The notes under the pieces: generated by a model
What the model was told of the DNA's origin: nothing
The model's database searches: none
What the model saw: the letters and a program-made list of their open reading frames with translations, nothing else
Source of the DNA: Candidatus Poribacteria bacterium
GTDB taxonomy: Bacteria > Poribacteria > WGA-4E > WGA-3G
Assembly: GCA_022821065.1 (NCBI GenBank)
Contig: JAJEEK010000007.1
Location: 4,487 to 68,486 of the forward strand
Length of the DNA stretch: 64,000 bases
Direction: 5' to 3'
In this document: positions 1-64,000 of the stretch, piece after piece
How positions within the stretch are numbered: the first letter of the stretch is position 1
How the letters are laid out: the number at the start of each line of letters is the position of its first letter
Position numbers and translations under genes: made by a program

Positions 1-2
1 TT

Positions 3-143
3 GCTTGTGCTGTTGCAGCGTCAGCTGATTATATCATCAGCCGAGATCGAGACTTATTGGATTTAGGTAATTATCAGCAAATACAAATCGTTACCCCCGA
101 ACATTTCATGCGAATTCTGAGGTCGGGAGATGGAACACAATGA
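3..143 (+). CDS. PIN-domain toxin-like protein, C-terminal fragment (5' end outside window)
   Basis: Frame is open from the window edge: ACAVAASADYIISRDRDLLDLGNYQQIQIVTPEHFMRILRSGDGTQ*. It resembles the C-terminal signature of PIN-family (TIGR00305-like) TA toxins. Stop TGA 141-143 overlaps ATG 140 of the next gene (ATGA). Confidence 0.5.
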   Translation, partial: ACAVAASADYIISRDRDLLDLGNYQQIQIVTPEHFMRILRSGDGTQ

Positions 144-2020
144 AAATAAAGCCAGTTAAAGGCAGACCCATGCTCCACTGGGTCGGCAAACGTCCGATAG
201 ACACGGTAAGCAATTATCCTGCTCAATTGATAGACACCTATAACGTTGAGAACCCTGAGAAAGAACCAACCTATGACAAATTTAAAAACGGTCCTAACCT
301 CCTTTTTCACGGCGATAATAAAGAGATTCTCTCAACACTTCTCGTGCAAGGTTTTCGCGGAAAAATTGACTTGATCTACATAGATCCGCCATTTGCCAGC
401 GGTGCAGATTATGTGCGGGAAGTGGCATTACGCGGTGAAAGAGAGAAACTTGACGCAGAAGGACACTCTATTTCCGAACAGATGCAATACACCGACATTT
501 GGGCAAATGACACCTACCTGCAATTCATGTATGAACGCCTCATCTTGATGCGGGAATTGTTGGCTGATAATGGGTCAATCTACGTGCATTGTGACCAGCG
601 GATGAATAGTTATCTCCGCCTTGCAATGGACGAAATTTTTGGGAGGAGTTTTTTTGTAAATGAAATAATATGGAAAAAAATTAGGTCTTCAAAAGGACAA
701 GCTAATGGGTTTGGTAATGTTCATGATACAATTTATTTTTTTTCTAAAAATGCTGACTATTTACACAACAAACAATATACATCACACGATCCAAAGCTGT
801 TGGATTCTCATTACAATTTGATTGATGAAAAAACAGGACAAAGGTATCAACTGGCAGATTTTACACAAAAAGGAGCAGGTAAACCAAGATATTTTGGTGA
901 TAAAGGACTTATGGTTCCGCCCCCTGGCAAGCATTGGATTTGGTCACAAGAGCGGATTAATGAAGCGTTAGAGAAAGGTTTGATAGTTTTCACACAATCA
1001 GGAAAGCCAAGAGTAAAGAGATTCTTAGATGAATCCAAAGGGAAACCTGTAGAGGATATATGGATTGATATTTTTCCTATTAACTCGCAGGCTAATGAAA
1101 GCATAGGTTACCCTACCCAAAAACCTGAGAAACTCCTTGAACGTATTATTGAAGCATCAAGCAATGAAAATTCTATCGTTCTTGACTGCTTTGTAGGCAG
1201 CGGCACTACTGCTGCTGTTGCGGAAAAACTCGGCAGACGCTGGATCGCTGCGGACATCAACAAAGGTGCCATCCAAACAACAATAAAAAGACTACAGACG
1301 CTCCCGGAAACACAACACGGCATTGTCCACTATCGCGTCAATAACTACGATGCCAGCACCCATTTAGAACGAAAGGATATTGTGATTAAAAAGTATGGCG
1401 TGCAATCCAATAGGCAAGAAGCATTTTTTGATGGCACGCTGGACGGGACACTCGTCAAAATCATCGACCTCACAAAACCCCTCACGCCGTTAGATATCCA
1501 AACGATTAAAGACGAACTTGAAAATCGTCCGGAGGAGTCGCGCAACATCACGGTATTTTGCTACGGTATCAATAGCAGCATTCAGGCAGAACTCAAAGAG
1601 GAAAACAGGCGGCGCGCAATAAACAAAATCTTCGTGCGTGACATCGGTAGTGAAGGAATCACCACATTTGAACCTGCCGAAGTAGATGTCAAGTTTGAAA
1701 AAGAAGGACTAAACGTCACAATTACGATCACAGATTATATAAGCCCGACCATCTTAGCACGGATGGATATAGACCGCACCATTTTTGACGAACAGATTGA
1801 CGATTTCCGCGCACAGATTGATTGCGTCCTAATTGATACCGACTACACCGGAGAACATTTCACAATAACTGAAAGCGACCTGCCCGAGAAAAAGACCGAT
1901 TTTGTTGACGGAAAATACACGGTATCACTACCGCGTCCAGATGCCCGCGTCGCCGTGAAGATTATTGACATGCTTGGGGAGGAGACGGTTGTTACAGATG
2001 TTGGCACCATGAAATCCTAG
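140..2020 (+). CDS. Site-specific DNA methyltransferase (N6-adenine/N4-cytosine, beta-class, Type III Mod-like) with about 230-aa C-terminal extension of unknown function
   Basis: 626-aa ORF. Catalytic motif IV is LIYIDPPFASGADY and lies upstream of SAM motif I VLDCFVGSGTTAAVAEKLGRRWIAADIN (beta-class order). N-terminus PMLHWVGKRP is typical of Mod-like methylases. Confidence 0.85.
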   Translation: MKIKPVKGRPMLHWVGKRPIDTVSNYPAQLIDTYNVENPEKEPTYDKFKNGPNLLFHGDNKEILSTLLVQGFRGKIDLIYIDPPFASGADYVREVALRGEREKLDAEGHSISEQMQYTDIWANDTYLQFMYERLILMRELLADNGSIYVHCDQRMNSYLRLAMDEIFGRSFFVNEIIWKKIRSSKGQANGFGNVHDTIYFFSKNADYLHNKQYTSHDPKLLDSHYNLIDEKTGQRYQLADFTQKGAGKPRYFGDKGLMVPPPGKHWIWSQERINEALEKGLIVFTQSGKPRVKRFLDESKGKPVEDIWIDIFPINSQANESIGYPTQKPEKLLERIIEASSNENSIVLDCFVGSGTTAAVAEKLGRRWIAADINKGAIQTTIKRLQTLPETQHGIVHYRVNNYDASTHLERKDIVIKKYGVQSNRQEAFFDGTLDGTLVKIIDLTKPLTPLDIQTIKDELENRPEESRNITVFCYGINSSIQAELKEENRRRAINKIFVRDIGSEGITTFEPAEVDVKFEKEGLNVTITITDYISPTILARMDIDRTIFDEQIDDFRAQIDCVLIDTDYTGEHFTITESDLPEKKTDFVDGKYTVSLPRPDARVAVKIIDMLGEETVVTDVGTMKS

Positions 2021-2134
2021 ATTCGGAAATACTTGACATCCGAAAACAAAAATGCTACACTTCTTCCAAACACAAACACTTTTCTTCGCAAGGCAGCCGT
2101 AAAAACGTATCACAGCATCACAAAGGAAGAGAAA

Positions 2135-2704
2135 ATGGGATTACTTGAATTCAGCTGGGCGACTATTACCCTAATAGACATCGGCGTGCTTAGCGTCAGC
2201 GTCCTCGGTTTATGGTGGCTGAAAAACCAAGTAGAGCGATATAAAGCCCTCTCTGAAGAATTAGAGAAGCAATATAACACCTTGCACCGTGAACACGAAA
2301 CGTTGCAGCAGGAACACAACACCGTGCTGCTCACATACGAAAACTTACAGCAAGAGTTTAGCAACTTCCAAAGTGCCGCTGACCGACGATACAACACCTT
2401 GCAAAAAGAATCGGAAGAACGATACAACACTTTACAGGAAGAATGGATAGGACGATACAACACCCTAAAAGCAGAATGGGAAGGACGATACAATGCCCTA
2501 CAGCAACAACAAGAAATCTTGAAGGAGGAAAACGCGACGCTCCGAGCTGGGCTCGATGCTCTCACCAGAGAACACAAGGCACTTCAGACAGCACATGATC
2601 GTTTGTCCGGACGACACGCCGAACTCGTCGAAAGAGTGATGCCGGTCTTTGAAATATTGGCCCGTGAAAAACTAATGGAAATAAACGCCCAGAATGAAAA
2701 CTGA
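2135..2704 (+). CDS. Membrane-anchored coiled-coil protein with RYNTLQ-type repeats (hypothetical)
   Basis: ATG 2135 is preceded by aaggaagag. N-terminal TM segment is ITLIDIGVLSVSVLGLWWL. A heptad-rich region follows with repeated (E/G)RYNTLQ(E/K)EW units. The track ORF starts earlier (2033) but that start has no RBS. Confidence 0.55.
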   Translation: MGLLEFSWATITLIDIGVLSVSVLGLWWLKNQVERYKALSEELEKQYNTLHREHETLQQEHNTVLLTYENLQQEFSNFQSAADRRYNTLQKESEERYNTLQEEWIGRYNTLKAEWEGRYNALQQQQEILKEENATLRAGLDALTREHKALQTAHDRLSGRHAELVERVMPVFEILAREKLMEINAQNEN

Positions 2705-2802
2705 ATGCGTCCGGACTGTTCAATTTTCAAAAGGAGTTTTTTACAGATGCCCCTAATATTTCTTTTGCCATCCACCCCCAAATTATGCTAAAATGAAATA
2801 GC

Positions 2803-4185
2803 ATGAACCAGCACAATCTCAACCACACGCATAAAGAACTCCGCGCCCTGCTCGGAACACGTTTCAGCACAGATAACGCTGTCCGAGACGCGCACGCACG
2901 CGATGCCTCCTATCACCGCGACACGCTCCCAGATGCCGTCGTATTCCCGAAAACAAACGCCGAAGTCGCCGAAATCGTCAAAATCTGTACGAAACACAAA
3001 ATACCGATCATCCCCTACGGCACCGGCACCGGCGTTGAAGGTGCAGTCGTCGCAACCGAAGGCGCGCTCTGTATCGCACTCAACGAAATGAACCGCATCC
3101 TGCGCGTCAACCGAGACGACAGGGATACCACCGTCCAAGCAGGCGTGACACGCTTACAATTGAATACACACCTTGAAAAGATCGGGACACAACTCCATTT
3201 CCCTGTCGATCCGGGGGCAGACGCTTCACTCGGCGGCATGGTCGCGACCCGCGCATCCGGCACGAGTGCCGTCCGATACGGCACAATGCTCGATAACGTC
3301 CTCGGCTTGACAGTCGTCACCGCCGACGGTTCTATTATCGACACCGGTGGCAGAGCCAGAAAATCCGCCGCAGGCTACGACCTCACGCGTCTCTTTATCG
3401 GTTCGGAAGGCACACTCGGAATTATCACCGAAATCACACTGAAGCTAACACGTCTACCGGAAGCGGTTGCCGCAGCAGTCTGCGCTTTTCCGAGCATCGC
3501 CGCCGCAGTAGACACCGTTATCAAAATGATGGACACAGGTATCAGCATCGCACGCATTGAACTGTTGGACGAACTTCAGATGGATGCCGTTAATAAATAT
3601 GCTGGATTAGATTACGAAGTCGCACCGACACTTTTCCTTGAGTTTCATGGTTCCGAACACACCGTCGCAGAGAGTTCTGAGATTGCCGGTAAAATCGCAG
3701 CCCGACACGGGAGCGGCGATTTCCGATGGGCAACAGACGAAACGGAACGTAAACGCCTCTGGCAGGCGCGATACGATAGCTACTACGCAGCACTCAATCG
3801 TCGTCCGGGTTCCGTCGGGTACGTAACCGATGTCTGTGTCCCGATCTCCCGACTCGCTGAGTGTATCGAGAAAACGAAAGCACGCCTCGCGACATCAGAC
3901 CTCGAACCGTCAATCCTCGGACACGTCGGCGACGGCAACTTTCATGTCGTCTTTCCGCTTGAACCCGATAACGCCGACGAATTAACAGAGGCACAACGGC
4001 TCAGCCACGAAATTGTAGACATCGCCTTAGAAATGGACGGCACCTGCACAGGCGAACACGGGGTCGGCATCGGTAAACGCAAAGCATTGGAGAAGGAACA
4101 CGGAGAGGCAGTCAATCTGATGCGCGCCATCAAACACGCTTTGGACCCACGCAACTTAATGAACCCCGGTAAGGTTTTCTTATAG
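2803..4185 (+). CDS. FAD-linked oxidase (GlcD / D-lactate dehydrogenase family)
   Basis: 460 aa. FAD-binding PCMH-type N-terminus (VVFPKTNAEVAEIVKICTKHKIPIIPYGTGTGVEG), GYDLTRLFIGSEGTLGIITE, and C-terminal GEHGVGIGKR motif. Confidence 0.85.
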   Translation: MNQHNLNHTHKELRALLGTRFSTDNAVRDAHARDASYHRDTLPDAVVFPKTNAEVAEIVKICTKHKIPIIPYGTGTGVEGAVVATEGALCIALNEMNRILRVNRDDRDTTVQAGVTRLQLNTHLEKIGTQLHFPVDPGADASLGGMVATRASGTSAVRYGTMLDNVLGLTVVTADGSIIDTGGRARKSAAGYDLTRLFIGSEGTLGIITEITLKLTRLPEAVAAAVCAFPSIAAAVDTVIKMMDTGISIARIELLDELQMDAVNKYAGLDYEVAPTLFLEFHGSEHTVAESSEIAGKIAARHGSGDFRWATDETERKRLWQARYDSYYAALNRRPGSVGYVTDVCVPISRLAECIEKTKARLATSDLEPSILGHVGDGNFHVVFPLEPDNADELTEAQRLSHEIVDIALEMDGTCTGEHGVGIGKRKALEKEHGEAVNLMRAIKHALDPRNLMNPGKVFL

Positions 4186-4206
4186 CCCCAATTGGAGGAA
4201 TATCTT

Positions 4207-4728
4207 ATGAAAAACCTAATCTGCATAGGCATGTTGCTATTTTTCGCTACGCCTGTCTTTTCTGAACTCAGCGACTCGGATCTTCAACGCATCCGGGAAG
4301 TTGTCCAGATCACTGTAGCCGCTGAAGGAAAACAGATACGCGCGGAAATAACCGCAGCAATAGAGGCATCTGAAAAACGGATGAAGGAGTACGTTGACCT
4401 AAAAATATCAGAAGTTAAGTCAGAAACTAATTCACAGTTTGCACAAGTTAACTCACAGTTTGCACAAGTTAACAACAGTATTGACGAAGTGGGTAAGCGG
4501 CTGAATATTGCTTTCACAGTGTTAGGATGGCTCTTTGCGTTAGTTATAGCAGCGATTGGTATTCCACAACTGATTATAGCGTTTAGGCAACGCGGGCAAG
4601 AACGCCTGCAAACTTCAGTCGAAGAACTCCGCACCGCGTATGCTGAAGTATTAGCCGAACTAAAACAGTTGAAGACGGAGAATGAAGATCTTAAACAACG
4701 TGTGCTGTCGCAGTCTAAATCGTCGTAG
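4207..4728 (+). CDS. Hypothetical secreted/membrane coiled-coil protein
   Basis: ggagga RBS before ATG 4207. Signal-like MKNLICIGMLLFFATPVFS, tandem NSQFAQV NSQFAQV, a later TM segment (VLGWLFALVIAAIGIPQLIIAF), and a coiled-coil tail. Confidence 0.5.
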   Translation: MKNLICIGMLLFFATPVFSELSDSDLQRIREVVQITVAAEGKQIRAEITAAIEASEKRMKEYVDLKISEVKSETNSQFAQVNSQFAQVNNSIDEVGKRLNIAFTVLGWLFALVIAAIGIPQLIIAFRQRGQERLQTSVEELRTAYAEVLAELKQLKTENEDLKQRVLSQSKSS

Positions 4729-4756
4729 TCTACAGTTTTGTAGCTCGATATCTAAT

Positions 4757-4875
4757 AGGACTTACGCATGCTGCGCTTTCGTACCACAAACTGTTAGTTT
4801 GTGCTGCCAAAACGCTGTGTTTTCCGAAAAATTTCCTATGACAGAACCGCCTACACTCAAAATTGCGTAAGTCCT
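4757..4875. repeat. MITE-like 120-bp element, copy 1 (12-nt terminal inverted repeats AGGACTTACGCA...TGCGTAAGTCCT)
   Basis: Alignable over full length with 9803-9923 and 54469-54588. Internal perfect hairpin cacaaact-gtt-agtttgtg at 4785-4803. Intergenic, ending 14 nt before ATG 4890. Confidence 0.8.
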
Positions 4876-4889
4876 GTCTAAAACAAAAC

Positions 4890-5897
4890 ATGCAAAACAA
4901 CTGGAAAACCCTCATCACCGACTATGTATGGGCATCTATTGAACCCGAACGACAAGTCCTCGCCGAAATCGGTGCAGAACTCATCGCCGCGGAAACTGGC
5001 GACGCAGCAGAACTTCAAACGCTTGCGCCAATGATGGACGGTATTCTTACCTGTTGGAATCCAGTACGTGAACCCGTCATCGCCGCCGCAAAGAGGTGTC
5101 AGGTCATCGCACGCTACGGCATCGGGTTGGACAACATTGATGTCGAAGCCGCCACCGCACACGGTATCGTTGTCACGAATGTCCCCGCCTACTGCATCGA
5201 CGAAGTGTCCGACCACGCCATGGGACTCCTATTGGCGTGTGTCAGGAAAATTCCACGCTTTGATCGGGCGGTCAAAGATGGCGTATGGGACCAGAACATC
5301 GGCCCAGAGATGCATAGAATCCGAGGCAAAACACTCGGCATTGTCGGGTTCGGGCGGATTGGACAAGCGGTGATCCCGAAAGCGAAAGCGTTCGGACTTA
5401 CAATCAACGTCTGCTCGCCGCGCACGGATCCCGAACTAATTCGGCAACACGGCGCACAAAAAATCTCATTCCAAGCACTCCTGGCAACGTCTGATTTTAT
5501 CACGATCCACGCACCGTTGACACCAGAAACGGAACACCTATTCAGCGTCACCGAATTCCGCGCAATGAAACCGACAGCATTCTTAATCAACACGGCACGC
5601 GGTGGTATCGTAGACACATCTGCACTCACGGCTGCACTTCTAAACAGAGACATCGCCGGGGCAGGTTTAGATGTCTTGGAAACCGAACCCCCTGAATCGG
5701 ACACCGAACTGCTGACGCTTGAAAACGTCATCGTTACACCGCACGCCGCATTCGTCTCAAAGGACGCAATCCTTGAACTCGAGGTCACCGCTGCGAGATG
5801 TGTAGCGCAAGTGCTAACCGGAGAACTGCCGGAATCCGTTGTTAATCTATCGGTCTTGAAGCAACCAAACCTCCGCGCAAAATCATTAAAGGAGTAG
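4890..5897 (+). CDS. D-isomer-specific 2-hydroxyacid dehydrogenase (CtBP/PGDH-like)
   Basis: NAD-binding GIVGFGRIGQAV, catalytic-region LINTARGGIVD and TPHAAF motifs. The start is moved to ATG 4890 because the upstream part of the track ORF lies inside the repeat element. Confidence 0.85.
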   Translation: MQNNWKTLITDYVWASIEPERQVLAEIGAELIAAETGDAAELQTLAPMMDGILTCWNPVREPVIAAAKRCQVIARYGIGLDNIDVEAATAHGIVVTNVPAYCIDEVSDHAMGLLLACVRKIPRFDRAVKDGVWDQNIGPEMHRIRGKTLGIVGFGRIGQAVIPKAKAFGLTINVCSPRTDPELIRQHGAQKISFQALLATSDFITIHAPLTPETEHLFSVTEFRAMKPTAFLINTARGGIVDTSALTAALLNRDIAGAGLDVLETEPPESDTELLTLENVIVTPHAAFVSKDAILELEVTAARCVAQVLTGELPESVVNLSVLKQPNLRAKSLKE

Positions 5898-6092
5898 GCA
5901 CACACCGCTGGGCCGTAATATTCAAATAGAACAGACGCACGACCGAGATAGTCTCAATGGAAAGATAAAAATATATTGACATCTACAAGTGACCCAATTC
6001 CCCCCTGATAAGGGGGGTTAGGGGGGTTTGTGCTTGCAGAAGATGTAAAAGTAATTCCAAAATCTACTATAAATGGTTCACTCGGTAAGATT

Positions 6093-6183
6093 TGTGCCTT
6101 CTTACGTAGCATAGGCTGTTAGCCTGTGTGCCTTCTTACGTAGCATAGGCTGTTAGCCTGTGTGCCTTCTATAGAATAGGCAC
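6093..6183. repeat. 34-bp tandem direct repeat (2 full copies plus 1 partial) upstream of trpB
   Basis: tgtgccttcttacgtagcataggctgttagcctg occurs at 6093-6126 and 6127-6160. A partial third unit tgtgccttctatagaataggcac forms a gtgcct/aggcac hairpin. Confidence 0.85.
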
Positions 6184-6247
6184 TTAGCGAATAAACCACT
6201 AAAGTATTAGACACACCATATTGTGCTATAATCATTGGAGAACTCAC

Positions 6248-7441
6248 ATGCAACAATTACCTGACGCAACAGGGCATTTCGGGCAATTCGGAGGCAGATA
6301 CGTCCCCGAAACCCTAATGCCCGCACTCTTAGAGCTCGAAGACGCATACAACCAACTCAAAGATAACACGGATTTCCAAGAAGAATTCCGATATTACCTC
6401 CGAGAATACGTCGGACGACCGAATCCGCTCTATTATGCGGAACGTCTCACGGAGACACTCGGCGGCGCGAAGATATACCTCAAACGCGAAGACCTTAACC
6501 ATACAGGCGCGCATAAGATTAACAGTGCCATCGGTCAAATCCTCCTCGCACGTTGGATGGGCAAAAAACGGATTATCGCTGAAACCGGTGCCGGACAACA
6601 CGGCGTTGCAACCGCCACTGTCGCCGCAAAATTCGATATGGAGTGCGAAGTCTATATGGGTGAGGAAGACATAGAACGGCAGGCACTCAACGTCTTCCGG
6701 ATGCAGTTGATGGGAACAAAAGTCGTGCCGGTTGACTCCGGTTCCCGGACGCTCAAGGATGCAATCAACGCCTGCTTCCGGGATTGGGTCACGAACGTCC
6801 GCACGACGTATCTGCTGCTCGGTTCAGTCGTCGGCGCACACCCGTACCCGATGATCGTCAGGGATTTCCAAGCCGTCATCGGCGACGAAGCGAGAGCACA
6901 AATCTTGGAACAGGAAGGCAAGTTACCGGACTGCGTCGTCGCTTGTGTCGGCGGTGGCAGCAATTCGCTCGGTATGTTCTACCCGTTCTATGCCGATGAA
7001 GCTGTCCGAATGATCGGCGTAGAAGCCGCAGGCGAGAGCATCCGGAGCGGACGACACGCCGCACCGCTCACCGCAGGCAGCGTCGGTGTTTTCCACGGTG
7101 CCAAGTGCTACCTATTACAAGAAGACGACGGACAGATAACCCCCGCACACTCCATCTCTGCCGGATTAGACTACCCCGGCGTCGGACCGGAACACAGTTT
7201 TTACCGTGAAACGGGTCGAGCGGAATACGTCCCGATCACCGATACGGAAGCGGTGGAAGGTTTCCAATTGCTATCGGAGACAGAGGGTATCATACCGGCA
7301 TTGGAATCCGCACACGCCATCGCGTATCTGCGGGAACTCGCACCGAAACTCGGTAAAGAGCAGGTCATCGTCGTATGCCTTTCCGGTAGAGGTGATAAGG
7401 ATGTCTATACCATCGCAAAAGAATTAGGCATCAGCCTCTAA
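6248..7441 (+). CDS. trpB: Tryptophan synthase beta chain
   Basis: [30 protein letters not shown]-lysine motif [11 protein letters not shown], and [10 protein letters not shown]. ggaga RBS before ATG 6248. An extended -10 (tgctataat) lies at 6223-6231. Confidence 0.95.
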
Positions 7442-7467
7442 TTTTGAAAGGGCAGTGTAAAAACAAT

Positions 7468-7496
7468 TTGCTATCCAATCCGATATATGCTATAAT
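7468..7496 (+). promoter_or_regulatory. Sigma70-like promoter (TTGCTA-17 nt-TATAAT) facing the isrB leader
   Basis: ttgcta at 7468-7473 and tataat at 7491-7496 with exactly 17-nt spacing. Predicted TSS is near 7503. Confidence 0.5.
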
Positions 7497-7502
7497 TCTG
7501 TC

Positions 7503-7742
7503 GTTTATCGAAAAAACAGCAAGCGAGGTGGCACCGTCAGTGACCCCGTCCTAAAGGGCGAGGCGTGTCCCATACGCCAGCCAAAGCTATAGATGGGACG
7601 CGGGAAACTCATTGACTACAGTAAAATATCGCGGTATCTTGGTGTGGCAGCCAGCAGAATGTTTCGGATGCTCCCCAAGTCTGATTCATCTTAGATACTG
7701 TGATCTGGATGGGGAAATATACACTCGAAAGAGGTTTATGTC
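7503..7742 (+). ncRNA. Candidate omega RNA (HEARO-like guide RNA scaffold plus 5' guide) of the IsrB element; ends approximate
   Basis: The 301-nt non-coding gap between trpB and isrB has no ORF. It contains several strong helices: cgtcc-taaa-gggcg 7547-7560; a 10-bp stem cgtgtcccat/atgggacgcg at 7564-7573 and 7593-7602; and nested gtatcttgg...ccaag...agatac at 7634-7698. Position and orientation match the known IscB/IsrB locus architecture. Confidence 0.55.
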
Positions 7743-8790
7743 GTGTTAGTTGTCGTCGTAGATAAGAATCAACACCCCCTCATGCCTACCAAGCCTTCAC
7801 GGGCAAGGCGTTGGATAAAATCAGGCAAGGCAACACCGTTTTGGAACAACGGCATCTTCTGCGTCCGATTAAACGTTGACCCATCGGACACTGAGTTCCA
7901 AGATATTGCTGTCGGTATAGACCCCGGTAGTAAGAAAGAAGGGATTACTGTTAAGTCAGAGAAGCATACCTACTTGAATGTGCAGGCAGAGGCTCACAGC
8001 AAAGTGGGTAAGAAAGTTGAAAAACGTCGTGAGTTGCGGAGAAGCAGACGCTCTCGGAAATGCCCGAATCGCAAGAACAGAACGAATCGTAACGCAGGCA
8101 AAGCGAAGCTACCGGCAGGGACGCGTGCGAGGTGGGATTGGAAACTTCGTATCCTTGAGTGGCTTTCAAAGTTGTATCCCGTCACACACGTCTGTGTAGA
8201 GGATATTAAGGCACGCACCATAGAACGTGCCAAGAAATGGAATCAATCGTTTAGTCCACTTGAAGTCGGTAAGCAGTGGTTCTATACCGAAATCCGAAAG
8301 CAGTGGCAGTTGCGAACCCTTCAAGGGTGGCAAACCAAAGAGATACGCGATCAGTTAGGACTCAAGAAGTCGTCAGAGAAGAAGTCAGAAACCTTTGCCG
8401 CACATTGTGTAGATTCTTGGTGTCTGGCACATCACGTTGTAGGCGGTTGTGTTTTGGACAACACAGACTTATTCTGTATATCACCGATACCGATCGTCAG
8501 ACGTCAACTCCATAGGCAGAATCCCCAGAAAGGTGGCAAACGCTCCCGATACGGCGGCACTGTTCTCGGGGATGGACTTATCAAAAATACGTTGATAAAG
8601 CACGTCAAATACGGTTTGACCCGTCTTGCGGGTGTCAACGCAAAAGGTAGATATTCCATCTACACTTTAGACGGTATACGACTGACAACACATGCAAAAC
8701 GTAACACGTTTAATGTGCTAACACGCCTCAACTTCAACTATAGGAGCGGGATTTCCTCCCCGTCTTAAAAGGCGAGGTTTCCATCCCGAA
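7523..8790 (+). mobile_element. Non-autonomous IS200/IS605-like element carrying isrB (no tnpA); boundaries approximate
   Basis: Near-identical subterminal hairpin motifs ccccgtcCtaaaGggcgagg (7544-7563) and ccccgtcTtaaaAggcgagg (8758-8777) lie on the same strand. The element is inserted between trpB and a HEAT-repeat gene. No Y1 transposase is present in the window. Confidence 0.5.
7743..8768 (+). CDS. isrB: IsrB-type OMEGA RNA-guided RuvC nickase (IscB homolog lacking the HNH insert)
   Basis: 341 aa, GTG start 8 nt after aaagagg. N-terminal PLMP domain (VDKNQHPLMPTKPSRARRWIKSGKA), RuvC-I VGIDPGSKKEG (D60), Arg-rich bridge helix RRELRRSRRSRK (RRXRR), RuvC-II VCVEDIK (E153), RuvC-III AAHCVDSW (H221/D224). 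Only about 60 aa separate RuvC-II and RuvC-III, with no HNH or Cys4 motif. Confidence 0.8.
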   Translation: MLVVVVDKNQHPLMPTKPSRARRWIKSGKATPFWNNGIFCVRLNVDPSDTEFQDIAVGIDPGSKKEGITVKSEKHTYLNVQAEAHSKVGKKVEKRRELRRSRRSRKCPNRKNRTNRNAGKAKLPAGTRARWDWKLRILEWLSKLYPVTHVCVEDIKARTIERAKKWNQSFSPLEVGKQWFYTEIRKQWQLRTLQGWQTKEIRDQLGLKKSSEKKSETFAAHCVDSWCLAHHVVGGCVLDNTDLFCISPIPIVRRQLHRQNPQKGGKRSRYGGTVLGDGLIKNTLIKHVKYGLTRLAGVNAKGRYSIYTLDGIRLTTHAKRNTFNVLTRLNFNYRSGISSPS

Positions 8791-8797
8791 GAATTCG

Positions 8798-9412
8798 ATG
8801 ACCAGCGAAACCGCAGGCTCTGCCTCAAACCAGTCGCCCCAGCAAAAAGTTCGTAAGTTCATCGGTTGGATCCTACATCGAGACGGTCCCGTTCGGAACT
8901 GGCGGTACATCCCGACACACGTGTTGCTGCGAAAACTACGGTCAGAATCCGCTGAGATGCGTGCCTATGCAGCCGAAGGATTAGGAGGTATCGGCGATGG
9001 GCATGCAGTTGTCCCGCTCATCAACGCCTTAACCGATACCAACTCCACCGTCCGCCGCTTTGCCATCTCCTCGCTCGGAAAAATCCGAGACGCACGCGCC
9101 GTTGATGTCCTGATCCCGTTCCTACAAGATGAGGAAGCAGACATGCGATGCGCCGCCGCCGTCGCTCTCGGAGAATTAGGTCTCAGCGGAGACCGGTTTT
9201 CAACGCCACCGACCCAGATTATAGAAGCACTCATACACAGCATAACAGACAGTGACAGGGGTGTCTCCGCCGCCGCGATTGTCGCTTTAGGTAGAATCGG
9301 GAACCCGCAAGCCGTCTCCGCACTCAAAGCACTCGAAGATACCACCGAAAGCGAATGGATCCGCCGATACATAAGCGAAGCACTCCATCAAATCGAAGAA
9401 CAGAACGCTTAA
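8798..9412 (+). CDS. HEAT-repeat (PBS-lyase-type) protein
   Basis: Repeated units of the type RAYAAEGLGGIGDGHAVVPLINAL.D.NSTVRRFAISSLGKIRDARAV. The start is uncertain because no SD is visible. Confidence 0.7.
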   Translation: MTSETAGSASNQSPQQKVRKFIGWILHRDGPVRNWRYIPTHVLLRKLRSESAEMRAYAAEGLGGIGDGHAVVPLINALTDTNSTVRRFAISSLGKIRDARAVDVLIPFLQDEEADMRCAAAVALGELGLSGDRFSTPPTQIIEALIHSITDSDRGVSAAAIVALGRIGNPQAVSALKALEDTTESEWIRRYISEALHQIEEQNA

Positions 9413-9430
9413 AAGAATTGGGAGAAACCA

Positions 9431-9697
9431 ATGGATCGTGAACAATACCTACTCACCGGCGATGAAGAATACGAGGATGTCTATGACGAATACGAGTTTT
9501 TAGCCGCGCAGGAAGTGGAGGAGCAAGAAGGCGCGATTATCCAGACAGAAAATGGGGCCAAAGCCTCTGTATGGTTAACCGAAGACGAAACCGAAATCGT
9601 CTTAGACTTGGCTGAGGCACACGGTGTTCCACCCAGAGACCTGATTCAAGAATGGGTTGTCGAACGCATTAAGGCATCCACAAAACAGACGACTTAA
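9431..9697 (+). CDS. Small acidic protein with C-terminal ribbon-helix-helix-like segment (hypothetical)
   Basis: 88 aa with ggagaaacc RBS. The C-terminus SVWLTEDETEIVLDLAEAHGVPPRDLIQEWVVERI has a beta-alpha-alpha pattern. Confidence 0.45.
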   Translation: MDREQYLLTGDEEYEDVYDEYEFLAAQEVEEQEGAIIQTENGAKASVWLTEDETEIVLDLAEAHGVPPRDLIQEWVVERIKASTKQTT

Positions 9698-9733
9698 CAG
9701 CCGGATACCCGTCCTTGACAAAACTATAACTAA

Positions 9734-9777
9734 CAAGCAAGCGACTTGATCGAATTTTCCTTTTTGCTTGCTTTTTA
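9734..9777 (+). terminator. Possible intrinsic terminator
   Basis: aagcaagc (9734-9741) and gcttgctt (9765-9772) form a stem followed by a ttt run. The loop is long, so the call is weak. Confidence 0.3.
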
Positions 9778-9802
9778 CAACTGAATCTTTTATAATAGTT
9801 GT

Positions 9803-9923
9803 AGAACTTACGCAGGCGGTTCTTTATGTACCACAAACTGTTAGTTTGTGAAATAAAAATACTGGATTTTGCGAAAAAAAGTCATCTAACAGAACGATTT
9901 GCATCCAAAATTGCGTAAGTCCT
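9803..9923. repeat. MITE-like 120-bp element, copy 2
   Basis: agaacttacgca...tgcgtaagtcct termini and the same internal cacaaactgttagtttgtg hairpin. Located upstream of era. Confidence 0.8.
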
Positions 9924-9996
9924 AAATTGTTGACTCTAAAAATGGGTTCTGATTTCATCAGCACGTGCTACGATAACCTACCTACCAACAATAACT

Positions 9997-10914
9997 ATGA
10001 ACGAAATCCAAAACTTCAAATCTGGCTACGTCAGTATTATCGGTGCCCCAAACGTCGGGAAATCGACGCTCCTGAACACCATTCTCGGGCAGAAATTAGC
10101 CATCGTCACCCCGAAACCGCAGACGACGCGGAACCAGATACGCGGCATCCACACCACCGACACCTGTCAGATTATTTTCGTTGATACCCCCGGACTGATG
10201 AACCCCAAATACCGCCTACAAAGCGAAATGGTCAGGACCGCATACGGTGCGCTCGGAGATGCCGATCTCGTACTTTTCGTCGTTGACGCAGCGCACCGAG
10301 ACCCAGACATCGAGGACACGATCCTAAAACGTCTCAAGCGCACCAAACAGACGACAATCCTCGCACTCAATAAGGTAGACCTCGTCGATAAACCGACCCT
10401 ACTCCCGCTCTTGGAGGACTACAGCCAAAAATTTGAATTCGCACACATCATTCCGATCTCTGCCCTAAATGCTGATGGGGTCTCGGTACTGCTTGAGCAG
10501 ATCGAAGGCTACTTACCGCCAGGACCGCTCTATTTTCCAGAGGATCAACTCAGCGATCTCCCAGAACGTTTTTTTATCGCTGAAACCGTCCGTGAAAAAA
10601 TTATGATCCTGACGAAACGTGAGATTCCCTACGCATCCGCTGTCGTCATTGAAGAATTTGAGAAACGCCAGACAAATAAATCGGAAGAAATTATCTATAT
10701 CCGTGCCATCATCTATGCGGAACGACAAACACAGAAGCAAATTATTATCGGTAAAAGCGGCAAGTTAATCAAACGCATCGGTCAACTTGCGCGACCTGAT
10801 ATCGAAAAATTCTTGGATACCCGCGTCTTTTTAGAACTGTATGTAACGGTCAAAGCCGACTGGCGCAGAGACATCCGTCAACTCAAAGAATTAGGCGGAT
10901 TTATGGATATTTGA
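9997..10914 (+). CDS. era: GTPase Era
   Basis: G1 GAPNVGKST, G3 DTPG, G4 NKVD, and a C-terminal KH domain (IIIGKSGKLIKRIG). Confidence 0.95.
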   Translation: MNEIQNFKSGYVSIIGAPNVGKSTLLNTILGQKLAIVTPKPQTTRNQIRGIHTTDTCQIIFVDTPGLMNPKYRLQSEMVRTAYGALGDADLVLFVVDAAHRDPDIEDTILKRLKRTKQTTILALNKVDLVDKPTLLPLLEDYSQKFEFAHIIPISALNADGVSVLLEQIEGYLPPGPLYFPEDQLSDLPERFFIAETVREKIMILTKREIPYASAVVIEEFEKRQTNKSEEIIYIRAIIYAERQTQKQIIIGKSGKLIKRIGQLARPDIEKFLDTRVFLELYVTVKADWRRDIRQLKELGGFMDI

Positions 10915-10946
10915 CTTCGTTCTTGGAAATAAAAAACTTGAAAGGA

Positions 10947-11030
10947 GTTAACAGTAGCCAGTAGCCAGTTAACTTAATGAATCAGATTGCTCTCTTAACT
11001 GGTAACTCGTAACTGCAAACTGGTAACTGC
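10947..11030. repeat. Heptamer-armed quasi-palindromic hairpin element (H1)
   Basis: Left arm cagtagc cagtagc cagttaac. Right arm cttaactggtaactcgtaactgcaaactggtaactgc. Lies between era and uvrA. Confidence 0.75.
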
Positions 11031-11038
11031 AAAAAAAA

Positions 11039-14000
11039 ATGATAGAAGAGTCAATTCACGTACAAGGTGCGCGAGAACACAACCTACGCAATATTGACAT
11101 CCAACTGCCAAAAGATAAACTCATCGTCTTCACCGGCGTTAGCGGTTCAGGGAAATCTTCACTGGCTATTGATACCGTTTATGCTGAGGGGCAACGGCGA
11201 TACATCGAATCTCTATCCGCTTATGCCCGTCAATTTTTAGGGCAACTCGGAAAACCAGACGTAGACGAAATTATCGGACTCTCACCTTCTATCGCTATTA
11301 GCCAAGGGTCAACAGGACATAACCCGCGCTCCACCGTCGCTACCGTAACCGAGATTTATGACTATCTCCGTGTCCTCTATGCCCGCGTTGGGCAATTCCA
11401 TTGTGTTGAATGCGGAAGTGAAATCGGTTCACAAACCGAAGCGGATATAATTAAGGCACTCCTCGACTATCCTGACCGTACAAGGCTCATCGTCTTAGCA
11501 CCCATCGCCAGAGGCACCCGCGGCGCACACCAAAAAGAATTTGAGGACCTCCGAAAAGCCGGGTTCGCAAGATTAAGAGTGGATGGCGAGATACACGAAC
11601 TGCGCCCCGGTTTCGCTCTCAGCCCAAATCAACGCCACGATATTGATCTCGTCATTGACCGGATCGTCATTAAAGAGGGAATTGAGGCGCGGGTCACCCA
11701 AGCCGTAGACACAGCACTTTCGCGTGGGGACGGTATCATGCTCGTTCAAACGGTTTCGGATGCAAGCGAAGCATCGCCATTCCTGCCAGAGGAAGATGAC
11801 CGCATCTTTAGTAAAAACTATACCTGTTTAGAATGCGGGATTAGTTTCGTAAAACCGGAACCACGTCATTTTTCTTTCAACAACCCTGATGGGATGTGTG
11901 AAAAATGCAGGGGTTTAGGCGTACAGATGGGTATCTCACCGCAGCGAATCGTCTCTGATGGAACGCTCTCTATCATGAAGGGAGCAATCACCCTCTGGGG
12001 ACCCCTCAACAAACAGAAGCGCACCACAGAAAAAGCCATCGCTGAAGCCGTCGGAAAACACCTCGGATTTGACATCAAGACACCTTGGAACGAACTCACA
12101 CAGGAACAGCAAGACGCTATCCTTTACGGCACCGGTGACGCTGTCCTCACAATTACGGTCCCAAGCACAAGTGGACACAAAAGACGAAAACAGCGACGAC
12201 GACATCGTGTCCATTTTCACGGTATCATTCCAGCCGAAGAACAGAAATACTATTTTGAAGATAGTGCTGAGGTTTCCGACGAAGACAACTTTCCTGACCA
12301 TTTCGTCAAAATGCAGTGTAGGGAATGCGACGGCACCCGGCTAAACTCGTGGATAAAGTCCGTAACGGTAGCGGATACACCGATAACCGACATCCTCGAA
12401 ATGTCTATTCAGGACGCAACCGAATTCTTTAATAAAGTAACACTCCCAGAACGTGAAGCATTCATCGCCAAGGAACTCCTGAAGGAGATTCGAGGCAGAC
12501 TCGGTTTCCTTATGGGAGTAGGATTGGGGTACTTGACGCTTGCGCGTCCGGCACCGACACTCTCCGGCGGCGAAGCACAGCGCATCCGTCTCGCCAGCCA
12601 AGTCGGCGCAGGGTTACGTGATGTCACTTATGTCCTCGATGAACCAAGCATCGGATTACACCCGCGCGACCACGCCGGACTCCTCACAACGCTCCTAAAT
12701 CTAAGGAACCAAGGCAACACCGTTATTGTTGTTGAACACGATGAAGCAACGATGTTAGTCGCCGATTGGATCGTCGATTTCGGGCCCGGCGCAGGGATTA
12801 AAGGCGGGAAGATAACTGACATCGGAACACCCGCACAGTTCATCAAGGAGAGCAACTCACTTACGGCACAATATCTCCGCGGCGATAAAGTGATCGTCCA
12901 ACCCGAATCGCGGCGTCCCGCAGGAGATAGATGGATACAGATCTGCAACGCACGGCAAAACAACCTTAAAGAGATTAGTCCGAAAATACCGATCGGGACC
13001 CTCTGCTGTGTAACAGGGGTCAGCGGTTCCGGAAAGAGTTCCTTAATCCACGATATTCTCTACAACGCACTCGCTCGCGACCTCATGAAGGCGAAGACTG
13101 TACCCGGAGACTATGACGAAATCCGAGGGGTCATTGAAGACAAAAACGTTCCTATTTCTGATGTCATTGACAAAATTATCAATATCAACATGGCACCCAT
13201 CGGACGAACACCACGTTCTAACGCCGCAACCTACACAAAGGTGTTCGATGCGATTCGGGCACTCTATGCTGGCTTGCCTGACGCGAAACTACGCGGCTAT
13301 AAACCCGGACGCTTCAGCTTCAATGTTAGCGGCGGTAGATGTGAAGCCTGCAACGGCAACGGCGCGAAAAAGGTCGATATGGGACTGCTCTCCGATGTCT
13401 GGGTAGAATGCGAAGTCTGCGAAGGGAAACGCTTCAACAGCGAAACGCTCAGCATAAAATATAAAGACAAAAGCATCTCTGAAGTCCTCGAAATGGATAT
13501 TGATGCCGCACTCGAACATTTCGCCGATATCCCGAGAGTCGCAAGAGGGTTACAACTCCTCCACGATGTCGGTCTCGATTACATTAAACTCGGACAACCC
13601 GCACCGACACTCTCCGGCGGTGAGGCACAACGCATTAAACTTTCAAAAGAACTCTCCAAACGCGGAACCGGTAAAACACTCTATATCCTTGATGAACCGA
13701 CAACAGGGCTACATTTCGACGACGTAAATAAACTGTTGACGATCCTTCACAGACTCGTTGACGATGGTAATACCGTTGTCGTCGTTGAGCATAACCTTGA
13801 GGTTATCAATTCCGCAGACTATCTGATCGACTTGGGACCAGAAGGCGGTGTCGGCGGCGGAACAATCGTCGCTACAGGCACACCAGAGCAGATCGCTGAA
13901 ACCCCAGAATCTTACACCGGACAAGCACTCCGCGGCGATTTCGATATCTGGAGAGACGCGAAGCGACGACTCATGAAACCCGAACTCGCAGACATCTTCG

Positions 14001-16849
14001 GACAGGAACAAGACAGACGGACAGCAATCGCTGTGCAAGGGGCAACAGAAAATAATCTCAAGAATGTCGATATCGACATCCCGCATCGTAAAATGACAGC
14101 GTTGACGGGCGTCAGCGGCTCCGGAAAAACATCACTTGCACTCGACACCATCTACGCCGAAGGGCAGCGCCGTTACATTGAGACCCTTAGCACTTACGCA
14201 CGCCAGTTTATAGGGCAGATGGAGAAACCGAAGGTCTCGAAAATTGAGGGACTTTCACCCGCAATCGCTATTTCGCATGCAAACGCAGGGCAAAACCCGC
14301 GCTCAACAGTCGCAACGATCACCGAAATTCACGACGGACTCCGAACGCTTTATGCCAGATGGGGCAAACCCTACTGTCCAGATTGCCGCGAAGAGGTCCG
14401 ACCACAGAGCGCAGAGGAAATTGCAGAGAAGGCTTTTGAACTATTCCGCGATAAGCGAGTGGATGTTCTCGCGCCGCTCACAAACTTTATGCTACTTCCA
14501 GATGCTCAGGAAGGGGCAGTCCGCGGTAAAATGATTGACATCAACGCCAGCGAATCCGCATACGGGTTGAAAGGCAATGAAGATTACGCCGATCTCTTCA
14601 GCCGGTTGCAGAGAGCAGGCTTCGCACGCATCCAAATTGATAACGAAATTCATCGACTTGACGAAGCACCCAGACTGAGTAAAATCATCCGACATGAAAT
14701 CTTCATCGTCATTGATCGCGTTGAACTTGTTGACGAGGAAAAGAGCCGGTTTACTGAGGCAGTCGAGTTGGCACTCGTCCAAAGTGGCGGGTTCGTACTT
14801 CTCCAAGAGACCAGAGAAGCCATCGGCAAAGAGGTTTCCGAAAGCCGAAAGCCGAAAGCCGAAAGCCGAAAGCCGAAAGCCGAAATTAAAAAGTTCTTCA
14901 GCGAACACGCCATGTGCGCTTCTTGTGGTAACAATTTCGGACAACTCACACCACGCCACTTCTCCTTTAACAACAAAATCGGCGCATGTGATGTTTGTGA
15001 CGGACGTGGGATGAATATACACCCGCCTTATGATCGATGTCGCCATTGTCACGGCACACGCTTGAAATCGTTCCCAAGTTGCGTCATGTTTGAGGACACA
15101 ACTATCTCCGAATTGATGGAGATGTCTATTACCGAAACCATCGAATTCTTTAACACACGGCTGGCACAGATTGAAACGTCAGTCTCATCTCCTGTGGGTG
15201 CTGACGGTTCCCGAAGCGGTGAAGACGATCTCGCTGCGGCGAAAGGTGTGGCTACCTCCAGGGCAACGCATCCTGCACTCCATATTCATACCTCGCCTGA
15301 GTTTGAAGCCGAAGTCCTTCACCAAATTCGGATACGCCTGCAGTTCTTAGAAGACATTGGTCTCGGCTATCTCGCATTGGATCGCGGGGCACCGACACTC
15401 TCCGGCGGTGAAATGCGTAGGATTCAACTCGCAAGCCAACTCGGGAGCGGTCTTACTGGCGTAACCTACATCCTTGACGAACCGAGTATCGGATTGCACC
15501 CACGCGACCAAGAACGCCTCATTTCCGCACTTAAGGAACTTCGGGACATCGGCAATAGTGTCCTCGTTGTCGAACACGATCGAGACACAATATTAGCCGC
15601 CGATCACGTCATCGACTTCGGCCCTAACGCAGGCAAAGGCGGCGGTGAGGTCATCGCGACCGGCGCACCGGAAATCTTCACGCACAAACCGCCTGATACA
15701 GAGGAATCGTCCGTCAAATCATTGACGCAGGCATACCTCTCTAATGAAGTAGATATACCGGTTCCCAAGACTCGACGCGAAGGCACAGGTAAACAACTCG
15801 CGTTATACGGAGCAAAAACGAACAACCTCAAGGATATCGATGTTAAGATCCCACTCGGAACACTTACCTGTGTAACCGGTGTTTCAGGGTGCGGAAAGAG
15901 CTCGCTTGTTGAAGGCACCCTAAAACCAGCACTCGAAAGCAGTAACGCTATCAAAGCCGACGGTGCCAGAGACCGCCTCCATACTCACTATATCAGAGAT
16001 AGCAGGCCTGAACCCGTGCCTAACGATTATGGGACACCGGAGTATCGGAGCATCCGTGGCGTCAGTCATATTAAACGTCTCATCAATGTTGACCAGAAAG
16101 CGATCGGCGAAACACCGCGCTCCAATCCGGCAACCTACACCGACCTCTTCACGAAAATTCGGGAACTCTTCGCTGAGCAAAACGACGCAAAGATGCGAGG
16201 TTTCGGTATCGGGATGTTCAGTTTCAACCTCGCTTCGGGACAGTGCCATGTCTGTGAAGGACACCGTTTCAACCGCGTCGAAATGCATTTCCTACCCGAT
16301 GTATGGATGCCGTGTGAAGCATGTAATAGCACCGGTTATAGTCAGGATACCCTCGAAATCCGATATAACGATAAGAATATCGCTGAAGTTTTGGATATGA
16401 CGGTAGATGAGGCACTCGAATTTTTCAGCGATGACTCGCGTATCTGTCGGACGCTCCAGATGTTAGCAGATGTCGGACTCGGCTATATCCAACTCGGACA
16501 ATCCGCACCGACGCTCTCCGGTGGCGAAGCGCAGCGCGTCAAACTCGCGAAAGAGTTGGCACGGCGTACAACCGGTTCAACGCTCTATATCATGGACGAA
16601 CCGACGACCGGACTCCATTTTGACGACATCCAAAAACTCCTCAAAGTCCTCAACCGTCTCGTCGATGCAGGCAACACAATCATCGCCGTGGAACACAACA
16701 TTGATGTCATCAAGTCTGCCGATTGGGTCATCGACCTGGGACCGGAGGGCAGCAAGAACGGCGGAGAAGTCGTCGCTATGGGCACGCCAGAAGATGTCGC
16801 AAAAGTCCAAGAATCCCATACCGCTCGTTTCCTACGCGAGGTATTATAG
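11039..16849 (+). CDS. uvrA: Tandem-fused double UvrA (two complete excinuclease ABC subunit A units in one 1936-aa polypeptide)
   Basis: Four Walker A sites (GVSGSGKSS x2, GVSGSGKTS, GVSGCGKSS). Two copies of the N-terminal signature NL(R/K)N(I/V)DI..P......TGVSGSGK.SLA.DT.YAEGQRRY, at residue 1 and at about residue 990. Four LSGGE signatures and duplicated zinc modules. The frame is uninterrupted. Confidence 0.9.
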   Translation: MIEESIHVQGAREHNLRNIDIQLPKDKLIVFTGVSGSGKSSLAIDTVYAEGQRRYIESLSAYARQFLGQLGKPDVDEIIGLSPSIAISQGSTGHNPRSTVATVTEIYDYLRVLYARVGQFHCVECGSEIGSQTEADIIKALLDYPDRTRLIVLAPIARGTRGAHQKEFEDLRKAGFARLRVDGEIHELRPGFALSPNQRHDIDLVIDRIVIKEGIEARVTQAVDTALSRGDGIMLVQTVSDASEASPFLPEEDDRIFSKNYTCLECGISFVKPEPRHFSFNNPDGMCEKCRGLGVQMGISPQRIVSDGTLSIMKGAITLWGPLNKQKRTTEKAIAEAVGKHLGFDIKTPWNELTQEQQDAILYGTGDAVLTITVPSTSGHKRRKQRRRHRVHFHGIIPAEEQKYYFEDSAEVSDEDNFPDHFVKMQCRECDGTRLNSWIKSVTVADTPITDILEMSIQDATEFFNKVTLPEREAFIAKELLKEIRGRLGFLMGVGLGYLTLARPAPTLSGGEAQRIRLASQVGAGLRDVTYVLDEPSIGLHPRDHAGLLTTLLNLRNQGNTVIVVEHDEATMLVADWIVDFGPGAGIKGGKITDIGTPAQFIKESNSLTAQYLRGDKVIVQPESRRPAGDRWIQICNARQNNLKEISPKIPIGTLCCVTGVSGSGKSSLIHDILYNALARDLMKAKTVPGDYDEIRGVIEDKNVPISDVIDKIININMAPIGRTPRSNAATYTKVFDAIRALYAGLPDAKLRGYKPGRFSFNVSGGRCEACNGNGAKKVDMGLLSDVWVECEVCEGKRFNSETLSIKYKDKSISEVLEMDIDAALEHFADIPRVARGLQLLHDVGLDYIKLGQPAPTLSGGEAQRIKLSKELSKRGTGKTLYILDEPTTGLHFDDVNKLLTILHRLVDDGNTVVVVEHNLEVINSADYLIDLGPEGGVGGGTIVATGTPEQIAETPESYTGQALRGDFDIWRDAKRRLMKPELADIFGQEQDRRTAIAVQGATENNLKNVDIDIPHRKMTALTGVSGSGKTSLALDTIYAEGQRRYIETLSTYARQFIGQMEKPKVSKIEGLSPAIAISHANAGQNPRSTVATITEIHDGLRTLYARWGKPYCPDCREEVRPQSAEEIAEKAFELFRDKRVDVLAPLTNFMLLPDAQEGAVRGKMIDINASESAYGLKGNEDYADLFSRLQRAGFARIQIDNEIHRLDEAPRLSKIIRHEIFIVIDRVELVDEEKSRFTEAVELALVQSGGFVLLQETREAIGKEVSESRKPKAESRKPKAEIKKFFSEHAMCASCGNNFGQLTPRHFSFNNKIGACDVCDGRGMNIHPPYDRCRHCHGTRLKSFPSCVMFEDTTISELMEMSITETIEFFNTRLAQIETSVSSPVGADGSRSGEDDLAAAKGVATSRATHPALHIHTSPEFEAEVLHQIRIRLQFLEDIGLGYLALDRGAPTLSGGEMRRIQLASQLGSGLTGVTYILDEPSIGLHPRDQERLISALKELRDIGNSVLVVEHDRDTILAADHVIDFGPNAGKGGGEVIATGAPEIFTHKPPDTEESSVKSLTQAYLSNEVDIPVPKTRREGTGKQLALYGAKTNNLKDIDVKIPLGTLTCVTGVSGCGKSSLVEGTLKPALESSNAIKADGARDRLHTHYIRDSRPEPVPNDYGTPEYRSIRGVSHIKRLINVDQKAIGETPRSNPATYTDLFTKIRELFAEQNDAKMRGFGIGMFSFNLASGQCHVCEGHRFNRVEMHFLPDVWMPCEACNSTGYSQDTLEIRYNDKNIAEVLDMTVDEALEFFSDDSRICRTLQMLADVGLGYIQLGQSAPTLSGGEAQRVKLAKELARRTTGSTLYIMDEPTTGLHFDDIQKLLKVLNRLVDAGNTIIAVEHNIDVIKSADWVIDLGPEGSKNGGEVVAMGTPEDVAKVQESHTARFLREVL
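14838..14886 (+). repeat. Heptanucleotide microsatellite (CCGAAAG x6 plus CCGAAAT) inside the second UvrA unit
   Basis: Six perfect 7-nt units at 14838-14879, then one imperfect unit. They are translated as SRKPKAE SRKPKAE. Confidence 0.95.
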
Positions 16850-17110
16850 GAATGGCTGTTAGTTAAGGGTTGCTTCTTTTTCTGATTCACACCTCCAAAG
16901 CGATAGTCGCAACAACGTTGCGACGGACAAGACCTAACGACGTATTGGCCGCGAGAGCCCTGATTAACCGCAAGGAAAATTTAAAAATAGGAATAGTTGT
17001 TAGTTAAGGGTTTCTTCTTTTTCTGATTCACACCTCCAAGGTGATAGTCGCAACAACGTTGCGACGGACAAGACCTAACGACGTATTGGCCGCGAGAGCC
17101 CTGATTAACC
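16849..17110. repeat. 141-bp-period tandem duplication (two about 121-bp units) downstream of uvrA
   Basis: Units 16849-16969 and 16990-17110 are nearly identical. Each contains the perfect hairpin gtcgcaac-aac-gttgcgac and quasi-complementary ends gttagttaaggg...ccctgattaacc. Confidence 0.9.
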
Positions 17111-17163
17111 TTAACCAACAACTCGTGCCTTAGTCAAAGTATCGGAGTCGAGTTGTTGGTTAA
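17111..17163. repeat. 15-bp-stem hairpin ttaaccaacaactcg...cgagttgttggttaa (family copy a)
   Basis: Perfect inverted repeat at 17111-17125 and 17149-17163. A related copy sits in opposite orientation at 48287-48339. Confidence 0.85.
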
Positions 17164-17179
17164 AGGAAAATTTAAAAAT

Positions 17180-17398
17180 ATGATTTACATTAACGAAGAA
17201 CTCTGTGTCTATTGCGGCGCATGCGTCGCCGTCTGCCCCGAAAACATCATTGATCTGGTAGACACGCACCTGAAAATAGACCAACCTAAATGCACGGATT
17301 GTATGAAATGCGTCAAAGGATGCCCGATCGGTGTCCTCTCTATGGAGCGAAACGGAAAGATTTACGCTTTCGACTATCCCGACAGAGGACTCTTGTGA
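17180..17398 (+). CDS. 4Fe-4S dicluster ferredoxin
   Basis: CVYCGACVAVCP and CTDCMKCVKGCP motifs. The start is moved to ATG 17180 (MIYINEE). Confidence 0.8.
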   Translation: MIYINEELCVYCGACVAVCPENIIDLVDTHLKIDQPKCTDCMKCVKGCPIGVLSMERNGKIYAFDYPDRGLL

Positions 17399-17425
17399 TA
17401 ACAAACACAGCAGAAGGACGTATAG

Positions 17426-18619
17426 ATGCTACATTCAGAATATGATGTCGTTGTTGTGGGTGCCGGACCGGGCGGTTCGATAGCAGCAAAAATCGCCGCT
17501 GAAAACGGGTTGCGGGTGCTACTGTTAGAAAAACGACAAGAAATCGGGACACCCGTCCGCTGAGCGGAAGCAATCAGTACAGAGGCTCTGTGCGAATTTA
17601 TTCAACCAAACGCAGCTTGGGTGTCACACGATATACACGGGGCGCGCTTCTTTTCGCCAAATGAAACTTTCGTGACATTCCATCACCCAGGGATCGCCTA
17701 CGTCCTGGAACGCAAGGTTTTTGATCGAGCCATTACAGAGATGGCAGCTACCGCGGGGGCCGAGGTCGTCGTTAAAGCACGTGCTACTGGTGTCACTACA
17801 GCTAATGACGGGACCGTGAACGGTGTCGTGTTCCGACATTCAGGACGCGACTACACGTGTAAAACAAAGACAGTCATTGCAGCAGATGGCGTTGAATCCC
17901 AAGTTGCACGGTGGGCAGGTATTGATACCACCCACCGACTGCGCGATGTAGGGGTCTGCGCACAATATCTTATCTCAAATGTCGATATCGGAACTGACTA
18001 CTGCGACTTCTACTTCGGACGCGAGATCGCACCGCGGGGTTACGTCTGGGTATTTCCAAAAGGCGATGACATTGCCAACGTTGGTGTCGGTATCGGCGGT
18101 GCTATTTCAGGCAAAGGTGGCAAACTCGCGATTGATTATCTCAACGAGTTCGTCAAACGGAAGTTTCCGAAAGGCAAAATTTTAGGGTTAGTCTGCGGCG
18201 CAGTTCCAGTTGCGGAAAGCTTACCACAGCTTGTCGGAGATGGGATCTTAATTGTAGGTGATGCCGCACACCACAGTGATCCGATGTCCGGCGGCGGCAT
18301 CGCTAACGCAATGTATTCGGGAAAATTCGCTGCCGAAGCCGCAGTCGAAGGCATTCGCAGGGGCGATGTCTCCGAAAAAGTACTCGCCGCATATACAAAA
18401 CGTTGGAATAGCGAATTCGGAAAACATTTTAAAAATATCTGTCGCATCCGAGATGGGATCATCAAATTTAGTGACGAAACGCTTGATAGATATACAGAAA
18501 CGCTCTCTAAAATCCCCAGCGAACAGATAACAATGGCAAAGATTTTTCAAACATTACTAAGACACCAACCCAGTTTATTGCTCGAACTCCGCCATCTCAT
18601 CTTAGCAGGATGGATTTAA
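17426..18619 (+). CDS. Geranylgeranyl reductase-family FAD flavoprotein with in-frame UGA (codon 46, 17561-17563): candidate selenoprotein
   Basis: ATG 17426 gives [53 protein letters not shown]. This continues in the same frame into the 17621-18619 track ORF, which carries [11 protein letters not shown] (the YxWxFP motif of GGRs) and [15 protein letters not shown]. The TGA occupies the position of the conserved Cys in the P-V-x-C-[GA]-E motif. Confidence 0.7.
17577..17593 (+). promoter_or_regulatory. SECIS-like stem-loop downstream of the in-frame UGA
   Basis: gtacaga-GGC-tctgtgc forms a 7-bp stem (one G-U pair). The G-rich apical loop starts 20 nt after the UGA, a geometry similar to the E. 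coli fdhF SECIS. Confidence 0.5.
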
Positions 18620-18778
18620 AGCGCAACAGATGTTGATGAAAAAAATAAGCACTATGCCGCTTTCCCAGTAACGCGCGGGGCCCCCTTCCACCCACTTCTC
18701 CATTACCCCAGCGGGACCGCTGAAAAAACTTAACATACACAAATGTTCACCGGATTGTCCACGATTTTTTTCGCGTGT

Positions 18779-18811
18779 TGCACCCTTTCAGAATTAAAAT
18801 TCGTCTTTAAT
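18779..18811 (+). promoter_or_regulatory. Conserved promoter-like motif upstream of ECF sigma paralog 1
   Basis: TGCACcctttc...AAAATTcgTCTTTAAT. It is shared with the minus-strand motif at 43449-43482 upstream of the paralogous sigma gene. Confidence 0.4.
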
Positions 18812-18853
18812 TATAGAGGCGTAAAACGTAATCTTTTCATCAGGAGGAATCGC

Positions 18854-19882
18854 GTGGAAAGAGAAAACGATGTACAACTGATTCAGAGAACCTTATCGGG
18901 TGACGATACCGCATTTGGAGCCTTACTCCAAAGATACCAGAAAAGCGTCCACGCGCTCGTATGGCGAAAAATTGGGGATTTTCACATTGCTGAAGATATT
19001 ACCCAAGACACATTCCTTCAAGCGTACAAAAAACTCTCAACGCTCAAGAATCACAATCAGTTTGCCGGATGGTTGTATGTCATCGCAGATCGGCTCTGCA
19101 TCGATTGGAGCCGGAAGCGAAAACTCACAACGCAATCGCTGGAGGACACACCTGTGGAAGAAATCGAGAGAGCCTCTTATACACATCACGTAACGGAACA
19201 GCGAGAAGCAGAACGCACTGAACGGCACCGTGAACTCGTCAAAAAACTGCTTGCAAAACTCCCAGAGAGTGAACGCACTGTCGTGACACTCTACTACCTC
19301 GGCGAAATGACGACCAGAGAGATCGGGAAATTCTTGGGCGTGTCTGTGGATACAATTAAAAGCAGACTTCGGCGCGGACGAAAGCGTTTGCAAGAGGACG
19401 AAGAACTGATGATCCAAGAAGTTTTCGGTGGCGTTCAAATACCGGCGAGTTTAGGTGCAGACGTCATGCGACAAGTCGCTGACATGAAACCCACACCGAC
19501 TCCGCCTGCGAAACCGTTCCTCCCATGGCTGGCTTTAGGGACAGCTGCGGTTTTGGTTGCCTTACTCCTCGGCGCGAGCAACCGATACCTCACCCGTTTT
19601 CAGAAGCCCTATAGTTTTGAGGCACAATCTGAACCGACGATTGAAATCGTTGATGCCCCTATCATCCTTGATATAGCAGCGAAACCGGCTGTGCGAAATC
19701 AGGTCGGACGGGATACCAGCCCGAATGAAACTACCCGTGCCGGCACCCAAGTTTCTAATGTAAGCTCGGTATCGGTTGCCTTGGAAAATGCTACCAAACA
19801 GTGGATGCCGAGAGCAGACATGCCAACAGCCCGATTTAACTTTAAACACGACCGAAGGATGGAGAGAAACATCTCGTTCTGA
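18854..19882 (+). CDS. ECF-type sigma-70 factor fused to a C-terminal transmembrane extension
   Basis: aggagg RBS then GTG 18854. Region 2 is FHIAEDITQDTFLQAYKK and region 4 is LYYLGEMTTREIGKFLGVSVDTIKSRLRRGRKRL. A TM segment follows (FLPWLALGTAAVLVALLLGA). The tail ends with a truncated Kelch-like MPTARFNF. Confidence 0.8.
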   Translation: MERENDVQLIQRTLSGDDTAFGALLQRYQKSVHALVWRKIGDFHIAEDITQDTFLQAYKKLSTLKNHNQFAGWLYVIADRLCIDWSRKRKLTTQSLEDTPVEEIERASYTHHVTEQREAERTERHRELVKKLLAKLPESERTVVTLYYLGEMTTREIGKFLGVSVDTIKSRLRRGRKRLQEDEELMIQEVFGGVQIPASLGADVMRQVADMKPTPTPPAKPFLPWLALGTAAVLVALLLGASNRYLTRFQKPYSFEAQSEPTIEIVDAPIILDIAAKPAVRNQVGRDTSPNETTRAGTQVSNVSSVSVALENATKQWMPRADMPTARFNFKHDRRMERNISF

Positions 19883-19902
19883 GTCAACAAGTTGCCTTCG
19901 GA

Positions 19903-20529
19903 TTGAGATCACATGATTGTAGAGGTAGGATCAGTGAGAAAGGTCAAGTGTGTTCCTATGGTTCAGTATATCTTGAAGGCGCAGCGTTCGGTATCACGGG
20001 CATTGATGCTGTCATTGAGATGGATCAATGGAACTATATGGCGGTCATTTTCACGGACAGCACGTTTCATTTGGCATACAATGATCAAATCGTTCGAGGA
20101 GAGAAAGAGGACTTTTTGCACGTAATAGCTGGGGATCTGCGTGTCCGTGACAAGTTCAAAGATTTCGTCGTAGGCGGCCATGCTGAAGATCGGTTAATAG
20201 TGAAAGATGGGCAACTGTTAGTCCGAGGCATTCGCTTTCATGGTGAGATTGATGCGATAAGGTTTTCCAATATCGCTCGGTATGATTTACCTGACAAACC
20301 GGGGTTCTTTCCGTTTGAACCGCCGCATCGTTTTTTCTCCGATGTACACACGTTGGCTCTCTGGGATTTTAATGAAAGGGAAGGTGTAACTCGTTTTGAA
20401 GATACGTCGGGGAATGGAAAGACACTAATAGGCATGAATGGTGCGACTAACAGTGCCTCACTTGCTGTTAATCCAAGGAACACCTCCATAACCACGACAT
20501 GGGGGCAAGTCAAGTCAGAAGCGTTTTGA
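19903..20529 (+). CDS. LamG/concanavalin-like domain protein without signal peptide (possible gene remnant), TTWG tail
   Basis: Paralogous to 20565-21425 (shared RFSNIARY / RISTVARY and ALWDFNE / ALWHFDE segments). Ends ITTTWGQVKSEAF. No RBS or signal peptide is visible. Confidence 0.45.
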   Translation: MRSHDCRGRISEKGQVCSYGSVYLEGAAFGITGIDAVIEMDQWNYMAVIFTDSTFHLAYNDQIVRGEKEDFLHVIAGDLRVRDKFKDFVVGGHAEDRLIVKDGQLLVRGIRFHGEIDAIRFSNIARYDLPDKPGFFPFEPPHRFFSDVHTLALWDFNEREGVTRFEDTSGNGKTLIGMNGATNSASLAVNPRNTSITTTWGQVKSEAF

Positions 20530-20564
20530 GATTTATAGAGAGATTTAGAAAGGAACTTACGAAG

Positions 20565-21425
20565 ATGAAAAATCTACTAAATCTGCCAATTTTTACTTAC
20601 CTTGTTCTGCTCGTTTTAATGCCGATGCCTGCTGAAGCGATGCCACCGCCTTCACCTGCTGGTGGCAACTATTTAGCACTTGATGGGGTGGACGACCACG
20701 CGGTTTTGGACTTTGAAATTTTCGGTCTTCTCTTGCCAAAAGACACAGATGAATTCACCTTTGAAGCGTGGATATATCCAACCACGCTGCCTGACCGGAA
20801 TATACTCCCAATAATTCTCAGCCAACAAGCGCGGATGTATATCTGGCCCCATGATCAGCAGGGAGATTTCAGACTAATGGGTGCAGTACACCTTGATCAC
20901 CCTGCCGGGCTCGGTGGAGTGGCGTTCGGCATGAGAGAGATTTTTTCCCCGAATCAATGGTATCACGTCGCCTTTCAGGCAGAAGCAGGACAGAGGATAC
21001 TCATCATTAACAATGTCGTGCGCATCTCACGAGGAGGAACAACGCTCGCAGACGATCTCTCACACGCCAAGCATCCACAGGATTTTACAATCGGCGGATT
21101 TGGAGAGAAAATTGTGTCTGATTGGCACGGCGGTCACTTTTGGGGTCATTTTGCGGGCTATATTGATGAGGTTCGCATCTCAACAGTTGCGCGGTACAAC
21201 ACCGCCAACAAACGCAATTTCACACCACAGAAAAAGTTCGAGAATGACGCAAAAACAGTTGCCTTGTGGCATTTTGATGAACCGAACGGAACACGGGAGT
21301 TCTCAGATACATCAGGCAACGCTTACCATCTAATGGGCAAAAATGGTGCAAAGACCGGAGGCGAATTTGCAGTAGTTGAAGCACAAGGAAAACTTGCGAC
21401 GATATGGGGACGACTTAAGGAATAA
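20565..21425 (+). CDS. Secreted LamG-domain protein, TTWG tail
   Basis: Signal peptide MKNLLNLPIFTYLVLLVLMPMPAEA. LamG-like core (NQWYHVAF..., GYIDEVRIS). Ends KLATIWGRLKE. Confidence 0.7.
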   Translation: MKNLLNLPIFTYLVLLVLMPMPAEAMPPPSPAGGNYLALDGVDDHAVLDFEIFGLLLPKDTDEFTFEAWIYPTTLPDRNILPIILSQQARMYIWPHDQQGDFRLMGAVHLDHPAGLGGVAFGMREIFSPNQWYHVAFQAEAGQRILIINNVVRISRGGTTLADDLSHAKHPQDFTIGGFGEKIVSDWHGGHFWGHFAGYIDEVRISTVARYNTANKRNFTPQKKFENDAKTVALWHFDEPNGTREFSDTSGNAYHLMGKNGAKTGGEFAVVEAQGKLATIWGRLKE

Positions 21426-21511
21426 AAAAACTGATGTTCTTGCTGCGGTTGGTTAGCTTGGAACATGCTGGATTTGAAGAGTTTACGGAAGTGTGCTGTT
21501 TCTGTAGGTCA

Positions 21512-22483
21512 TCAGTCCTGTGTTTTGAGTTTGCCCCACGTGGTCGTCAAAAGGGACGGTTGCGGTGAAACCTGCAACGCAAACGCTGGATCAAACCAAT
21601 CCGCGTTGAAGTTATCTCCTTGCCGGTGTGTGAGTTGTTCTGGGACACCGCCATCCAAAACGACTTTGAAGAGGTCTCTGACTCCACCAATCCCCTTGTT
21701 GTAAATGAGTTCATTCCCATCCGGGGACCAGGTAGGGTTAAACGCTGCCATACCATCTCCAGCATCAATAACCTTCCTCAGTCCGCTACCATCTCGGTTC
21801 ACAACATGGATACCCATACTGCCCCCTAACGCTCTACCTCTCCAAGAAAAGGTTATCTGAGTGCTGTCGGGTGCCCAAGCAGGGTCAAACATTGAGGCCT
21901 CCCCCGGAAGAAGTTCCTCTTCTACACGCGTTTGTAGATTGATAATTTGGACCCTGACGTTCGGTACTTGGAGATTTCCGTTTTCACCCCAGACAAACTT
22001 GGCTGCCATAAAGGCTATCTCAGAGCCGTTGGAAGACCACGCGGGCCATAAACCCTCCGCAACTTTTGTCTCATCTTTTCCGTCACTTGATGCAGTGTAG
22101 ATAGAGAATGTATGAAATCGTTGATAAGCGAGCGCCTTGCCATCAGGCGACCAAGTCGGAAATTCTCTGCCTATTAATCTTTTGAATACCTGACGTACAT
22201 TCGTTCCGTCCGGATCCATAAGATAGAGGTCCTCTATCCCCCCTCGATCCGAGACGAAAAGAATCTGTTCACCTGTCGGAGACCAGGTAGGCGCGGAATC
22301 CCTTGCTCGGTGCTGGGTCAAGTTTTTCTGATCAGAGCCATCCAGATTCATGCTATAAATCTCAAAATTGCCATCACGCCTTGATGTAAATACGATTTTA
22401 GCAGTTTCTGGGGCTTTTGCGAGAACAGCGGAGAAGGACGCAAAGATAAGGAATGTGCTGAATGCGTAACATAAAAACTTCAT
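21512..22483 (-). CDS. Secreted TolB-like PD40 beta-propeller protein, TTWG tail
   Basis: Signal peptide MKFLCYAFSTFLIFASFSAVLA. Repeated P(T/A)WSPDG units typical of PD40/WD40-like propellers. Ends LLTTTWGKLKTQD. Confidence 0.75.
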   Translation of the reverse strand: MKFLCYAFSTFLIFASFSAVLAKAPETAKIVFTSRRDGNFEIYSMNLDGSDQKNLTQHRARDSAPTWSPTGEQILFVSDRGGIEDLYLMDPDGTNVRQVFKRLIGREFPTWSPDGKALAYQRFHTFSIYTASSDGKDETKVAEGLWPAWSSNGSEIAFMAAKFVWGENGNLQVPNVRVQIINLQTRVEEELLPGEASMFDPAWAPDSTQITFSWRGRALGGSMGIHVVNRDGSGLRKVIDAGDGMAAFNPTWSPDGNELIYNKGIGGVRDLFKVVLDGGVPEQLTHRQGDNFNADWFDPAFALQVSPQPSLLTTTWGKLKTQD

Positions 22484-22533
22484 AATACTTCCTCCATAGT
22501 GTCTGCTATAGAAAGTGGGCTGGAAAAGCGTGC

Positions 22534-24240
22534 TTACCGTGAAACTTCCTCAATGCGAATCTGTTGGTTCGGTTCAACGTCCTTACGTGTGCTGACTGTC
22601 CCGCTGGGCCATCGGACTTCGATCGTCTCAATAGTGGTGTCCTCATCTATGCCGAAGATGGCGGTGAGTTCGCTTTGTGAACAGTAACTGGAGCCGCTCT
22701 TGACCGTCCGTGTCTGTGTGCCGAGTGCGGAGGTAACGCGAATCTGCGCACCGATGCCATCACGATTACTTTTTTCCCCGACGAGTTGGATTTTGATCCA
22801 CGCGTTACGATTGCCGCCATCGTTTCGGAAAAGGTACGCCGGTCCATTGGAGGTCGTAATCAGCAGGTCCCAATCGCCATCGTTGTCGATGTCGCCGTAG
22901 GCTGCGCCTCTACCGACCATCGGTTTCGCCAAATCTGCACCGACTTTGTGAAGTGCTTCGGTAAATCTGCCTTGCGAATCGTTATGGAACAGGTGCGGCG
23001 GTTGCGCATAAGTGACTTGACTCTGAATGGTGTTGATGTCGGTTTCGACGTGTCCGTTGGCGGTGAAGATGTCGAGATTCCCATCGAGATCAAAATCGAA
23101 GAAGAAGCATGCGAAGGTGAGCGTTAACAACGTAGCGTTGCCAATCTGTGCGGCGGGTGCATCGTCAATGAAGAAGTCGCCTTCGTTATGATAAAGGTTG
23201 AGCATCTCGTTGGAGAAGTTACCGATGACGAGGCTCTCCCGACCGGTGCGATCGTAGTCGGCAGCATCAATACCCATCGCGCCGGTTGCGACACCACTTT
23301 CGTTATAGGCAATTCCGGCGAGCATTCCGGTTTCGATGAAGGTCCCGTCCCCATTGTTTTGATAGAGTTTATTCGGTTGTGTATCGTTCGCCTCGAAGAT
23401 GTCCGGCAATCCGTCAGCATTGTAATCGAAGATAGAGACACCGAGCGATTTGCTGGTATTGTCCTCAATCCGTGCGATACGCGAGACATCGGCAAATGTA
23501 CCGTCCCCTCGGTTCCTAAAGAGTTTGCTCGCCTGTCCGGTGTAGGATTCAGGCGTGCAGTAAGATTTGTTGATACCGTCGAGCGTACAGAACAAGTCGT
23601 TCTCTCTGCTCCATTCAACGTAGTTTGCGACGTAGAGATCGAGGTGTCCGTCGTTGTTGTAATCAAACCATGCGCAGCTCGTACCGAAGCCAGGATTGTG
23701 GATACCAGAGGCTTCTGTGGTGTCAATGAAGGTGCCATCGCCACGGTTTTGGAAGAGTCGATCGGTTTCGAGACAGCTGATATAGAGGTCTGGGTCGCCA
23801 TCGTTATCGTAATCGCCGACAGCAGCGCCCATACCGTAAAGCGGAACAGCAAGACCAGCGGATTCGGTGACATCAGTGAAGCTGCCGTCCCGGTTGTTTC
23901 GGTAGAGTGCCATCGTTTGTCGTTTCTGCGTCCGATTGCCCTCCCAATCCTTTCCGGTAACAAGCAGGATGTCCTGCCACCCGTCCGTGTCGTAGTCGAT
24001 AAAGGCGCACCCCGACCCCATCGTTTCTGGGAGGTACTTCTTTCCAAAAGCACCAGAGTTATGGATAAAGTCGATGCCTGCTGCCGCTGTGATGTCGGTG
24101 AATTGCGGCAGACTTTGTGCGAGACAGTAACCAGTAACCAGTAACCAGTAACCAGTTAAGAAAAAGACTTGGTAAATTCTTCCACTCTTTAACTGGTAAC
24201 TGGTATGCTGGAAACTTCCTATTATGCGTTTGGTATCCAT
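22534..24240 (-). CDS. ASPIC/UnbV (CRTAC1-family) FG-GAP/VCBS-repeat protein
   Basis: Many D.D.DG..D FG-GAP-type repeats and a C-terminal UnbV_ASPIC-like end (GSSYCSQSEL...VRWPSG). The N-terminal 44 codons lie inside repeat element H2. Confidence 0.85.
   Translation of the reverse strand: MDTKRIIGSFQHTSYQLKSGRIYQVFFLTGYWLLVTGYCLAQSLPQFTDITAAAGIDFIHNSGAFGKKYLPETMGSGCAFIDYDTDGWQDILLVTGKDWEGNRTQKRQTMALYRNNRDGSFTDVTESAGLAVPLYGMGAAVGDYDNDGDPDLYISCLETDRLFQNRGDGTFIDTTEASGIHNPGFGTSCAWFDYNNDGHLDLYVANYVEWSRENDLFCTLDGINKSYCTPESYTGQASKLFRNRGDGTFADVSRIARIEDNTSKSLGVSIFDYNADGLPDIFEANDTQPNKLYQNNGDGTFIETGMLAGIAYNESGVATGAMGIDAADYDRTGRESLVIGNFSNEMLNLYHNEGDFFIDDAPAAQIGNATLLTLTFACFFFDFDLDGNLDIFTANGHVETDINTIQSQVTYAQPPHLFHNDSQGRFTEALHKVGADLAKPMVGRGAAYGDIDNDGDWDLLITTSNGPAYLFRNDGGNRNAWIKIQLVGEKSNRDGIGAQIRVTSALGTQTRTVKSGSSYCSQSELTAIFGIDEDTTIETIEVRWPSGTVSTRKDVEPNQQIRIEEVSR
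24125..24215. repeat. Heptamer-armed hairpin element (H2), inside the 5' coding end of the ASPIC gene
   Basis: CAGTAAC x4 plus cagttaag at 24125-24160. Right arm is ctttaactggtaactggtatgctggaaac at 24187-24215. Confidence 0.85.
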
Positions 24241-24256
24241 TTTCGTCTGCTCTTTT

Positions 24257-24958
24257 TTAATTCTTTTTCAGATTTCCCCATGTTGTTGTGAGCTTGGTTT
24301 GTGGTTCGACAGGACGCGGTTTGCCAGGACCGCCGTTCGGGACGTTTTCGCCTGTGACTGCAAAGTCATCAAAGTGTGCACGCCCGTCTGCGACAACGAG
24401 ACCGGCTTGCCCGCCTTTTAAGATATCATCGTCAATAGCAGTGAACACGGCATCGTCAATTTGAAATTCGAGGATACCCTCTTCGTAAATGGTGGCAGTC
24501 AGTTCATACCATGTATCAATCTCCGCATCAAATACGTAGCTAATAACGTTCCAATCGTCTTGAACTGCCTTTACAATTCGGACGGTGCCGAAGATATAAT
24601 CTAAGAAGAAGAGGTAGCGGCTATCCTCTTCACCTCTATCGTGGAGGGTCAGTCCGATGGTTGGCGGCTCGTTTTTGTCTTCCACTAACTTCGCTCGACA
24701 GGAGACGGAGTAGTTCTTCCATGTGAGTTCACCTGTTAGCCAGAGACTCATAAAGCCAGGTAGAAAGATTTCGCCGACGGCTTCACCGTCGTCAATCCAC
24801 CACTTTTCGACCTTCCGGTCAATATTAAAGATTTTCCATTCACGGGTGTCGTTGTCTTCAAAATCGTCGCGCCAGGTCCCCGCAAATGTCCGTTGCGATT
24901 CTGCTATTAAAAAGCAGGCAAACGCGATAACTGCGATCATTAACATTAATTTTTTCAT
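24257..24958 (-). CDS. Secreted jelly-roll (DUF1080/LamG-like) protein, TTWG tail
   Basis: Signal MKKLMLMIAVIAFACFLIA. WRDDFEDNDTREWKIF...WWIDDGEAVGE resembles DUF1080-type domains. Ends KLTTTWGNLKKN. Confidence 0.55.
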   Translation of the reverse strand: MKKLMLMIAVIAFACFLIAESQRTFAGTWRDDFEDNDTREWKIFNIDRKVEKWWIDDGEAVGEIFLPGFMSLWLTGELTWKNYSVSCRAKLVEDKNEPPTIGLTLHDRGEEDSRYLFFLDYIFGTVRIVKAVQDDWNVISYVFDAEIDTWYELTATIYEEGILEFQIDDAVFTAIDDDILKGGQAGLVVADGRAHFDDFAVTGENVPNGGPGKPRPVEPQTKLTTTWGNLKKN

Positions 24959-25138
24959 TTTTTTAAATTTTCCTGAGATCGAAAATATCGACAATAATGT
25001 TATTTGACAAAGGCACGATATTTTCGGTCTCGGTTAATCAGGGTTCGAGATGGTTATTGTTTATTTGTTATCGGTGGTTGGTTAAGAGATGTTAGAATCA
25101 CCGTAGCCCGCTTTACCAATAACTTAAAGCGCAGCGTA

Positions 25139-28100
25139 CTAATAACTAACAACTGTTATGCACTGGTCGTCCTCAGTGGCGTAAGGACAGAAACTGCAAT
25201 GCTTGAGATTTTTCTCGTAAATGCCCGCTTGCAACGCTGGGATTTTTTTTCGCCACCGTTCTGCGGCTGCCTCTAATTCTGCAGCACTGAAGTGTCCCTT
25301 TTCGCATTGTCCGTGTTCGGTAAAGAAGATATTTATTTTTACCGTGGGTTGTTCTGGATAACACCGATGGATCAATAGGCTATAGAGTTCCATATCTGGC
25401 GCGCACACTGTCGGATGCTGAGCATCGCCAGTTTCGTAGATGATTACTTGCCAATGTCCTGTTTCATCTCTAAAGAGCCTGTCAATCCTACCGTCAAGAA
25501 TATGACCGTCAACATCGGCGTAGATATGCTGATTGGTTTCGGTTTCTGATGCTCGGAGTGCCGTTTGTCCGAGTTCAGAATCGAGGAAACTATTGATATG
25601 TTTCCGAAGTTCTGTTTCCGCATCCACTATTTCTGAGAAGTTTTCAAACGCCTGTTGAATTAACGGGTCGAGATCTTGTTTATCTGATAGTCTGCTGATT
25701 TGCCTCAGGACAGAACGAATCGCCGCACTCATTTCATCTTCATTCGGATCCGGTTCTGCCTGTTTGATTGATGGAATTCGTAGCACATTTTCTAACTGAT
25801 ACCGTAGGGGGCAACGTGCATAGTTAGCGAGTTCAGACACCGAGAAGGCAGCAGGAACTTCGGTCGGCTGTAGTGCTGATGGCAAAACCTCTGGAAACTC
25901 GATAGGTATCGTTTCATCTGTAGCAGCGTCCGTATCTGTCGTATCCCCAAGTGTCCGAGAAATCGGGATTTCGAGTCGAAAGCGTTGACCTCTTGTGCTG
26001 CCGTTTGTGTATACATTCTGTTTAACGTCTAAATTCAATAAATTGTCTGCTTCACCGATTTCAAGATATGTGTGGAGCCAGTCGAGCATCTGTCGCGGGT
26101 TGCCGCTATCTGGGAGAGTCCCCGATAAGATCAGTCGATCCTCAGCACGTGTAGCCCCCACGTAAAATAGGCGTTTCTTTTCGGCAACATTTTTCTCGTT
26201 TGCGCGGTTTTTCATGAAATTAACGATCGCCGGCTCGGTCTTTTGATAGTTGTTATCCGGATGAAGCGGACTAAAACCGATCCCGAATGCCTCGTCGATG
26301 AAGGGTTCTCGATCTGTTTGCCCCTGCCGATCAAGTCTCGGAAGCATGACAACAGGAAACTGTTGCCCTTTGGCAGCGTGAATTGTCATAATCTGTACCG
26401 CACCGCTGCTCGCCTCAATCGGGGCCTGTCCTTCGCGCGGCTCTTCCGTAATTAAGATGTCCAGAAATTCAATGAAATCTGGCAGGATTTGCTCGTTTTC
26501 ATCGCCATCAAAGTTTCTCGCAAGGTCTAAGAGTTTCTGATAGTTTGCCCAGCGTTGTTGCCCATATTTTCCAGTTTTCAGCGTTCCAATCAATCCTGTT
26601 TCATTAACGATTGTCCCGATAAGTCGGTTTACAGGCATACGGTGTGCAAATTCGGTATGCGTCTTTAAGATGTCTATTGCGCGCCTAAGTTGATCTGTAC
26701 AGCCTTGGTAATCCAGCGTCTTGTCCCAAAAAGATTGCTCTTCCTGTTTTTCCGCTGTCTGTTTTGTCCTCTTTTGTAGCGAGATTTCATAGAGTTCAGT
26801 ATCAGAGATACCGAAGGCAGGGCCGCGAAGAACAGCAGCGAGGGATACGTTGTTTTGGGACGGAGCGTTAAGAAAGTTGAGGTAATTCCAGATGTCGTAG
26901 ATTTCTTGTCGTTGATAGAAGCCGATGCCACCTGTGGTCAGATACGGGATCCCCGCTTCAAGTAAGGCATGTTCGAGGTCGGGAAGATGCGTTCTGCTAC
27001 GGATGAGGATAGCGATGTCACCGTACGCAATTGAACGTTCCGACATCTTTCCATCCTCGCCGCGCACCCATACGCTCTCTTTTTCGTCTGCTACCATATT
27101 TTCGATGCGCCGCGCAATGAACTTATACTCATTTGCTGACGGATCGCCATCTTGTCCTATCAGGATTTCAATGCCACCGTTTGTCTTGGCGTGGCGTGCT
27201 TGGGTGAGGGCTTCATATTCTACCTCAAATTCGTTCCCTTCTCCGGAAGCCATCAACTGCCCGAAAAAATAATTCGCGAACCCAATGACATCGCGTAGCG
27301 AACGAAAATTTTCTGTAAGTGAGATACGCTTACCGCCCTCCCCAACGATTTTTTCTTTCGTTTTGTTAAACACACGGACATCCGCATCGCGGAACCCATA
27401 GATACTCTGTTTCGGGTCACCCACGATGAAGAGGTTCGCACTTTTGAGCTCGTTTGTCAGGAGCATCACTAACTCGTATTGTAACTCGTTTGTATCCTGA
27501 TATTCGTCTACCATGTAGTACTGATGCCGTTTGACTAACGCCTCTCGGATTTCTTCGTTATCGCGGAGCAGGTCTCGGGTTTTCAGTTGTAAGTCATTGA
27601 AGTCCAGCATGCCTTGGGAGAGTTTCGCAGTATTGTATTCGTCTAAGATTCGATTGTATAGTTTGAGTAGGTCACCGACCGTGCTAAGCAAAAAATCGTC
27701 ATCAGTTTCAACAGTCCCTGTTTTATCTCCGCCGTTGTCGGTCTCAACATCGGATGTCCTATCGTTCACCTCCCCTTGTTCAAGGTCTGGTAGGATTTTA
27801 ATCTTTTTCACAATTGATACCAAAAAATTAATCTCGGTTTCAATACCTGTTGTATCAGTCCTTGTACCGATGAAAGCAGATTTCGCGATGGCACCGCTTT
27901 TGATTGTGATTAGATCAACGAATTGTTTGAGTAACCTCAGCACGTTAGGCGAGTTTGCGTCTTTGGCATATCGGGCTTCTAATTGTTGAGTCAAATCTTC
28001 AACGGTTTCCACATTTTTTCCTGACGCAACTTGCGACACTCTTTTAAGGCATCGAATGAATTCGGGGACATCAATCGCTGACATTGATTTTTCGAGAATC

Positions 28101-28699
28101 CGCTGCTCCAAGTCTGCATATATCTCAGCGCTGCTTCGATTGTTATAGATTTCCTGCTCAAGTTTTGCGATGATGTCCCGCTTGTCAATCATAGTGGAGA
28201 AAATTTCCACGAGTTTTTTCTCTGCCCCGTAACGTTGTAGCAAACGGGTCAATTCTGGACGGCCTGCGTCGTCAGAGTTCGTGGCGATGTTTTTAAGGGT
28301 TTCCTTAAGGGTTTCTTGCAGTAAAAGTTTCTGATCAATGCCTTGTAGAATACTGAAGTTGGCTGGGACCTCTGCTTGGAAAGGGAATTCTCTCAGGATA
28401 CGTGAGCAGAAGGCGTGGATGGTTGAGATGTACGCCGAACTCATCTGATCAAGGAGACTGGCACGATCGGTTATGTCCTCGACTTCGTTGAGTCTCTCAA
28501 TAACGCGTTCCTTCATTTCAGCGGCGGCTTTCTCTGTGAAGGTGATGGCGACAATATTTTGGGGACCCGTGTTACTCTCGCGCAAAATTTCAAGGTAACG
28601 TTCAACCAAGACAGTGGTTTTCCCGGAACCGGCACCAGCGGTTACGCAGACATGTTTTTCTATGTTTAGAGCCTCTTGTTGCGACGGGGTAAATTGCAT
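25139..28699 (-). CDS. UvrD/AddA-like helicase fused to a PD-(D/E)XK nuclease domain
   Basis: Walker A AGAGSGKTT, helicase motifs (MVDEYQDTN, TIHAAKGQQFPVV, YVGATRA). The C-terminal nuclease region contains Cys residues (CPLRY...CSFCPY). Confidence 0.85.
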   Translation of the reverse strand: MQFTPSQQEALNIEKHVCVTAGAGSGKTTVLVERYLEILRESNTGPQNIVAITFTEKAAAEMKERVIERLNEVEDITDRASLLDQMSSAYISTIHAFCSRILREFPFQAEVPANFSILQGIDQKLLLQETLKETLKNIATNSDDAGRPELTRLLQRYGAEKKLVEIFSTMIDKRDIIAKLEQEIYNNRSSAEIYADLEQRILEKSMSAIDVPEFIRCLKRVSQVASGKNVETVEDLTQQLEARYAKDANSPNVLRLLKQFVDLITIKSGAIAKSAFIGTRTDTTGIETEINFLVSIVKKIKILPDLEQGEVNDRTSDVETDNGGDKTGTVETDDDFLLSTVGDLLKLYNRILDEYNTAKLSQGMLDFNDLQLKTRDLLRDNEEIREALVKRHQYYMVDEYQDTNELQYELVMLLTNELKSANLFIVGDPKQSIYGFRDADVRVFNKTKEKIVGEGGKRISLTENFRSLRDVIGFANYFFGQLMASGEGNEFEVEYEALTQARHAKTNGGIEILIGQDGDPSANEYKFIARRIENMVADEKESVWVRGEDGKMSERSIAYGDIAILIRSRTHLPDLEHALLEAGIPYLTTGGIGFYQRQEIYDIWNYLNFLNAPSQNNVSLAAVLRGPAFGISDTELYEISLQKRTKQTAEKQEEQSFWDKTLDYQGCTDQLRRAIDILKTHTEFAHRMPVNRLIGTIVNETGLIGTLKTGKYGQQRWANYQKLLDLARNFDGDENEQILPDFIEFLDILITEEPREGQAPIEASSGAVQIMTIHAAKGQQFPVVMLPRLDRQGQTDREPFIDEAFGIGFSPLHPDNNYQKTEPAIVNFMKNRANEKNVAEKKRLFYVGATRAEDRLILSGTLPDSGNPRQMLDWLHTYLEIGEADNLLNLDVKQNVYTNGSTRGQRFRLEIPISRTLGDTTDTDAATDETIPIEFPEVLPSALQPTEVPAAFSVSELANYARCPLRYQLENVLRIPSIKQAEPDPNEDEMSAAIRSVLRQISRLSDKQDLDPLIQQAFENFSEIVDAETELRKHINSFLDSELGQTALRASETETNQHIYADVDGHILDGRIDRLFRDETGHWQVIIYETGDAQHPTVCAPDMELYSLLIHRCYPEQPTVKINIFFTEHGQCEKGHFSAAELEAAAERWRKKIPALQAGIYEKNLKHCSFCPYATEDDQCITVVSY

Positions 28700-28740
28700 T
28701 TTTTAGTTCTGATCCTTGGTTAAAGGCACGATCGCGCGTT

Positions 28741-29820
28741 TTAATTCGGTAGTGGGATGACTGCTGTTGCTGCTATGCCGAGTTGCACGGTATCCCCTGC
28801 TTTTTTAATTTCCGTGCCAGGGTTGTAGTGAACGGCTTTGAGCGGAAGGTCTCCAGCCACCAACTGGTATTCTTCCATTTTACCCAAGTAATGGACTGCG
28901 GTGATCTTCGCTGTTATCCGGTTTTCGGTCCCGCTGCTGCCGTTCTGCACACTGTCAACGATGAGTGCCTCCGGTCGAATGGAACACTGTACCGGTGTCC
29001 CTTCACTCAAGTCGTGATAGACGGTTTCGGAGTGGAGAATCCCGACTGGTGTTTCGATGGTGACATGACCGTTTGATGTCTGCTGTACCTTTCCAGAAAT
29101 GAAGTTGGTCTCACCGATGAAACTTGCCACAAAAGCGTTATTCGGGAACTGATACACCTCGCGCGGAGTGCCGACCTGAACAACAACACCGTCCTTCATA
29201 ATTGCCATCCGATTTGCCATCGTGAGCGCGTCCACTTGGTCGTGCGTTACGTAGAACGTTGTGATATTTGTGCGTTCGTGAATCTGTTTGATTTCTTCGC
29301 GCATCTGCTGCCGGAGAGCAGCATCAAGATTGCTAATCGGTTCATCAAGCAGGAGCACGCTCGGTTCAACAACCAAGGCCCGGGCAAGCGCGATACGCTG
29401 TTGTTGACCGCCAGAAAGGGTGTTGACTGCACGGGCGTGGTAGCCTTCCATTTGCACCATCTCAAGCGCACGCTTGATCTTTTCAGACCGTTCCGATTTT
29501 TCGAGTTTACGGAGCGTCAATCCGTATTCAATGTTTTCGGCAACAGACATGTGGGGCCATAAAGCATAGTTTTGGAAAACCATCCCGGTATTACGTTGAT
29601 GCGGCGGCACATTGTTCATGACGGTATCGTCGAACCGCAATTCACCGGCATCGGGTTTGTAAAATCCGGCAACGATACGCAGAAAGGTCGATTTACCGCA
29701 GCCAGATGGACCGAGGAGGAAGAAGAACTCTCCCTTCTCAACTTTCAGACTCACATCGTTGACGGCGAGCGTTGTATCAAATGCTTTTGTGACTTGTGTT
29801 AATTCAACTGCAACTGCCAT
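28741..29820 (-). CDS. ABC transporter ATP-binding protein (PotA/FbpC/MalK-type with C-terminal TOBE-like domain)
   Basis: GPSGCGKST, LSGGQQQRIALARAL, LLLDEP. Confidence 0.9.
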   Translation of the reverse strand: MAVAVELTQVTKAFDTTLAVNDVSLKVEKGEFFFLLGPSGCGKSTFLRIVAGFYKPDAGELRFDDTVMNNVPPHQRNTGMVFQNYALWPHMSVAENIEYGLTLRKLEKSERSEKIKRALEMVQMEGYHARAVNTLSGGQQQRIALARALVVEPSVLLLDEPISNLDAALRQQMREEIKQIHERTNITTFYVTHDQVDALTMANRMAIMKDGVVVQVGTPREVYQFPNNAFVASFIGETNFISGKVQQTSNGHVTIETPVGILHSETVYHDLSEGTPVQCSIRPEALIVDSVQNGSSGTENRITAKITAVHYLGKMEEYQLVAGDLPLKAVHYNPGTEIKKAGDTVQLGIAATAVIPLPN

Positions 29821-29832
29821 AATAGTTATCGG

Positions 29833-30651
29833 TTATTCTCCTAAATTTTTCACGCAGCGAAATCCGATGGTGCTTCCAGATGAGAGGTGATACCATCTAT
29901 CTGCGACGCGGAGATCTGCAGGACTGCCACCCCATCCGCCACCGCGCAGGATACGGAAGTTTTCTTTATCGGGGGCGATCTCTCTGCCAAAGCGCGGGTT
30001 ATTTTCTGGACTCTGGCTATAGAATTCGCCGTTGTACTCGTCAAAACACCATTCCCAAACGTTGCCCGCCATGTCATATAGATTATAGCCGTTTGGTGGG
30101 AAACTGCCGACCGGGGCTGTCCATCTCCAACTATCTCCGCCACCTATGCCCCCGAGATTAGCATCTATCCGTGTTATTATATCACCATTCGGGTATAATT
30201 TTCCAGTGAGATTTCCCCGGGCGGCGTATTCCCATTCTGCTTCGGTGGGTAACCGTTTGTTTGCCCATGCGGCATAGGCGGCAGCGTCCGGCCAATTTAC
30301 GCCAACGACAGGCGAATCAGGCGCATTGAAGCGCGGGTTGTGCGACAGCGGCGGTTGAGGGTAGTCTGTGCTTTCGACGAATTTCTGGTAACGCGCGTTC
30401 GTTACTTCGTATACATCCATATAAAAGGCATCAAGCGCGACAGTATGTACGGGTTGTTCGTCGCTATCGCCGACAGTGGAACCCATCTGGAATGTTCCCG
30501 ATGGGATCAGCACCATTGTAGCACCGTCAAGCTCAGAAACGATTTCCATAGGGTGTTCGGTAGCAGTGACAAGCGAATCCTCATTGCGTTGTGGGCAGGC
30601 GCACATACCAATAGCAACAATACCGATGAGAAGGATCCCGGCAATCTTCAT
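29833..30651 (-). CDS. Formylglycine-generating enzyme family (SUMF1) lipoprotein
   Basis: Lipoprotein-like signal MKIAGILLIGIVAIGMCAC. FGE motifs RLPTEAEWEYAARG, GNVWEWC, RGGGW, GFRC. The ATG overlaps the selA stop (ATGA). Confidence 0.85.
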   Translation of the reverse strand: MKIAGILLIGIVAIGMCACPQRNEDSLVTATEHPMEIVSELDGATMVLIPSGTFQMGSTVGDSDEQPVHTVALDAFYMDVYEVTNARYQKFVESTDYPQPPLSHNPRFNAPDSPVVGVNWPDAAAYAAWANKRLPTEAEWEYAARGNLTGKLYPNGDIITRIDANLGGIGGGDSWRWTAPVGSFPPNGYNLYDMAGNVWEWCFDEYNGEFYSQSPENNPRFGREIAPDKENFRILRGGGWGGSPADLRVADRWYHLSSGSTIGFRCVKNLGE

Positions 30652-32060
30652 AGCGTTTCTGCTATATGCATGGCAGCTTCGACGATCCACGCCTGTTCTC
30701 TTCTATAGACTGTCCGAATATCTAACCAAAAAAGTCCGTCCTTGATTCTACCGATGATCGGAATTGTGGCGTTTCGGAACGCTGCAGCGAGTGTTTCAGC
30801 GGATACTTCTGCGGATTCAAGGACGAGCGAGACGCTCGGCAACGTCTCAACCGGTAGTGCACCACTCCCGATCTGCCCGTAGGTCTCCAAAACTTGAACA
30901 TCGATTTTTTTGCCGAAAATATCTTGGAGTTGCACTGTTAGCTCCTTCGCCATGGCGTGAAGGGCTTCTATAGATCGGGTATAACGGTTGAGCATCGGAA
31001 ACTGTTCAGCAATAGCCGCACCGTCGGTGAGATAGCGTTGCAGTGTCGCTGACAGTCCCGCGATGATGAGTTTATCAACCCTGAGTGCGCGCATCATCGG
31101 GTTCTTGCGCATCTTCTCAATCCATTCTGCTTTACCGACGATGATCCCAGCCTGCGGGCCGCCGAGCAGTTTATCACCGCTGAAGGTTACAATATCGACA
31201 CCGCTGGCGACGCGTTCTCCGACGAGCGGTTCGTGCGGAAGTCCGTAGTGTGTCATGTCAACAAGTGCACCACTGCCGAGGTCCTCCATCGTTGGGATAC
31301 CCTGTTCTACACCGAGTTCTGTCAATTCTTCCATCGCTGGTGTCGAAGTGAAACCGAGGATTTTATAGTTGCTCGGATGCACTTTGAGCAACAGACCTGT
31401 ATTTTCATTAATAGCCTCGGCGTAATCGCGAAGGTGGGTTCGGTTGGTGGTTCCAACTTCACGGAGTATCGCACCGCTTGCCGCCATCACGTCGGGGACA
31501 CGGAACGCTCCACCGATTTCGATCAGTTCGCCGCGCGAGACGATGACCTCTTTGCCGCGTGCCATCGTCTGAAGCGCGAGCAGAACGGCGGCGGCGTTGT
31601 TGTTGACGACCGTAGATGCCTCGCAGCCTGTCAACTGCTGAAGGAGCGGTTCGGTAATCCTGTCACGATGTCCACGCTGACCGGTTTCGATGTCGTATTC
31701 AAGGTTGACATAGTTTTGTGCGGCTTGCTGGATGGCTTGACAGGCAGTATCGCTGAGTAGGGATCTCCCTAAATTGGTATGTGTAACGGTGCCTGTTGCG
31801 TTGACAACGGGACGCATACGCGGTGCTGTTCTTGCTGCAATTTTTTGGAGCGTCCGTTCTGCGTATTCTGACAGTTCTGGCAGCTGTGTATAGTTTCCAC
31901 GCAGAATCTCGTTTCGGATGTCAGCAACGGCTGCGCGTAGAGCTTCCGTGACAAGTGGACGCGCGTAAATGGTTTGCAAGTCGAGTATCTCCTGTGTGTT
32001 CAGGAGTTTTTCAATAGCAGGTAATTGTCGCAGGAGGGTTTTATTTATATCTGCGTTCAA
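30648..32060 (-). CDS. selA: L-seryl-tRNA(Sec) selenium transferase
   Basis: 470 aa. N-terminus LRQLPAIEKLL and PLP-lysine region FSGDKLLGGPQAGIIVGK are typical of SelA. Confidence 0.9.
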   Translation of the reverse strand: MNADINKTLLRQLPAIEKLLNTQEILDLQTIYARPLVTEALRAAVADIRNEILRGNYTQLPELSEYAERTLQKIAARTAPRMRPVVNATGTVTHTNLGRSLLSDTACQAIQQAAQNYVNLEYDIETGQRGHRDRITEPLLQQLTGCEASTVVNNNAAAVLLALQTMARGKEVIVSRGELIEIGGAFRVPDVMAASGAILREVGTTNRTHLRDYAEAINENTGLLLKVHPSNYKILGFTSTPAMEELTELGVEQGIPTMEDLGSGALVDMTHYGLPHEPLVGERVASGVDIVTFSGDKLLGGPQAGIIVGKAEWIEKMRKNPMMRALRVDKLIIAGLSATLQRYLTDGAAIAEQFPMLNRYTRSIEALHAMAKELTVQLQDIFGKKIDVQVLETYGQIGSGALPVETLPSVSLVLESAEVSAETLAAAFRNATIPIIGRIKDGLFWLDIRTVYRREQAWIVEAAMHIAETL

Positions 32061-32088
32061 CCTTTATCTCCATAAAGCGTTGGTGAAT

Positions 32089-32295
32089 TCAAAGTTTGCC
32101 TTCTTTTTTCAATTCGGCTTGAATCTCACGGTAATCCCGAAAGCGGGTCTCGCCTTTCGCTGCGGTGTCCATGTCTAAAATGTCCTCTGAATCTTCAAGG
32201 TGCTGCATAAGAAGGCGGTCCTCCTGCATCGACAGGACGGCGGCAGTCTTTTCACCCTTCTGATTGACAAGATATTGCGGGTTGATATTAAGCAT
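32089..32295 (-). CDS. Small antitoxin-like protein (Phd/YefM-like, tentative) with no adjacent toxin
   Basis: ggagga RBS before the second ATG. MLNINPQYLVNQKGEKTAAVLSMQE... resembles the N-terminal beta-strand region of antitoxins. Weak call. Confidence 0.35.
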   Translation of the reverse strand: MLNINPQYLVNQKGEKTAAVLSMQEDRLLMQHLEDSEDILDMDTAAKGETRFRDYREIQAELKKEGKL

Positions 32296-32597
32296 AAATG
32301 TCCTCCACTCCAAGTTTTTTAGGCTTTTGGATTTCGGTGATTAGTATAGCATATTGTAGGCGCATTGTCAAACGGATTTGAAGCAACTCGCTGAAAAATA
32401 AATTTGACACCTACTGTTTTTTGTGATATACTTAAATTCGTAAAGTGAAAATCTAACCTCGTCGCTCTGAATGCCTTATGCATCTCTTCCGGTCCCGGTG
32501 TGCTTTCATCGGGAATCCTAAGGGTTAGTAATCTGAAAATTATCGGATTTTTCATAGGATATAGTTTTGTCCTCCTTCAAAGAGAAAGGAGCCTATC

Positions 32598-34376
32598 ATG
32601 GGCAGAGCCGAAAAAGATTCATTACTTGTTTTTCCATCAGATGATTCTGAAGAAGAAATATCTATCGTTAAGCAGTGCCTTGCAGAGGTAGGTTTCTCTA
32701 CCGCAGACCAAGAGTGGCTTGTTCGCGTTTTTGAACGTCCAGATTGCTTTGGTGATCCGACGGGTAAATCGGTATTCAGACACGACGAGTTTGGGGCGTT
32801 TGGTGACGATCTATTAGGTGGACTGAATACTTTAAAGGAAGCGGTTCAAATAGAGAAAGATAAAGTGGATCAAACCTTTTTAGCGTTCCTTTTTAGCTTG
32901 ATGCTCGGTTTTGGACCTGGAGGTGATTCGCGGATGTCGCCTAATAAAGTCCCTGAGAAATCAAACGATTCTTCGGATATACCGCAATGGGTTAGCGAGT
33001 TCCAAAAGCATGCAAAGTTCAATGCCAAAAGTTTGGATTGGGAAGAACTAATTGAAAATTACAAGGGTTCATACAATACTATTTTCAAGTTTTACGATCT
33101 GCTGCCGTTTCTTTTTCCAGATGGTGTGCCTCTAAATCAGATTGTTGATCTGGATTTATTGGACTCAGTTCAACCGGGCGGTTCAAGCAGTGATTTCTCT
33201 TATGATCCTCGACAACTTGGGTTCTGGTTAACTTGGCGATTCGGCGCGAATAAAGAACGTTGCAACCTCGTTAGACTGGATACACTGCTTCAAGATTTTT
33301 CTGATTTTCCTGACGATGTTTTAAGCGATAAATTTCGCGGACTCTACTACACTATCCGCCGTTCTATGACCTATGCCGCTGCGGGGACATGGAGTCAGAA
33401 ACGTTTGAATCCGGTAGGAGATGGGTGGAAAAGTGTGGCACGCGAGTTAATTCCGTTTTTTGAACTTTTAAATGACAGAAAGCCAGAGTTAAATCAGGAA
33501 CCCTCACCGCTGCTCAAAACATGGTGGCACTTAGCGGTATATATTTTTAGTTGGGGTTACGGAAGGTTGGAATCAGAACTTTCGGATGATCTGAAAAGTA
33601 GACTAATTGAAAGTGCCTCGCGGCATATCGGCATCTTGCGGTCTGTTTTAAGAGATACGCCTGAAGCCTTTGAAGATGAAGATGTTCGCGATTTTTACGA
33701 CAAGGCTTTTTATGTTTTGCTAAGCTTCGCGCCCGGATGGAAATGTTTGAAACCTCTATTACTTGCATTTACAGAGATGACCGAACAAGCTGTTGCGTCC
33801 GATCTCCGCACGTGGTCGGAACATGATAGCAAGGAAAACCCACCACACCCTTATGCTCGTGTACCCAATTGGATTGAAGTCGCGATGTATCCGCAAAATC
33901 TAAAGAGCGAACTAAAGAAAGACCGCTACTTGCAAGACTTACGTGAAGAGTTTGCCAAGTTCTGTCTGGGACGACTCAGGACAAAAGAGAAGAACAAAAG
34001 CACAGCGTATAAGGACGAAGATTTCGTAGAACCACGTCCGGCGTGGCGATGGTGTTATGTGCAAGCGTTGGCTGCATTGCGGGTGAATCCAGGTGGACGC
34101 GGACACCGAACACTTTTCTGGCTATTAAACAATGATCCGGATGAGACTGTCCGGGAGCTTGCTAAGAAAGCACATAAACGGGTTCGGCATCTGGATCGAG
34201 ATAAACCCAATTTAGACGAAGGCGCATCGCCGCGTCGTCCGTTATTTGAGGCGTTTTGGTGGTTGCGGCAGGCACATCTCATCACGCTTGATGTGCTAAT
34301 TGATGAAGCGGGTGCAATGCGGACTCGCCGAAGAGAATTGCACCGAACACGGGAGAAGGATGATCGCTTCAAGTAA
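32598..34376 (+). CDS. Hypothetical 592-aa protein with no recognisable domain (HEAT-like C-terminal segment)
   Basis: Long uninterrupted ORF with aaaggag RBS in a visibly AT-richer region. Only DPDETVRELAKKA resembles a HEAT unit. Confidence 0.6.
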   Translation: MGRAEKDSLLVFPSDDSEEEISIVKQCLAEVGFSTADQEWLVRVFERPDCFGDPTGKSVFRHDEFGAFGDDLLGGLNTLKEAVQIEKDKVDQTFLAFLFSLMLGFGPGGDSRMSPNKVPEKSNDSSDIPQWVSEFQKHAKFNAKSLDWEELIENYKGSYNTIFKFYDLLPFLFPDGVPLNQIVDLDLLDSVQPGGSSSDFSYDPRQLGFWLTWRFGANKERCNLVRLDTLLQDFSDFPDDVLSDKFRGLYYTIRRSMTYAAAGTWSQKRLNPVGDGWKSVARELIPFFELLNDRKPELNQEPSPLLKTWWHLAVYIFSWGYGRLESELSDDLKSRLIESASRHIGILRSVLRDTPEAFEDEDVRDFYDKAFYVLLSFAPGWKCLKPLLLAFTEMTEQAVASDLRTWSEHDSKENPPHPYARVPNWIEVAMYPQNLKSELKKDRYLQDLREEFAKFCLGRLRTKEKNKSTAYKDEDFVEPRPAWRWCYVQALAALRVNPGGRGHRTLFWLLNNDPDETVRELAKKAHKRVRHLDRDKPNLDEGASPRRPLFEAFWWLRQAHLITLDVLIDEAGAMRTRRRELHRTREKDDRFK

Positions 34377-34476
34377 AAAAGAGCAGCATGCGGAATTTTT
34401 TTACTATCCTTTTCATCGGAGCGGACTCTATATAGGTAAAGGGTAGAACATCAACAGGCAAAAGGAGGTGATAGCA

Positions 34477-34635
34477 ATGGCGAAATCAAGTGGTAATCGC
34501 TCAGGCGGCAACCGTGGCGGTAAAGGCGGTAACCAAGCAGGCGGTAAGGGCAAAGGATCCGCAGGTTGGCCAAGCAAAACTGGAAAACCTTCTGGTGGTG
34601 GTAGGAATAATGCTCCATCTAAGAAGGGAAAATAA
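34477..34635 (+). CDS. 52-aa Gly/Lys/Asn-rich basic peptide (not in the ORF track)
   Basis: Strong SD aaaggaggtg 7 nt before ATG 34477. Translation is MAKSSGNRSGGNRGGKGGNQAGGKGKGSAGWPSKTGKPSGGGRNNAPSKKGK*. Confidence 0.5.
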   Translation: MAKSSGNRSGGNRGGKGGNQAGGKGKGSAGWPSKTGKPSGGGRNNAPSKKGK

Positions 34636-34706
34636 TGATTGATAGGGAATAATTCATGATTTTTTCTTCATTGAGTAAACCTTTCGATCAATTATTCCGT
34701 TATAGA

Positions 34707-34753
34707 GATTAGAAACATCTCGCTTTAGTGAATCTATATTCACGTTTCTAATC
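34707..34753. repeat. Nested inverted repeat in AT-rich spacer
   Basis: gattagaaac (34707-34716) pairs with gtttctaatc (34744-34753). It encloses gtgaat-ctat-attcac at 34728-34743. Confidence 0.8.
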
Positions 34754-34956
34754 CGTTCAATGAATTAAATTGGTAGAAATTGATCATTGTATCACTTTGA
34801 TCGGATCAATACCTACCTCTCACATTTTACTATATTACGCCGAGCACGTTGAAAAGGACTCAAGTGCCGTGATTTAAGTGCTATGGCGGCTTCATCAAGC
34901 CATAACAGATGGATACCAAAATCCTATTTGTTATGCCTTATGCGATAGGAGTTAAT

Positions 34957-36585
34957 ATGAACCTCCGTTTTTTCGGCGGTGCCAATGAAGTTGGTGCCTC
35001 CTCCACATTAATTGAGATTGATAGATGCCGTATTCTTGTAGATGCCGGTATCCGAATGGGACCTGGACAGAACTCCCAGTTACCCGATTTCCCTGATTTT
35101 GATAAGGAAGGCATGCCAGATGCTGTCCTTGTGACGCATGCACATACAGACCATACGGGCGCGCTGCCAGTATTAAGGGACCTTTGGCTTGCAGGTGTGA
35201 AACTCTATTGGACACCTTCGATGAAGGCAATTAGTCACGTGTTGTTAAAAGACAGCGCGGAACGAATGCAGCGTGAGGAAGAAGAGGAGGGGAAACCTCC
35301 TCTGTATACGTGTGAAGATTTAGAGGTCCTGCTGCATTGCATGGAAGTTGAAGTTCCGTGGCTGGAACCCGTGGAGATATGTCCTGACGTAACAGCTACT
35401 TGGATTCCCGCTGGACATATTGTGGGCGCGGCGATGATCTATATTCAAGGCAAACACGAGAGTATCTTGATGACAGGTGATGTGTCCGTCACGCCACAGT
35501 CAACTATTCTTGGTTTAGATATGGAAAATTTGCCGTATCAACCCGATGTGATGATGATGGAATCAACTTACGGCAATCGCCAGCATGGAGTGACTCGGAA
35601 ACAAGAAGAAAAAAGACTTGTTGAGGATGTTGCCAAAACGATTGCAGCCGGCGGGAAAGTGTTAATTCCCGCGTTTGCTGTTGGGCGTTCTCAGGAGATC
35701 ATTCTCATCTTGAAGGGTGCAATGGAGCGTGGGGAAATTCCTGAGTTTCCAGTGTATGTTGATGGAATGGTGCGAAAAGTTAATGAGGTCTATTCGAGAT
35801 TTAGTGATGAACTTGCGCCCTCTTTGCGACGTAAAGCAGAACGCTGTGAGGACCTCTTTTATTCCGATGCCATTCAAAAGGTTTCTTCAAAGGAAGAAAG
35901 TGAGAGTCTTTTGGAGGGAACTCCTTGCTGTATCGTGGCATCTTCAGGTATGTTAATCGGCGGTAAGTCGAGTTTCTATGCTAAGCATTTAGCCAAGGAT
36001 CCCAAGAATCTGATTGCAATTACAGGTTATCAAGCTGAAGGGACTCCTGGGCGCACATTGTGGGATTGGGTAGAAGAAGCAGGCAGACCACCAGATTGGA
36101 TATGGCAACTGAATGATCAAGAATCTGTGGATGTGAAGTGTCAAGTGGAAAAATACTCACTTTCGGCACATGCAGACAGCGAACAACTACTGGCATTGGC
36201 TGAGAAAGTGCAGCCACGTAAACTGTTTCTCGTCCACGGTGACGCAGAGGCAAGAGGCAAGCTGTTTAAATCTGTACGCAAAAGGCTTCCTGACATAGAT
36301 GTGAAACTCCCCGAAAATGGCAAATCTTATAGCGTTGGAAAACAAGATGGCCTTTACAAAGGAAGACGTTTACGCTGCGACAGAATCCTCTCTGAGGTTT
36401 TTGATTTTGTGCGAAAGATGGAGCGGAAAGGTCCGTTTCGTGTTCGAGAACTGACAGAGATATGGTTCGGCACAGAAGCAACAACACAGATAGCAGTCAT
36501 GTTTTTTCAATGGTGCTTATCGTTGGATGTCCGCTATTTCAAACGCGGGTCTGATGATTTGTTCTATCTACGTCAGCCTGTTTAA
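34957..36585 (+). CDS. MBL-fold beta-CASP nuclease (RNase J/CPSF73-like) with about 100-aa C-terminal extension
   Basis: aggag RBS before ATG 34957. HxHxDH motif VTHAHTDHTGALP, beta-CASP motifs (MESTYG; SAHAD; LVHGD). Confidence 0.8.
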   Translation: MNLRFFGGANEVGASSTLIEIDRCRILVDAGIRMGPGQNSQLPDFPDFDKEGMPDAVLVTHAHTDHTGALPVLRDLWLAGVKLYWTPSMKAISHVLLKDSAERMQREEEEEGKPPLYTCEDLEVLLHCMEVEVPWLEPVEICPDVTATWIPAGHIVGAAMIYIQGKHESILMTGDVSVTPQSTILGLDMENLPYQPDVMMMESTYGNRQHGVTRKQEEKRLVEDVAKTIAAGGKVLIPAFAVGRSQEIILILKGAMERGEIPEFPVYVDGMVRKVNEVYSRFSDELAPSLRRKAERCEDLFYSDAIQKVSSKEESESLLEGTPCCIVASSGMLIGGKSSFYAKHLAKDPKNLIAITGYQAEGTPGRTLWDWVEEAGRPPDWIWQLNDQESVDVKCQVEKYSLSAHADSEQLLALAEKVQPRKLFLVHGDAEARGKLFKSVRKRLPDIDVKLPENGKSYSVGKQDGLYKGRRLRCDRILSEVFDFVRKMERKGPFRVRELTEIWFGTEATTQIAVMFFQWCLSLDVRYFKRGSDDLFYLRQPV

Positions 36586-36923
36586 TTGTGGCAACCTAAA
36601 AATGCCTCGGCAAAAACTGTCGAGGCATTTTGTTGGATATAAGGCCATTTCAGACATAGTACTTCGCTGGAGGACTGTATTTTTCCAGAATTCCATATCC
36701 CGATTGCTATCTATAGTAGAACGGTTTTCTAACCCAGTTCCTGCACCTGTTCCTCGGAAGGGACACATGTCAAATTTAACAACCAACCAAACGCCGAGCA
36801 AAAGACTCAAGGTAAAAACTATTAATCCGAGACAACCCCTAAATGTCAATTTTTGATGTTCCATATTCGGCGGTATTATCATCGTTTTGTGCCTTCCATT
36901 TAAATATTGAGGATTGCTGATGC

Positions 36924-39620
36924 TCACGGGTTAGATGGCGGTTCATAACTGTTGGTGTGTTCGTGAATCCGCTGGCGTTCGCGGTTGACGTGCGGATCGG
37001 CGCGGCGGGGGATGCCAGTGATCGCATCGACGGATTCGTCCGCCTTAAAGCGTAGATAGAGTTTCTGCGATTTCGCGGCGAGTGAGGGATTCTTGAGAGC
37101 GCGATAACAGCGCATCATGTTGTAGTGTGCATCCAAATCTTCGGGATCAACGGTGAGCGTTTTCTGGAATTCAGTCAAAGCGGTTTCGTATTCGCGTTTT
37201 AGGAAGTGCATCCGTCCGAGTCTGTTCCGGACGCGCGTGTCGCGTGGAAATTGCACTGCGGCGTGCTGGAGATGCTCAATCGCCGTATCGTAGTTGCCGT
37301 ACGTTTCCTGAACGAGTGCATAAAAATAGTGAACCTTCGCACGATGCGGGTTTTCGGGGGACAATCTCTTCTGGATTTCAAACGCCTTTTCAAGCATCGT
37401 TTCGGCACCCCGCATATCGCCTTCCTCGATTCTAACTCTTCCGACATTTACCCACCCATCAAGATATCCCGGTTCAATTTCAGTCACTTTCAGAAAAGCG
37501 GTCTCAGCGGCTTTCAAGTCGCCTTGTAGGAAGAGTCCGATGCCGTAGTCGTTCCACCGTTCGCGTGCGTTTTCAGACGGTGATGATGACAACACAGGTG
37601 TTGTACCTACTACCTTTAAGGTTGCTGTGGCGGATGCCATCGTGGTGATGGGGAGGTTCGGAATCGCCTTAACCTTTCCAGCGACATCTGAAGTATCACC
37701 CGTCCAAACCCATTTGCCGTCATCGTAGCCTTTATCGACTTGGAAATCGGTATCCTCAGGGTCGCGGACACCTGCATAAGCCCACTGTGTGTGCCACCAG
37801 TTGAACTTTCGGTAGTTGAGTTTCGCCTCCACTGTAAGTACCTCCCCGCAATCGAATGGGATTTCGAGTCGGTAGCGCGCGGTATCTGCAGCGCCCGGCG
37901 GGATTGTGTTTGAATAAAGCACAGTTCGCATTGCCCAAGCGTTCCGTTTATTAATCAGGTTCCCGTGTGCGTCGAGCATATAACTGCGATAGAAGTGTGC
38001 ACCCGGATCGACCGGTCCGTTGCCATCGCGTGCGGCGATCCTGCCGTTCCAGAAGATGATCTTCCCGTTTTCGTCGGTGGCTTTCACCTCCAGCCAGATG
38101 TCAAACGCATCAATCGTGCCAGCCGGAAACCGGTGGCCGACGTTGCGTGTGCGGACGACGACATCAATCCGTGTACTTCTGTCTCGTGCGATTTCAACGC
38201 CGTCGCTTGGGATCGGCGCACCATCTGCGAATAGGTCTAATGTTACGGCATCATCCTGCAAAAAATCTGTCACGGCTTTGAGTTGGTCGGGATGTTGATT
38301 GACGAACGGGAGTGCCGTGTTCGCAGCCGGGAAGCGGTGGCTGTGAACTTTGCCGTTGATATTTGCTGCGTCTGTTGAATCAACAAGCGGCATGTGGCAA
38401 TCGACACATTTCTTCGCCGTTTCGGGGTAGTAGAAAGAGAGCGCGCCTTGGTGTGAAACACCACTTTTCTGCCACTGATCGTAGTCGTTGAAACCGCGCA
38501 CCCAGCGGAAATTGTTAACTGGCTCATCAAGGTGTACCTTGTGGCAGGTTGAACAGAATTCGGCAGTGTTTTGACGGTGGAACGGCTTCAGGAAACTCTT
38601 TTTGTGCGGCTCCGGGTCGAGGCGGATGAGATAGTTGTGCAAATTCCGAATGATCGGGTTATCGCTGGCAGCGAGGTCGTGAAGCGGCGGATATTTAATC
38701 ATGTATCCGCTGTTGCCCATCGTATCCTTGACGCGTTCGATAGAGTGGCACGCTGTACAAGCGAGTCCGGCTTGTGCAGCAGGCGTATGGAGATTCTCGC
38801 GGATGGGTCTGTCCATTACGCCGTTGAGTAGGATCGCTGGGTCGTGGCACCCTCCACACCATTTAGAAGGTTGGATACCGTTGACCTCCTGCATATAGAT
38901 AATGGACTTACGATACCACTGGTTATTGAACGAGGAGAAGTGGTGCGCCGATTCGTTCCACTGCCGATAGATGTCCGGATGACAACCGCTCGTGGCACAG
39001 GTCTCCGATGTGAGAAAGAAATCGGTCGGGATGAGTCCCCCTGTTTCTGTTTCAACGGATGCAGGAAAAAAATGGCCCGTTGTACCACCACCTTCCTCGT
39101 ACATGCTCGTCGGCGGGAGTGCCGGGTTTTCAACGAGATACGTTTCGTCCGGTAGATAGTACTGTGTGAGTTTCGCACCAATAGGGAACAGCACAACGGC
39201 AGCCAATACACCAACGGTTATCTTCCGCAATAGTGGCGTAAGAAACTCAGCGTCTCTTAATAGGTAAAGGCAGAAGAGGAGGCTACCGGTGCTTACACTG
39301 ACGATGTGCGTGATGAGAAGCCAACGGTAAGGCGTTATCGCACCGACGACCATCAGATACAGACCCGTGATGATACCGATGCCTATCCCGATAATCCCTA
39401 TTTGTCCGAGTCTTGAGACTTTCTGCGTTGGAATATGGACTTGCAAGCTGCGCCGTAGATATTTGTAGACATAGATGCTGAATGGCAGTATTAAAACGAT
39501 GCCAAGTCCAACGTGGAGCAAGACATTGGAGATGTAAAAGAGCGTCGGTTCGCCGAAACTGAACAGATACGCGCTGTTGAGCAGTAGAACAAGAAAGGCA
39601 GCTAAAGAAAGTTTCCGCAT
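36924..39620 (-). CDS. Membrane-anchored multiheme c-type cytochrome domain fused to TPR repeats
   Basis: N-terminal TM helices. Four CXXCH motifs (CGGCH, CTACH, CSTCH, CVDCH) plus CATSGCH. C-terminal TPR units. Confidence 0.8.
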   Translation of the reverse strand: MRKLSLAAFLVLLLNSAYLFSFGEPTLFYISNVLLHVGLGIVLILPFSIYVYKYLRRSLQVHIPTQKVSRLGQIGIIGIGIGIITGLYLMVVGAITPYRWLLITHIVSVSTGSLLFCLYLLRDAEFLTPLLRKITVGVLAAVVLFPIGAKLTQYYLPDETYLVENPALPPTSMYEEGGGTTGHFFPASVETETGGLIPTDFFLTSETCATSGCHPDIYRQWNESAHHFSSFNNQWYRKSIIYMQEVNGIQPSKWCGGCHDPAILLNGVMDRPIRENLHTPAAQAGLACTACHSIERVKDTMGNSGYMIKYPPLHDLAASDNPIIRNLHNYLIRLDPEPHKKSFLKPFHRQNTAEFCSTCHKVHLDEPVNNFRWVRGFNDYDQWQKSGVSHQGALSFYYPETAKKCVDCHMPLVDSTDAANINGKVHSHRFPAANTALPFVNQHPDQLKAVTDFLQDDAVTLDLFADGAPIPSDGVEIARDRSTRIDVVVRTRNVGHRFPAGTIDAFDIWLEVKATDENGKIIFWNGRIAARDGNGPVDPGAHFYRSYMLDAHGNLINKRNAWAMRTVLYSNTIPPGAADTARYRLEIPFDCGEVLTVEAKLNYRKFNWWHTQWAYAGVRDPEDTDFQVDKGYDDGKWVWTGDTSDVAGKVKAIPNLPITTMASATATLKVVGTTPVLSSSPSENARERWNDYGIGLFLQGDLKAAETAFLKVTEIEPGYLDGWVNVGRVRIEEGDMRGAETMLEKAFEIQKRLSPENPHRAKVHYFYALVQETYGNYDTAIEHLQHAAVQFPRDTRVRNRLGRMHFLKREYETALTEFQKTLTVDPEDLDAHYNMMRCYRALKNPSLAAKSQKLYLRFKADESVDAITGIPRRADPHVNRERQRIHEHTNSYEPPSNP

Positions 39621-39726
39621 TTTTAAACTATTCGTGGATTGGATGATGAATAATATATCTTCAAGATGTTTAAGTCTTTTTATATTTTACCATATTTTTC
39701 TCTGAACTGCTATGTATTAAATATAA

Positions 39727-39751
39727 CTGGCGAGGTTAGGAACCTCGCCAG
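39727..39751 (-). terminator. Intrinsic terminator hairpin after the 39784-40914 gene
   Basis: Perfect 11-bp stem ctggcgaggtt-agg-aacctcgccag. On the minus strand it is followed by ttatattt. Confidence 0.6.
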
Positions 39752-39783
39752 TGAAGAAGTTTGAGGTAATCTTGTTGGATCTG

Positions 39784-40914
39784 TTATTGATCTTTGATGA
39801 GTTTTACGCCCTTATGGTGTATTTCTCCGTACCACCGACGAAATTCTTCTCTGGATAATTTCTTGCCTTCTGTTTCTACTTGAATCGTGGCATTGTCAGG
39901 GAGGTCAACAGTAAATACCTCATACGGAATCTCGTGATTCACTACGAAGTTCTGTGTCTCTATGATGGCTCTATTGATGAAGTGTTCCGCGCCATCTGAA
40001 TCAATCCTGAATGTTTCGGCGATGCCGTTTGTGACAAACCATGCGTCCTCACCGTATAGTCCGTAAGAGAGCCTAACGCGCCTGAGAGTGGGAGTGCCTT
40101 TCTTGATATTTCCATCTGCGGAGTCTGTCGCACTTGAAGATCGACTTTCATACTGTAGATAGCGCAGACCGAGTTCCGGCGAAACCCAAATCCTTTCAAA
40201 ACTGTCTTCCGGTTGATTTGGCTGTCTTGCTTCGAGGACATAACACGGGAAACCGTTGAAAAACTCAGCGTTTACGATACGGAAATTTCGTTCTTTCAGG
40301 TAAGTCGGTAAGTCCTGCCTCTCAACAATGCGAAACCACCGCCTCGGATCTACCCAGCTTCTTGAGGTATTTAATTCGGTTTGCTTCTGGCTTTTTAATT
40401 CAGCGTTTTCGGGACGCTGTGAGTTACGTCGACTTTTTAATAGCAAGTTTTCGGCTTGCAAGTTACGCCGGCTTTTCAATAGCAAGTTTTCGGCTTGCAA
40501 GCTACGCCGAAAATGGTAACTCGGTTCTCCGGTTTCAGAGGCTATTATCTCCAACGTTCCGGTTGGGGTCAAAATGATAGTTGTTTTCGGTGTGTAGGTG
40601 TTGTTGAAAAGTCCCTCTTCAAATTCTATACGTGTATGCCATGGATCAAACGTGAGGCGTGCCTTATAGGTACTATGCGTATCAGATACTCCGGGTTGTC
40701 TAAAGACATATAGACATTCTCCCTCGCCGGACAGGACGGCTCCATCATAATTTCGCATGCCGAGTAGGATCATATTGAAATCGTTCTCTGCATCTACGGC
40801 GTTCTGTGGTAAGACAGGTAGCGTTTCTTCCTGGGCAAATGCCATCGCGAAGCAAGCAAAGAAAACAAAACTGGCAATGACGAAACGTATTGTCTTCATT
40901 TTCAAAAGGAACAT
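39784..40914 (-). CDS. Secreted LolA-fold / outer-membrane lipoprotein-sorting-like protein (paralog A)
   Basis: aggagg RBS. Signal FVIASFVFFACFAMAFA. FRIVNAEFFNGFPCYVLEA...RIWVSPELGLRYLQYESRS is paralogous to 41087-42049. Carries a 13-aa in-frame duplication. Confidence 0.6.
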   Translation of the reverse strand: MFLLKMKTIRFVIASFVFFACFAMAFAQEETLPVLPQNAVDAENDFNMILLGMRNYDGAVLSGEGECLYVFRQPGVSDTHSTYKARLTFDPWHTRIEFEEGLFNNTYTPKTTIILTPTGTLEIIASETGEPSYHFRRSLQAENLLLKSRRNLQAENLLLKSRRNSQRPENAELKSQKQTELNTSRSWVDPRRWFRIVERQDLPTYLKERNFRIVNAEFFNGFPCYVLEARQPNQPEDSFERIWVSPELGLRYLQYESRSSSATDSADGNIKKGTPTLRRVRLSYGLYGEDAWFVTNGIAETFRIDSDGAEHFINRAIIETQNFVVNHEIPYEVFTVDLPDNATIQVETEGKKLSREEFRRWYGEIHHKGVKLIKDQ

Positions 40915-41086
40915 TGTTGTCCTCCTATCTCCTAAGAGGGTTTATTGAAACGACCCGTTGTAGGTGACCCGCATCGGTAGCGGTTCCGTGAGTTCAGATA
41001 TCCATCCACCCGGAAACAGTGGGTTATCGCCGCCTGTCACTTTCAAAGCTGTTTTACTAAACAACGCCAGTAAAGTCAAGAAGTTA

Positions 41087-42049
41087 TCAGTTATCAGCTG
41101 GTTGCCCGTACTGTTTGAGAAATTCCTGTTTGGACAATTCCTGCTTGACCCCTTGCACCTTAATCAGAGCATCATCCGGGATATCAACGGTAAACGTTTC
41201 TGGTGGTAGGTCATGATTGATTTTGAAATTCTTTATCTCCAGTTTCTGTCCAGAAATTATAGGATCCTCCGGCTTAAAGTCGACCCAAGCGCGTTCACTA
41301 AAAACTGCTTTAGGGAACCAGACATCTCCGTGTTGCTGATAAGAGATTGTGGTACGTATAACAGTAGGTGCCTCCATCGGAACGTCGCTGTCCAGAGCAT
41401 CTACAGGGGTAAGGGACCGGCTCTCATGTTTGAGGTATCGGAACCCTCGATCGGGGGCGATCCAAATTTTTTCAGGCATATCTACATCTTTTTCTTCCAA
41501 AACGTAGCAGAGAACATCGTTGAAACCTTCGCTCCCTACGATCTGGAAGTTTTTGCTTTCAAGGTAGGTTGCTAAATCTTTGTCTCTCAAGGTAATCCAT
41601 CGTCTCGGGTCCACATCATGGAAAGGTCTAATTAATTTCAGTTCTCTGCTGAAGTAGCGTTCAGGTGTAAAATGATAGCCGAATTCGCCCTTCCTATTGC
41701 GAGTAATCTCCCACATTCCGGCTGGTATAAGGAGCGTCGTTTTTTCTTGGGTATGGAAAAAGTCTTTTTCCGTATGGAAACGCGTGTTCTCCTTATTGAA
41801 GGCGATGGCGCCGGTAACAATATGGGTATCAGTATCAACAGGGACACCAAGTGTGTAAACGACTTCGCCTTCACCGGATTTCAGCAGTGCGTTATGCTGC
41901 TTGATAGCCGCTAAAAGTGTTTTCAGGTCAAGTTCATCTGCTGCTGTATCTGGCAACAGTGGTTCCTGTGCAAATGCTGTTGTGAGACCTACGAAAAACA
42001 TAATACAGACAATTGGGAAATGATATGATTTCAAGTTCAAAAACGACAC
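41087..42049 (-). CDS. Secreted LolA-fold / lipoprotein-sorting-like protein (paralog B)
   Basis: aaggagg plus 6 nt then GTG 42049. Signal SFLNLKSYHFPIVCIMFFVGLTTAFA. FQIVGSEGFNDVLCYVLEE...KIWIAPDRGFRYLKHESRS. Confidence 0.6.
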   Translation of the reverse strand: MSFLNLKSYHFPIVCIMFFVGLTTAFAQEPLLPDTAADELDLKTLLAAIKQHNALLKSGEGEVVYTLGVPVDTDTHIVTGAIAFNKENTRFHTEKDFFHTQEKTTLLIPAGMWEITRNRKGEFGYHFTPERYFSRELKLIRPFHDVDPRRWITLRDKDLATYLESKNFQIVGSEGFNDVLCYVLEEKDVDMPEKIWIAPDRGFRYLKHESRSLTPVDALDSDVPMEAPTVIRTTISYQQHGDVWFPKAVFSERAWVDFKPEDPIISGQKLEIKNFKINHDLPPETFTVDIPDDALIKVQGVKQELSKQEFLKQYGQPADN

Positions 42050-42065
42050 TGTTTTCCTCCTTAGT

Positions 42066-43388
42066 TTAATTTTCATTCTGAGCAGGCTTAGCACTGTTTT
42101 CCTGAGCAGACGCGTTGAATGTTTTGCTGGGGATAACCCGCATGGGCAGCGGTTCCATCAAGGCATAGATCCATCCACCGGGAAGCACCGGATCTTTCTC
42201 GACACCTGTCACCCGCAAATAAGACCTATACCTCAGAATTTTTCCGGTGTTAGCGACATCTTGATAGAGTCGCTGGACCTCTTTCCATGTTTCATCGCGC
42301 CAGACGGCAATCCGGGGTACCATCCCTGCCGTGCCATCTGTGCTTCGCAGCTCGGTATAGAGTTCCGCTGCCTTGGTGAGATTTGTTCGGATTTCGTCCT
42401 CAAGTTCGGGAATTTTCTCTTCAATTTCAGCGAGTGTTAACCCAAAGAACCGTTTTTCGGACTGCGGAACGCTTGCGGTTTCACTGTCAGCGGAGGTGCT
42501 TGTACGGTTGTCTCTACTGGGGATAATATTTCTTCCGAACTGGTTTCGCATCGCTAATTTTGCATTAAGGTCAAGCATAATAGGTGTATCAACGATTTCG
42601 ATCAGATACTCAGATTCTGCCTCAAAGTTATACGGTTTCTGATACCGGACGAGATATTGATTACCGACACCGAGTCCTAACATAATTAAAACAGCAGCTG
42701 TACCCAAAGCCGTCCACGGCAGCAACGGTTTCGCAGCTGGCGGCGATGGCATCGGTTTTATATCTGCAATTTGTCGTCCGATGTTCTCTATAAGGCTAAC
42801 AGGCAGTTGGACACTACCGAGCATCTCCTCAATCAGAAGTTCTTCTCGCTCCTGTAGACGCTTTTTCGCTCGGCGAAGTCGGCTATTGATTGTGTTTACC
42901 GACACACCTAAAAATTTGCCGATCTCCTTCGCTGTCATTTCGCCGAGATAGTGGAGCGTTACGACTGTGCGTTCACTCTCTGGAAGTCTTTGTAGAAGTT
43001 TTTTCACGATTTCATGGCGACGCTCGGTGTTATCTGTCTCGCGTTGCTCGGATACGTAACGTTTGTAAGAAGCGTTCTCTATCTCTACCACAGGTGTGCC
43101 CTCCAGCGATTGTGCCGAAAGTTTCTTCTTCTGGTTCCACCGCTTGCAAAGGTTATTCGCAATGACATAAAGCCAACCCGCAAACTGATTCGGATTTCTT
43201 AGTGTTGCAAGTTTTTTGTATGCCTGAAGGAAGGTATCTTGTGTAATTTCTTCGGCGAAATGGAAGTCGCCAACCTTGCGCCACGCGAGCGCGTGGACAC
43301 TCTTTTGGTACTTTCCGACCAAGGTGGTGAACGCTGCGTCGTTACCTGACAAGATACTTTGAATGAGTTGCACGTCGTCTTTTTCCAT
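42066..43388 (-). CDS. ECF-type sigma-70 factor fused to a TM segment and about 190-aa extracytoplasmic extension (paralog 2)
   Basis: MEKDDVQLIQSILSGNDAAF...FHFAEEITQDTFLQAYKK...LHYLGEMTAKEIGKFLGVSVNTINSRLRRAKKRL. TM segment is LLPWTALGTAAVLIMLGLGV. Confidence 0.8.
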   Translation of the reverse strand: MEKDDVQLIQSILSGNDAAFTTLVGKYQKSVHALAWRKVGDFHFAEEITQDTFLQAYKKLATLRNPNQFAGWLYVIANNLCKRWNQKKKLSAQSLEGTPVVEIENASYKRYVSEQRETDNTERRHEIVKKLLQRLPESERTVVTLHYLGEMTAKEIGKFLGVSVNTINSRLRRAKKRLQEREELLIEEMLGSVQLPVSLIENIGRQIADIKPMPSPPAAKPLLPWTALGTAAVLIMLGLGVGNQYLVRYQKPYNFEAESEYLIEIVDTPIMLDLNAKLAMRNQFGRNIIPSRDNRTSTSADSETASVPQSEKRFFGLTLAEIEEKIPELEDEIRTNLTKAAELYTELRSTDGTAGMVPRIAVWRDETWKEVQRLYQDVANTGKILRYRSYLRVTGVEKDPVLPGGWIYALMEPLPMRVIPSKTFNASAQENSAKPAQNEN

Positions 43389-43448
43389 CAGAATTCTCCG
43401 TCATTACAAATCTCTTTACCAACTTCCGCGCGTTTTTGGTGTTCAACT

Positions 43449-43482
43449 ATTAAAGATACAATTTTGAGGCGGAAAACGTGCA
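43449..43482 (-). promoter_or_regulatory. Conserved promoter-like motif upstream of ECF sigma paralog 2
   Basis: Minus-strand sequence TGCACgttttc...AAAATTgtaTCTTTAAT matches 18779-18811. Confidence 0.4.
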
Positions 43483-43579
43483 TAATTTTCAAAAAGAATG
43501 GAAAAATCGAAATTTAATCTGAAATTGGAGTTTGTCGGACGAGATTCGTATGTAGAAGCTGCTGAAACTTATTTCTCAG

Positions 43580-44329
43580 CTATCCCGCTGTATAGCCGCC
43601 GTCAATGGGGAGGGCAATGCCTGTAACGAACGCGGATTCATCGGAGGCGAGGTAGAGTGCGCCGTAGGCGATCTCTTCGGGCTGCGCGAGTCGGCGCATC
43701 GGGTGCTGATCGGCGAGGTTCCGATATTCTTCCGGTGTCTTAACAACACCGGCAACCAACGGTGTCTCAACGAAACCCGGACAGATGCAGTTGACTCGGA
43801 TGTTATCTTCTGAATAATCGAGTGCCATCCCGCGGGTGAGGTTCGTCACGCCGCCTTTAGAGGCGACGTACGCTGCCCGAACCCCCGCACCCACAAGTCC
43901 GTAGATAGAGGACAAGTTGATAATGGAACCGCCACCGTTTTTCTGCATCGCTGGGATCGCTGCCTTCGAGCAGAGATAGACACCCGTGAGATTGACATCT
44001 AAACAGCGATGCCAATCTGCTTCCGGTAAGTCGGCAACGGGGAGTCGCATTGCAATACCGGCACTGTTCAACAGAATATCCAGTTTTCCGTATCTGTTGG
44101 CGGTTTCCTTTACCACTCGTTCCGTGTTGCCTGATATTGTCACATCGGTTTCGACGTAGATTGCTTCGTTACCTGCGTCTCGGATGGTGGCGACAGTCTG
44201 GTTCGCGCCATTTTCGTCAATGTCGGCGACGACGACTTTCGCGCCGTGTTCGGCGAACAGGATTGCTGTGGCTTTGCCGATGCCGGAGGCGGCACCTGTG
44301 GTGATGGCTACTTTATCTTTAAGTCGCAT
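43580..44329 (-). CDS. SDR-family oxidoreductase (FabG-like)
   Basis: TGAASGIGKA, NSAG, and the YVASKGG catalytic motif. Confidence 0.9.
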   Translation of the reverse strand: MRLKDKVAITTGAASGIGKATAILFAEHGAKVVVADIDENGANQTVATIRDAGNEAIYVETDVTISGNTERVVKETANRYGKLDILLNSAGIAMRLPVADLPEADWHRCLDVNLTGVYLCSKAAIPAMQKNGGGSIINLSSIYGLVGAGVRAAYVASKGGVTNLTRGMALDYSEDNIRVNCICPGFVETPLVAGVVKTPEEYRNLADQHPMRRLAQPEEIAYGALYLASDESAFVTGIALPIDGGYTAG

Positions 44330-44366
44330 TTTTTAACATTCGGTTCTTTCGTCGATTTGACCTGGT

Positions 44367-45308
44367 TTAGAGATCTTTTTCTGTCCATTCTGCTGGGTTC
44401 ACTTCTGGTTTGCCGATTCGGTTTCTGAGCAGACCAATCTTCTCAATTTCGAGTTCAATTACATCGCCGGGTTGGATCCAGCGGTCGAGTTCCCATCCGC
44501 ACCCTTTTCCGACGGTGCCTGAACCTAAAAACTCACCCGGATAGAGCGTCTCCGATTGTGAAACGAACGAGATCATTTCCGCGAAGGAGTAGTACATATC
44601 TGATGTATTCCCGTCTGCCCAGACTTCATTATTGACTCTGGCAATCATTCGGAGGTCGTAGGGATCGCCGATTTCATCCGGTGTAACAAGACAGGGACCC
44701 ATGATATTGCTGTTATCGAAATCTTTTCCTTTCGCGGGACCGAGTGCCATAGTCATGTGTCGGAACTGAATATCGCGTGCGCTGATGTCGTTGTAAATAG
44801 TGTAGCCTGCGATGTATTCGGGCGCCTCTTCTATAGAGATATTTTTCCCGACTTTGCCGATGTAGACACCCCACTCCAGTTCAAAATCGAGCTTTTCGGT
44901 GTAGTTTGGCCACATGACAACAGCTTCGTGTCCGGCGATGGAAGATGGACTGGTGCTGCCGCGGTAGTAGTTCGGCAGTTTGAACCACTCTGGCGAGATC
45001 TCTTTACCGGTGATGCGTGCGGCGGCATCCATGTGAGTTTTGAATACGCCGAAGTCACGCAGGCTTGCCGGACGCGGGAACGGCGCGAGGAGTTGGACAT
45101 CGACAACTGGAAAAATGCTGTCGGATGTATCGGTGCTATCAACGGCCTGATTGATATGTTTTTGCGCGTCAGCGATACAATTTTGCTCAAAGAATTGGGT
45201 CATATCCGGGGCAACAACCGTGAGGTCAACGATTCGGTCACCGGAAATCCATGCACCGAGTTTCGGTGTTGTCCCTGTTGATTTGGTTTGAAAGGTAACG
45301 AGTTTCAT
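44367..45308 (-). CDS. Fumarylacetoacetate hydrolase-family protein
   Basis: MKLVTFQTK start at 45308. FAH-domain motifs (LDFELEWGVYIGK, YTIYNDISARD, GPAKGKDFD). Confidence 0.8.
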   Translation of the reverse strand: MKLVTFQTKSTGTTPKLGAWISGDRIVDLTVVAPDMTQFFEQNCIADAQKHINQAVDSTDTSDSIFPVVDVQLLAPFPRPASLRDFGVFKTHMDAAARITGKEISPEWFKLPNYYRGSTSPSSIAGHEAVVMWPNYTEKLDFELEWGVYIGKVGKNISIEEAPEYIAGYTIYNDISARDIQFRHMTMALGPAKGKDFDNSNIMGPCLVTPDEIGDPYDLRMIARVNNEVWADGNTSDMYYSFAEMISFVSQSETLYPGEFLGSGTVGKGCGWELDRWIQPGDVIELEIEKIGLLRNRIGKPEVNPAEWTEKDL

Positions 45309-45460
45309 AAGTGGTCGTTTTAAAACAGTCGCGCCTCCGTGTTCAAGTAATTGCGTGGTGTTGATTATACGATAGATGCATTTAGAAATCAATGTTTTTA
45401 AATTTGTCTTGTATACGCGACAGCGGTGTGGCATAATTAATAGTATATGTTTGCCTATAG

Positions 45461-45540
45461 CAGTTATCAGTTTCCAGTTAAGAGAGGTTATGTTATCCGA
45501 GTATCTCTTTTCTGGTTACTGGCCACTGGTTACTGGTTAC
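45461..45540. repeat. Heptamer-armed hairpin element (H3)
   Basis: cagttat cagtttc cagttaagagag ... ctcttttctggttactggccactggttactggttac. The core is the reverse complement of the H4 core. Confidence 0.8.
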
Positions 45541-45582
45541 TTCTGCCTGTTATGAACGTCCCGAAACCGAAAAGGTGAAAAT

Positions 45583-46341
45583 ATGGTTACCCGACAAGAC
45601 ATTCAAGCGACATGTGATGACATCGTCCGCGAGTTCTCACCTTTGCAGGTTGTTCTGTTCGGTTCTTATGCCTACGGCACGCCGACAGAATATTCCGATG
45701 TCGATTTGCTGGTCGTTATGCCGGTGCCGAAATCCGAAACCCGCCAGCAAGAGATAGAGATTCGGGAGCACCTCGCGCGTCCTTTCCGCCTGCATGTGAT
45801 CGTGCATTCGCCTGAAGACCTTGCATATCGCCTTGTGTATAACGACTGGTTTCTCCGAGAGATTACCGAAAAAGGCGAAGTGCTTTATGAAACCCCCAAT
45901 TTTTTCTTGAAACCCGTAAAAAAGGAAAAACGTGCGATGAATCCATTAACAGAGGAATGGGTGCAGAAGGCCGAAGGCGATTATACTGTCGCACAGCAAT
46001 CCGAGCAAGGACAGAATCCCGTAAATGATGTTATCTGCTTTCTGGCTCAACAGTGTGTTGAAAAATATCTAAAAGCGTGGCTTCAAGAAACAAACATCCC
46101 TTTCCCGAGGACCCACGATTTAAAAGAATTGTTGAATTTAATTGTTCCAACGATTCCTGCTTGGGATGCATGGCGGGAAGATTTTTCAAAGCTGTCGGAA
46201 CACGCGGTTGATCCCCGCTATCCTGGAAAGTTCGCGACTGCAGACGAGACAGCACACGCGATGCGGATCTGCAATGAGGTGCGGCAATCGGTTCGCAAGC
46301 AGTTGAAACTACCGATTGCACCAGAAGATGCGCTATCATAG
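45583..46341 (+). CDS. Fused minimal nucleotidyltransferase (MNT) plus HEPN domain protein
   Basis: NTase motif LFGSYAYGTPTEYSDVDLLVV. HEPN-like C-terminal half has AQQCVEKYLKAWL and PRTHDLKELL. Confidence 0.7.
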   Translation: MVTRQDIQATCDDIVREFSPLQVVLFGSYAYGTPTEYSDVDLLVVMPVPKSETRQQEIEIREHLARPFRLHVIVHSPEDLAYRLVYNDWFLREITEKGEVLYETPNFFLKPVKKEKRAMNPLTEEWVQKAEGDYTVAQQSEQGQNPVNDVICFLAQQCVEKYLKAWLQETNIPFPRTHDLKELLNLIVPTIPAWDAWREDFSKLSEHAVDPRYPGKFATADETAHAMRICNEVRQSVRKQLKLPIAPEDALS

Positions 46342-46354
46342 CCGGAAGCATACG

Positions 46355-47314
46355 CTATGCTGTTAAGGACAGGAACAACGCCTCCAGGGACACTTCAGTT
46401 GTGTGCATTTCGAGCAATCGCCAGCCATGTCCGACGACGGTTTCTGCTACCTCCGCCCGAATATCGGTTGTCGGTGTGTAGTGGACATGGAATTTTGTGG
46501 TGTCACCCGCATGAGTACCAGTCTGTTCAACCCGAATCACGTCTGGAATATCTGTGAGTACTGAGAATATATCGTCGGCTGGCGCGCCTGCGATCTCAAG
46601 CGATAAGGTTAAAGTTGCCACGGGTACGTTCTCCGTATCGCTTTTGTTTGATACGGCGCGACCGCCTTCCAATTGGACATCCCCCGTAATTTCGCCTCTA
46701 CTGATGACAATCAATCGTTCGCACGTCATACTCGCTTCTGGTAAGATATGCGTGCTGAACAAGATTGTACGTTCTTTGCCGAGCGTCTTGATTAATTCTC
46801 GGATTTCGACGATCTGCCGCGGGTCCAAGCCGGAGGTCGGTTCATCAAGAATTAAAACATCCGGCGCGTGGATGAGTGCTTGCGCCAAGCCGACGCGTTG
46901 CCGGAAACCGCGGGAGAGTTGCCCAATAATCTGGTGCCTGCGTTCCGTAAGTCCACACGCTTCAATAGCGTCGTCGAGATGACTTTTGATATTTCGGCGC
47001 GGCACACTACGGATTTTTGCCATGTACCTCAGATACTTTGTTACCGTCATCTCTGGATAGAGCGGTACGTTTTCTGGGAGATAGCCGATGTGTTTCCGTA
47101 CTTCTCTTGATTCTTTGAACACGTCGTATCCAGCGACGGTAACGCGTCCGCTACTTGCGGGCATAAAGCAGGTGAGGATCCGCATCGTCGTCGTTTTCCC
47201 AGCACCGTTGGGCCCGAGAAAACCGACGATTTGACCCTTGTCTACCTGAAAGGAGATGTTTTTGAGGGCTTGGAAAGGACCGTAGTTTTTTTTGATGTTT
47301 TGGACTTCTATCAT
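46355..47314 (-). CDS. ABC-2-type transporter ATP-binding protein
   Basis: GPNGAGKTTT, LSRGFRQRVGLAQAL, LILDEPTSGLD. Confidence 0.9.
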   Translation of the reverse strand: MIEVQNIKKNYGPFQALKNISFQVDKGQIVGFLGPNGAGKTTTMRILTCFMPASSGRVTVAGYDVFKESREVRKHIGYLPENVPLYPEMTVTKYLRYMAKIRSVPRRNIKSHLDDAIEACGLTERRHQIIGQLSRGFRQRVGLAQALIHAPDVLILDEPTSGLDPRQIVEIRELIKTLGKERTILFSTHILPEASMTCERLIVISRGEITGDVQLEGGRAVSNKSDTENVPVATLTLSLEIAGAPADDIFSVLTDIPDVIRVEQTGTHAGDTTKFHVHYTPTTDIRAEVAETVVGHGWRLLEMHTTEVSLEALFLSLTA

Positions 47315-47349
47315 TTTTTCTGCAGGTGCCTGCTATTATTGTGTGAGGT

Positions 47350-48249
47350 TCAATCGGCATCAGTAGTAGATTGTGAATTCCGCGGAATGCTGAAATTTAG
47401 ATCCCGGTCTCGACCTATCAGGTACGGATTATTATCGGGTTGAACCGCTTCCGATTCCGCAAAGGCTTCCGGTAGATCAACGGTTTCACAACGGACATCC
47501 ACCCGATCAGGATAGACAAAGACCTGTCGCCACATCATCGGGTAACAGATAATACCAGCGGAAACAATGCACAACATGCCTTGTTCCCGAAAAACGCGGT
47601 TCAGGTGAAGGTGTCCAGAAAAGAATGCCAAAATCTGTTGGTCAAATGGACCCGTAATTTCGAGGACTTCCGCTGAGTTAGCAACTCTCGAACCGACACC
47701 TTGAAACTCAACATTTGGAAAAGGGAGCTGGTGCGAAAAGATAAAGACCTCTTGGTCGTAATCGCGGGCTCTTTTCAATTCACGCTCAGCCCACGCCAAC
47801 TGATTTGTACTGATATACCCGTGCGTCAGGTCTTCCGGGACCTCCTGGGCATCGAGAAGGATGAACCGAATATTTTCATGCACGAAGCTAACGGAACCCA
47901 TGCCGTTGATACCGAAGTGTGCTAAGTAGGCATCTTTAGACCCAGTTTCCGGATGTAGATCGTGGTTGCCGGGGATGTAATAGCAGGGGGCATTTATCCT
48001 TTCACCGAGTGCTTGTGCCGTATCAAGTGCTGCTTCGTATTCTTCGGCGGACATTTCAAAACTGTTACCACCACACACAATGTCTCCGCCGTGAATGACA
48101 AAAGCTGGCTCAAAAGCGTTCAATTGTTCAACTAACTTTTCATAGAGTGCGACGCTGTTTTTTTGCTGTTGTAGTCCACCGACAAAATTCCTCGGGGCAT
48201 TCGGGTAAAGATGTGTGTCCGTGATGAATGCAAATTTAAAGAGTGTCAT
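47350..48249 (-). CDS. Metallophosphoesterase
   Basis: FITDTHL, HGGDI, PGNHD and GHLH motifs. Start is ATG 48249; the track extension runs through a hairpin repeat. Confidence 0.8.
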   Translation of the reverse strand: MTLFKFAFITDTHLYPNAPRNFVGGLQQQKNSVALYEKLVEQLNAFEPAFVIHGGDIVCGGNSFEMSAEEYEAALDTAQALGERINAPCYYIPGNHDLHPETGSKDAYLAHFGINGMGSVSFVHENIRFILLDAQEVPEDLTHGYISTNQLAWAERELKRARDYDQEVFIFSHQLPFPNVEFQGVGSRVANSAEVLEITGPFDQQILAFFSGHLHLNRVFREQGMLCIVSAGIICYPMMWRQVFVYPDRVDVRCETVDLPEAFAESEAVQPDNNPYLIGRDRDLNFSIPRNSQSTTDAD

Positions 48250-48286
48250 GGTATATCTCGCTTTCGGTGAGGCTCCGAATTGGACT

Positions 48287-48339
48287 TTGACCAACAACTC
48301 GACTCCGTTATAAATGTTAAGGCACGAGTTGTTGGTCAA
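48287..48339. repeat. 15-bp-stem hairpin ttgaccaacaactcg...cgagttgttggtcaa (family copy b)
   Basis: Perfect inverted repeat. The loop actccgttataaatgttaaggca approximates the reverse complement of the loop at 17126-17148. Confidence 0.85.
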
Positions 48340-48403
48340 AAAAATGTCCTTAACGGGCAAGTTTCTAGCCTCACCAATAACGCGCCAACCGAGACTATGA
48401 AAA

Positions 48404-49147
48404 TCAGGTATGTATACGTTTGGTTAAAATTGCAACATAAGTCGGTGTATCGGCTGCGTCAATATAGCGTTCAACCCGCCACGCTGTCCCGTCAAGAATG
48501 TCTTCCATCTCCGTCTTTGAAACAAACAAGTAATCAAACCACGGTGTAATATATTGTCGATAACGGATTCGCAGTCGGAGTTGACCACTCATGCGTCCGC
48601 GATCTCGATTTGATTGATGATATGCTAAGTGACAAGAATCCTCTGTTTGATAAGGATTAAGCGTTTCGGCGATGATTTTCGCAGGGTCTGTTGTCATAGC
48701 AGCGAAGCGTCTCAATAGCCACTTCGCCCTTTTGTAACTTCCGACGAGTCCGAAGTTGTGTCCCATCATTAAAATTGTGCCAAAAATGCCAATCTTAGAA
48801 CTCGCTTGCGTGACAGGCATAACAAACGCATTTTCGAGTCCCCGGCGTTGACACGTCTGAATCGCCAAGGGTGATATGTCCGTTCCTAAAACATCGTGTC
48901 CCTGTTTCTGAAGATAAATAGCGTGTCGTCCTGCACCACATCCGATATCTAAAACACGTCCTTCGGTGTGTTTGATTGCGAGTCTTTGGTGTTCGGCCCA
49001 ATCCTCATATTCAGCGAAGTAGTTCCGAGGGCCCAGACGACTCGTATCAATGAAGCCGTCTTCTCTCTCCACAATTTCGACGTTTTCTCGACCCTTATGA
49101 TAATCTGAAAGCAGATGCCCATACGCATCTTGAGTGTCGTTTAGCAT
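48404..49147 (-). CDS. Class I SAM-dependent methyltransferase
   Basis: VLDIGCGAGRHAIYL motif I. Start ATG 49147 lies 1 nt after the sulfatase stop codon. Confidence 0.8.
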   Translation of the reverse strand: MLNDTQDAYGHLLSDYHKGRENVEIVEREDGFIDTSRLGPRNYFAEYEDWAEHQRLAIKHTEGRVLDIGCGAGRHAIYLQKQGHDVLGTDISPLAIQTCQRRGLENAFVMPVTQASSKIGIFGTILMMGHNFGLVGSYKRAKWLLRRFAAMTTDPAKIIAETLNPYQTEDSCHLAYHQSNRDRGRMSGQLRLRIRYRQYITPWFDYLFVSKTEMEDILDGTAWRVERYIDAADTPTYVAILTKRIHT

Positions 49148-49148
49148 T

Positions 49149-50501
49149 TTAAGAATCCTTGACGTAGCCTGTCGTGCCGTTCGGATTGACCCATTCGGTT
49201 TCCCAGTGTGTCTCAATACCTTCGCGCCATGTCTGTGCCGCCTCTGTCAACTCAGCAGTGATGTCCGGGTGCGCGTCCTTCAGGTTCTGTGTTTCGCCCA
49301 TATCGGTTTCGAGATTCGCGAGATGTACATCGTCTTCCGGGGGCGCACCCTCTATCAATTGACCGTTAAGGACCAACTTCCAATTGTCACGACGCACAGC
49401 AGTCTGTTTACCCATCTCCCAATAGATTTCGCTGTGTGGCGTCGGCTCACCCTTTGCGACCATCGGTAGGACATTGAGTCCATCGAGTTCGTATTCGGAT
49501 GGATTGCCACCGGCTGCGGCAAGGAATGTTGGGAATACATCCATCGCTGCGCCAACTTCACCGATGACCTGTTCTGCTGGAATCTGTTCGGGCCAGTGCA
49601 TGATACCGGGTGAACGGATGCCACCTTCATAGAGACTGAATTTATGCCCCTTCAATTTTCCAGCGGTACCACCGTAATACGGGTCTTGACTGCCGTCTAA
49701 CCAGTTCCGTGTTTCACGCGAGGGACCGTTGTCGCTCTGAAAATAAGAGAACGTATTCTCTGCGAGTCCGAGCCGCTCTAATTCTGCGAAAATTTCGCCG
49801 ACGCTGTCGTCAACTGCGCTGAGCATCGCAGCCATGATTTGCCGGTCCCATGGTAAGTTCGGGAATCGGTCAACGTATTTTTGCGGTGCATGCATCGGAT
49901 AGTGCGGCGCATTGTAAGGCACATAAAGGAAAAAAGGCTTGCCGAGTTCGACAGACTTACGGATATACCGAATAGCGTATTCCGTAATGAGTTCCGTGAA
50001 GTACTCACCGTTTCGGTAGATTTCCACGCCGTTTTCCCAGAGATCGTGTGTCTGATCGATCCCGCGTTGTGCCATACCCCAATAAAAAATATGCGAAAAG
50101 AAGTCGATACAACCTGCCATGAAGCCGAACCAATCGTCGAACCCGTGGTGTTCAGGACGTGAACCTTCCGCGAGCCCCAAGTGCCATTTCCCGGACATTG
50201 CAGTGTAGTAACCGCGTTCCTTCAGCACTGTTGCGAGCGTAGGAACAGAGGGCGGCAGCCCTGTAGCAGTGCGATGCCCGGCTAAAATTGATCGGACTCC
50301 GGCGTGACACGGATATCGCCCTGTCAACAAAGCTGCGCGTGAAGGTGAGCAGACCGGTGAGTTCGAGTACCAATCTGTGAAACGGGCACCTTCGGCTGCC
50401 ATCCTATCGAGATGTGGCGTTTTGAAGTCGGTCGCGCCCATACAAGACAGATCGCCGTATCCTTGGTCGTCCGTTAGAAAAACTATAAAATTAGGTTGCA
50501 T
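49149..50501 (-). CDS. Arylsulfatase (formylglycine-dependent)
   Basis: FLTDDQGYGD and the CSPSRAALLTGR sulfatase signature. Confidence 0.9.
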   Translation of the reverse strand: MQPNFIVFLTDDQGYGDLSCMGATDFKTPHLDRMAAEGARFTDWYSNSPVCSPSRAALLTGRYPCHAGVRSILAGHRTATGLPPSVPTLATVLKERGYYTAMSGKWHLGLAEGSRPEHHGFDDWFGFMAGCIDFFSHIFYWGMAQRGIDQTHDLWENGVEIYRNGEYFTELITEYAIRYIRKSVELGKPFFLYVPYNAPHYPMHAPQKYVDRFPNLPWDRQIMAAMLSAVDDSVGEIFAELERLGLAENTFSYFQSDNGPSRETRNWLDGSQDPYYGGTAGKLKGHKFSLYEGGIRSPGIMHWPEQIPAEQVIGEVGAAMDVFPTFLAAAGGNPSEYELDGLNVLPMVAKGEPTPHSEIYWEMGKQTAVRRDNWKLVLNGQLIEGAPPEDDVHLANLETDMGETQNLKDAHPDITAELTEAAQTWREGIETHWETEWVNPNGTTGYVKDS

Positions 50502-50521
50502 AGTTCTACTGCTCCATTGTG

Positions 50522-52060
50522 TTACTTTTTCCAGAAACTCCTATCTAAACTCCGATATTGTATGGCTTCAGAGACATGCACCGCCTCAATATTCGAGTTT
50601 TGATCAAGGTCTGCGATGGTGCGTGCGACCTTCAAAATCCGGTCATAGGCACGCGCGCTCAATCCTAATTGGTTAATTGCAACCCGGAGTAGATCTTGAG
50701 CTTGGTCGTCAACTTTGCAATATTCTCGTATCTGCTTCGATTCCATACTGGCGTTAGCGTGTATGTTTGTGCCTGCGAAACGTTCGTGCTGGATTTGGCG
50801 TGCTGCTTCGACGCGGTCTTGGACCTCCACCGACGGTTCGCCGGTTGTATCAGCAGCGAGTTCCGAGTATTTTACCGCTGGCACCTCTACTTGGATGTCG
50901 ATTCTGTCTAACAGGGGACCAGAGATACGGGAGACATAACTCTGAATCTGGTTCGGCGTACATTTACAGTCTCGGTTCGGGTCGCTGAAGAATCCGCACG
51001 GACATGGGTTCATTGCCGCGACGAGCATGAAATTTGCCGGATAGGTGAGCGATGCCGCTGCACGCGAGATCGTTACCTGCCGATCCTCAAGCGGTTGCCG
51101 CATGACTTCAAGGACGTTTCGCCTGAATTCTGGGAGTTCGTCTAAGAACAGGACACCGTTATGCGCGAGACTTACCTCACCGGGACGCGGTACGTTCCCG
51201 CCGCCAATTAAACCTGCGTCTGAAATAGTGTGATGCGGTGAGCGATACGGACGTGTCACAACCAGAGGGGTATCACTGGGCAGTACCCCGGTGATACTCT
51301 GGATCTTCGTCGTTTCTAAGGATTCTCCGATTGAGAGTTTCGGAAGGATAGAGGGAATCCGCTTTGCGATCATCGTCTTACCGGAACCCGGCGGTCCAAT
51401 CATAATCAGGTTATGCGCGCCTGCAGCGGCAACCTCAACAGCGCGTTTGACATGTTCTTGCCCCTTCACATCAAGCAGGTCGATATGCATTTCTGCACGG
51501 GCGGTATGTGGGTCGGTGTCAAGCGTGTGCGGCTCTGGTGTTATCTCTTTTTCGGAATTCAGGAGTGCCGTCGCGTCCGATAAACTGGCGACAGGATAGA
51601 CGTTCACACCTTCTACGATTGCCGCTTCTTTCGCATTTTCGGCGGGTAAAATGAGATCCTTTATCCCGTTATCTTTGGCAGTAATGGCTATTGGAAGCGC
51701 GCCTTGTATGCCTCGAATGTTACCGTCAAGTGCCAGTTCACCCAAAACGATAGCGTTTTCGAGCCTGGCGAGATTTACCTGATTGGTAGCTGCCATGATA
51801 CCGATTGCAATCGGAAGGTCAAAGGCAGAACCTGTTTTTCGAATATCCGCAGGCGCAAGGTTCACCGTGACGCGGGTCTGTGGGAAGTAGAAACCGGAGT
51901 TTTTAATGGCTGCGGTGACGCGGTCTCTGCTTTCTTTGATAGCACTATCGGGTAAGCCAACGGTGGTGAAGTAAGGAAGTCCACCTGCGACATCTACTTC
52001 AACTTTTACGATATAGGCATCAATTCCCAGCAAGGCACTGCTAAGGACTGTTGCGAGCAT
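50522..52060 (-). CDS. YifB/ComM-family Mg-chelatase-like AAA+ ATPase
   Basis: [16 protein letters not shown], Walker [19 protein letters not shown]. Confidence 0.9.
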
Positions 52061-52246
52061 ACGGATATTTCCTTCCAAATTGCGTTATTTTTTAAATTTT
52101 TCTGGCTCGTGGTATCGTGGAATATATAGTGTATGTCTGCGAATCTTTCATGTTATCATATCACAGACGGTATTAACCGGTCAACGTTTTTCCGATTGCC
52201 GGGATCAGGAATCAGTTTCTATGAGCAGGCATCTCCAGACGAACGG

Positions 52247-53272
52247 TTATGGCGAACTGATGTCGCCTGTAAGTCTATGTAACATTTGTAACTGTCTTTG
52301 GTTAGCGACGACTAATATAGCATCTCCAGCTTGAAGTCTTTTATCACTCGGTGGATTATAGAGAAATGCGCCGTCGTTGTCACGGATGGCGATGATAACC
52401 AATCCAGTCTGCTCTTGGATACTTGCGGCTTTGAGAGAAATCCCGTCGAGTTGGGAATCCCGTCGAACAATAGATTCCGCGAAATGGGTGTCGTCAAGAT
52501 TTTGGGTAATACTTTGTAAGAACTCTACAAGGTGTGGGTAGAGGATACTGGAGGCGAGGCGGATGCCACCGATATGATCTGGCAGTACGACTTCATCTGC
52601 ACCGGCGGTGATAAGCTTGCCCGGTGAGTTGTCTTCAACGGCTTTAGAGGCTATTTTTAAATGTGGGTTGAGTTTTCGGGCGGAGATGACGACAAACAGG
52701 TTATCTTGGTCACGACTGAGGCATGTAATAAGCCCGCGCGCCCGTGTAATACCCGCACGAATCAGGAGCTCATCATCGGTCGCGTCGCCTTGGAGGTACG
52801 AAAAATTCCGTGTATCCGTCAGTTGCGTCAGTCGTTCTTCCTCGAATTCGATACCCACGAATTCTACATCTGCCTTCAGCATTTCGTCAAGCACATGTAC
52901 GCCGGTATCGCCGAGTCCGCAAATGATATAGTGATCTGATAATTTGTCAACAGTTCGGATCATTTTTTGTTGTCGGAAAAAACTTTGGAGTTGTCCTTCA
53001 ATAAGGTACGCTGTCGCGATTGTGATACTGTAGGTGAACACACCGAACCCACCAATGAGCAGAAATAAGGTGAAAATACGCCCTTCATCGCTCATATCCA
53101 TGTTGCTGTAACCAACCGTTGTTAAGGTAATTACAGTCATATAGATCGCGTCAAGAAGTTGCCATTCGCCTTGCGGATTATCTTGTTCGAGCAGTAAATA
53201 ACCGACGGTTCCGATCACAAGCAAGCCTGCAAGCATCGCTAAAGCGATTGTAATCTTGTTTTGGTAGTTCAT
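52247..53272 (-). CDS. Potassium-channel family protein with RCK/TrkA-N and TrkA-C domains
   Basis: Two TM helices flank the pore TLTTVGYSN. The filter reads GYS rather than GYG. ICGLGDTGVH Rossmann motif. Confidence 0.8.
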   Translation of the reverse strand: MNYQNKITIALAMLAGLLVIGTVGYLLLEQDNPQGEWQLLDAIYMTVITLTTVGYSNMDMSDEGRIFTLFLLIGGFGVFTYSITIATAYLIEGQLQSFFRQQKMIRTVDKLSDHYIICGLGDTGVHVLDEMLKADVEFVGIEFEEERLTQLTDTRNFSYLQGDATDDELLIRAGITRARGLITCLSRDQDNLFVVISARKLNPHLKIASKAVEDNSPGKLITAGADEVVLPDHIGGIRLASSILYPHLVEFLQSITQNLDDTHFAESIVRRDSQLDGISLKAASIQEQTGLVIIAIRDNDGAFLYNPPSDKRLQAGDAILVVANQRQLQMLHRLTGDISSP

Positions 53273-53332
53273 TCTCCCATTTCACGATGGTGCTAAGGGC
53301 ACCGCCCGGAACATTTTATTAATATTCCGATT

Positions 53333-54433
53333 TTAATTTCGCTTTTTAGCGAGACGTTTGACAACTGGATTTGGATCGTGTCGTGCGATGTCGAAAAGGT
53401 CTTGATACTCGATTCTATCAAGTGTCGGTAGAAGCTTTGCGACTTCCGTACGGACACACGCTGCAGGGTCTTTAAGCCCGCGTTCAAACCAGCGTTCGCG
53501 GTCATCTAAAGTGTGTTTAGCAAGTGCCGCGAGTGCGCCCGCGCGGATACGTCTGTTTTTAGATTCGGCGTATCGTAGAATTGGGGCGATGTACCCGTCA
53601 TCACAGCGGCACATAATTCGCAAAGCATTACATACGACATCCACCGATGCGTCTTCAAGATGCAGCACACACCAATCAAATAATTCTTCAGTTCCGAGTT
53701 TTTCAAGAGAACGGAGGCCTCGCATCCGTCGTTTCGGATTTTCGTCGGACAGGTCTGCTATTGCCTTGTCGTAAGATGTATCAACTTTCGACTGCTGAAG
53801 TGGTTCCTCTTGCGTCTCAAGGCATATACGGACCGCAATCGTATCATTCTGAAGGTGTTGAATAGGGGATCTTTCAGGATTCAACGGAATTTTGTCAAAG
53901 AATGCTGGTAGCCACTGCTTACCTTTTTCAAAAAATTCGTGCCGATCAATACGGTTGCCGGTACCCGATTTCATTCGGTTATTCATCCAGTGCGCTAACC
54001 TCACAATGCCCCAGTGATTTCGACTTACACCGTTGTTGGGGTAGAGTCCTAATTGACGGTTTACCCATTTCGCTAATGCGACTGGACAGGCTAACAGCTC
54101 GAAGGAATTAGACTGCAGGAGTTGAACCCGAAACCGTTCATTGATAGCGACGATGCCACTCTGGGCTTGAATTTTACCGTTACCGAGGGATGTGCGAAGT
54201 TCTTCAATCTCTAACTCGGTTTTTAGGACAATAGGTTTATCGCGCTTTCGACGCGCCTTTTGTTCGGCGCGGTTTTTCGCATAATTCCACTCGGTCGTGA
54301 ACCAGACGGCTCCGCCGCGTGGACGAAACCCCTTTTCAATTATACCTCGCGCGTTGCTTAACGTCGTGCCGTGATAGAATTCCATAAATGGTTCTCCCGA
54401 AAAGTTTAATGGAGTTAATCCCATTTGTGGCAA
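53333..54433 (-). CDS. Hypothetical protein with N-terminal H-Y-E ADP-ribosyltransferase-like segment (tentative) and C-terminal HEAT repeats
   Basis: FYHGTTLSNARGIIEKGFRP and GGAVWFTTEWNYA resemble ART/PARP motifs 1 and 2. The C-terminus has HEAT/PBS-lyase-type units (NPKRRMRGLRSL, NRRIRAGALAAL, DPNPVVKRLA). The start codon is uncertain. Confidence 0.5.
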   Translation of the reverse strand: MPQMGLTPLNFSGEPFMEFYHGTTLSNARGIIEKGFRPRGGAVWFTTEWNYAKNRAEQKARRKRDKPIVLKTELEIEELRTSLGNGKIQAQSGIVAINERFRVQLLQSNSFELLACPVALAKWVNRQLGLYPNNGVSRNHWGIVRLAHWMNNRMKSGTGNRIDRHEFFEKGKQWLPAFFDKIPLNPERSPIQHLQNDTIAVRICLETQEEPLQQSKVDTSYDKAIADLSDENPKRRMRGLRSLEKLGTEELFDWCVLHLEDASVDVVCNALRIMCRCDDGYIAPILRYAESKNRRIRAGALAALAKHTLDDRERWFERGLKDPAACVRTEVAKLLPTLDRIEYQDLFDIARHDPNPVVKRLAKKRN

Positions 54434-54468
54434 CTAATTCATAAAAATCGGCGGCGTTCAAATTTGTT

Positions 54469-54588
54469 AAGACTTACGCATGCGGCGCTTTATGTCCCGC
54501 AAACTGTTAATTTGTAACACAAAAACGCTGGATTGGACGAAAACTTTCATCTAACAGAACGGGTTACATCCAGAATTGCGTAAGTCCT
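54469..54588. repeat. MITE-like 120-bp element, copy 3
   Basis: aagacttacgca...tgcgtaagtcct. The right end overlaps the TAG stop of the DUF1844 gene on the minus strand. Confidence 0.8.
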
Positions 54589-54952
54589 ATTCATCTGGTA
54601 CTACAGTTTCTTCGGTTGGCATTTCTGCCGCAACCGGATCGGCTGTGCTCTCTGCTTGGACTGCCTCCTGACTATTAATGGCACGCACGTAGCCCATTCT
54701 CAATTCATAGAGCGTGTTCGCCAGAAAATTGGTTTCCGGCGCGGTGAGATTACCCTTCGTCTTTTCTTCGAGCATCTCAATCGTATCAATAATATGTTTC
54801 ACAATCGGGAGGTTTATAACGACTTCCTCTGTTTCAGGGTTAGGTACCCCTTGTAAATAGAGTTGTCCAGTTTCTACGAGATTCATAAGATAGCTAATAA
54901 AATCAACGGATGGAAGTTGTTGGGCTTCCTCATGCGTCGTCGTTTCTGCCAT
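54587..54952 (-). CDS. DUF1844-like small acidic protein
   Basis: FISYLMNLVETGQLYLQG...IIDTIEMLEEKTKGNLT..E..FL...LYELRMGY matches the DUF1844 pattern. Confidence 0.65.
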   Translation of the reverse strand: MAETTTHEEAQQLPSVDFISYLMNLVETGQLYLQGVPNPETEEVVINLPIVKHIIDTIEMLEEKTKGNLTAPETNFLANTLYELRMGYVRAINSQEAVQAESTADPVAAEMPTEETVVPDE

Positions 54953-55020
54953 ATATCGCTCCTGATTCCGATTTGCCTGATATATATAATACAGTGTCTA
55001 TTGTTATGCGAAAGGTTGGA

Positions 55021-55398
55021 CTACTCATCGTCAAAGATGATGATTTGTGCAAGTAAGCTGCCTGCTTGATTGTTGTTGCTTGGGTGTTCGTTCATAGCAA
55101 GAAAGATAACACCGTCGGCAGGTGCTGGGTTATCATAACGCGATCCGACAGCGAAAACAGTGCTTCCGATCTTGGCGATGAGCGCGCCAATATTAGTACC
55201 GGGAAGCAGGTAGCCATCGGAACCTGGAGTTTGCGGGATGCCGTCAGCACCGCACCATCCAGTTCGATTCTTCAAATCTGGGGACCAAGCACCTTCTCCA
55301 TCAATAACGAGTCGTTGTCCTTTTTTCACACGTACGTAACTCTCTTGCCAAACGGGACTCGGACGAGCCGTGCGGATAACAGTTAATGCCATATACAT
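55021..55398 (-). CDS. PA-IL (LecA)-like lectin-domain protein
   Basis: GALIAKIGS and NNNQAGS align with PA-IL GALVMKIGN and YGNNSGS. The size (125 aa) matches. Confidence 0.55.
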   Translation of the reverse strand: MYMALTVIRTARPSPVWQESYVRVKKGQRLVIDGEGAWSPDLKNRTGWCGADGIPQTPGSDGYLLPGTNIGALIAKIGSTVFAVGSRYDNPAPADGVIFLAMNEHPSNNNQAGSLLAQIIIFDDE

Positions 55399-55412
55399 TC
55401 CTCCATTTTAGT

Positions 55413-55562
55413 GGTTATAAGTTGTTGGTTATAAGTTATAAGTCTGACTTGTGTTTTATCAACGGTTTCTTGTGGATACCACGACCACAATTTAGTAATT
55501 GCAGTTACAAGAATGTGTTGATAACATCCGAAGGTGACTTATAACTTATAACTTATAGTTAT
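55413..55562. repeat. Heptamer-armed long palindrome, TTATAAG variant (H6)
   Basis: ggttataagttgttggttataagttataagtc ... gacttataacttataacttatagttat. An inner inverted repeat tatcaac/gttgata is present. The right arm overlaps the stop of the next gene. Confidence 0.75.
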
Positions 55563-56161
55563 TCCTTATTTCGGATAGTGATGTTGGTGATAACATCGTC
55601 TTGTACAATACTATCAACGACATCTATTCCACTGGTGACGTTTCCGAAGATGGTGTACTCACTGTCAAGAATGGTTTCATCTCGACAGATAAAGAATTCG
55701 GATGCGTACGAGACGCTGGCACCCTCTTCTTTAGCCATAGCGACAACGCCTCTTGACATTTCCTTCGCACCGTTTTCAATCGCGAGCGTTTCGCCAGCAG
55801 CGAGTTTTGAACCTGCTTGGATGAGTAGTTCTTCTACGCGATAGAATTTCTCACCTTTGTAATACGCCACCTGCGCGTTTTTGATGAAATTCTTAGACGT
55901 TTCTGGTGCCTCGGTTGCGAGAAATTCAAATTCAATATTGCCTTTTGCCGTTTCAATAACCGCTACGGATGTCGCGGGATCGATCTGCGGTTTTGCTGCA
56001 GTTGTGGTTGTCCCAGTTCCACTGCGGCGTGCGCGTGGAGCGGGTGCTTTCCTTTCTTCTTGCGCGCAACTCAACACGAAGGTGGCAAATAGAGTTGCCA
56101 GGACCAAAAGTGCTGCAGATGCGAACTGCCGGTGTTGCTTATTCTGCTGTTGCCTTAACAT
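55559..56161 (-). CDS. Cyclophilin-type peptidyl-prolyl isomerase (divergent, lipoprotein-like signal)
   Basis: LATLFATFVLSCAQ signal. ETAKGNIEFEF...APETSKNFI...FYRV...FFIC...YTIFGNVTSGIDVVDSI. Confidence 0.7.
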   Translation of the reverse strand: MLRQQQNKQHRQFASAALLVLATLFATFVLSCAQEERKAPAPRARRSGTGTTTTAAKPQIDPATSVAVIETAKGNIEFEFLATEAPETSKNFIKNAQVAYYKGEKFYRVEELLIQAGSKLAAGETLAIENGAKEMSRGVVAMAKEEGASVSYASEFFICRDETILDSEYTIFGNVTSGIDVVDSIVQDDVITNITIRNKE

Positions 56162-56750
56162 GTTTTGACTTCGCCTCCAATCGGATTTTTGCCATGACAT
56201 CGCCCATCTCTAAGCGATCGACGACATCCATACCTTGAATTACACCGCCAAACGTGGTGTAATTGCCATCAAGATGAGGTTGGGGTTTGAAGCAAATGTA
56301 GAATTGGCTCCCGGATGAGTCTGGCGCGTTTGTTCGAGCCATCGCCACTGTGCCTCTAACATGCGGACGTTGGTTCGGATTCGTGTATTCGTCGATGATG
56401 TTCCAACCGGGACCACCTGTCCCATCACCTTTCGGACATCCGCCTTGAATGATATTCAAACCGAGATCATCAACTTTACGATGGAATGTTAAACCGTCAT
56501 AAAACTTCTGGTTGATTAACTTACTGAAATTGTCTACTGCCACCGGGGCGGCATCGGGGTAGAACTCAATGACGAATATGCCTCTATCGGTTGTAACGAC
56601 TGCAACCTGCTCTTCAGGTGTTAGGTTACTGCCAAAAGGAAGTGCGCAGCCGGTCATTAGTGTTAATAATAGAAGAAGAAACGTTGGACTTGTGTATAGC
56701 AAGCTATGGTAACCCGCACGCTGTGCTAAAAGATGGCGAATCGCTTTCAT
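56139..56750 (-). CDS. Cyclophilin-type peptidyl-prolyl isomerase (lipoprotein-like signal)
   Basis: FHRKV...IQGGCPKGDGTGGPG...GTVAMARTNAPDSSGSQFYI...GNYTTFGGVIQGMDVVDRL. Confidence 0.85.
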   Translation of the reverse strand: MKAIRHLLAQRAGYHSLLYTSPTFLLLLLTLMTGCALPFGSNLTPEEQVAVVTTDRGIFVIEFYPDAAPVAVDNFSKLINQKFYDGLTFHRKVDDLGLNIIQGGCPKGDGTGGPGWNIIDEYTNPNQRPHVRGTVAMARTNAPDSSGSQFYICFKPQPHLDGNYTTFGGVIQGMDVVDRLEMGDVMAKIRLEAKSKHVKATAE

Positions 56751-56771
56751 TGACCCTCCTTTTCTCTCCAA

Positions 56772-57524
56772 TTAGTTGGTCTTCAGGCGGCCCCAGAAGG
56801 TTGCCAATTTATCGTGTGCGTCAACAGGCAATGTGACAGGGGTCGCCATGTCCTGGAGCAGCTCATCCTTGGTTAAGGCGTAGTTATAGATTTTGACCTC
56901 ATCGAGGGCACCAGTAAGGAAACGTTGACTTGCGCCGCGGGCACCGATATAAACGGACTCATTGTTCGGTGATAATTCGCCCTTACACGGCATCTCTGAT
57001 TCAAGTTCGCCGTCAATGTAGAGTTTAATGTCGTCACCGTCCCAGGTCCCAGCGAGGAAGTGCCATTCGCCATCTTGGATACTCGGACCAATATTGTCGT
57101 CGTTACACGGCTCTGGAAGATCAAAAAATTGGAGGATCGTCCCGCCATTGTACAGTGCTGCGAGATTATATAAACCGGAGACCCAAGCGGATCCTTTCTC
57201 AACACCACTCTGGATTGCCTCACCGCCCTTGACAAGTGCCCAGAACTCAATCGTGATCGCATCAACAATATCGAGGCTTGGGCTGTCGTCAATTTCACCA
57301 GCAGTTTTTCCGTCGAACTCCATCGCTTGTCCGAAGACACCGTCAATCAGTTTTGGATTACCCTTATTAAAGATCGCGTCGTTACCAAATTCGGACAAAT
57401 CTTTTACAACGTCGCCTTCTAACGCGTCGAAGGAGAGATGCAGTACCAGATCTTGGGCACCACAGATCGCCGTAACGCTTATCAGAGCAAAGCAAAGTAC
57501 TCCAAAGATAATCTTCTGTTTCAA
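56772..57524 (-). CDS. Secreted LamG-domain protein, TTWG tail
   Basis: Signal MKQKIIFGVLCFALISVTAICGA. LamG pattern (EWHFLAGTWDGDDIKLYIDGE, LDEVKIYNYAL). Ends KLATFWGRLKTN. Confidence 0.75.
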   Translation of the reverse strand: MKQKIIFGVLCFALISVTAICGAQDLVLHLSFDALEGDVVKDLSEFGNDAIFNKGNPKLIDGVFGQAMEFDGKTAGEIDDSPSLDIVDAITIEFWALVKGGEAIQSGVEKGSAWVSGLYNLAALYNGGTILQFFDLPEPCNDDNIGPSIQDGEWHFLAGTWDGDDIKLYIDGELESEMPCKGELSPNNESVYIGARGASQRFLTGALDEVKIYNYALTKDELLQDMATPVTLPVDAHDKLATFWGRLKTN

Positions 57525-57911
57525 AATCTTGCTCCCTGAAATAGATATTTGCTTGATTTCTAAGCAATTGTTTTTCTGAGGTTCTTGCGCGGAATGGAAC
57601 AGTTGACTGGCTTGAAACCGATCGTAACCAGCAACTACCGAAGGTTAAACCGCTGTGATTTAACGGAAGAAAAGACAAGAACCCGCTAAGTAGTTATAAA
57701 TAATATAGCAAAAGTGCTAAAAAAAGTCAAAAGAAATGTTTTGCATAGTCCCTTCACCGACTCCATCTTGTAGGAGCGATCTGCTATAGAAACGATCGCC
57801 GAATATTTTTTCGATATTTTTCGTGACAAATTGAAGGCGGATTGGTATAATGAGAACGAGCGGAGTAAAACGAAGAGACAAGGTAACAACGTCTAAATAG
57901 GAAAGGAAATT

Positions 57912-59939
57912 ATGCAGAAGTTAGTGTTTGACGGGAAGCCGACGCATACGAATTCACTCGGTATGCAATTTGTACGGATTGAACCGGGAAGCTTTATAAT
58001 GGGGTCAGAGGACGCATCGCTATCAGATGAATTGACGGAAGGGAAGGCACATCTCCGCGATGGCGATTGGGATGAGAAACCGGTACATCAGGTAACGCTC
58101 ACGACACCATTTTATATCGGCATTTTTCAGGTTACCAACGCGCAGTATGCAGCGTTTGACCCGACACATCGTGAGTTGCCGAGCCTTCAGAACGTCGGTT
58201 TTTCAAAAGATGATGATGAAGCCGTCGTGTTTGTCGATTGGCACGATGCAACGCGCTTCTGCGAATGGCTCTCCAAGAAAGAGGGTTTGCCATACCGACT
58301 ACCGACCGAAGCGGAATGGGAATACGTGTGCCGTGCAGGTACGACGACGCATTTTCACACCGGCGATACCTTACCTCCTGAGTTCCATAAAAACGTTGGC
58401 GAGAGTTGGTATCCGGATGCCGGACGCAGCCGCGGTAAAGAAGAAATCATGCCGCTGCATGTCGGGCAAACGCCACCGAACGCGTGGGGCGTCTACGATA
58501 TGCACGGAAACGTTGAAGAGTGGTGCCAAGATTGGTACAGTACCTACGACCCACAACCGCAAGTTGACCCAGTCGGTGGAGAAGACGGATTGTATCGTGT
58601 TACGCGAGGTGGCAGTCATTCGACGTTGCTCTGTTATCTGCGCTCTGCAAACCGGATGGCAGCAGTCCCTGAAGATAAACACTGGTACATCGGGTTCCGA
58701 ATCGTTTGTGGCGAAATGCCGCAGACGGTGCCGACACCTGTACCGAAGGTAGCACGCTGGGGACGGGATGTCAAACAGGAACCTGCAAGTGCACCTGCAC
58801 CAGAGGCACCCTATTTCGCGGAGCCGTTGACGTTCGTTAAAATTCCAGACGGTTCAAACGGACCGCTCTTTTCAGCACATAACCACGTCCCGGCAATAAC
58901 GGAATGCCCGAACGGTGATATGTTCGCTGCGTGGTATTCATGTGTGACGGAACGCGGTCGTGAGTTGACGGTTGCCGCAAGTCGTTTGCGCTTTGGTGAA
59001 CCGGGATGGGAAGCTGCCGAACCGTTTTGGGGACCACCGGATCGGAACAATCATGCGACTTCTCTCTGGCGAAACGAGAACGGACGGATTTATCATTTTA
59101 ATGGACTCTCGGCTGCCGCAACGTGGGGACCGTTGGCTTTAGTGTTACGTCATTCCGACGATAACGGTGCGACGTGGTCAAAACCGCGCTTTATTTCGCC
59201 AGAGCATCGTCTCCGACACATGCCGATCGCCTCTGTTTTTCGGAGACAGGACGGTTCTATACTCCTCGCCTGCGATGCGGTGAGCGGGGGCAACGGCGGC
59301 ACCGCAATCTGGCTCAGCGACGATGATGCAGAGACGTGGTACGATCCAGGGACTGGACAACCGATCCCCGAATTTGATGCGGGAAAACAGGGCGGTTGGA
59401 TCGCTGGTATCCATGCCGCTGTCGTTGAACTCACCGACGGTAGACTGATGGCGTACGGGCGCGGTGATACGATTGATGGACGGATGCCGAAAAGCGTCTC
59501 GTCGGACGGTGGTCGGACATGGCACTACAGCGCAACCCAATTCCCTGTGCTTGCCGGTGGACAACGCTGCGTTCTGCTGCGACTTCAGGAAGGTCCCATT
59601 TTCTTGGCATCCTTCACAGGCGATCGGAGGGAACCGACCCCGATGCCAATCATTGACGCTTCTGGAAATGAGCGCCTCGTTACTGGACTTTTTAGTGCCT
59701 TATCTTATGACGATGGCGAAACGTGGGAACACATTCGCCCAATCACAGATGATGGAGCAGACCGAGAGATCGAAACGATGGACGGACGACACTTTACGAT
59801 GGGACTTAGCAGTGCTGAGCCGGGGGGTTACCTCGCAGTCTGCCAAGGACAGAATGGGGTCATCCATCTGATTAGCAGCCGTCTACACTATCGGTTTAAT
59901 CTGGCGTGGCTGAAAGAACCACCCCCATCAAAATTCTAA
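57912..59939 (+). CDS. FGE/SUMF1 domain fused to a BNR/sialidase-like beta-propeller domain
   Basis: N-terminal RLPTEAEWEYVCRAG, GNVEEWCQDW, RGGS. C-terminal DDNGATWS, SDDDAETW, SSDGGRTW and YDDGETW Asp-box repeats. Confidence 0.8.
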   Translation: MQKLVFDGKPTHTNSLGMQFVRIEPGSFIMGSEDASLSDELTEGKAHLRDGDWDEKPVHQVTLTTPFYIGIFQVTNAQYAAFDPTHRELPSLQNVGFSKDDDEAVVFVDWHDATRFCEWLSKKEGLPYRLPTEAEWEYVCRAGTTTHFHTGDTLPPEFHKNVGESWYPDAGRSRGKEEIMPLHVGQTPPNAWGVYDMHGNVEEWCQDWYSTYDPQPQVDPVGGEDGLYRVTRGGSHSTLLCYLRSANRMAAVPEDKHWYIGFRIVCGEMPQTVPTPVPKVARWGRDVKQEPASAPAPEAPYFAEPLTFVKIPDGSNGPLFSAHNHVPAITECPNGDMFAAWYSCVTERGRELTVAASRLRFGEPGWEAAEPFWGPPDRNNHATSLWRNENGRIYHFNGLSAAATWGPLALVLRHSDDNGATWSKPRFISPEHRLRHMPIASVFRRQDGSILLACDAVSGGNGGTAIWLSDDDAETWYDPGTGQPIPEFDAGKQGGWIAGIHAAVVELTDGRLMAYGRGDTIDGRMPKSVSSDGGRTWHYSATQFPVLAGGQRCVLLRLQEGPIFLASFTGDRREPTPMPIIDASGNERLVTGLFSALSYDDGETWEHIRPITDDGADREIETMDGRHFTMGLSSAEPGGYLAVCQGQNGVIHLISSRLHYRFNLAWLKEPPPSKF

Positions 59940-60043
59940 ATATTTTAAATAATTGGGCCCTTGTTCTGCCTTCCACTACGTTTCAGGCAGGTTTCTGATC
60001 GGTGCGAGCGGCACGCTTGGATTAACGTTGATACCAGAGGAGA

Positions 60044-60144
60044 AGTAACCAGTACCCAGTGGCCAGTAACCAGAAAAGAGGTACTCGGTTAACCTAATTT
60101 CTCTTAACTGGTAACTGGTAACTGCTACTCTGGAAACTGTTAAC
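60044..60144. repeat. Heptamer-armed hairpin element (H4)
   Basis: agtaaccagtacccagtggccagtaaccagaaaagag ... ctcttaactggtaactggtaactgctactctggaaactgttaac. Confidence 0.8.
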
Positions 60145-60158
60145 TATTTTGTCGCTAT

Positions 60159-60348
60159 GTAGCCCAAACAACGTGCCGGGCGGACATAATAAGGAGCGCA
60201 TTGTGTCATCAAACCGACTTGACGAACCGCAAGGTAAGCGTAGACAACCGTTAATATCAGAACGTAGCCCAAACAACGTGCGGAGCGGACATAAAAGGAG
60301 CGCATTGTGTCATCAAACCGACTTGATAAACCGCAAGGTAAGCTTAAA
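60159..60348 (+). repeat. Two tandem copies of an about 85-nt leader cassette (SD plus GTG plus 14 codons)
   Basis: gtagcccaaacaacgtgc(c/g)g(g/a)gcggacataa(t/a)aaggagcgcattGTGtcatcaaaccgacttga(c/t)(g/a)aaccgcaaggtaagc occurs at 60159-60239 and 60264-60348. Confidence 0.85.
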
Positions 60349-61233
60349 ATGCCTTTTTTGCATCAAGAAGTGGAAGTCAGTACAGATTTACGGGAAAGCA
60401 ACGACATCCTTGACGATCCCGATGCCCTAAAAGAACGGATCGCAGCCGATGGGTACCTCCTGATTCGTGGATTGCACGATAAAGAGGCTGTGCTCACAGC
60501 GCGTCAACAGATTCTGGAGAAACTCACAACTAAGGGGATGGTCGCGCCAGAGACACCGTTAATGGATGGAATCTTCAACCCAGAGTATCCCGAACCGACA
60601 TCAACCGGTTCGATGGGCAATAAAGCGTTGACGCAGCTGCCAGCATTCAAGGCAGTGGTTGAAGGCGCACCGGTGATGGACTTCTTCAAACGCTTCCTCG
60701 GTGGCGAAGCAAGGACGTTCGATTTCAAATGGCTCCGCACAGCAGGCCCAGGCTCAGGTTCTCCGATACATTACGATATCGTCTTTATGGGAAGAGGAAC
60801 GCAAAACCTTTACTCTTGCTGGACACCCTTCGGCGATGTATCGCTTGATATGGGACCTATTGTCTTCTGCCTCGGTTCTAACCGATTTGAGAAGGTTCGC
60901 GCCACCTACGGAAAATCGGATGTTGATCGGGATATGATTGAGGGACATTTCAGCGACGATCCACTCGAAATCGTCGCGAAATTTGGTGGGCATTGGGCGA
61001 CAACAACGTTTTCGGCAGGCGATGTTATCATTTTCAGTATGTTCCTTATGCATGCTTCCCTTGTTAACACATCAAATAAGATTCGGATAACCGCAGATAC
61101 GCGCTACCAACTTGCATCAGAACCGATTGACGAGAGATGGATCGGTGAAAAGCCGAAAGGACATTACGCCTGGAAGCAGGAAGACGCAGAGATTGAGTCT
61201 TTAGAGACATCTCGGCAGAGGTGGGGAGTCTAA
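60349..61233 (+). CDS. Phytanoyl-CoA dioxygenase (PhyH)-family Fe(II)/2OG oxygenase
   Basis: HYD facial-triad motif SPIHYDIVF, distal His in MHASLVN, and RITADTRY. An alternative start GTG 60307 inside the cassette would add VSSNRLDKPQGKLK. Confidence 0.75.
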   Translation: MPFLHQEVEVSTDLRESNDILDDPDALKERIAADGYLLIRGLHDKEAVLTARQQILEKLTTKGMVAPETPLMDGIFNPEYPEPTSTGSMGNKALTQLPAFKAVVEGAPVMDFFKRFLGGEARTFDFKWLRTAGPGSGSPIHYDIVFMGRGTQNLYSCWTPFGDVSLDMGPIVFCLGSNRFEKVRATYGKSDVDRDMIEGHFSDDPLEIVAKFGGHWATTTFSAGDVIIFSMFLMHASLVNTSNKIRITADTRYQLASEPIDERWIGEKPKGHYAWKQEDAEIESLETSRQRWGV

Positions 61234-61265
61234 CGTTTTGTAATGCTATTATGAATAGGACTAAG

Positions 61266-61360
61266 GAGTAGCCAGTAAACAGTGGACAGTAGCCAGTTAA
61301 GAGGTGTGCGGATAACACAATATCTCTTTTCTGGAAACTGGTAACTGGAAACTGGTAACT
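61266..61360. repeat. Heptamer-armed hairpin element (H5)
   Basis: gagtagccagtaaacagtggacagtagccagttaagag ... ctcttttctggaaactggtaactggaaactggtaact. Confidence 0.8.
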
Positions 61361-61382
61361 TGAAAAATATGAACAGGGAAAC

Positions 61383-61469
61383 GTAGCCCAAACAACGTGC
61401 GGGGCGGACATAATAAGGAGCACATTGTGTCATCAAACCGACTTGATAAACCGCAAGGTAAGCTTAAAA
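61383..61469 (+). repeat. Leader cassette, third copy (supplies the start of the PLD gene)
   Basis: gtagcccaaacaacgtgcggggcggacataataaggagcacattGTGtcatcaaaccgacttgataaaccgcaaggtaagcttaaaaa. Confidence 0.85.
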
Positions 61470-62494
61470 AGTTTTTACCTTTCATTCTCATTTTGATATG
61501 CGCTGTCGCAGTCGGATTCGGGATAAGGTATTACAAGAATAGACCGCAACCGACGATTGAGGCGGCGTGGGAGGTCTACTTCAGTGAAGTCGGCGCGGTT
61601 GACAGTCCGTATTCTCTGGAGAAACGGCTTGTTCGTAGGATCGGTGCTGCTCAGGAGCGAGTTGATGCGGCACTCTATGATTTAGACGCCGCTCCGATAG
61701 CCGATGCGCTAATAGAAGCCTATAACCGTGGCGTGCGGGTGCGAATCGTCACAGAAGCGGATAATAGTGATGACTCCGAAATTGAACGGTTGCAAGAAGT
61801 CGGAATTCCTGTCGTTGACGACGGTGACAATGAGGGGTATATGCATCACAAGTTCATCGTGATTGATGAGCGGTACGTCTGGACGGGTTCTTATAACACC
61901 ACCTATAACGGCGCGTATAAGAACAGTAATAACGTTATACTCATCGATTCAGCACAACTGGCGTACAATTTTACACAGGAGTTCCGGGAATTGTTTCTTG
62001 CTGCACAGGTTGGAAAACCTTTCGGCGCGTTTGTCGCATATCCGAAAATAGCATTAGGCGATGGAACAGAGATTGCCACCTATTTCTCACCAGGAGGAAA
62101 CACGATCTCGCCACTGGTTAAGGAAATCATGTCAGCGGAGCAGTCAATCCATTTTATGGCGTTTTCGTTTACACACGATGCGCTCGGGAGTGCGATGCGG
62201 GCCCGCTTCAAATCCGGTATCGATGTTCGCGGTGTGTTTGAAGAGCGGCAAGCCAATAACGAATATTCTGAATATGAGGCGATGAAGAAAGCGGGGTTGC
62301 CTGTCGTTTTGGATAAAAACAGAGGGGCTATGCATCACAAGGTGATCGTTATTGATCGAGAGACAGTGATTACGGGGTCCTATAACTTTTCTAAAAACGC
62401 CGAAAAACGGAATAACGAGAACCTGTTGATTATCAAGCGGAATAGCGAGATTGCAGCGGCATACCTCGCCGAATTCGCGAAAATCACGCGTTAG
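61427..62494 (+). CDS. Phospholipase D/nuclease-family protein (two HKD motifs), membrane anchored
   Basis: aaggag plus 6 nt then GTG 61427. VSSNRLDKPQGKLK then TM segment FLPFILILICAVAVGFG. HKD motifs are MHHKFIVIDERYVWTGSYN and MHHKVIVIDRETVITGSYN. Confidence 0.8.
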   Translation: MSSNRLDKPQGKLKKFLPFILILICAVAVGFGIRYYKNRPQPTIEAAWEVYFSEVGAVDSPYSLEKRLVRRIGAAQERVDAALYDLDAAPIADALIEAYNRGVRVRIVTEADNSDDSEIERLQEVGIPVVDDGDNEGYMHHKFIVIDERYVWTGSYNTTYNGAYKNSNNVILIDSAQLAYNFTQEFRELFLAAQVGKPFGAFVAYPKIALGDGTEIATYFSPGGNTISPLVKEIMSAEQSIHFMAFSFTHDALGSAMRARFKSGIDVRGVFEERQANNEYSEYEAMKKAGLPVVLDKNRGAMHHKVIVIDRETVITGSYNFSKNAEKRNNENLLIIKRNSEIAAAYLAEFAKITR

Positions 62495-62499
62495 GTATG

Positions 62500-63573
62500 C
62501 TACGGTCTCTCACCTAATATGACCGTCCGATATTGCTGCGTACCGTTTCTATAGATTTTGAGATGAACCTTTGTTTTAGGGCGTTCACTTGCAACGCATC
62601 TTAATAGTTCATGATAGGAGCGGACAGGCACTTCGTTAAATTCGAGGATAAAATCTCTCGGTAAAATTTCACTTTTGTGTGCCGGGCTACCCTCCATGAC
62701 TCCGGTAACAAAAATGCCAGACTCGCTGACATCGACCTCGACACCAAGCCAACCGCGCGCCACCTTTCCGTGTTCAATGATTTCTTCGGCAACTGAATGG
62801 ACCATCTCTATCGGCATCGCGAAGGTAATCTCTGGCGATAACTCTTGGAAAAGTGTACCAGTTGATGAATTGACGCTATAAGGCGGTTCTGTCAGCACTG
62901 CCAGTATCATGCCGACAATCTCTCCTGACGTGTTAACGACTGCGCCGCCGTTGTTACCGGGCGTAACCGCAGCATTGATTTTAATCAATTTTCCACACAA
63001 TTGATCTGGTAAAGTATCCCAACCGCCAACGATACCGAAGGAGACAATCGGGCTGTGTCCGTAGGAGCTGCCCATCGTTACAACCCAAGAACCGGTATTA
63101 ATTTTTGAGGAATCTCCCCACTTCACACGGGCTGCAGTTTTAGATTTTTGCGGATGTGTGATTGCCGACGGTGCATCTGCAACTCGGAGGACTGCAATAT
63201 CGGTGAATGTATCAATACCGACGAGTTTTGCTGTAGAGACCTCTTCATTGTTAAAGATGACCTCAATCTTACTCAGGGTCTCTAATTCAAAGGTCGTTGT
63301 CACGATATGGCCATCGGGGTCAATAACGATTCCTGAACCGATGTCTTGGCGGGTAAATACCAATTTTTCTTTCTCCTGCAGCGATGGCATCGCCGTTTTC
63401 TGTGTCGCCACGACCTTGACAAGCGCAGGACGCGCATCAGCGACGACCTTCTGGAATTCTTTTTCAAGAAGTTTCAGGACACTTTCATTTGCGATACTCG
63501 GTGTGACCGCATAGAACAGTAAACTGAGCATCCCGATGATCAATTGTTGGCGTTTTGGTTCTATAATATACAT
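62500..63573 (-). CDS. HtrA/DegP-like S1C fold plus PDZ protein with degenerate catalytic triad
   Basis: GSGIVIDPDGHIVTTTFEL (expected TNxHV), DIAVLRV, TPGNNGGAVVN (expected GNSGG). PDZ domain is GWLGVEV...GSPAHKSEILPRDFILEFN. Confidence 0.75.
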   Translation of the reverse strand: MYIIEPKRQQLIIGMLSLLFYAVTPSIANESVLKLLEKEFQKVVADARPALVKVVATQKTAMPSLQEKEKLVFTRQDIGSGIVIDPDGHIVTTTFELETLSKIEVIFNNEEVSTAKLVGIDTFTDIAVLRVADAPSAITHPQKSKTAARVKWGDSSKINTGSWVVTMGSSYGHSPIVSFGIVGGWDTLPDQLCGKLIKINAAVTPGNNGGAVVNTSGEIVGMILAVLTEPPYSVNSSTGTLFQELSPEITFAMPIEMVHSVAEEIIEHGKVARGWLGVEVDVSESGIFVTGVMEGSPAHKSEILPRDFILEFNEVPVRSYHELLRCVASERPKTKVHLKIYRNGTQQYRTVILGERP

Positions 63574-63625
63574 GTTGTTACCCTTAATCGCTTATTCGCA
63601 GAATAGGCTGCTTGTCAGTTCTTTA

Positions 63626-64000
63626 TTAGAGTCCACCGCTGGTAGAAGTAGTGGTATAACTTACCTGCTTTAACATATAACGCTGCTGCATCGGTTGTGT
63701 CGGTGTTGAGATAACACTTCCTCGCAGAAGCTGATTGCTATCTCCGACGATACGTCTTGAGTGCCGGACCGGAAACACCTCAGGCGATGTCGCTACCTGT
63801 TCCGTTCGAGGTGTAGGGTCTACGGCTACTGGACGGAGGTCTTGATAAAAATAGGTGCCAGTTGCGGCGAGGATCAACGCTATAACACCACTGAGTGCCC
63901 ACTTCGGACGGCGAAATACATCAAGTAGCTGTTGCCAACCTGTTGTAACAACGTCTTTAATGCTACTGTTCTCAGGCTCTTCGGCAGCAAGCCGTTGTCG
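63626..64000 (-). CDS. Hypothetical membrane protein, partial (N-terminus outside window)
   Basis: The frame stays open to the window edge upstream of the track start. TM segment is WALSGVIALILAATGTYFY. Confidence 0.4.
   Translation of the reverse strand, partial: RQRLAAEEPENSSIKDVVTTGWQQLLDVFRRPKWALSGVIALILAATGTYFYQDLRPVAVDPTPRTEQVATSPEVFPVRHSRRIVGDSNQLLRGSVISTPTQPMQQRYMLKQVSYTTTSTSGGL

Follow-up and report, generated by a model that had tools for sequence, protein, structure and literature searches.

A probable ISC1-type element with an apparently functional IsrB system at the start codon of a Poribacteria HEAT-repeat gene

Within the window analysed here (the whole 64-kb stretch of Poribacteria DNA, to which all coordinates refer), the plus-strand interval 7536–8797 is very probably an intact, non-autonomous ISC1-type element of the IS200/IS605 superfamily that carries an omega-RNA scaffold and isrB only. 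The complete element measures 1,262 bp, has the termini 5'-GTCA...TTCG-3' and lacks a target-site duplication. Its single ORF at 7743–8768 is an HNH-less IscB relative of the IsrB family (RNA-guided DNA nickases related to the ancestors of Cas9), the omega RNA upstream has a covarying structure, and the locus has ISC1-type ends, an element-free orthologous site and the ISC1 flanking motif. Judged from sequence, the IsrB system is apparently functional. A first-pass annotation of the same DNA had proposed an IsrB-type system preceded by structured guide RNA; that reading is supported and proves essentially right, with the RNA coordinates corrected.

Both edges of the element, 7536 and 8797, are sharp limits of conservation in a comparison of 80 related loci. 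These loci, all from Poribacteria, are the best 80 of 221 recovered by a scan of species-representative genomes, and up to eight of them lie in a single genome. At the empty orthologous sites of the trpB-HEAT locus (L082 and L083/L084), which were found by a protein-based scan, the sequence is continuous across the element junction and the host Shine-Dalgarno (SD) sequence is directly contiguous with ATGA. Metagenomes scanned for an exact match to the reconstructed empty site yielded none, and an exact look-up of the HEAT protein returned the same occupied locus only. Hairpins in direct orientation mark both ends of the element. At the end next to the omega RNA, which is 'RE' in TnpA nomenclature, the near-terminal hairpin CCCCGTCC-TAAA-GGGCGAGG (7544–7563, plus strand) is a 90% match to 8758–8777 at the opposite end, in the same orientation, and covaries as helix 2 of the scaffold alignment. 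At the ORF-distal end ('LE'), a nested plus-strand hairpin (8747–8788) is built from an outer CGGGAT/ATCCCG and an inner CCCCGTC/GGCGAGG stem, and its loop encloses the isrB stop codon. The outer stem covaries among related loci (CGGGAT/ATCCCG, CGGGCA/TGCCCG, CGGTGT/ACACCG, CGGGCT/AGCCCG), and the conserved plus-strand tail AAGAATTCG (8789–8797) follows directly after it. A 17-bit HgcC match on the minus strand (8734–8879), obtained with Rfam at permissive thresholds, is explained by this end hairpin and was dismissed. Apart from the 20-nt near-repeat of the hairpin at the opposite end, a search of the 64-kb window found no further copy of the protein or the RNA, and scanning the rest of the window for the hairpin motif gave chance-level matches.

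These traits are those of a described group. ISC1 transposons, especially ISC1-1_MA from Microcystis aeruginosa, are non-autonomous, multi-copy elements of ~1.3 kb that encode one protein, the HNH-less IscB1 (= IsrB); they begin and end with 5'-GTCA...CG-3', carry sub-terminal hairpins and insert at N/ATGA (the slash marking the junction) without target duplication (Kapitonov, Makarova and Koonin 2016, PMC4810608). The Poribacteria element likewise has defined termini, direct sub-terminal hairpins and a duplication-free insertion at N/ATGA. In this literature comparison its GTCA...CG termini and N/ATGA target are those of ISC1-1_MA, with which it also has the single-protein size class, the hairpins and the multi-copy state in common; the two differ in phylum. 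The exact ends and the N/ATGA target therefore place the element in the already described ISC1 group.

The omega-RNA scaffold occupies 7536–7742 on the plus strand (207 nt), as defined by covariation, fold and a sharp 5' edge at the element boundary. The first-pass annotation had assigned a 301-nt ORF-free region (7442–7742) to the structured RNA. No substantial ORF is indeed present in this gap, but the scaffold accounts for 7536–7742 only, and 7442–7535 is host intergenic DNA. The alignment supports ten helices, including a pseudoknot, with 59 pairs, 89% of cells paired and compensatory changes in 36 of the pairs. The covariation score is 0.297; shuffles gave 0.126, none of the 500 reaching the observed value, and slid controls gave 0.03–0.07. 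In order along the plus strand, the scaffold comprises P1 (7536–7543/7609–7616), the end hairpin already described (7544–7563), a hairpin at 7564–7602, a long-range stem (7619–7621/7705–7707 and 7628–7636/7696–7704) and two hairpins (7640–7653 and 7661–7687). Helix 9 is the pseudoknot (7673–7714), in which the loop CCCCA (7673–7677) pairs with UGGGG (7710–7714); 97% of its cells are paired, and pair 150–184 changes from A-U in 43 sequences to U-A in 19. Helix 10, the terminal hairpin CTC-GAAA-GAG (7724–7733), holds the isrB SD, GAGG at 7731–7734, 8 nt 5' of the GTG start. The window sequence is paired in every scaffold helix; its fold z-score over 7536–7742 is -2.5, and its centroid fold agrees with the covariation structure.

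The conserved structure expected among homologous loci was thus found, whereas the anticipated match to the HEARO covariance model was not: RF02033 scored 23.5 bits in the window and 24–41 bits in relatives, all below its gathering score of 83. These sub-threshold matches begin at exactly 7536, with the same boundary in five of nine relatives. The RNA is placed and oriented as HEARO and IscB omega RNAs are, upstream of a nuclease gene, and it can be aligned with the model in the outer stem and in the first C-rich hairpin, which has a CUAAAG-type loop; with 23–41 bits against 83 and the middle of the model unaligned, it is by the Rfam criterion a distant relative and not a member. As in known IsrB loci, the sequence places a structured RNA directly upstream of the gene, with a presumed guide 5' of it and outside the element.

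The gene that follows, isrB (7743–8768, plus strand), starts with GTG and encodes the 341 residues first reported, and the motifs read from its translation all lie at the residues claimed for them. The protein comprises a PLMP domain, a split RuvC with an Arg-rich bridge helix and a C-terminal TAM-interacting domain, and is HNH-less. Residues 11–15 read HPLMP, consistent with the PLMP domain of IsrB; in the family profile the RRXRR/PLMP region aligns from residue 2 with DtIsrB, the Desulfovirgula thermocuniculi protein known from an IsrB-omegaRNA-DNA complex (PDB 8DMB; Hirano et al. 2022, PMC9581776), and the predicted model shows the PLMP beta-sheet and helix with pLDDT >90. GIDPGS (58–63, with D60), CVEDIK (151–156, with E153) and HCVD (221–224, with H221 and D224) form the D...E...H..D series of an IsrB RuvC, split by the bridge helix RRELRRSRRSRK at residues 95–106. 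The four catalytic residues fall on conserved columns of the family alignment, E153 being invariant in 38 of 38 sequences and D60, H221 and D224 each conserved in 36–37 of 38, and none of the four is changed in any of the 121 close homologs. The RuvC-II/RuvC-III gap, estimated earlier at about 60 residues, is 68 residues between E153 and H221. A Pfam search of the 341-aa protein found no HNH domain and returned RRXRR (PF14239, E=4e-36) as its sole match, leaving an HNH-free linker as in IsrB. Among solved structures the best match by sequence is IsrB 8DMB (PDB phmmer, E=2.9e-40), and the family profile aligns with it over residues 2–331 (E=9e-86). An AF2 model (pLDDT 85.7) also has 8DMB as its top Foldseek match (E=5e-28, TM 0.79/0.82), ahead of all IscBs, and the next matches are RuvC structures. 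Profile, catalytic alignment and predicted structure, the three tests named for the protein in the first-pass annotation, hence all bear out its IsrB identity. Comparison with relatives gave dN/dS values of 0.06–0.24.

Fold and profile alignments to DtIsrB run through residue 331 and include the C-terminal domain; for that domain alone, the sequence alignment to 8DMB stops at about residue 290 and is extended by the family profile. R313 corresponds to the TAM-reading R323 of DtIsrB, and T316 to Q326, which in DtIsrB reads the fourth TAM base (PMC9581776). At residue 316, 77 close homologs carry T and 39 carry Q, and this T/Q difference shows no correlation with the flank motif. With Thr316 in place of the TAM-reading Gln, TAM specificity is therefore argued from the flanking motif and not from residue identity.

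No Y1_Tnp/TnpA homolog turned up in the 64-kb window or up to 3 kb from 81 loci (619 kb in total) when these were searched by tblastn with an IS200 probe that had been checked against Pfam Y1_Tnp, which confirms the absence of tnpA noted at first reading. Because TnpA is absent nearby, the element is classed as non-autonomous. Given that tnpA lies close to only ~1.5% of iscB genes (Meers et al. 2023, bioRxiv 10.1101/2023.03.14.532601), a tnpA-free neighbourhood is typical. Among the Poribacteria relatives, pairs of copies within one genome are 99.0–99.7% identical and have different flanks; near-identical copies at different loci of one genome indicate that the relatives were recently mobile.

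A decaying or silent relic, in which a recognisable IsrB is left at a locus that no longer yields an active ribonucleoprotein, is a rival reading. The ORF here is full length, the catalytic and bridge-helix residues are all intact, every scaffold helix still pairs in the window sequence, and dN/dS against the same-locus copy L081 is 0.12. We consider this reading unlikely, although the copy is old (its closest relative at another locus has only 88% nucleotide identity), TnpA is absent nearby, and the gene starts with GTG, unlike most relatives, which use ATG. As a start codon GTG is normal in bacteria, and here an SD precedes it by 8 nt.

The element is inserted directly between the SD and the start codon of a host HEAT-repeat gene (8798–9412, plus strand) that begins at the flanking ATG, such that the plus-strand ATGA at 8798–8801 is at once the transposon target, a TAM-like motif and the host start codon with one further A. 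In the host DNA on the other side, a strong sigma-70-type promoter is predicted at 7468–7496 on the plus strand (TTGCTA, 17-nt spacer, TG-TATAAT); it matches the consensus at 10 of 12 positions, has an extended -10 and is also conserved in L082, where the orthologous site is empty. Lying outside the element, it presumably drives the guide, omega RNA, isrB and host gene together, and no terminator was predicted across 7300–9000. The presumed guide, ACAGCAAGCGAGGTGGCACC (7516–7535, plus strand), is host DNA abutting the 5' end of the element. It is assigned because it lies where, relative to the scaffold, DtIsrB has its 20-nt 5' guide, and a length of 20 nt would follow by the same analogy. This segment contains the host gene SD, GAGGTG, occurs once in the window and is not conserved among copies. 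Of 75 unique insertions, 62 are flanked by ATGA and 7 by GTGA (NTGA overall, 69 of 75); the ATGA flank fits the NTGA TAM of DtIsrB, and an ATGA/GTGA TAM is predicted here. In 37 of the 63 insertions into non-coding DNA the flanking ATG is at a start-codon position, against a null of 16%, and in 68 of 73 insertions (93%) isrB and the downstream gene run in the same direction.

Residence in a host-gene 5'-UTR, in the same orientation and with a guide region that spans the host ribosome-binding site, would also suit a domesticated IsrB acting as an RNA-guided regulator of the adjacent gene, like the nuclease-dead TnpB-like TldR repressors, instead of a nuclease for transposon maintenance. We judge this very improbable: the nuclease residues are kept throughout the 121 close homologs, the family is multi-copy and, with 99% identical copies at unrelated loci, mobile, and the element is missing from orthologous loci. 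Moreover, the guide match at the occupied locus is followed by GTCA, not NTGA, so that binding to its own locus is not expected. That the protein is instead an IscB (an HNH double-strand nuclease) or an unrelated RuvC-fold protein, with an upstream RNA structured by chance, is refuted, since NCBIfam guided_IscB and PDB IscB chains match its N-terminal 120–160 residues but guided_IscB reaches only 102 bits against a cutoff of 175 over the N-terminal half, HNH is absent from the short E153–H221 interval, the best whole-length match by fold and profile is an IsrB, and the upstream RNA covaries.

An ISC1-type element with its own IsrB system, the reading we prefer, can be set beside DtIsrB in both protein and RNA. 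DtIsrB uses a 20-nt 5' guide and an NTGA TAM, with ATGA cleaved; in its omega RNA the pseudoknots are essential, the SD lies in hairpin SL7, and SL1 is dispensable for nicking and linked to transposition (PMC9581776). The two proteins have the same order of PLMP, RuvC-I, bridge helix, RuvC-II, a short linker replacing HNH, RuvC-III and TAM-interacting domain, are similar in size (341 aa here, 351 aa in DtIsrB) and fold (TM ~0.8), and conserve the TAM-reading Arg. Both RNAs have the guide (here presumed) 5' of the scaffold, the SD in a terminal hairpin, pseudoknots, and a transposon-end hairpin within the 5' 'guide adaptor' region; the hairpin at 7544–7563 is likened to the dispensable SL1. Besides the Thr316/Q326 difference, structure-based sequence identity is only ~29%, the scaffold is 55 nt shorter by comparison of lengths and helix counts (207 nt and ~10 helices against 262 nt and 12), and the host is a mesophilic sponge symbiont whereas that of DtIsrB is a thermophile.

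The arrangement of the ends recalls IscB elements, in which the TnpA-defined RE delimits the omega RNA and the TAM lies beside the LE (Meers et al. 2023, bioRxiv 10.1101/2023.03.14.532601). As in GstIscB and TnpB elements of the IS605 type, to which the model of guide-RNA-biased transposon inheritance refers, one transposon end bounds the omega RNA and the TAM lies at the other, an adjacent tnpA is rare, and orientation is biased relative to neighbouring genes. In contrast to those systems, where IscBs cut both strands and retention was shown experimentally, the present protein is a predicted nickase, and the bias is strongest towards the downstream gene (93%), reaching its start codon.

From these features we infer promoter use, guide length, nicking, homing and TnpA dependence as follows. 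Transcription from the host promoter at 7468–7496 would pass through the host 5'-UTR, whose last ~20 nt (7516–7535) would become the guide, and would continue across the 207-nt scaffold and isrB and probably across the HEAT gene as well. IsrB would bind the folded scaffold, and the complex would recognise DNA in which NTGA comes after the guide sequence, as it does in the element-free allele ...GGTGGCACC/ATGA. A locus that holds the element would be spared, because GTCA comes after the guide sequence there. A RuvC nick of the non-target strand would then make it more likely that an excised element is restored by copying from a sister or homologous copy, a form of retention or homing. A shift to new N/ATGA sites would need a Y1 TnpA in trans.

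More tentatively, and with somewhat more doubt than belief, we suggest that in this Poribacteria lineage N/ATGA or N/GTGA may serve as a start-codon address, insertions between SD and start codon being far commoner than expected if any non-coding NTGA were used alike. Residency there would then be an adaptive 5'-UTR 'passenger' lifestyle rather than just a by-product of purifying selection. The element would need a host promoter because the guide lies outside it and it has no promoter of its own for the guide. If this is correct, insertion at a start codon would put the element downstream of a host promoter, the host gene would still be translatable from the 3' tail of the element or through coupling to isrB translation, and the passenger would be expressed together with the host gene and possibly modulate it. 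The original HEARO paper reportedly describes integration adjacent to ATGA/GATGA, which forms no part of the evidence here. Start-codon placement of such insertions was not found reported in the literature searched, and neither 'start codon' nor 'initiation codon' occurs in the text of the ISC1 paper (PMC4810608). A literature search for Poribacteria with IscB, IsrB, TnpB or RRXRR found no mention of Poribacteria among the top-ranked papers.

The element is of a known type and leaves the current picture of OMEGA systems unchanged. Its 207-nt scaffold is shorter than that of the sole structurally characterised IsrB, and it belongs to a large, diverse and recently mobile family, which makes the Poribacteria IsrBs a ready alignment for the engineering of compact nickases. 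For the family itself, residency between SD and start codon, together with co-orientation, suggests a way for guide RNAs starting outside the element to be transcribed, and this residency also suggests how the insertions are tolerated.

The first-pass annotation had placed an HNH-less IscB homologue at 7743-8768, and this open reading frame (ORF; plus strand, 341 aa, GTG start) proved real, with HPLMP at residues 11-15, GIDPGS at 58-63, RRELRRSRRSRK at 95-106, CVEDIK at 151-156 and HCVD at 221-224, each at the residues assigned. A Pfam search of its product returned a strong match to RRXRR (PF14239, E=4e-36) and, as claimed, no HNH domain. The NCBIfam guided_IscB identity was rejected, as the model covers only the N-terminal half (102 bits versus a cutoff of 175). 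Among solved structures, the top relative by sequence is the IsrB chain of 8DMB, DtIsrB from Desulfovirgula thermocuniculi (E=2.9e-40, residues 4-289), whereas alignments to IscB chains are confined to the first 120-155 residues. A profile of 38 family members aligned with DtIsrB over residues 2-331 (E=9e-86), and an AlphaFold2 model (mean pLDDT 85.7, pTM 0.83) retrieved 8DMB first in Foldseek (E=5e-28, TM 0.79/0.82), followed by IscBs and then RuvC resolvases. Sequence, profile and fold all agree best with DtIsrB, supporting the IsrB identity. The proposed catalytic residues are conserved: E153 is present in all 38 aligned family sequences and D60, H221 and D224 in 36-37 of them, and the full set of four is retained in 121/121 close homologues; dN/dS of isrB against relatives is 0.06-0.24. 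DtIsrB (351 aa) works with a 284-nt omega RNA (20-nt guide plus 262-nt scaffold), has NTGA as the motif flanking its target (TAM), cleaves at both TTGA and ATGA, and nicks the non-target strand (Hirano et al., PMC9581776). Its TAM-reading R323 corresponds to R313 here. Q326, reader of the fourth TAM base, is replaced by T316 (codon ~8688-8690), a position occupied by T in 77 and Q in 39 close homologues, with no visible change in their flanking ATGA motif.

To map the boundaries, the 420 nt preceding the ORF and the 200 nt following it were aligned across related loci. Conservation sets in abruptly at 7536 (GTCAGTGACC...) and ends immediately before the ATGA at 8798, placing the element between trpB (6221-7441) and a HEAT-repeat gene (8798-9412). 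Querying metagenomes at the protein level with the HEAT protein turned up orthologous trpB-HEAT loci without the element. The junction reads ...GCGAGGTGGCAC-G-ATGACCCGCGAAAC in one empty site (L082) and ...GCGAGGTGGCAC-T-ATGACGCGCGAAAC in two others (L083 and L084), compared with ...GCGAGGTGGCAC-C-[7536 GTCAG ... TTCG 8797]-ATGACCAGCGAAAC in the occupied window, which fixes the element at exactly 7536-8797 (1,262 bp). There is no target duplication, and the insertion separates the host Shine-Dalgarno motif (SD; GAGGTG) from the HEAT-gene ATG. In two further loci (L085 and L086), trpB and the HEAT gene adjoin (72-98 nt apart) and IsrB is absent. C-rich hairpins with a CTAAAG-type loop occur in the same orientation at both ends (7544-7563 and 8755-8777), the distal one enclosed by an outer stem showing covariation among copies. 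A weak Rfam HgcC match overlapping the distal hairpin (8734-8879, minus strand, 17 bits, E=0.35) was judged a chance match to it. The termini 5'-GTCA...CG-3' and target N|ATGA are the same as in ISC1-1_MA, an HNH-less Microcystis element for which empty sites likewise revealed the ends and target (Kapitonov et al. 2016, PMC4810608). The layout also fits that described for iscB, where the TnpA-defined right end delimits the upstream RNA and the TAM lies next to the left end (Meers et al. 2023, bioRxiv 10.1101/2023.03.14.532601). The window copy belongs, as a new member, to the known IsrB/ISC1 group with an N|ATGA target. In several related genomes the stretch from trpB to the HEAT-gene promoter holds an insert of another kind, 0.6-1.1 kb long and containing small ORFs (L082, 520-1140; L083/L084, 1725-2420; L087, 300-1390), and small cassettes seem to enter this intergenic region as a hotspot; one insert ORF, beginning MTNIAKIQEEVLALSE..., may belong to an antitoxin-like pair.

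Because conservation starts at the element boundary, the 301-nt region first proposed as guide RNA divides into 94 nt of host DNA (7442-7535) and a 207-nt omega-RNA scaffold (7536-7742); the overall call of an IsrB system holds with the RNA coordinates so corrected. The host portion carries a predicted strong promoter (TTGCTA-17-TGcTATAAT, 7468-7496), also conserved at the empty site L082, and the presumed guide (7516-7535). No terminators were predicted between 7300 and 9000. Seventy distinct scaffold sequences aligned well, and RNAalifold returned 29 pairs, 19 with compensatory changes. A hand-curated structure comprises 59 pairs in 10 helices, one pseudoknot included, with 89.3% of cells paired and both-side changes at 36 of the 59 pairs. 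Its covariation score is 0.297 versus 0.126 for shuffles (0/500 as high), falling to 0.03-0.07 in controls with the partners shifted by 1-3 columns, and one pseudoknot pair switches from A-U to U-A in 19 sequences. Folded alone, the window scaffold gives the same helices in its centroid structure (z=-2.5). The terminal hairpin (7724-7733, plus strand) holds the isrB SD, as SL7 does in DtIsrB. The Rfam HEARO model matches 7536-7722, starting exactly at the boundary, at 23.5 bits (gathering score 83), and 5/9 relatives at 24-41 bits, all from the element boundary. The scaffold is a distant HEARO relative and, by the Rfam rule, not a member.

All 80 loci kept (the best 80 of 221 matching, in species-representative genomes) are from Candidatus Poribacteria, up to 8 of them on a single chromosome; the window holds one copy. 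A word-indexed protein search found >3,500 homologues, and an exhaustive search of 50%-identity representatives gave 1,620 clusters at E<=1e-3, of which 184 reached E<=1e-30. No Y1 transposase (TnpA) was found in the 619 kb searched, which took in the window and up to 3 kb around each of 81 related loci, and all copies measure 1,253-1,298 bp, with room for the RNA and isrB only; the family is therefore non-autonomous, as the first-pass annotation had proposed for the window element and as is usual for such elements (Meers et al. 2023). Copies from the same genome, at sites whose flanks are unrelated, share 99.0-99.7% identity over ~1,260 bp, which shows recent movement of the family. The window copy is older, its nearest other-locus relative (L030) being 88% identical. 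Its same-locus counterpart in a near-identical contig (L081) differs at 39/1,862 positions, 33 of them clustered in the first 477 nt of isrB (window 7743-8219, L081 1446-1922). Over that stretch L081 shows 100% identity to L030, a copy at a different locus in another genome, whereas identity between L030 and the 3' half of the window isrB drops to 80%, a mosaic suggestive of gene conversion among copies of the element. Three copies on chromosome OZ243938.1 (L004, L006 and L009) have ATC at locus position 3001, where other copies start with ATG. They belong to a recently amplified subfamily (99% mutual identity) that includes L014; their ORFs have 335 codons, and IsrB may be poorly translated in copies that nonetheless moved recently. 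Elsewhere in the window, an ORF at 11039-16849 (plus strand, 1,936 aa) resembles a tandem fusion of two UvrA-like ABC ATPases; the identical protein in L081 matches Pfam UvrA_inter and UvrA_DNA-bind.

The target ATGA or GTGA (8798-8801 in the window, right flank in L001-L080) is very often the start codon, plus A, of a co-oriented host gene whose SD is left on the far side of the element. Across 75 unique insertions, the 3' flank is ATGA in 62 and GTGA in 7. An ORF of 60 codons or more starts at the flanking ATG/GTG in 46/75, versus 24% of control [AG]TGA sites; in 33/75 the last 18 nt of the other flank additionally carry an SD-like motif, versus 4% of controls (p=2e-25). Under a stricter null of reconstructed empty loci, limited to non-coding or start-zone sites, 37/63 insertions are in start zones versus 15.6% expected (p=7.5e-15). 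Ten tested downstream ORFs are genuine genes, among them TonB-dependent receptors, glycogen phosphorylase and LarA, in which a Pfam domain or signal peptide begins at the ATG-defined N-terminus. The window is a proven instance of this start-codon residency. isrB is co-oriented with the downstream gene in 68/73 cases and with the upstream gene in 53/74. No mention of start-codon residency was found in the ISC paper ('start codon' is absent; PMC4810608), a 2026 OMEGA review or the HEARO-nuclease paper; Meers et al. (2023) describe only an orientation bias, relative to the upstream gene. The residency may reflect either post-insertion selection or the adaptive placing of an externally encoded guide behind a host promoter.

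The protein family, structured RNA, ends, empty site, NTGA flank and relatives' mobility are established here, and a cycle can be proposed around them. Transcription from the host promoter would cover the guide, scaffold and isrB, and probably extend through the host gene. The complex of IsrB and omega RNA would recognize an element-free allele, where the guide match is followed by ATGA; the occupied locus would escape, since there the guide sequence runs into GTCA instead of NTGA. A RuvC nick of the non-target strand could then promote re-copying of the element, with transposition presumably requiring TnpA in trans. The practical value of the element lies in its compact scaffold and deep alignment; start-codon residency is the only aspect that may be new biology.

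Follow-up and report, generated by a model that had tools for sequence, protein, structure and literature searches.

A geranylgeranyl-reductase-family flavoenzyme gene of Candidatus Poribacteria with a UGA, probably read as selenocysteine, at the conserved flavin-proximal Cys position

In a 64,000-nucleotide stretch of Candidatus Poribacteria DNA (hereafter the window), we identified a gene at positions 17426-18619 of the (+) strand that most probably encodes one polypeptide, an FAD enzyme of the geranylgeranyl reductase (GGR) family, in which the UGA at codon 46 would specify selenocysteine (Sec). Comparison of this gene with 46 related sequences indicates that the observation is genuine and that UGA-46 is read as Sec. 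To the whole explanation, including the mechanism, chemistry and physiology described below, we assign a probability of about 0.88. As proposed, a SECIS hairpin located 13 nt 3′ of the UGA would recruit SelB carrying Sec-tRNA(Sec), which SelA, encoded within the window, would make from selenophosphate, and Sec would be inserted at UGA-46 in place of termination. The Sec residue would then fill the site of the essential Cys adjoining the isoalloxazine ring, and may assume the role of this Cys as an electron or proton relay or in the tuning of flavin reactivity. Electrons would be supplied by the 4Fe-4S ferredoxin encoded upstream, as for the GGR-ferredoxin pair of Methanosarcina acetivorans, and the likely substrate, judged from a gene cassette of sister lineages, would be an ether lipid of geranylgeranyl-glycerol-phosphate type. 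We infer selenium insertion, interaction with SelB, electron donor and substrate alike. Sec-containing GGR is absent from the selenoprotein catalogues consulted (2022, 2025 and 2026), and the family table of 2026 has no GGR entry, in agreement with the initial impression from a reading of the sequence only that a Sec-type prenyl reductase does not belong to any recognised selenoprotein family. We consider the gene genuine: a known enzyme family in a new, Sec-containing form, with canonical recoding.

Reading frame, enzyme family and the Cys column

A single (+) frame runs from ATG 17426 to TAA 18617-18619, comprising 397 sense codons when UGA-46 is counted, with one in-frame TGA at 17561-17563 (codon 46) and no further stop before the TAA. 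The sequence-only reading had proposed that an apparently split gene is one frame from ATG 17426 onward, broken only by this TGA, and had recognised an FAD Rossmann N-terminus; both proposals were borne out, the latter by the FAD-binding GxGxxG element VGAGPGG (residues 11-17), which lies 5′ of the UGA in frame with the downstream ORF and thus on the same polypeptide. A Shine-Dalgarno-like AAGGA, read from the sequence at 17414-17418 of the (+) strand, precedes ATG 17426 by 7 nt and favors this ATG as the genuine start over GTG 17621, where no Shine-Dalgarno sequence is present.

The window protein, scored against family models with Cys substituted for the UGA, gave 236.6 bits on TIGR02032 (cutoff 158.8) and 91.4 bits on PF22578 GGR_cat (cutoff 27), and a match to PDB 3oz2 was obtained with E = 7e-80 over window-protein residues 5-392 in a gap-free alignment. 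Together with the motifs, these matches identify 17426-18619 as a complete coding sequence for a GGR-family flavoprotein. In an alignment of 28 sequences, G12, G14 and G17 of the FAD-binding element, the catalytic motif PxxYxWxFP (P203-R-G-Y206-V-W208-V-F210-P211) and the GGG motif (G289-G290-G291) are all invariant (for the definitions of the latter two motifs see PMC10821996 and PMC6309074). The protein thus shares fold family and length with the archaeal GGRs of Thermoplasma acidophilum (Ta0516, PDB 3oz2) and Sulfolobus acidocaldarius (PDB 3atq/4opc), and has in common with them the GxGxxG, PxxYxWxFP and GGG motifs and the position of the flavin-proximal residue, but differs in that the catalytic Cys codon is UGA and that the gene is bacterial. 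On the equivalog models for archaeal digeranylgeranylglycerophospholipid (DGGGPL) reductases, NF041160, NF041080 and NF041385, the scores were 308, 170 and 96 against cutoffs of 780, 580 and 700, respectively. Since these scores are far below the cutoffs, the gene name DGGGPL reductase is unwarranted on sequence alone, and neither orthology nor an identical substrate is established by the likeness to these archaeal enzymes.

The in-frame UGA (17561-17563), here proposed as a Sec codon, replaces the flavin-proximal catalytic Cys. As anticipated by the sequence-only reading, homolog alignment places the TGA on an invariant Cys column: the residue is Cys (TGT or TGC) in 58 out of 58 distant homologs and in all 27 of the closer full-length homologs. 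In the alignment with PDB 3oz2, UGA-46 pairs with Cys45 of the Thermoplasma enzyme, so that the number Cys47, given for that enzyme in the sequence-only reading, needs correction; Cys47 is the corresponding residue of the Sulfolobus acidocaldarius enzyme (PMC6309074). This conserved Cys is functionally important (PMC10821996, PMC6309074), and its role, electron transfer or flavin tuning, has been called speculative (PMC10821996). The window protein would retain the function of this residue only with UGA-46 decoded as Sec or Cys, for which the inference is strong. GGR carries no conserved partner Cys for Sec-46, and Cys-56 of the window protein varies to His or Arg among orthologs.

Conservation of the TGA and of the hairpin downstream

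Codon 46 is TGA in 19 out of 19 species-level loci from Candidatus Poribacteria genomes and in all 20 genome sequences, never TAA or TAG; the genuine terminators of these genes vary between TAA, TAG and TGA. The gene is carried by the complete Poribacteria chromosomes OZ253447.1, OY763324.1, OZ243938.1 and OY282444.1. A pattern scan of metagenomes yielded 40 matches, among which 28 contigs carry a GGR with the same TGA, again never TAA or TAG; the remaining 12 were rejected as chance matches, having neither GGR homology nor the hairpin. One metagenome contig, L120, represents a separate lineage: its identity is 44% with the window protein and does not exceed 48% with any homolog compared. In total, 47 sequences with identity down to 44% carry TGA at exactly one column. 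The Sec forms constitute one clade with a Cys-type outgroup. One protein, P0078, seemed to be Cys-type within the Sec clade, but it shows a gap at the Sec column with 85% query coverage and was taken as a miscalled start.

If the TGA acted as a terminator, the gene would be a pseudogene or a split gene, yielding nothing functional or a 332-aa protein from GTG 17621. Of the best 80 matches, 56 are indeed shortened protein clusters produced by gene callers, with lengths of 283-346 aa, and additional lesions are present in 2 of the 20 genome orthologs: L006 is frameshifted, and L020 has TAG in place of a TGG codon. Both Cys- and TGA-containing orthologs, which the sequence-only reading had proposed to look for, were found, and the latter keep TGA specifically; further frameshifts or stops, named there as refuting, are confined to these two genome orthologs, the full-length metagenome copies all being intact. 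None of the refuting conditions that were put to the test spoke against the proposal. Against termination, the 332-aa product would lack the catalytic residue as well as the FAD-binding beta-alpha-beta unit with its GxGxxG, and the Shine-Dalgarno sequence stands at ATG 17426, not at GTG 17621. Moreover, purifying selection is strong on either side of UGA-46: codons 1-45 show pN 0.02-0.085 versus pS 0.52-0.90 (dN/dS about 0.02-0.08), and codons 47-65, which separate the TGA from the GTG, show in-frame conservation. A stop codon that is always TGA, at one exact column down to 44% identity, likewise argues against decay, and we regard the pseudogene or split-gene explanation as very improbable.

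The reading of UGA-46 as Sec gains further support from the RNA immediately downstream. A hairpin of bacterial SECIS type is located at 17577-17593 of the (+) strand, with the 5′ arm GTACAGA at 17577-17583, the loop GGC at 17584-17586 and the 3′ arm TCTGTGC at 17587-17593; it can be described either as 7 bp closing the GGC loop or as 6 bp closing an AGGCU loop. The criteria for bacterial SECIS elements (bSECIS) specify an apical loop of 3-9 nt with G in the first two loop positions, an upper stem of 4-16 bp, a UGA-to-loop distance of 16-37 nt and a minimum free energy (MFE) of -7.5 kcal/mol or lower (PMC13188914). The geometry put forward in the sequence-only reading was confirmed and lies within these limits: the hairpin is 17 nt long, its 7-bp stem starts 13 nt and its GGC loop 20 nt after the UGA, and its energy is -10.5 kcal/mol. 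In unconstrained folding, all four bSECIS criteria hold for 17 of the 20 genome sequences; the other three orthologs (L011-L013) fold freely into a 5-bp stem with a 7-nt loop, the GGC motif still being present.

Comparative analysis indicates that this hairpin is kept as an RNA structure. Over 33 distinct sequences its pairing is 96.5%, compared with 13-64% for slid controls, and compensatory double changes were detected at 4 of the 7 pairs. At the same offset, TGA-type genes retain 6.7 of the 7 pairs versus 2.2 for Cys-type genes, and the Cys-type sister genes are without the hairpin. The third-position entropy of hairpin codons is 0.64 versus 1.32 elsewhere, indicating suppression of synonymous variation; codon 52 (Thr/Ala) co-varies with codon 56 (Cys/His/Arg) via base pairing, and the first G of the loop is invariant although its codon gives four different amino acids. 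Covariation among the sequences and absence from the Cys forms thus point to an RNA structure under selection. The stability of the single window sequence is at chance level (z = -0.13), with 88 of 200 shuffles folding equally well, and the significance of the hairpin is therefore drawn from the comparative analysis only. RNAalifold on the first alignment did not choose the hairpin unprompted; the alternative fold that it gave, spanning the UGA, is weak (-6.75 kcal/mol, one covarying pair), and the explicitly tested hairpin was preferred. No claim is made for the lower helices of the single-sequence MFE structure, in which double changes are lacking and as many as 13 of 33 cells are broken per pair. 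No match to Rfam models, SECIS models included, was found anywhere in the window at gathering thresholds.

In overall design the gene resembles canonical SelB-dependent SECIS genes such as E. coli fdhF: the UGA occupies the position of a redox-active Cys, selA is present, and a short hairpin at the usual distance carries G[G/U] in its small apical loop. In fdhF, the minimal element likewise comprises an upper stem-loop of 17 nt, located about 11 nt 3′ of the UGA. The window gene differs from these canonical genes in that its enzyme family is new for Sec and that its hairpin is minimal, with neither a supported lower stem nor an Rfam match.

Selenocysteine machinery and the decoding of UGA

The selA gene for L-seryl-tRNA(Sec) selenium transferase, pointed out by the sequence-only reading, is intact and full-length at 30648-32060 of the (-) strand, as judged from the TIGR00474 equivalog model (597.3 bits, cutoff 267.9). 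Neither selB nor selD was found among the window ORFs, by NCBIfam annotation of 30 ORFs that detected selA, or in the available flanks, and ARAGORN detected no tRNA in the 64-kb window, nor any tRNA-Sec across 0.95 Mb of available sequence. The use of Sec has been described elsewhere in Poribacteria (PMC13582414), and SelA and SelB co-occur in most bins of sponge symbionts (PMC5649159), which lends indirect support to a Sec machinery in this phylum.

General reassignment or leakiness of UGA (for instance to Trp or Gly), or a TGA created by sequencing or assembly error, was considered since all the sequences are metagenome assemblies, and has no specific support. TGA is a normal stop in the window, terminating 8 of 41 long ORFs, and it is the true terminator of the GGR gene itself in L010 and L015; when the window was screened mechanically for further long ORFs with an internal TGA, only noise and no convincing case emerged apart from the GGR gene. 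Homologs have Cys in this column, neither Trp nor Gly, and 47 independent assemblies, long-read chromosomes included, show the TGA. Both forms of this explanation are effectively refuted.

The DNA around the UGA does not discriminate between decoding as Sec and decoding as Cys by a variant tRNA(Cys) (tRNA-ReC, selC*) via SelB, by which an ordinary Cys-GGR would be made through an unusual route. Such decoding is an existing mechanism that shares its SECIS and SelB signals with Sec insertion (Vargas-Rodriguez et al. 2018, following PMC13582414). Within the window, the intact selA, whose known role is to make Sec-tRNA(Sec), is in favor of Sec instead. In addition, tRNA-ReC occurs in about 2.3% of other (non-UXXU) Sec-type genomes and the phyla listed with this tRNA do not include Poribacteria (PMC13582414). 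It also seems unlikely that a costly UGA plus SECIS would be kept in 47 sequences of two lineages merely for insertion of Cys, for which one TGA-to-TGY change suffices. We therefore consider decoding as Cys unlikely, though the least so among the alternatives, and retain the reading of UGA-46 as Sec.

Ferredoxin neighbour, lipid-gene cassette and meaning of the finding

The gene immediately upstream, noted already in the sequence-only reading as encoding a ferredoxin, was confirmed by both Pfam (Fer4_7, Fer4_9 and Fer4) and NCBIfam ferredoxin models as a 4Fe-4S dicluster ferredoxin gene of 72 aa at 17180-17398 of the (+) strand, ending 27 nt before ATG 17426. Its ORF has an alternative mechanical start at TTG 17153. 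Of the 19 Poribacteria loci, 17 have a ferredoxin homolog directly preceding the GGR gene, as do most distant loci from archaea and bacteria, and ferredoxin-GGR fusion proteins occur as well (P0081 onward). The arrangement resembles that of M. acetivorans, in which GGR (MA1484) is accompanied by a small adjacent ferredoxin gene (MA1485), a neighbourhood conserved across lineages, and this ferredoxin is the specific in vivo reductant of GGR (PMC10821996). By analogy, the 4Fe-4S ferredoxin is probably the electron donor of the reductase encoded in the window; the M. acetivorans GGR carries Cys where the window gene has UGA.

In sister lineages of Poribacteria, the pair of ferredoxin and Sec-GGR genes lies between a UbiA gene resembling DGGGP synthase and a GGGP synthase gene, and PcrB in this cassette scores 209-213 bits on TIGR01769 (cutoff 161.55). 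In the lineage of the window, the GGGP synthase and UbiA partners are not adjacent to GGR and are absent from the 64 kb. The substrate of the predicted reductase is probably a polyprenyl chain, and an ether lipid is suggested, indirectly, because the UbiA and GGGP synthase genes flank the pair in the sister lineages, and the arrangement as a whole suggests ferredoxin-driven saturation of the prenyl chains of ether lipids. Taking these observations together, Sec-GGR may be an uncatalogued selenoprotein family with at least two origins (Poribacteria and the unrelated L120), and may carry out the saturation step of a Poribacteria ether-lipid cassette of archaeal type consisting of GGGP synthase, the DGGGP-synthase-like UbiA, ferredoxin and GGR; we hold this joint reading tentatively, at somewhat less than even odds.

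FAD selenoenzymes tabulated in PMC13188914 resemble the predicted enzyme in having Sec in place of a Cys near the flavin. They differ from it in carrying out thiol/disulfide or sulfide chemistry on a fold with two dinucleotide-binding domains, while GGR reduces prenyl C=C bonds. If the reading is true, the selenoproteome, hitherto consisting mostly of thiol oxidoreductases, would gain a lipid-modifying flavoenzyme that reduces C=C bonds. The swap of Cys to Sec would then point to a direct catalytic part of this residue, be it via a flavin adduct or in relaying protons or electrons, and not to a structural one alone, and the natural Sec and Cys forms offer a probe of the role of the conserved Cys in the GGR mechanism. 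GGRs are also biotechnology targets for the production of reduced isoprenoids (PMC6309074). For annotation, at least 56 public protein clusters are N-terminally truncated and devoid of the FAD-binding motif, as a result of which metabolic reconstructions of Poribacteria include a broken enzyme. The archaeal-type ether-lipid cassette of some Poribacteria bears on the question of the "lipid divide" and on bacterial ether lipids, and, if the joint reading given above holds, the supply of selenium would influence the saturation of membrane lipids in a bacterial phylum.

Identity of the interrupted gene

A single frame on the plus strand runs from ATG at 17426 to TAA at 18617-18619 (17426-18619; 397 sense codons) and is interrupted only by TGA at codon 46 (17561-17563, plus strand), as the sequence-only reading had described and as direct reading of the sequence bears out; AAGGA is located 7 nt ahead of the ATG. 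In the mechanical ORF list this gene appears as two pieces, one of 45 aa and one of 332 aa that opens with GTG at 17621. Scored with Cys in place of the stop codon, the product scored 236.6 bits on TIGR02032 (geranylgeranyl-reductase family; cutoff 158.8) and 91.4 bits on Pfam GGR_cat (cutoff 27), passing both, and stayed under the equivalog cutoffs for archaeal digeranylgeranylglycerophospholipid reductase (308 vs 780). Residues 5-392 were aligned with the Thermoplasma acidophilum enzyme TaGGR (PDB 3oz2) at E = 7e-80, and these three matches together confirm the proposed GGR-family flavoenzyme.

The segment EIGTPVR[UGA]AEAIS aligns with EIGSPVRCGEGLS of 3oz2 free of gaps, and UGA-46 thereby falls at TaGGR Cys45, the counterpart of Cys47 in the Sulfolobus enzyme (PMC6309074); the number Cys47, previously given to the Thermoplasma enzyme, has thus to be corrected. 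The GAGPGG, P203xxY206xW208xF210P211 and G289GG motifs are all present, and are invariant in a 28-sequence alignment. The flavin-proximal Cys is reported to be shared by all archaeal GGRs and by every GGR proven active; it sits directly behind the isoalloxazine ring and is required for catalysis in SaGGR (Sulfolobus acidocaldarius), with its exact role, in electron transfer or in modulation of flavin reactivity, termed speculative (PMC10821996, PMC6309074).

Conservation of the in-frame TGA

Among the best 80 protein clusters from a search with the window protein (P0001-P0080), 56 were 283-346 aa in length and covered only 70-86% of the query, because gene callers stop at the TGA; full-length proteins (about 397-401 aa) were seen in this set only at 64% identity or less, and P0078 (398 aa) apparently carries a miscalled start that skips the Sec column. 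Homolog DNA was collected from one genome per species, giving 20 Candidatus Poribacteria loci (L001-L020; 69-97% aa identity) and 60 distant homologs. Codon 46 is TGA, and never TAA or TAG, in all 19 Poribacteria loci covering the region (L016, a truncated contig without codon 46, was left out of this count), while the true terminator of the gene is TAA, TAG or TGA depending on the locus. At the same column TGT or TGC was found in 58 of 58 placeable distant homologs, and the neighbour-joining tree joins the Poribacteria Sec forms in one clade with a Cys-type nearest outgroup. A scan of metagenomes with a degenerate DNA pattern including the TGA retrieved 40 stretches, 28 of which encode a GGR whose frame is broken by this TGA alone; the other 12 were rejected as unrelated chance matches. 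The expectation that homologs would reveal a Cys/Sec column, with both TGA- and Cys-containing orthologs, is thus supported. Additional stops or frameshifts, which had been named as signs of a pseudogene, were detected in two orthologs, a frameshift at about codon 76 in L006 and TGG to TAG at codon 65 in L020, which may reflect either mistakes in the MAG consensus or true decay in those lineages; the remaining 17 full-length loci are intact.

Against ten orthologs, the 45 codons before the TGA gave pN of 0.02-0.085 vs pS of 0.52-0.90 (dN/dS about 0.02-0.08 where computable), and the 40 codons past it are likewise constrained, indicating that both sides are translated in this frame. General reassignment of UGA was ruled out, because TGA serves this organism as a regular stop codon, terminating 8 of the 41 long ORFs in the window and the GGR gene itself in L010 and L015.

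SECIS-type hairpin and decoding of UGA-46

The published consensus for bacterial SECIS elements asks for 3-9 nt in the apical loop, 4-16 bp in the upper stem, G at loop position 1 or 2 (usually G[G/U]), a UGA-to-loop distance of 16-37 nt and MFE of -7.5 kcal/mol or lower (PMC13188914). The hairpin noticed on first inspection was found at its proposed place, with a 7-bp stem and a GGC loop (or 6 bp and AGGCU), 20-nt spacing and MFE of -10.5 kcal/mol. After unconstrained folding, 17 of the 20 genome sequences agreed with all four SECIS criteria, and L011-L013 formed a 5-bp stem with the loop CCGGCGY, within which C-GGC-G is still contained. The window hairpin alone is not more stable than its shuffles (z = -0.13) and RNAalifold did not choose it, so that the case for it rests on comparison. 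Throughout 46 sequences (33 distinct), 96.5% of cells for the seven stem pairs hold a proper pair, compared with 13-64% for slid controls; two-sided changes occur at four pairs (CG/UA, AU/GC, GC/AU and AU/CG/UA), and the observed covariation score was matched by no shuffle. Codon 53 is Glu, Val, Ala or Pro with its third base, the first loop G, invariant, and replacement of Thr by Ala at codon 52 (ACA to GCA) is paired with that of Cys by His or Arg at codon 56 (UGC to CAC or CGC), keeping the base pair; these two patterns point to constraint at the level of RNA rather than of protein. Third-position entropy is 0.64 for the hairpin codons vs 1.32 elsewhere. The corresponding offsets in the 58 distant Cys-type genes, serving as negative control, gave a mean of 2.2 of 7 pairs vs 6.7 of 7 for the TGA-type genes, and the nearest Cys-type relatives form only 1-2 of 7. 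Covariation is lacking in the lower helices of the MFE fold, which are not claimed. Around the UGA itself, CCGC-UGA-GCGG (17552-17567) is a possible 4-bp mini-hairpin with UGA in its loop, mostly conserved (one pair is broken in L001, L002 and L012), and the flanking Arg and Ala codons may account for this conservation.

A hairpin at the same offset, GCGCAA-CGGGU-UUGCGC, was identified in the 1.7-kb metagenome contig L120 (Ga0214473_10350667), which carries an intact ORF with TGA at position 241. Its GGR shares 44% identity with the window protein and no more than 48% with any homolog compared, the closest matches being Ignavibacteria-type sequences. This divergence marks L120 as a second lineage unrelated to the first, which places the Sec form in at least two lineages and points to either a separate Cys-to-Sec switch or an ancient transfer.

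The predicted selA was confirmed on the minus strand (30648-32060; 597 bits on TIGR00474 vs 268). No tRNA gene or Rfam family was found in the 64-kb window, no selB or selD among the 30 window ORFs annotated with NCBIfam, and no tRNA-Sec in the flanking sequence of the homolog loci examined. The literature lends indirect support: Sec-type group 4 hydrogenases are known in nine phyla including Poribacteria (PMC13582414), and SelA and SelB occur together in most sponge-symbiont bins (PMC5649159). The main rival to Sec insertion is reading of UGA-46 as Cys through tRNA-ReC, which makes SelB place Cys at SECIS-marked UGA codons (PMC13582414); as selA is intact in the window and tRNA-ReC is reported to be rare (PMC13582414), Cys insertion by this route is unlikely. 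The Cys column, the TGA conservation, the purifying selection and the hairpin covariation support the original selenoprotein reading, and UGA-46 is very probably a genuine Sec codon read through via the SECIS hairpin (probability roughly 0.88).

Other ORFs of the window include two formylglycine-generating-enzyme/GldK-like ORFs and an arylsulfatase-like gene (29833-30690, minus; 57912-59939, plus; 49149-50501, minus). The GldK-like ORFs, one of which overlaps the selA end, gave weak matches to EgtB and SenA (selenoneine synthase; 82 and 42 bits vs cutoff 420). A beta-CASP/MBL ribonuclease ORF (34909-36585, plus) resembles archaeal aCPSF1 and a model named type VII CRISPR-associated Cas14 at about 310 bits, under both cutoffs, a resemblance unusual in a bacterium. 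The N-terminal 156 residues of a 341-aa ORF (7743-8768, plus) resemble RNA-guided endonuclease IscB (NF040563, 102 bits, below cutoff 175).

Adjacent ferredoxin, ether-lipid cassette and novelty

The ferredoxin gene stated to lie immediately upstream was verified as a 72-aa 4Fe-4S dicluster ferredoxin (17180-17398) ending 27 nt ahead of the GGR ATG. Of 19 Poribacteria loci, 17 have a homolog directly upstream of GGR, as do most of the distant loci from archaea and bacteria, and ferredoxin-GGR fusion proteins were among the protein-search matches. The GGR of Methanosarcina acetivorans is reduced in vivo specifically by the ferredoxin encoded next to it (PMC10821996).

Eight Sec-type loci, like the Cys-type sister genes, have the ferredoxin/GGR pair between UbiA and PcrB. 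The best NCBIfam models for the upstream UbiA prenyltransferase are those of prenyltransferase and DGGGP synthase (geranylgeranylglycerol-phosphate geranylgeranyltransferase), below cutoffs, and the downstream PcrB-family protein scores above cutoff on TIGR01769, the GGGP-synthase equivalog (209-213 bits vs 161.55). Judging from these assignments, the UbiA-ferredoxin-GGR-PcrB set, arranged in this order at about 1990-6020 in L009-L015 and L017 (locus coordinates) and present in the homolog loci L081 (2925-5968), L082 (3729-6213) and L084 (70-4170), is an archaeal-type ether-lipid cassette of Candidatus Poribacteria and relatives, for which the most likely substrate class is geranylgeranyl-glycerol-phosphate-type lipids. 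A literature search for Poribacteria with geranylgeranylglyceryl surfaced only broad evolutionary works (a LUCA review and a ribosomal-protein-tree study). The window lineage (L001-L008, L018-L020) carries a UvrA-like gene upstream and an ECF sigma factor downstream in place of UbiA and PcrB. Since UbiA and GGGP synthase are displaced in this lineage and absent from the entire 64 kb, the substrate of the window GGR is one that we infer, and its predicted function, ferredoxin-dependent prenyl-lipid saturation, is favoured by a narrow margin. The UvrA-like ORF (11039-16849, plus; 1936 aa) has doubled UvrA domains (UvrA_inter twice, UvrA_DNA-bind, ABC_tran), about twice the normal UvrA, and its C-terminal part is kept upstream of ferredoxin-GGR in 8 Poribacteria loci.

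New selenoprotein families are reported regularly. Our full-text literature search linking selenoprotein or selenocysteine to geranylgeranyl reductase found nothing relevant, though supplementary tables of large screens may hold an unnamed listing; "geranylgeranyl" is absent from a 2022 selenoprotein review, a 2026 review including its family table and the deep-Sep paper, in agreement with the initial view that no such family is recognised. The selenoprotein family tables hold just two FAD entries (PMC13188914), a CoA-disulfide-reductase-like protein and type III sulfide:quinone reductase, both acting on sulfur substrates, whereas Sec-GGR is a C=C reductase. Recoding appears to follow the canonical bacterial scheme and the enzyme is a canonical GGR; it is their combination that is new. 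Sec-GGR is well supported and widely misannotated, puts Sec next to the flavin of an enzyme that reduces C=C bonds, and ties Sec to bacterial ether-lipid synthesis.
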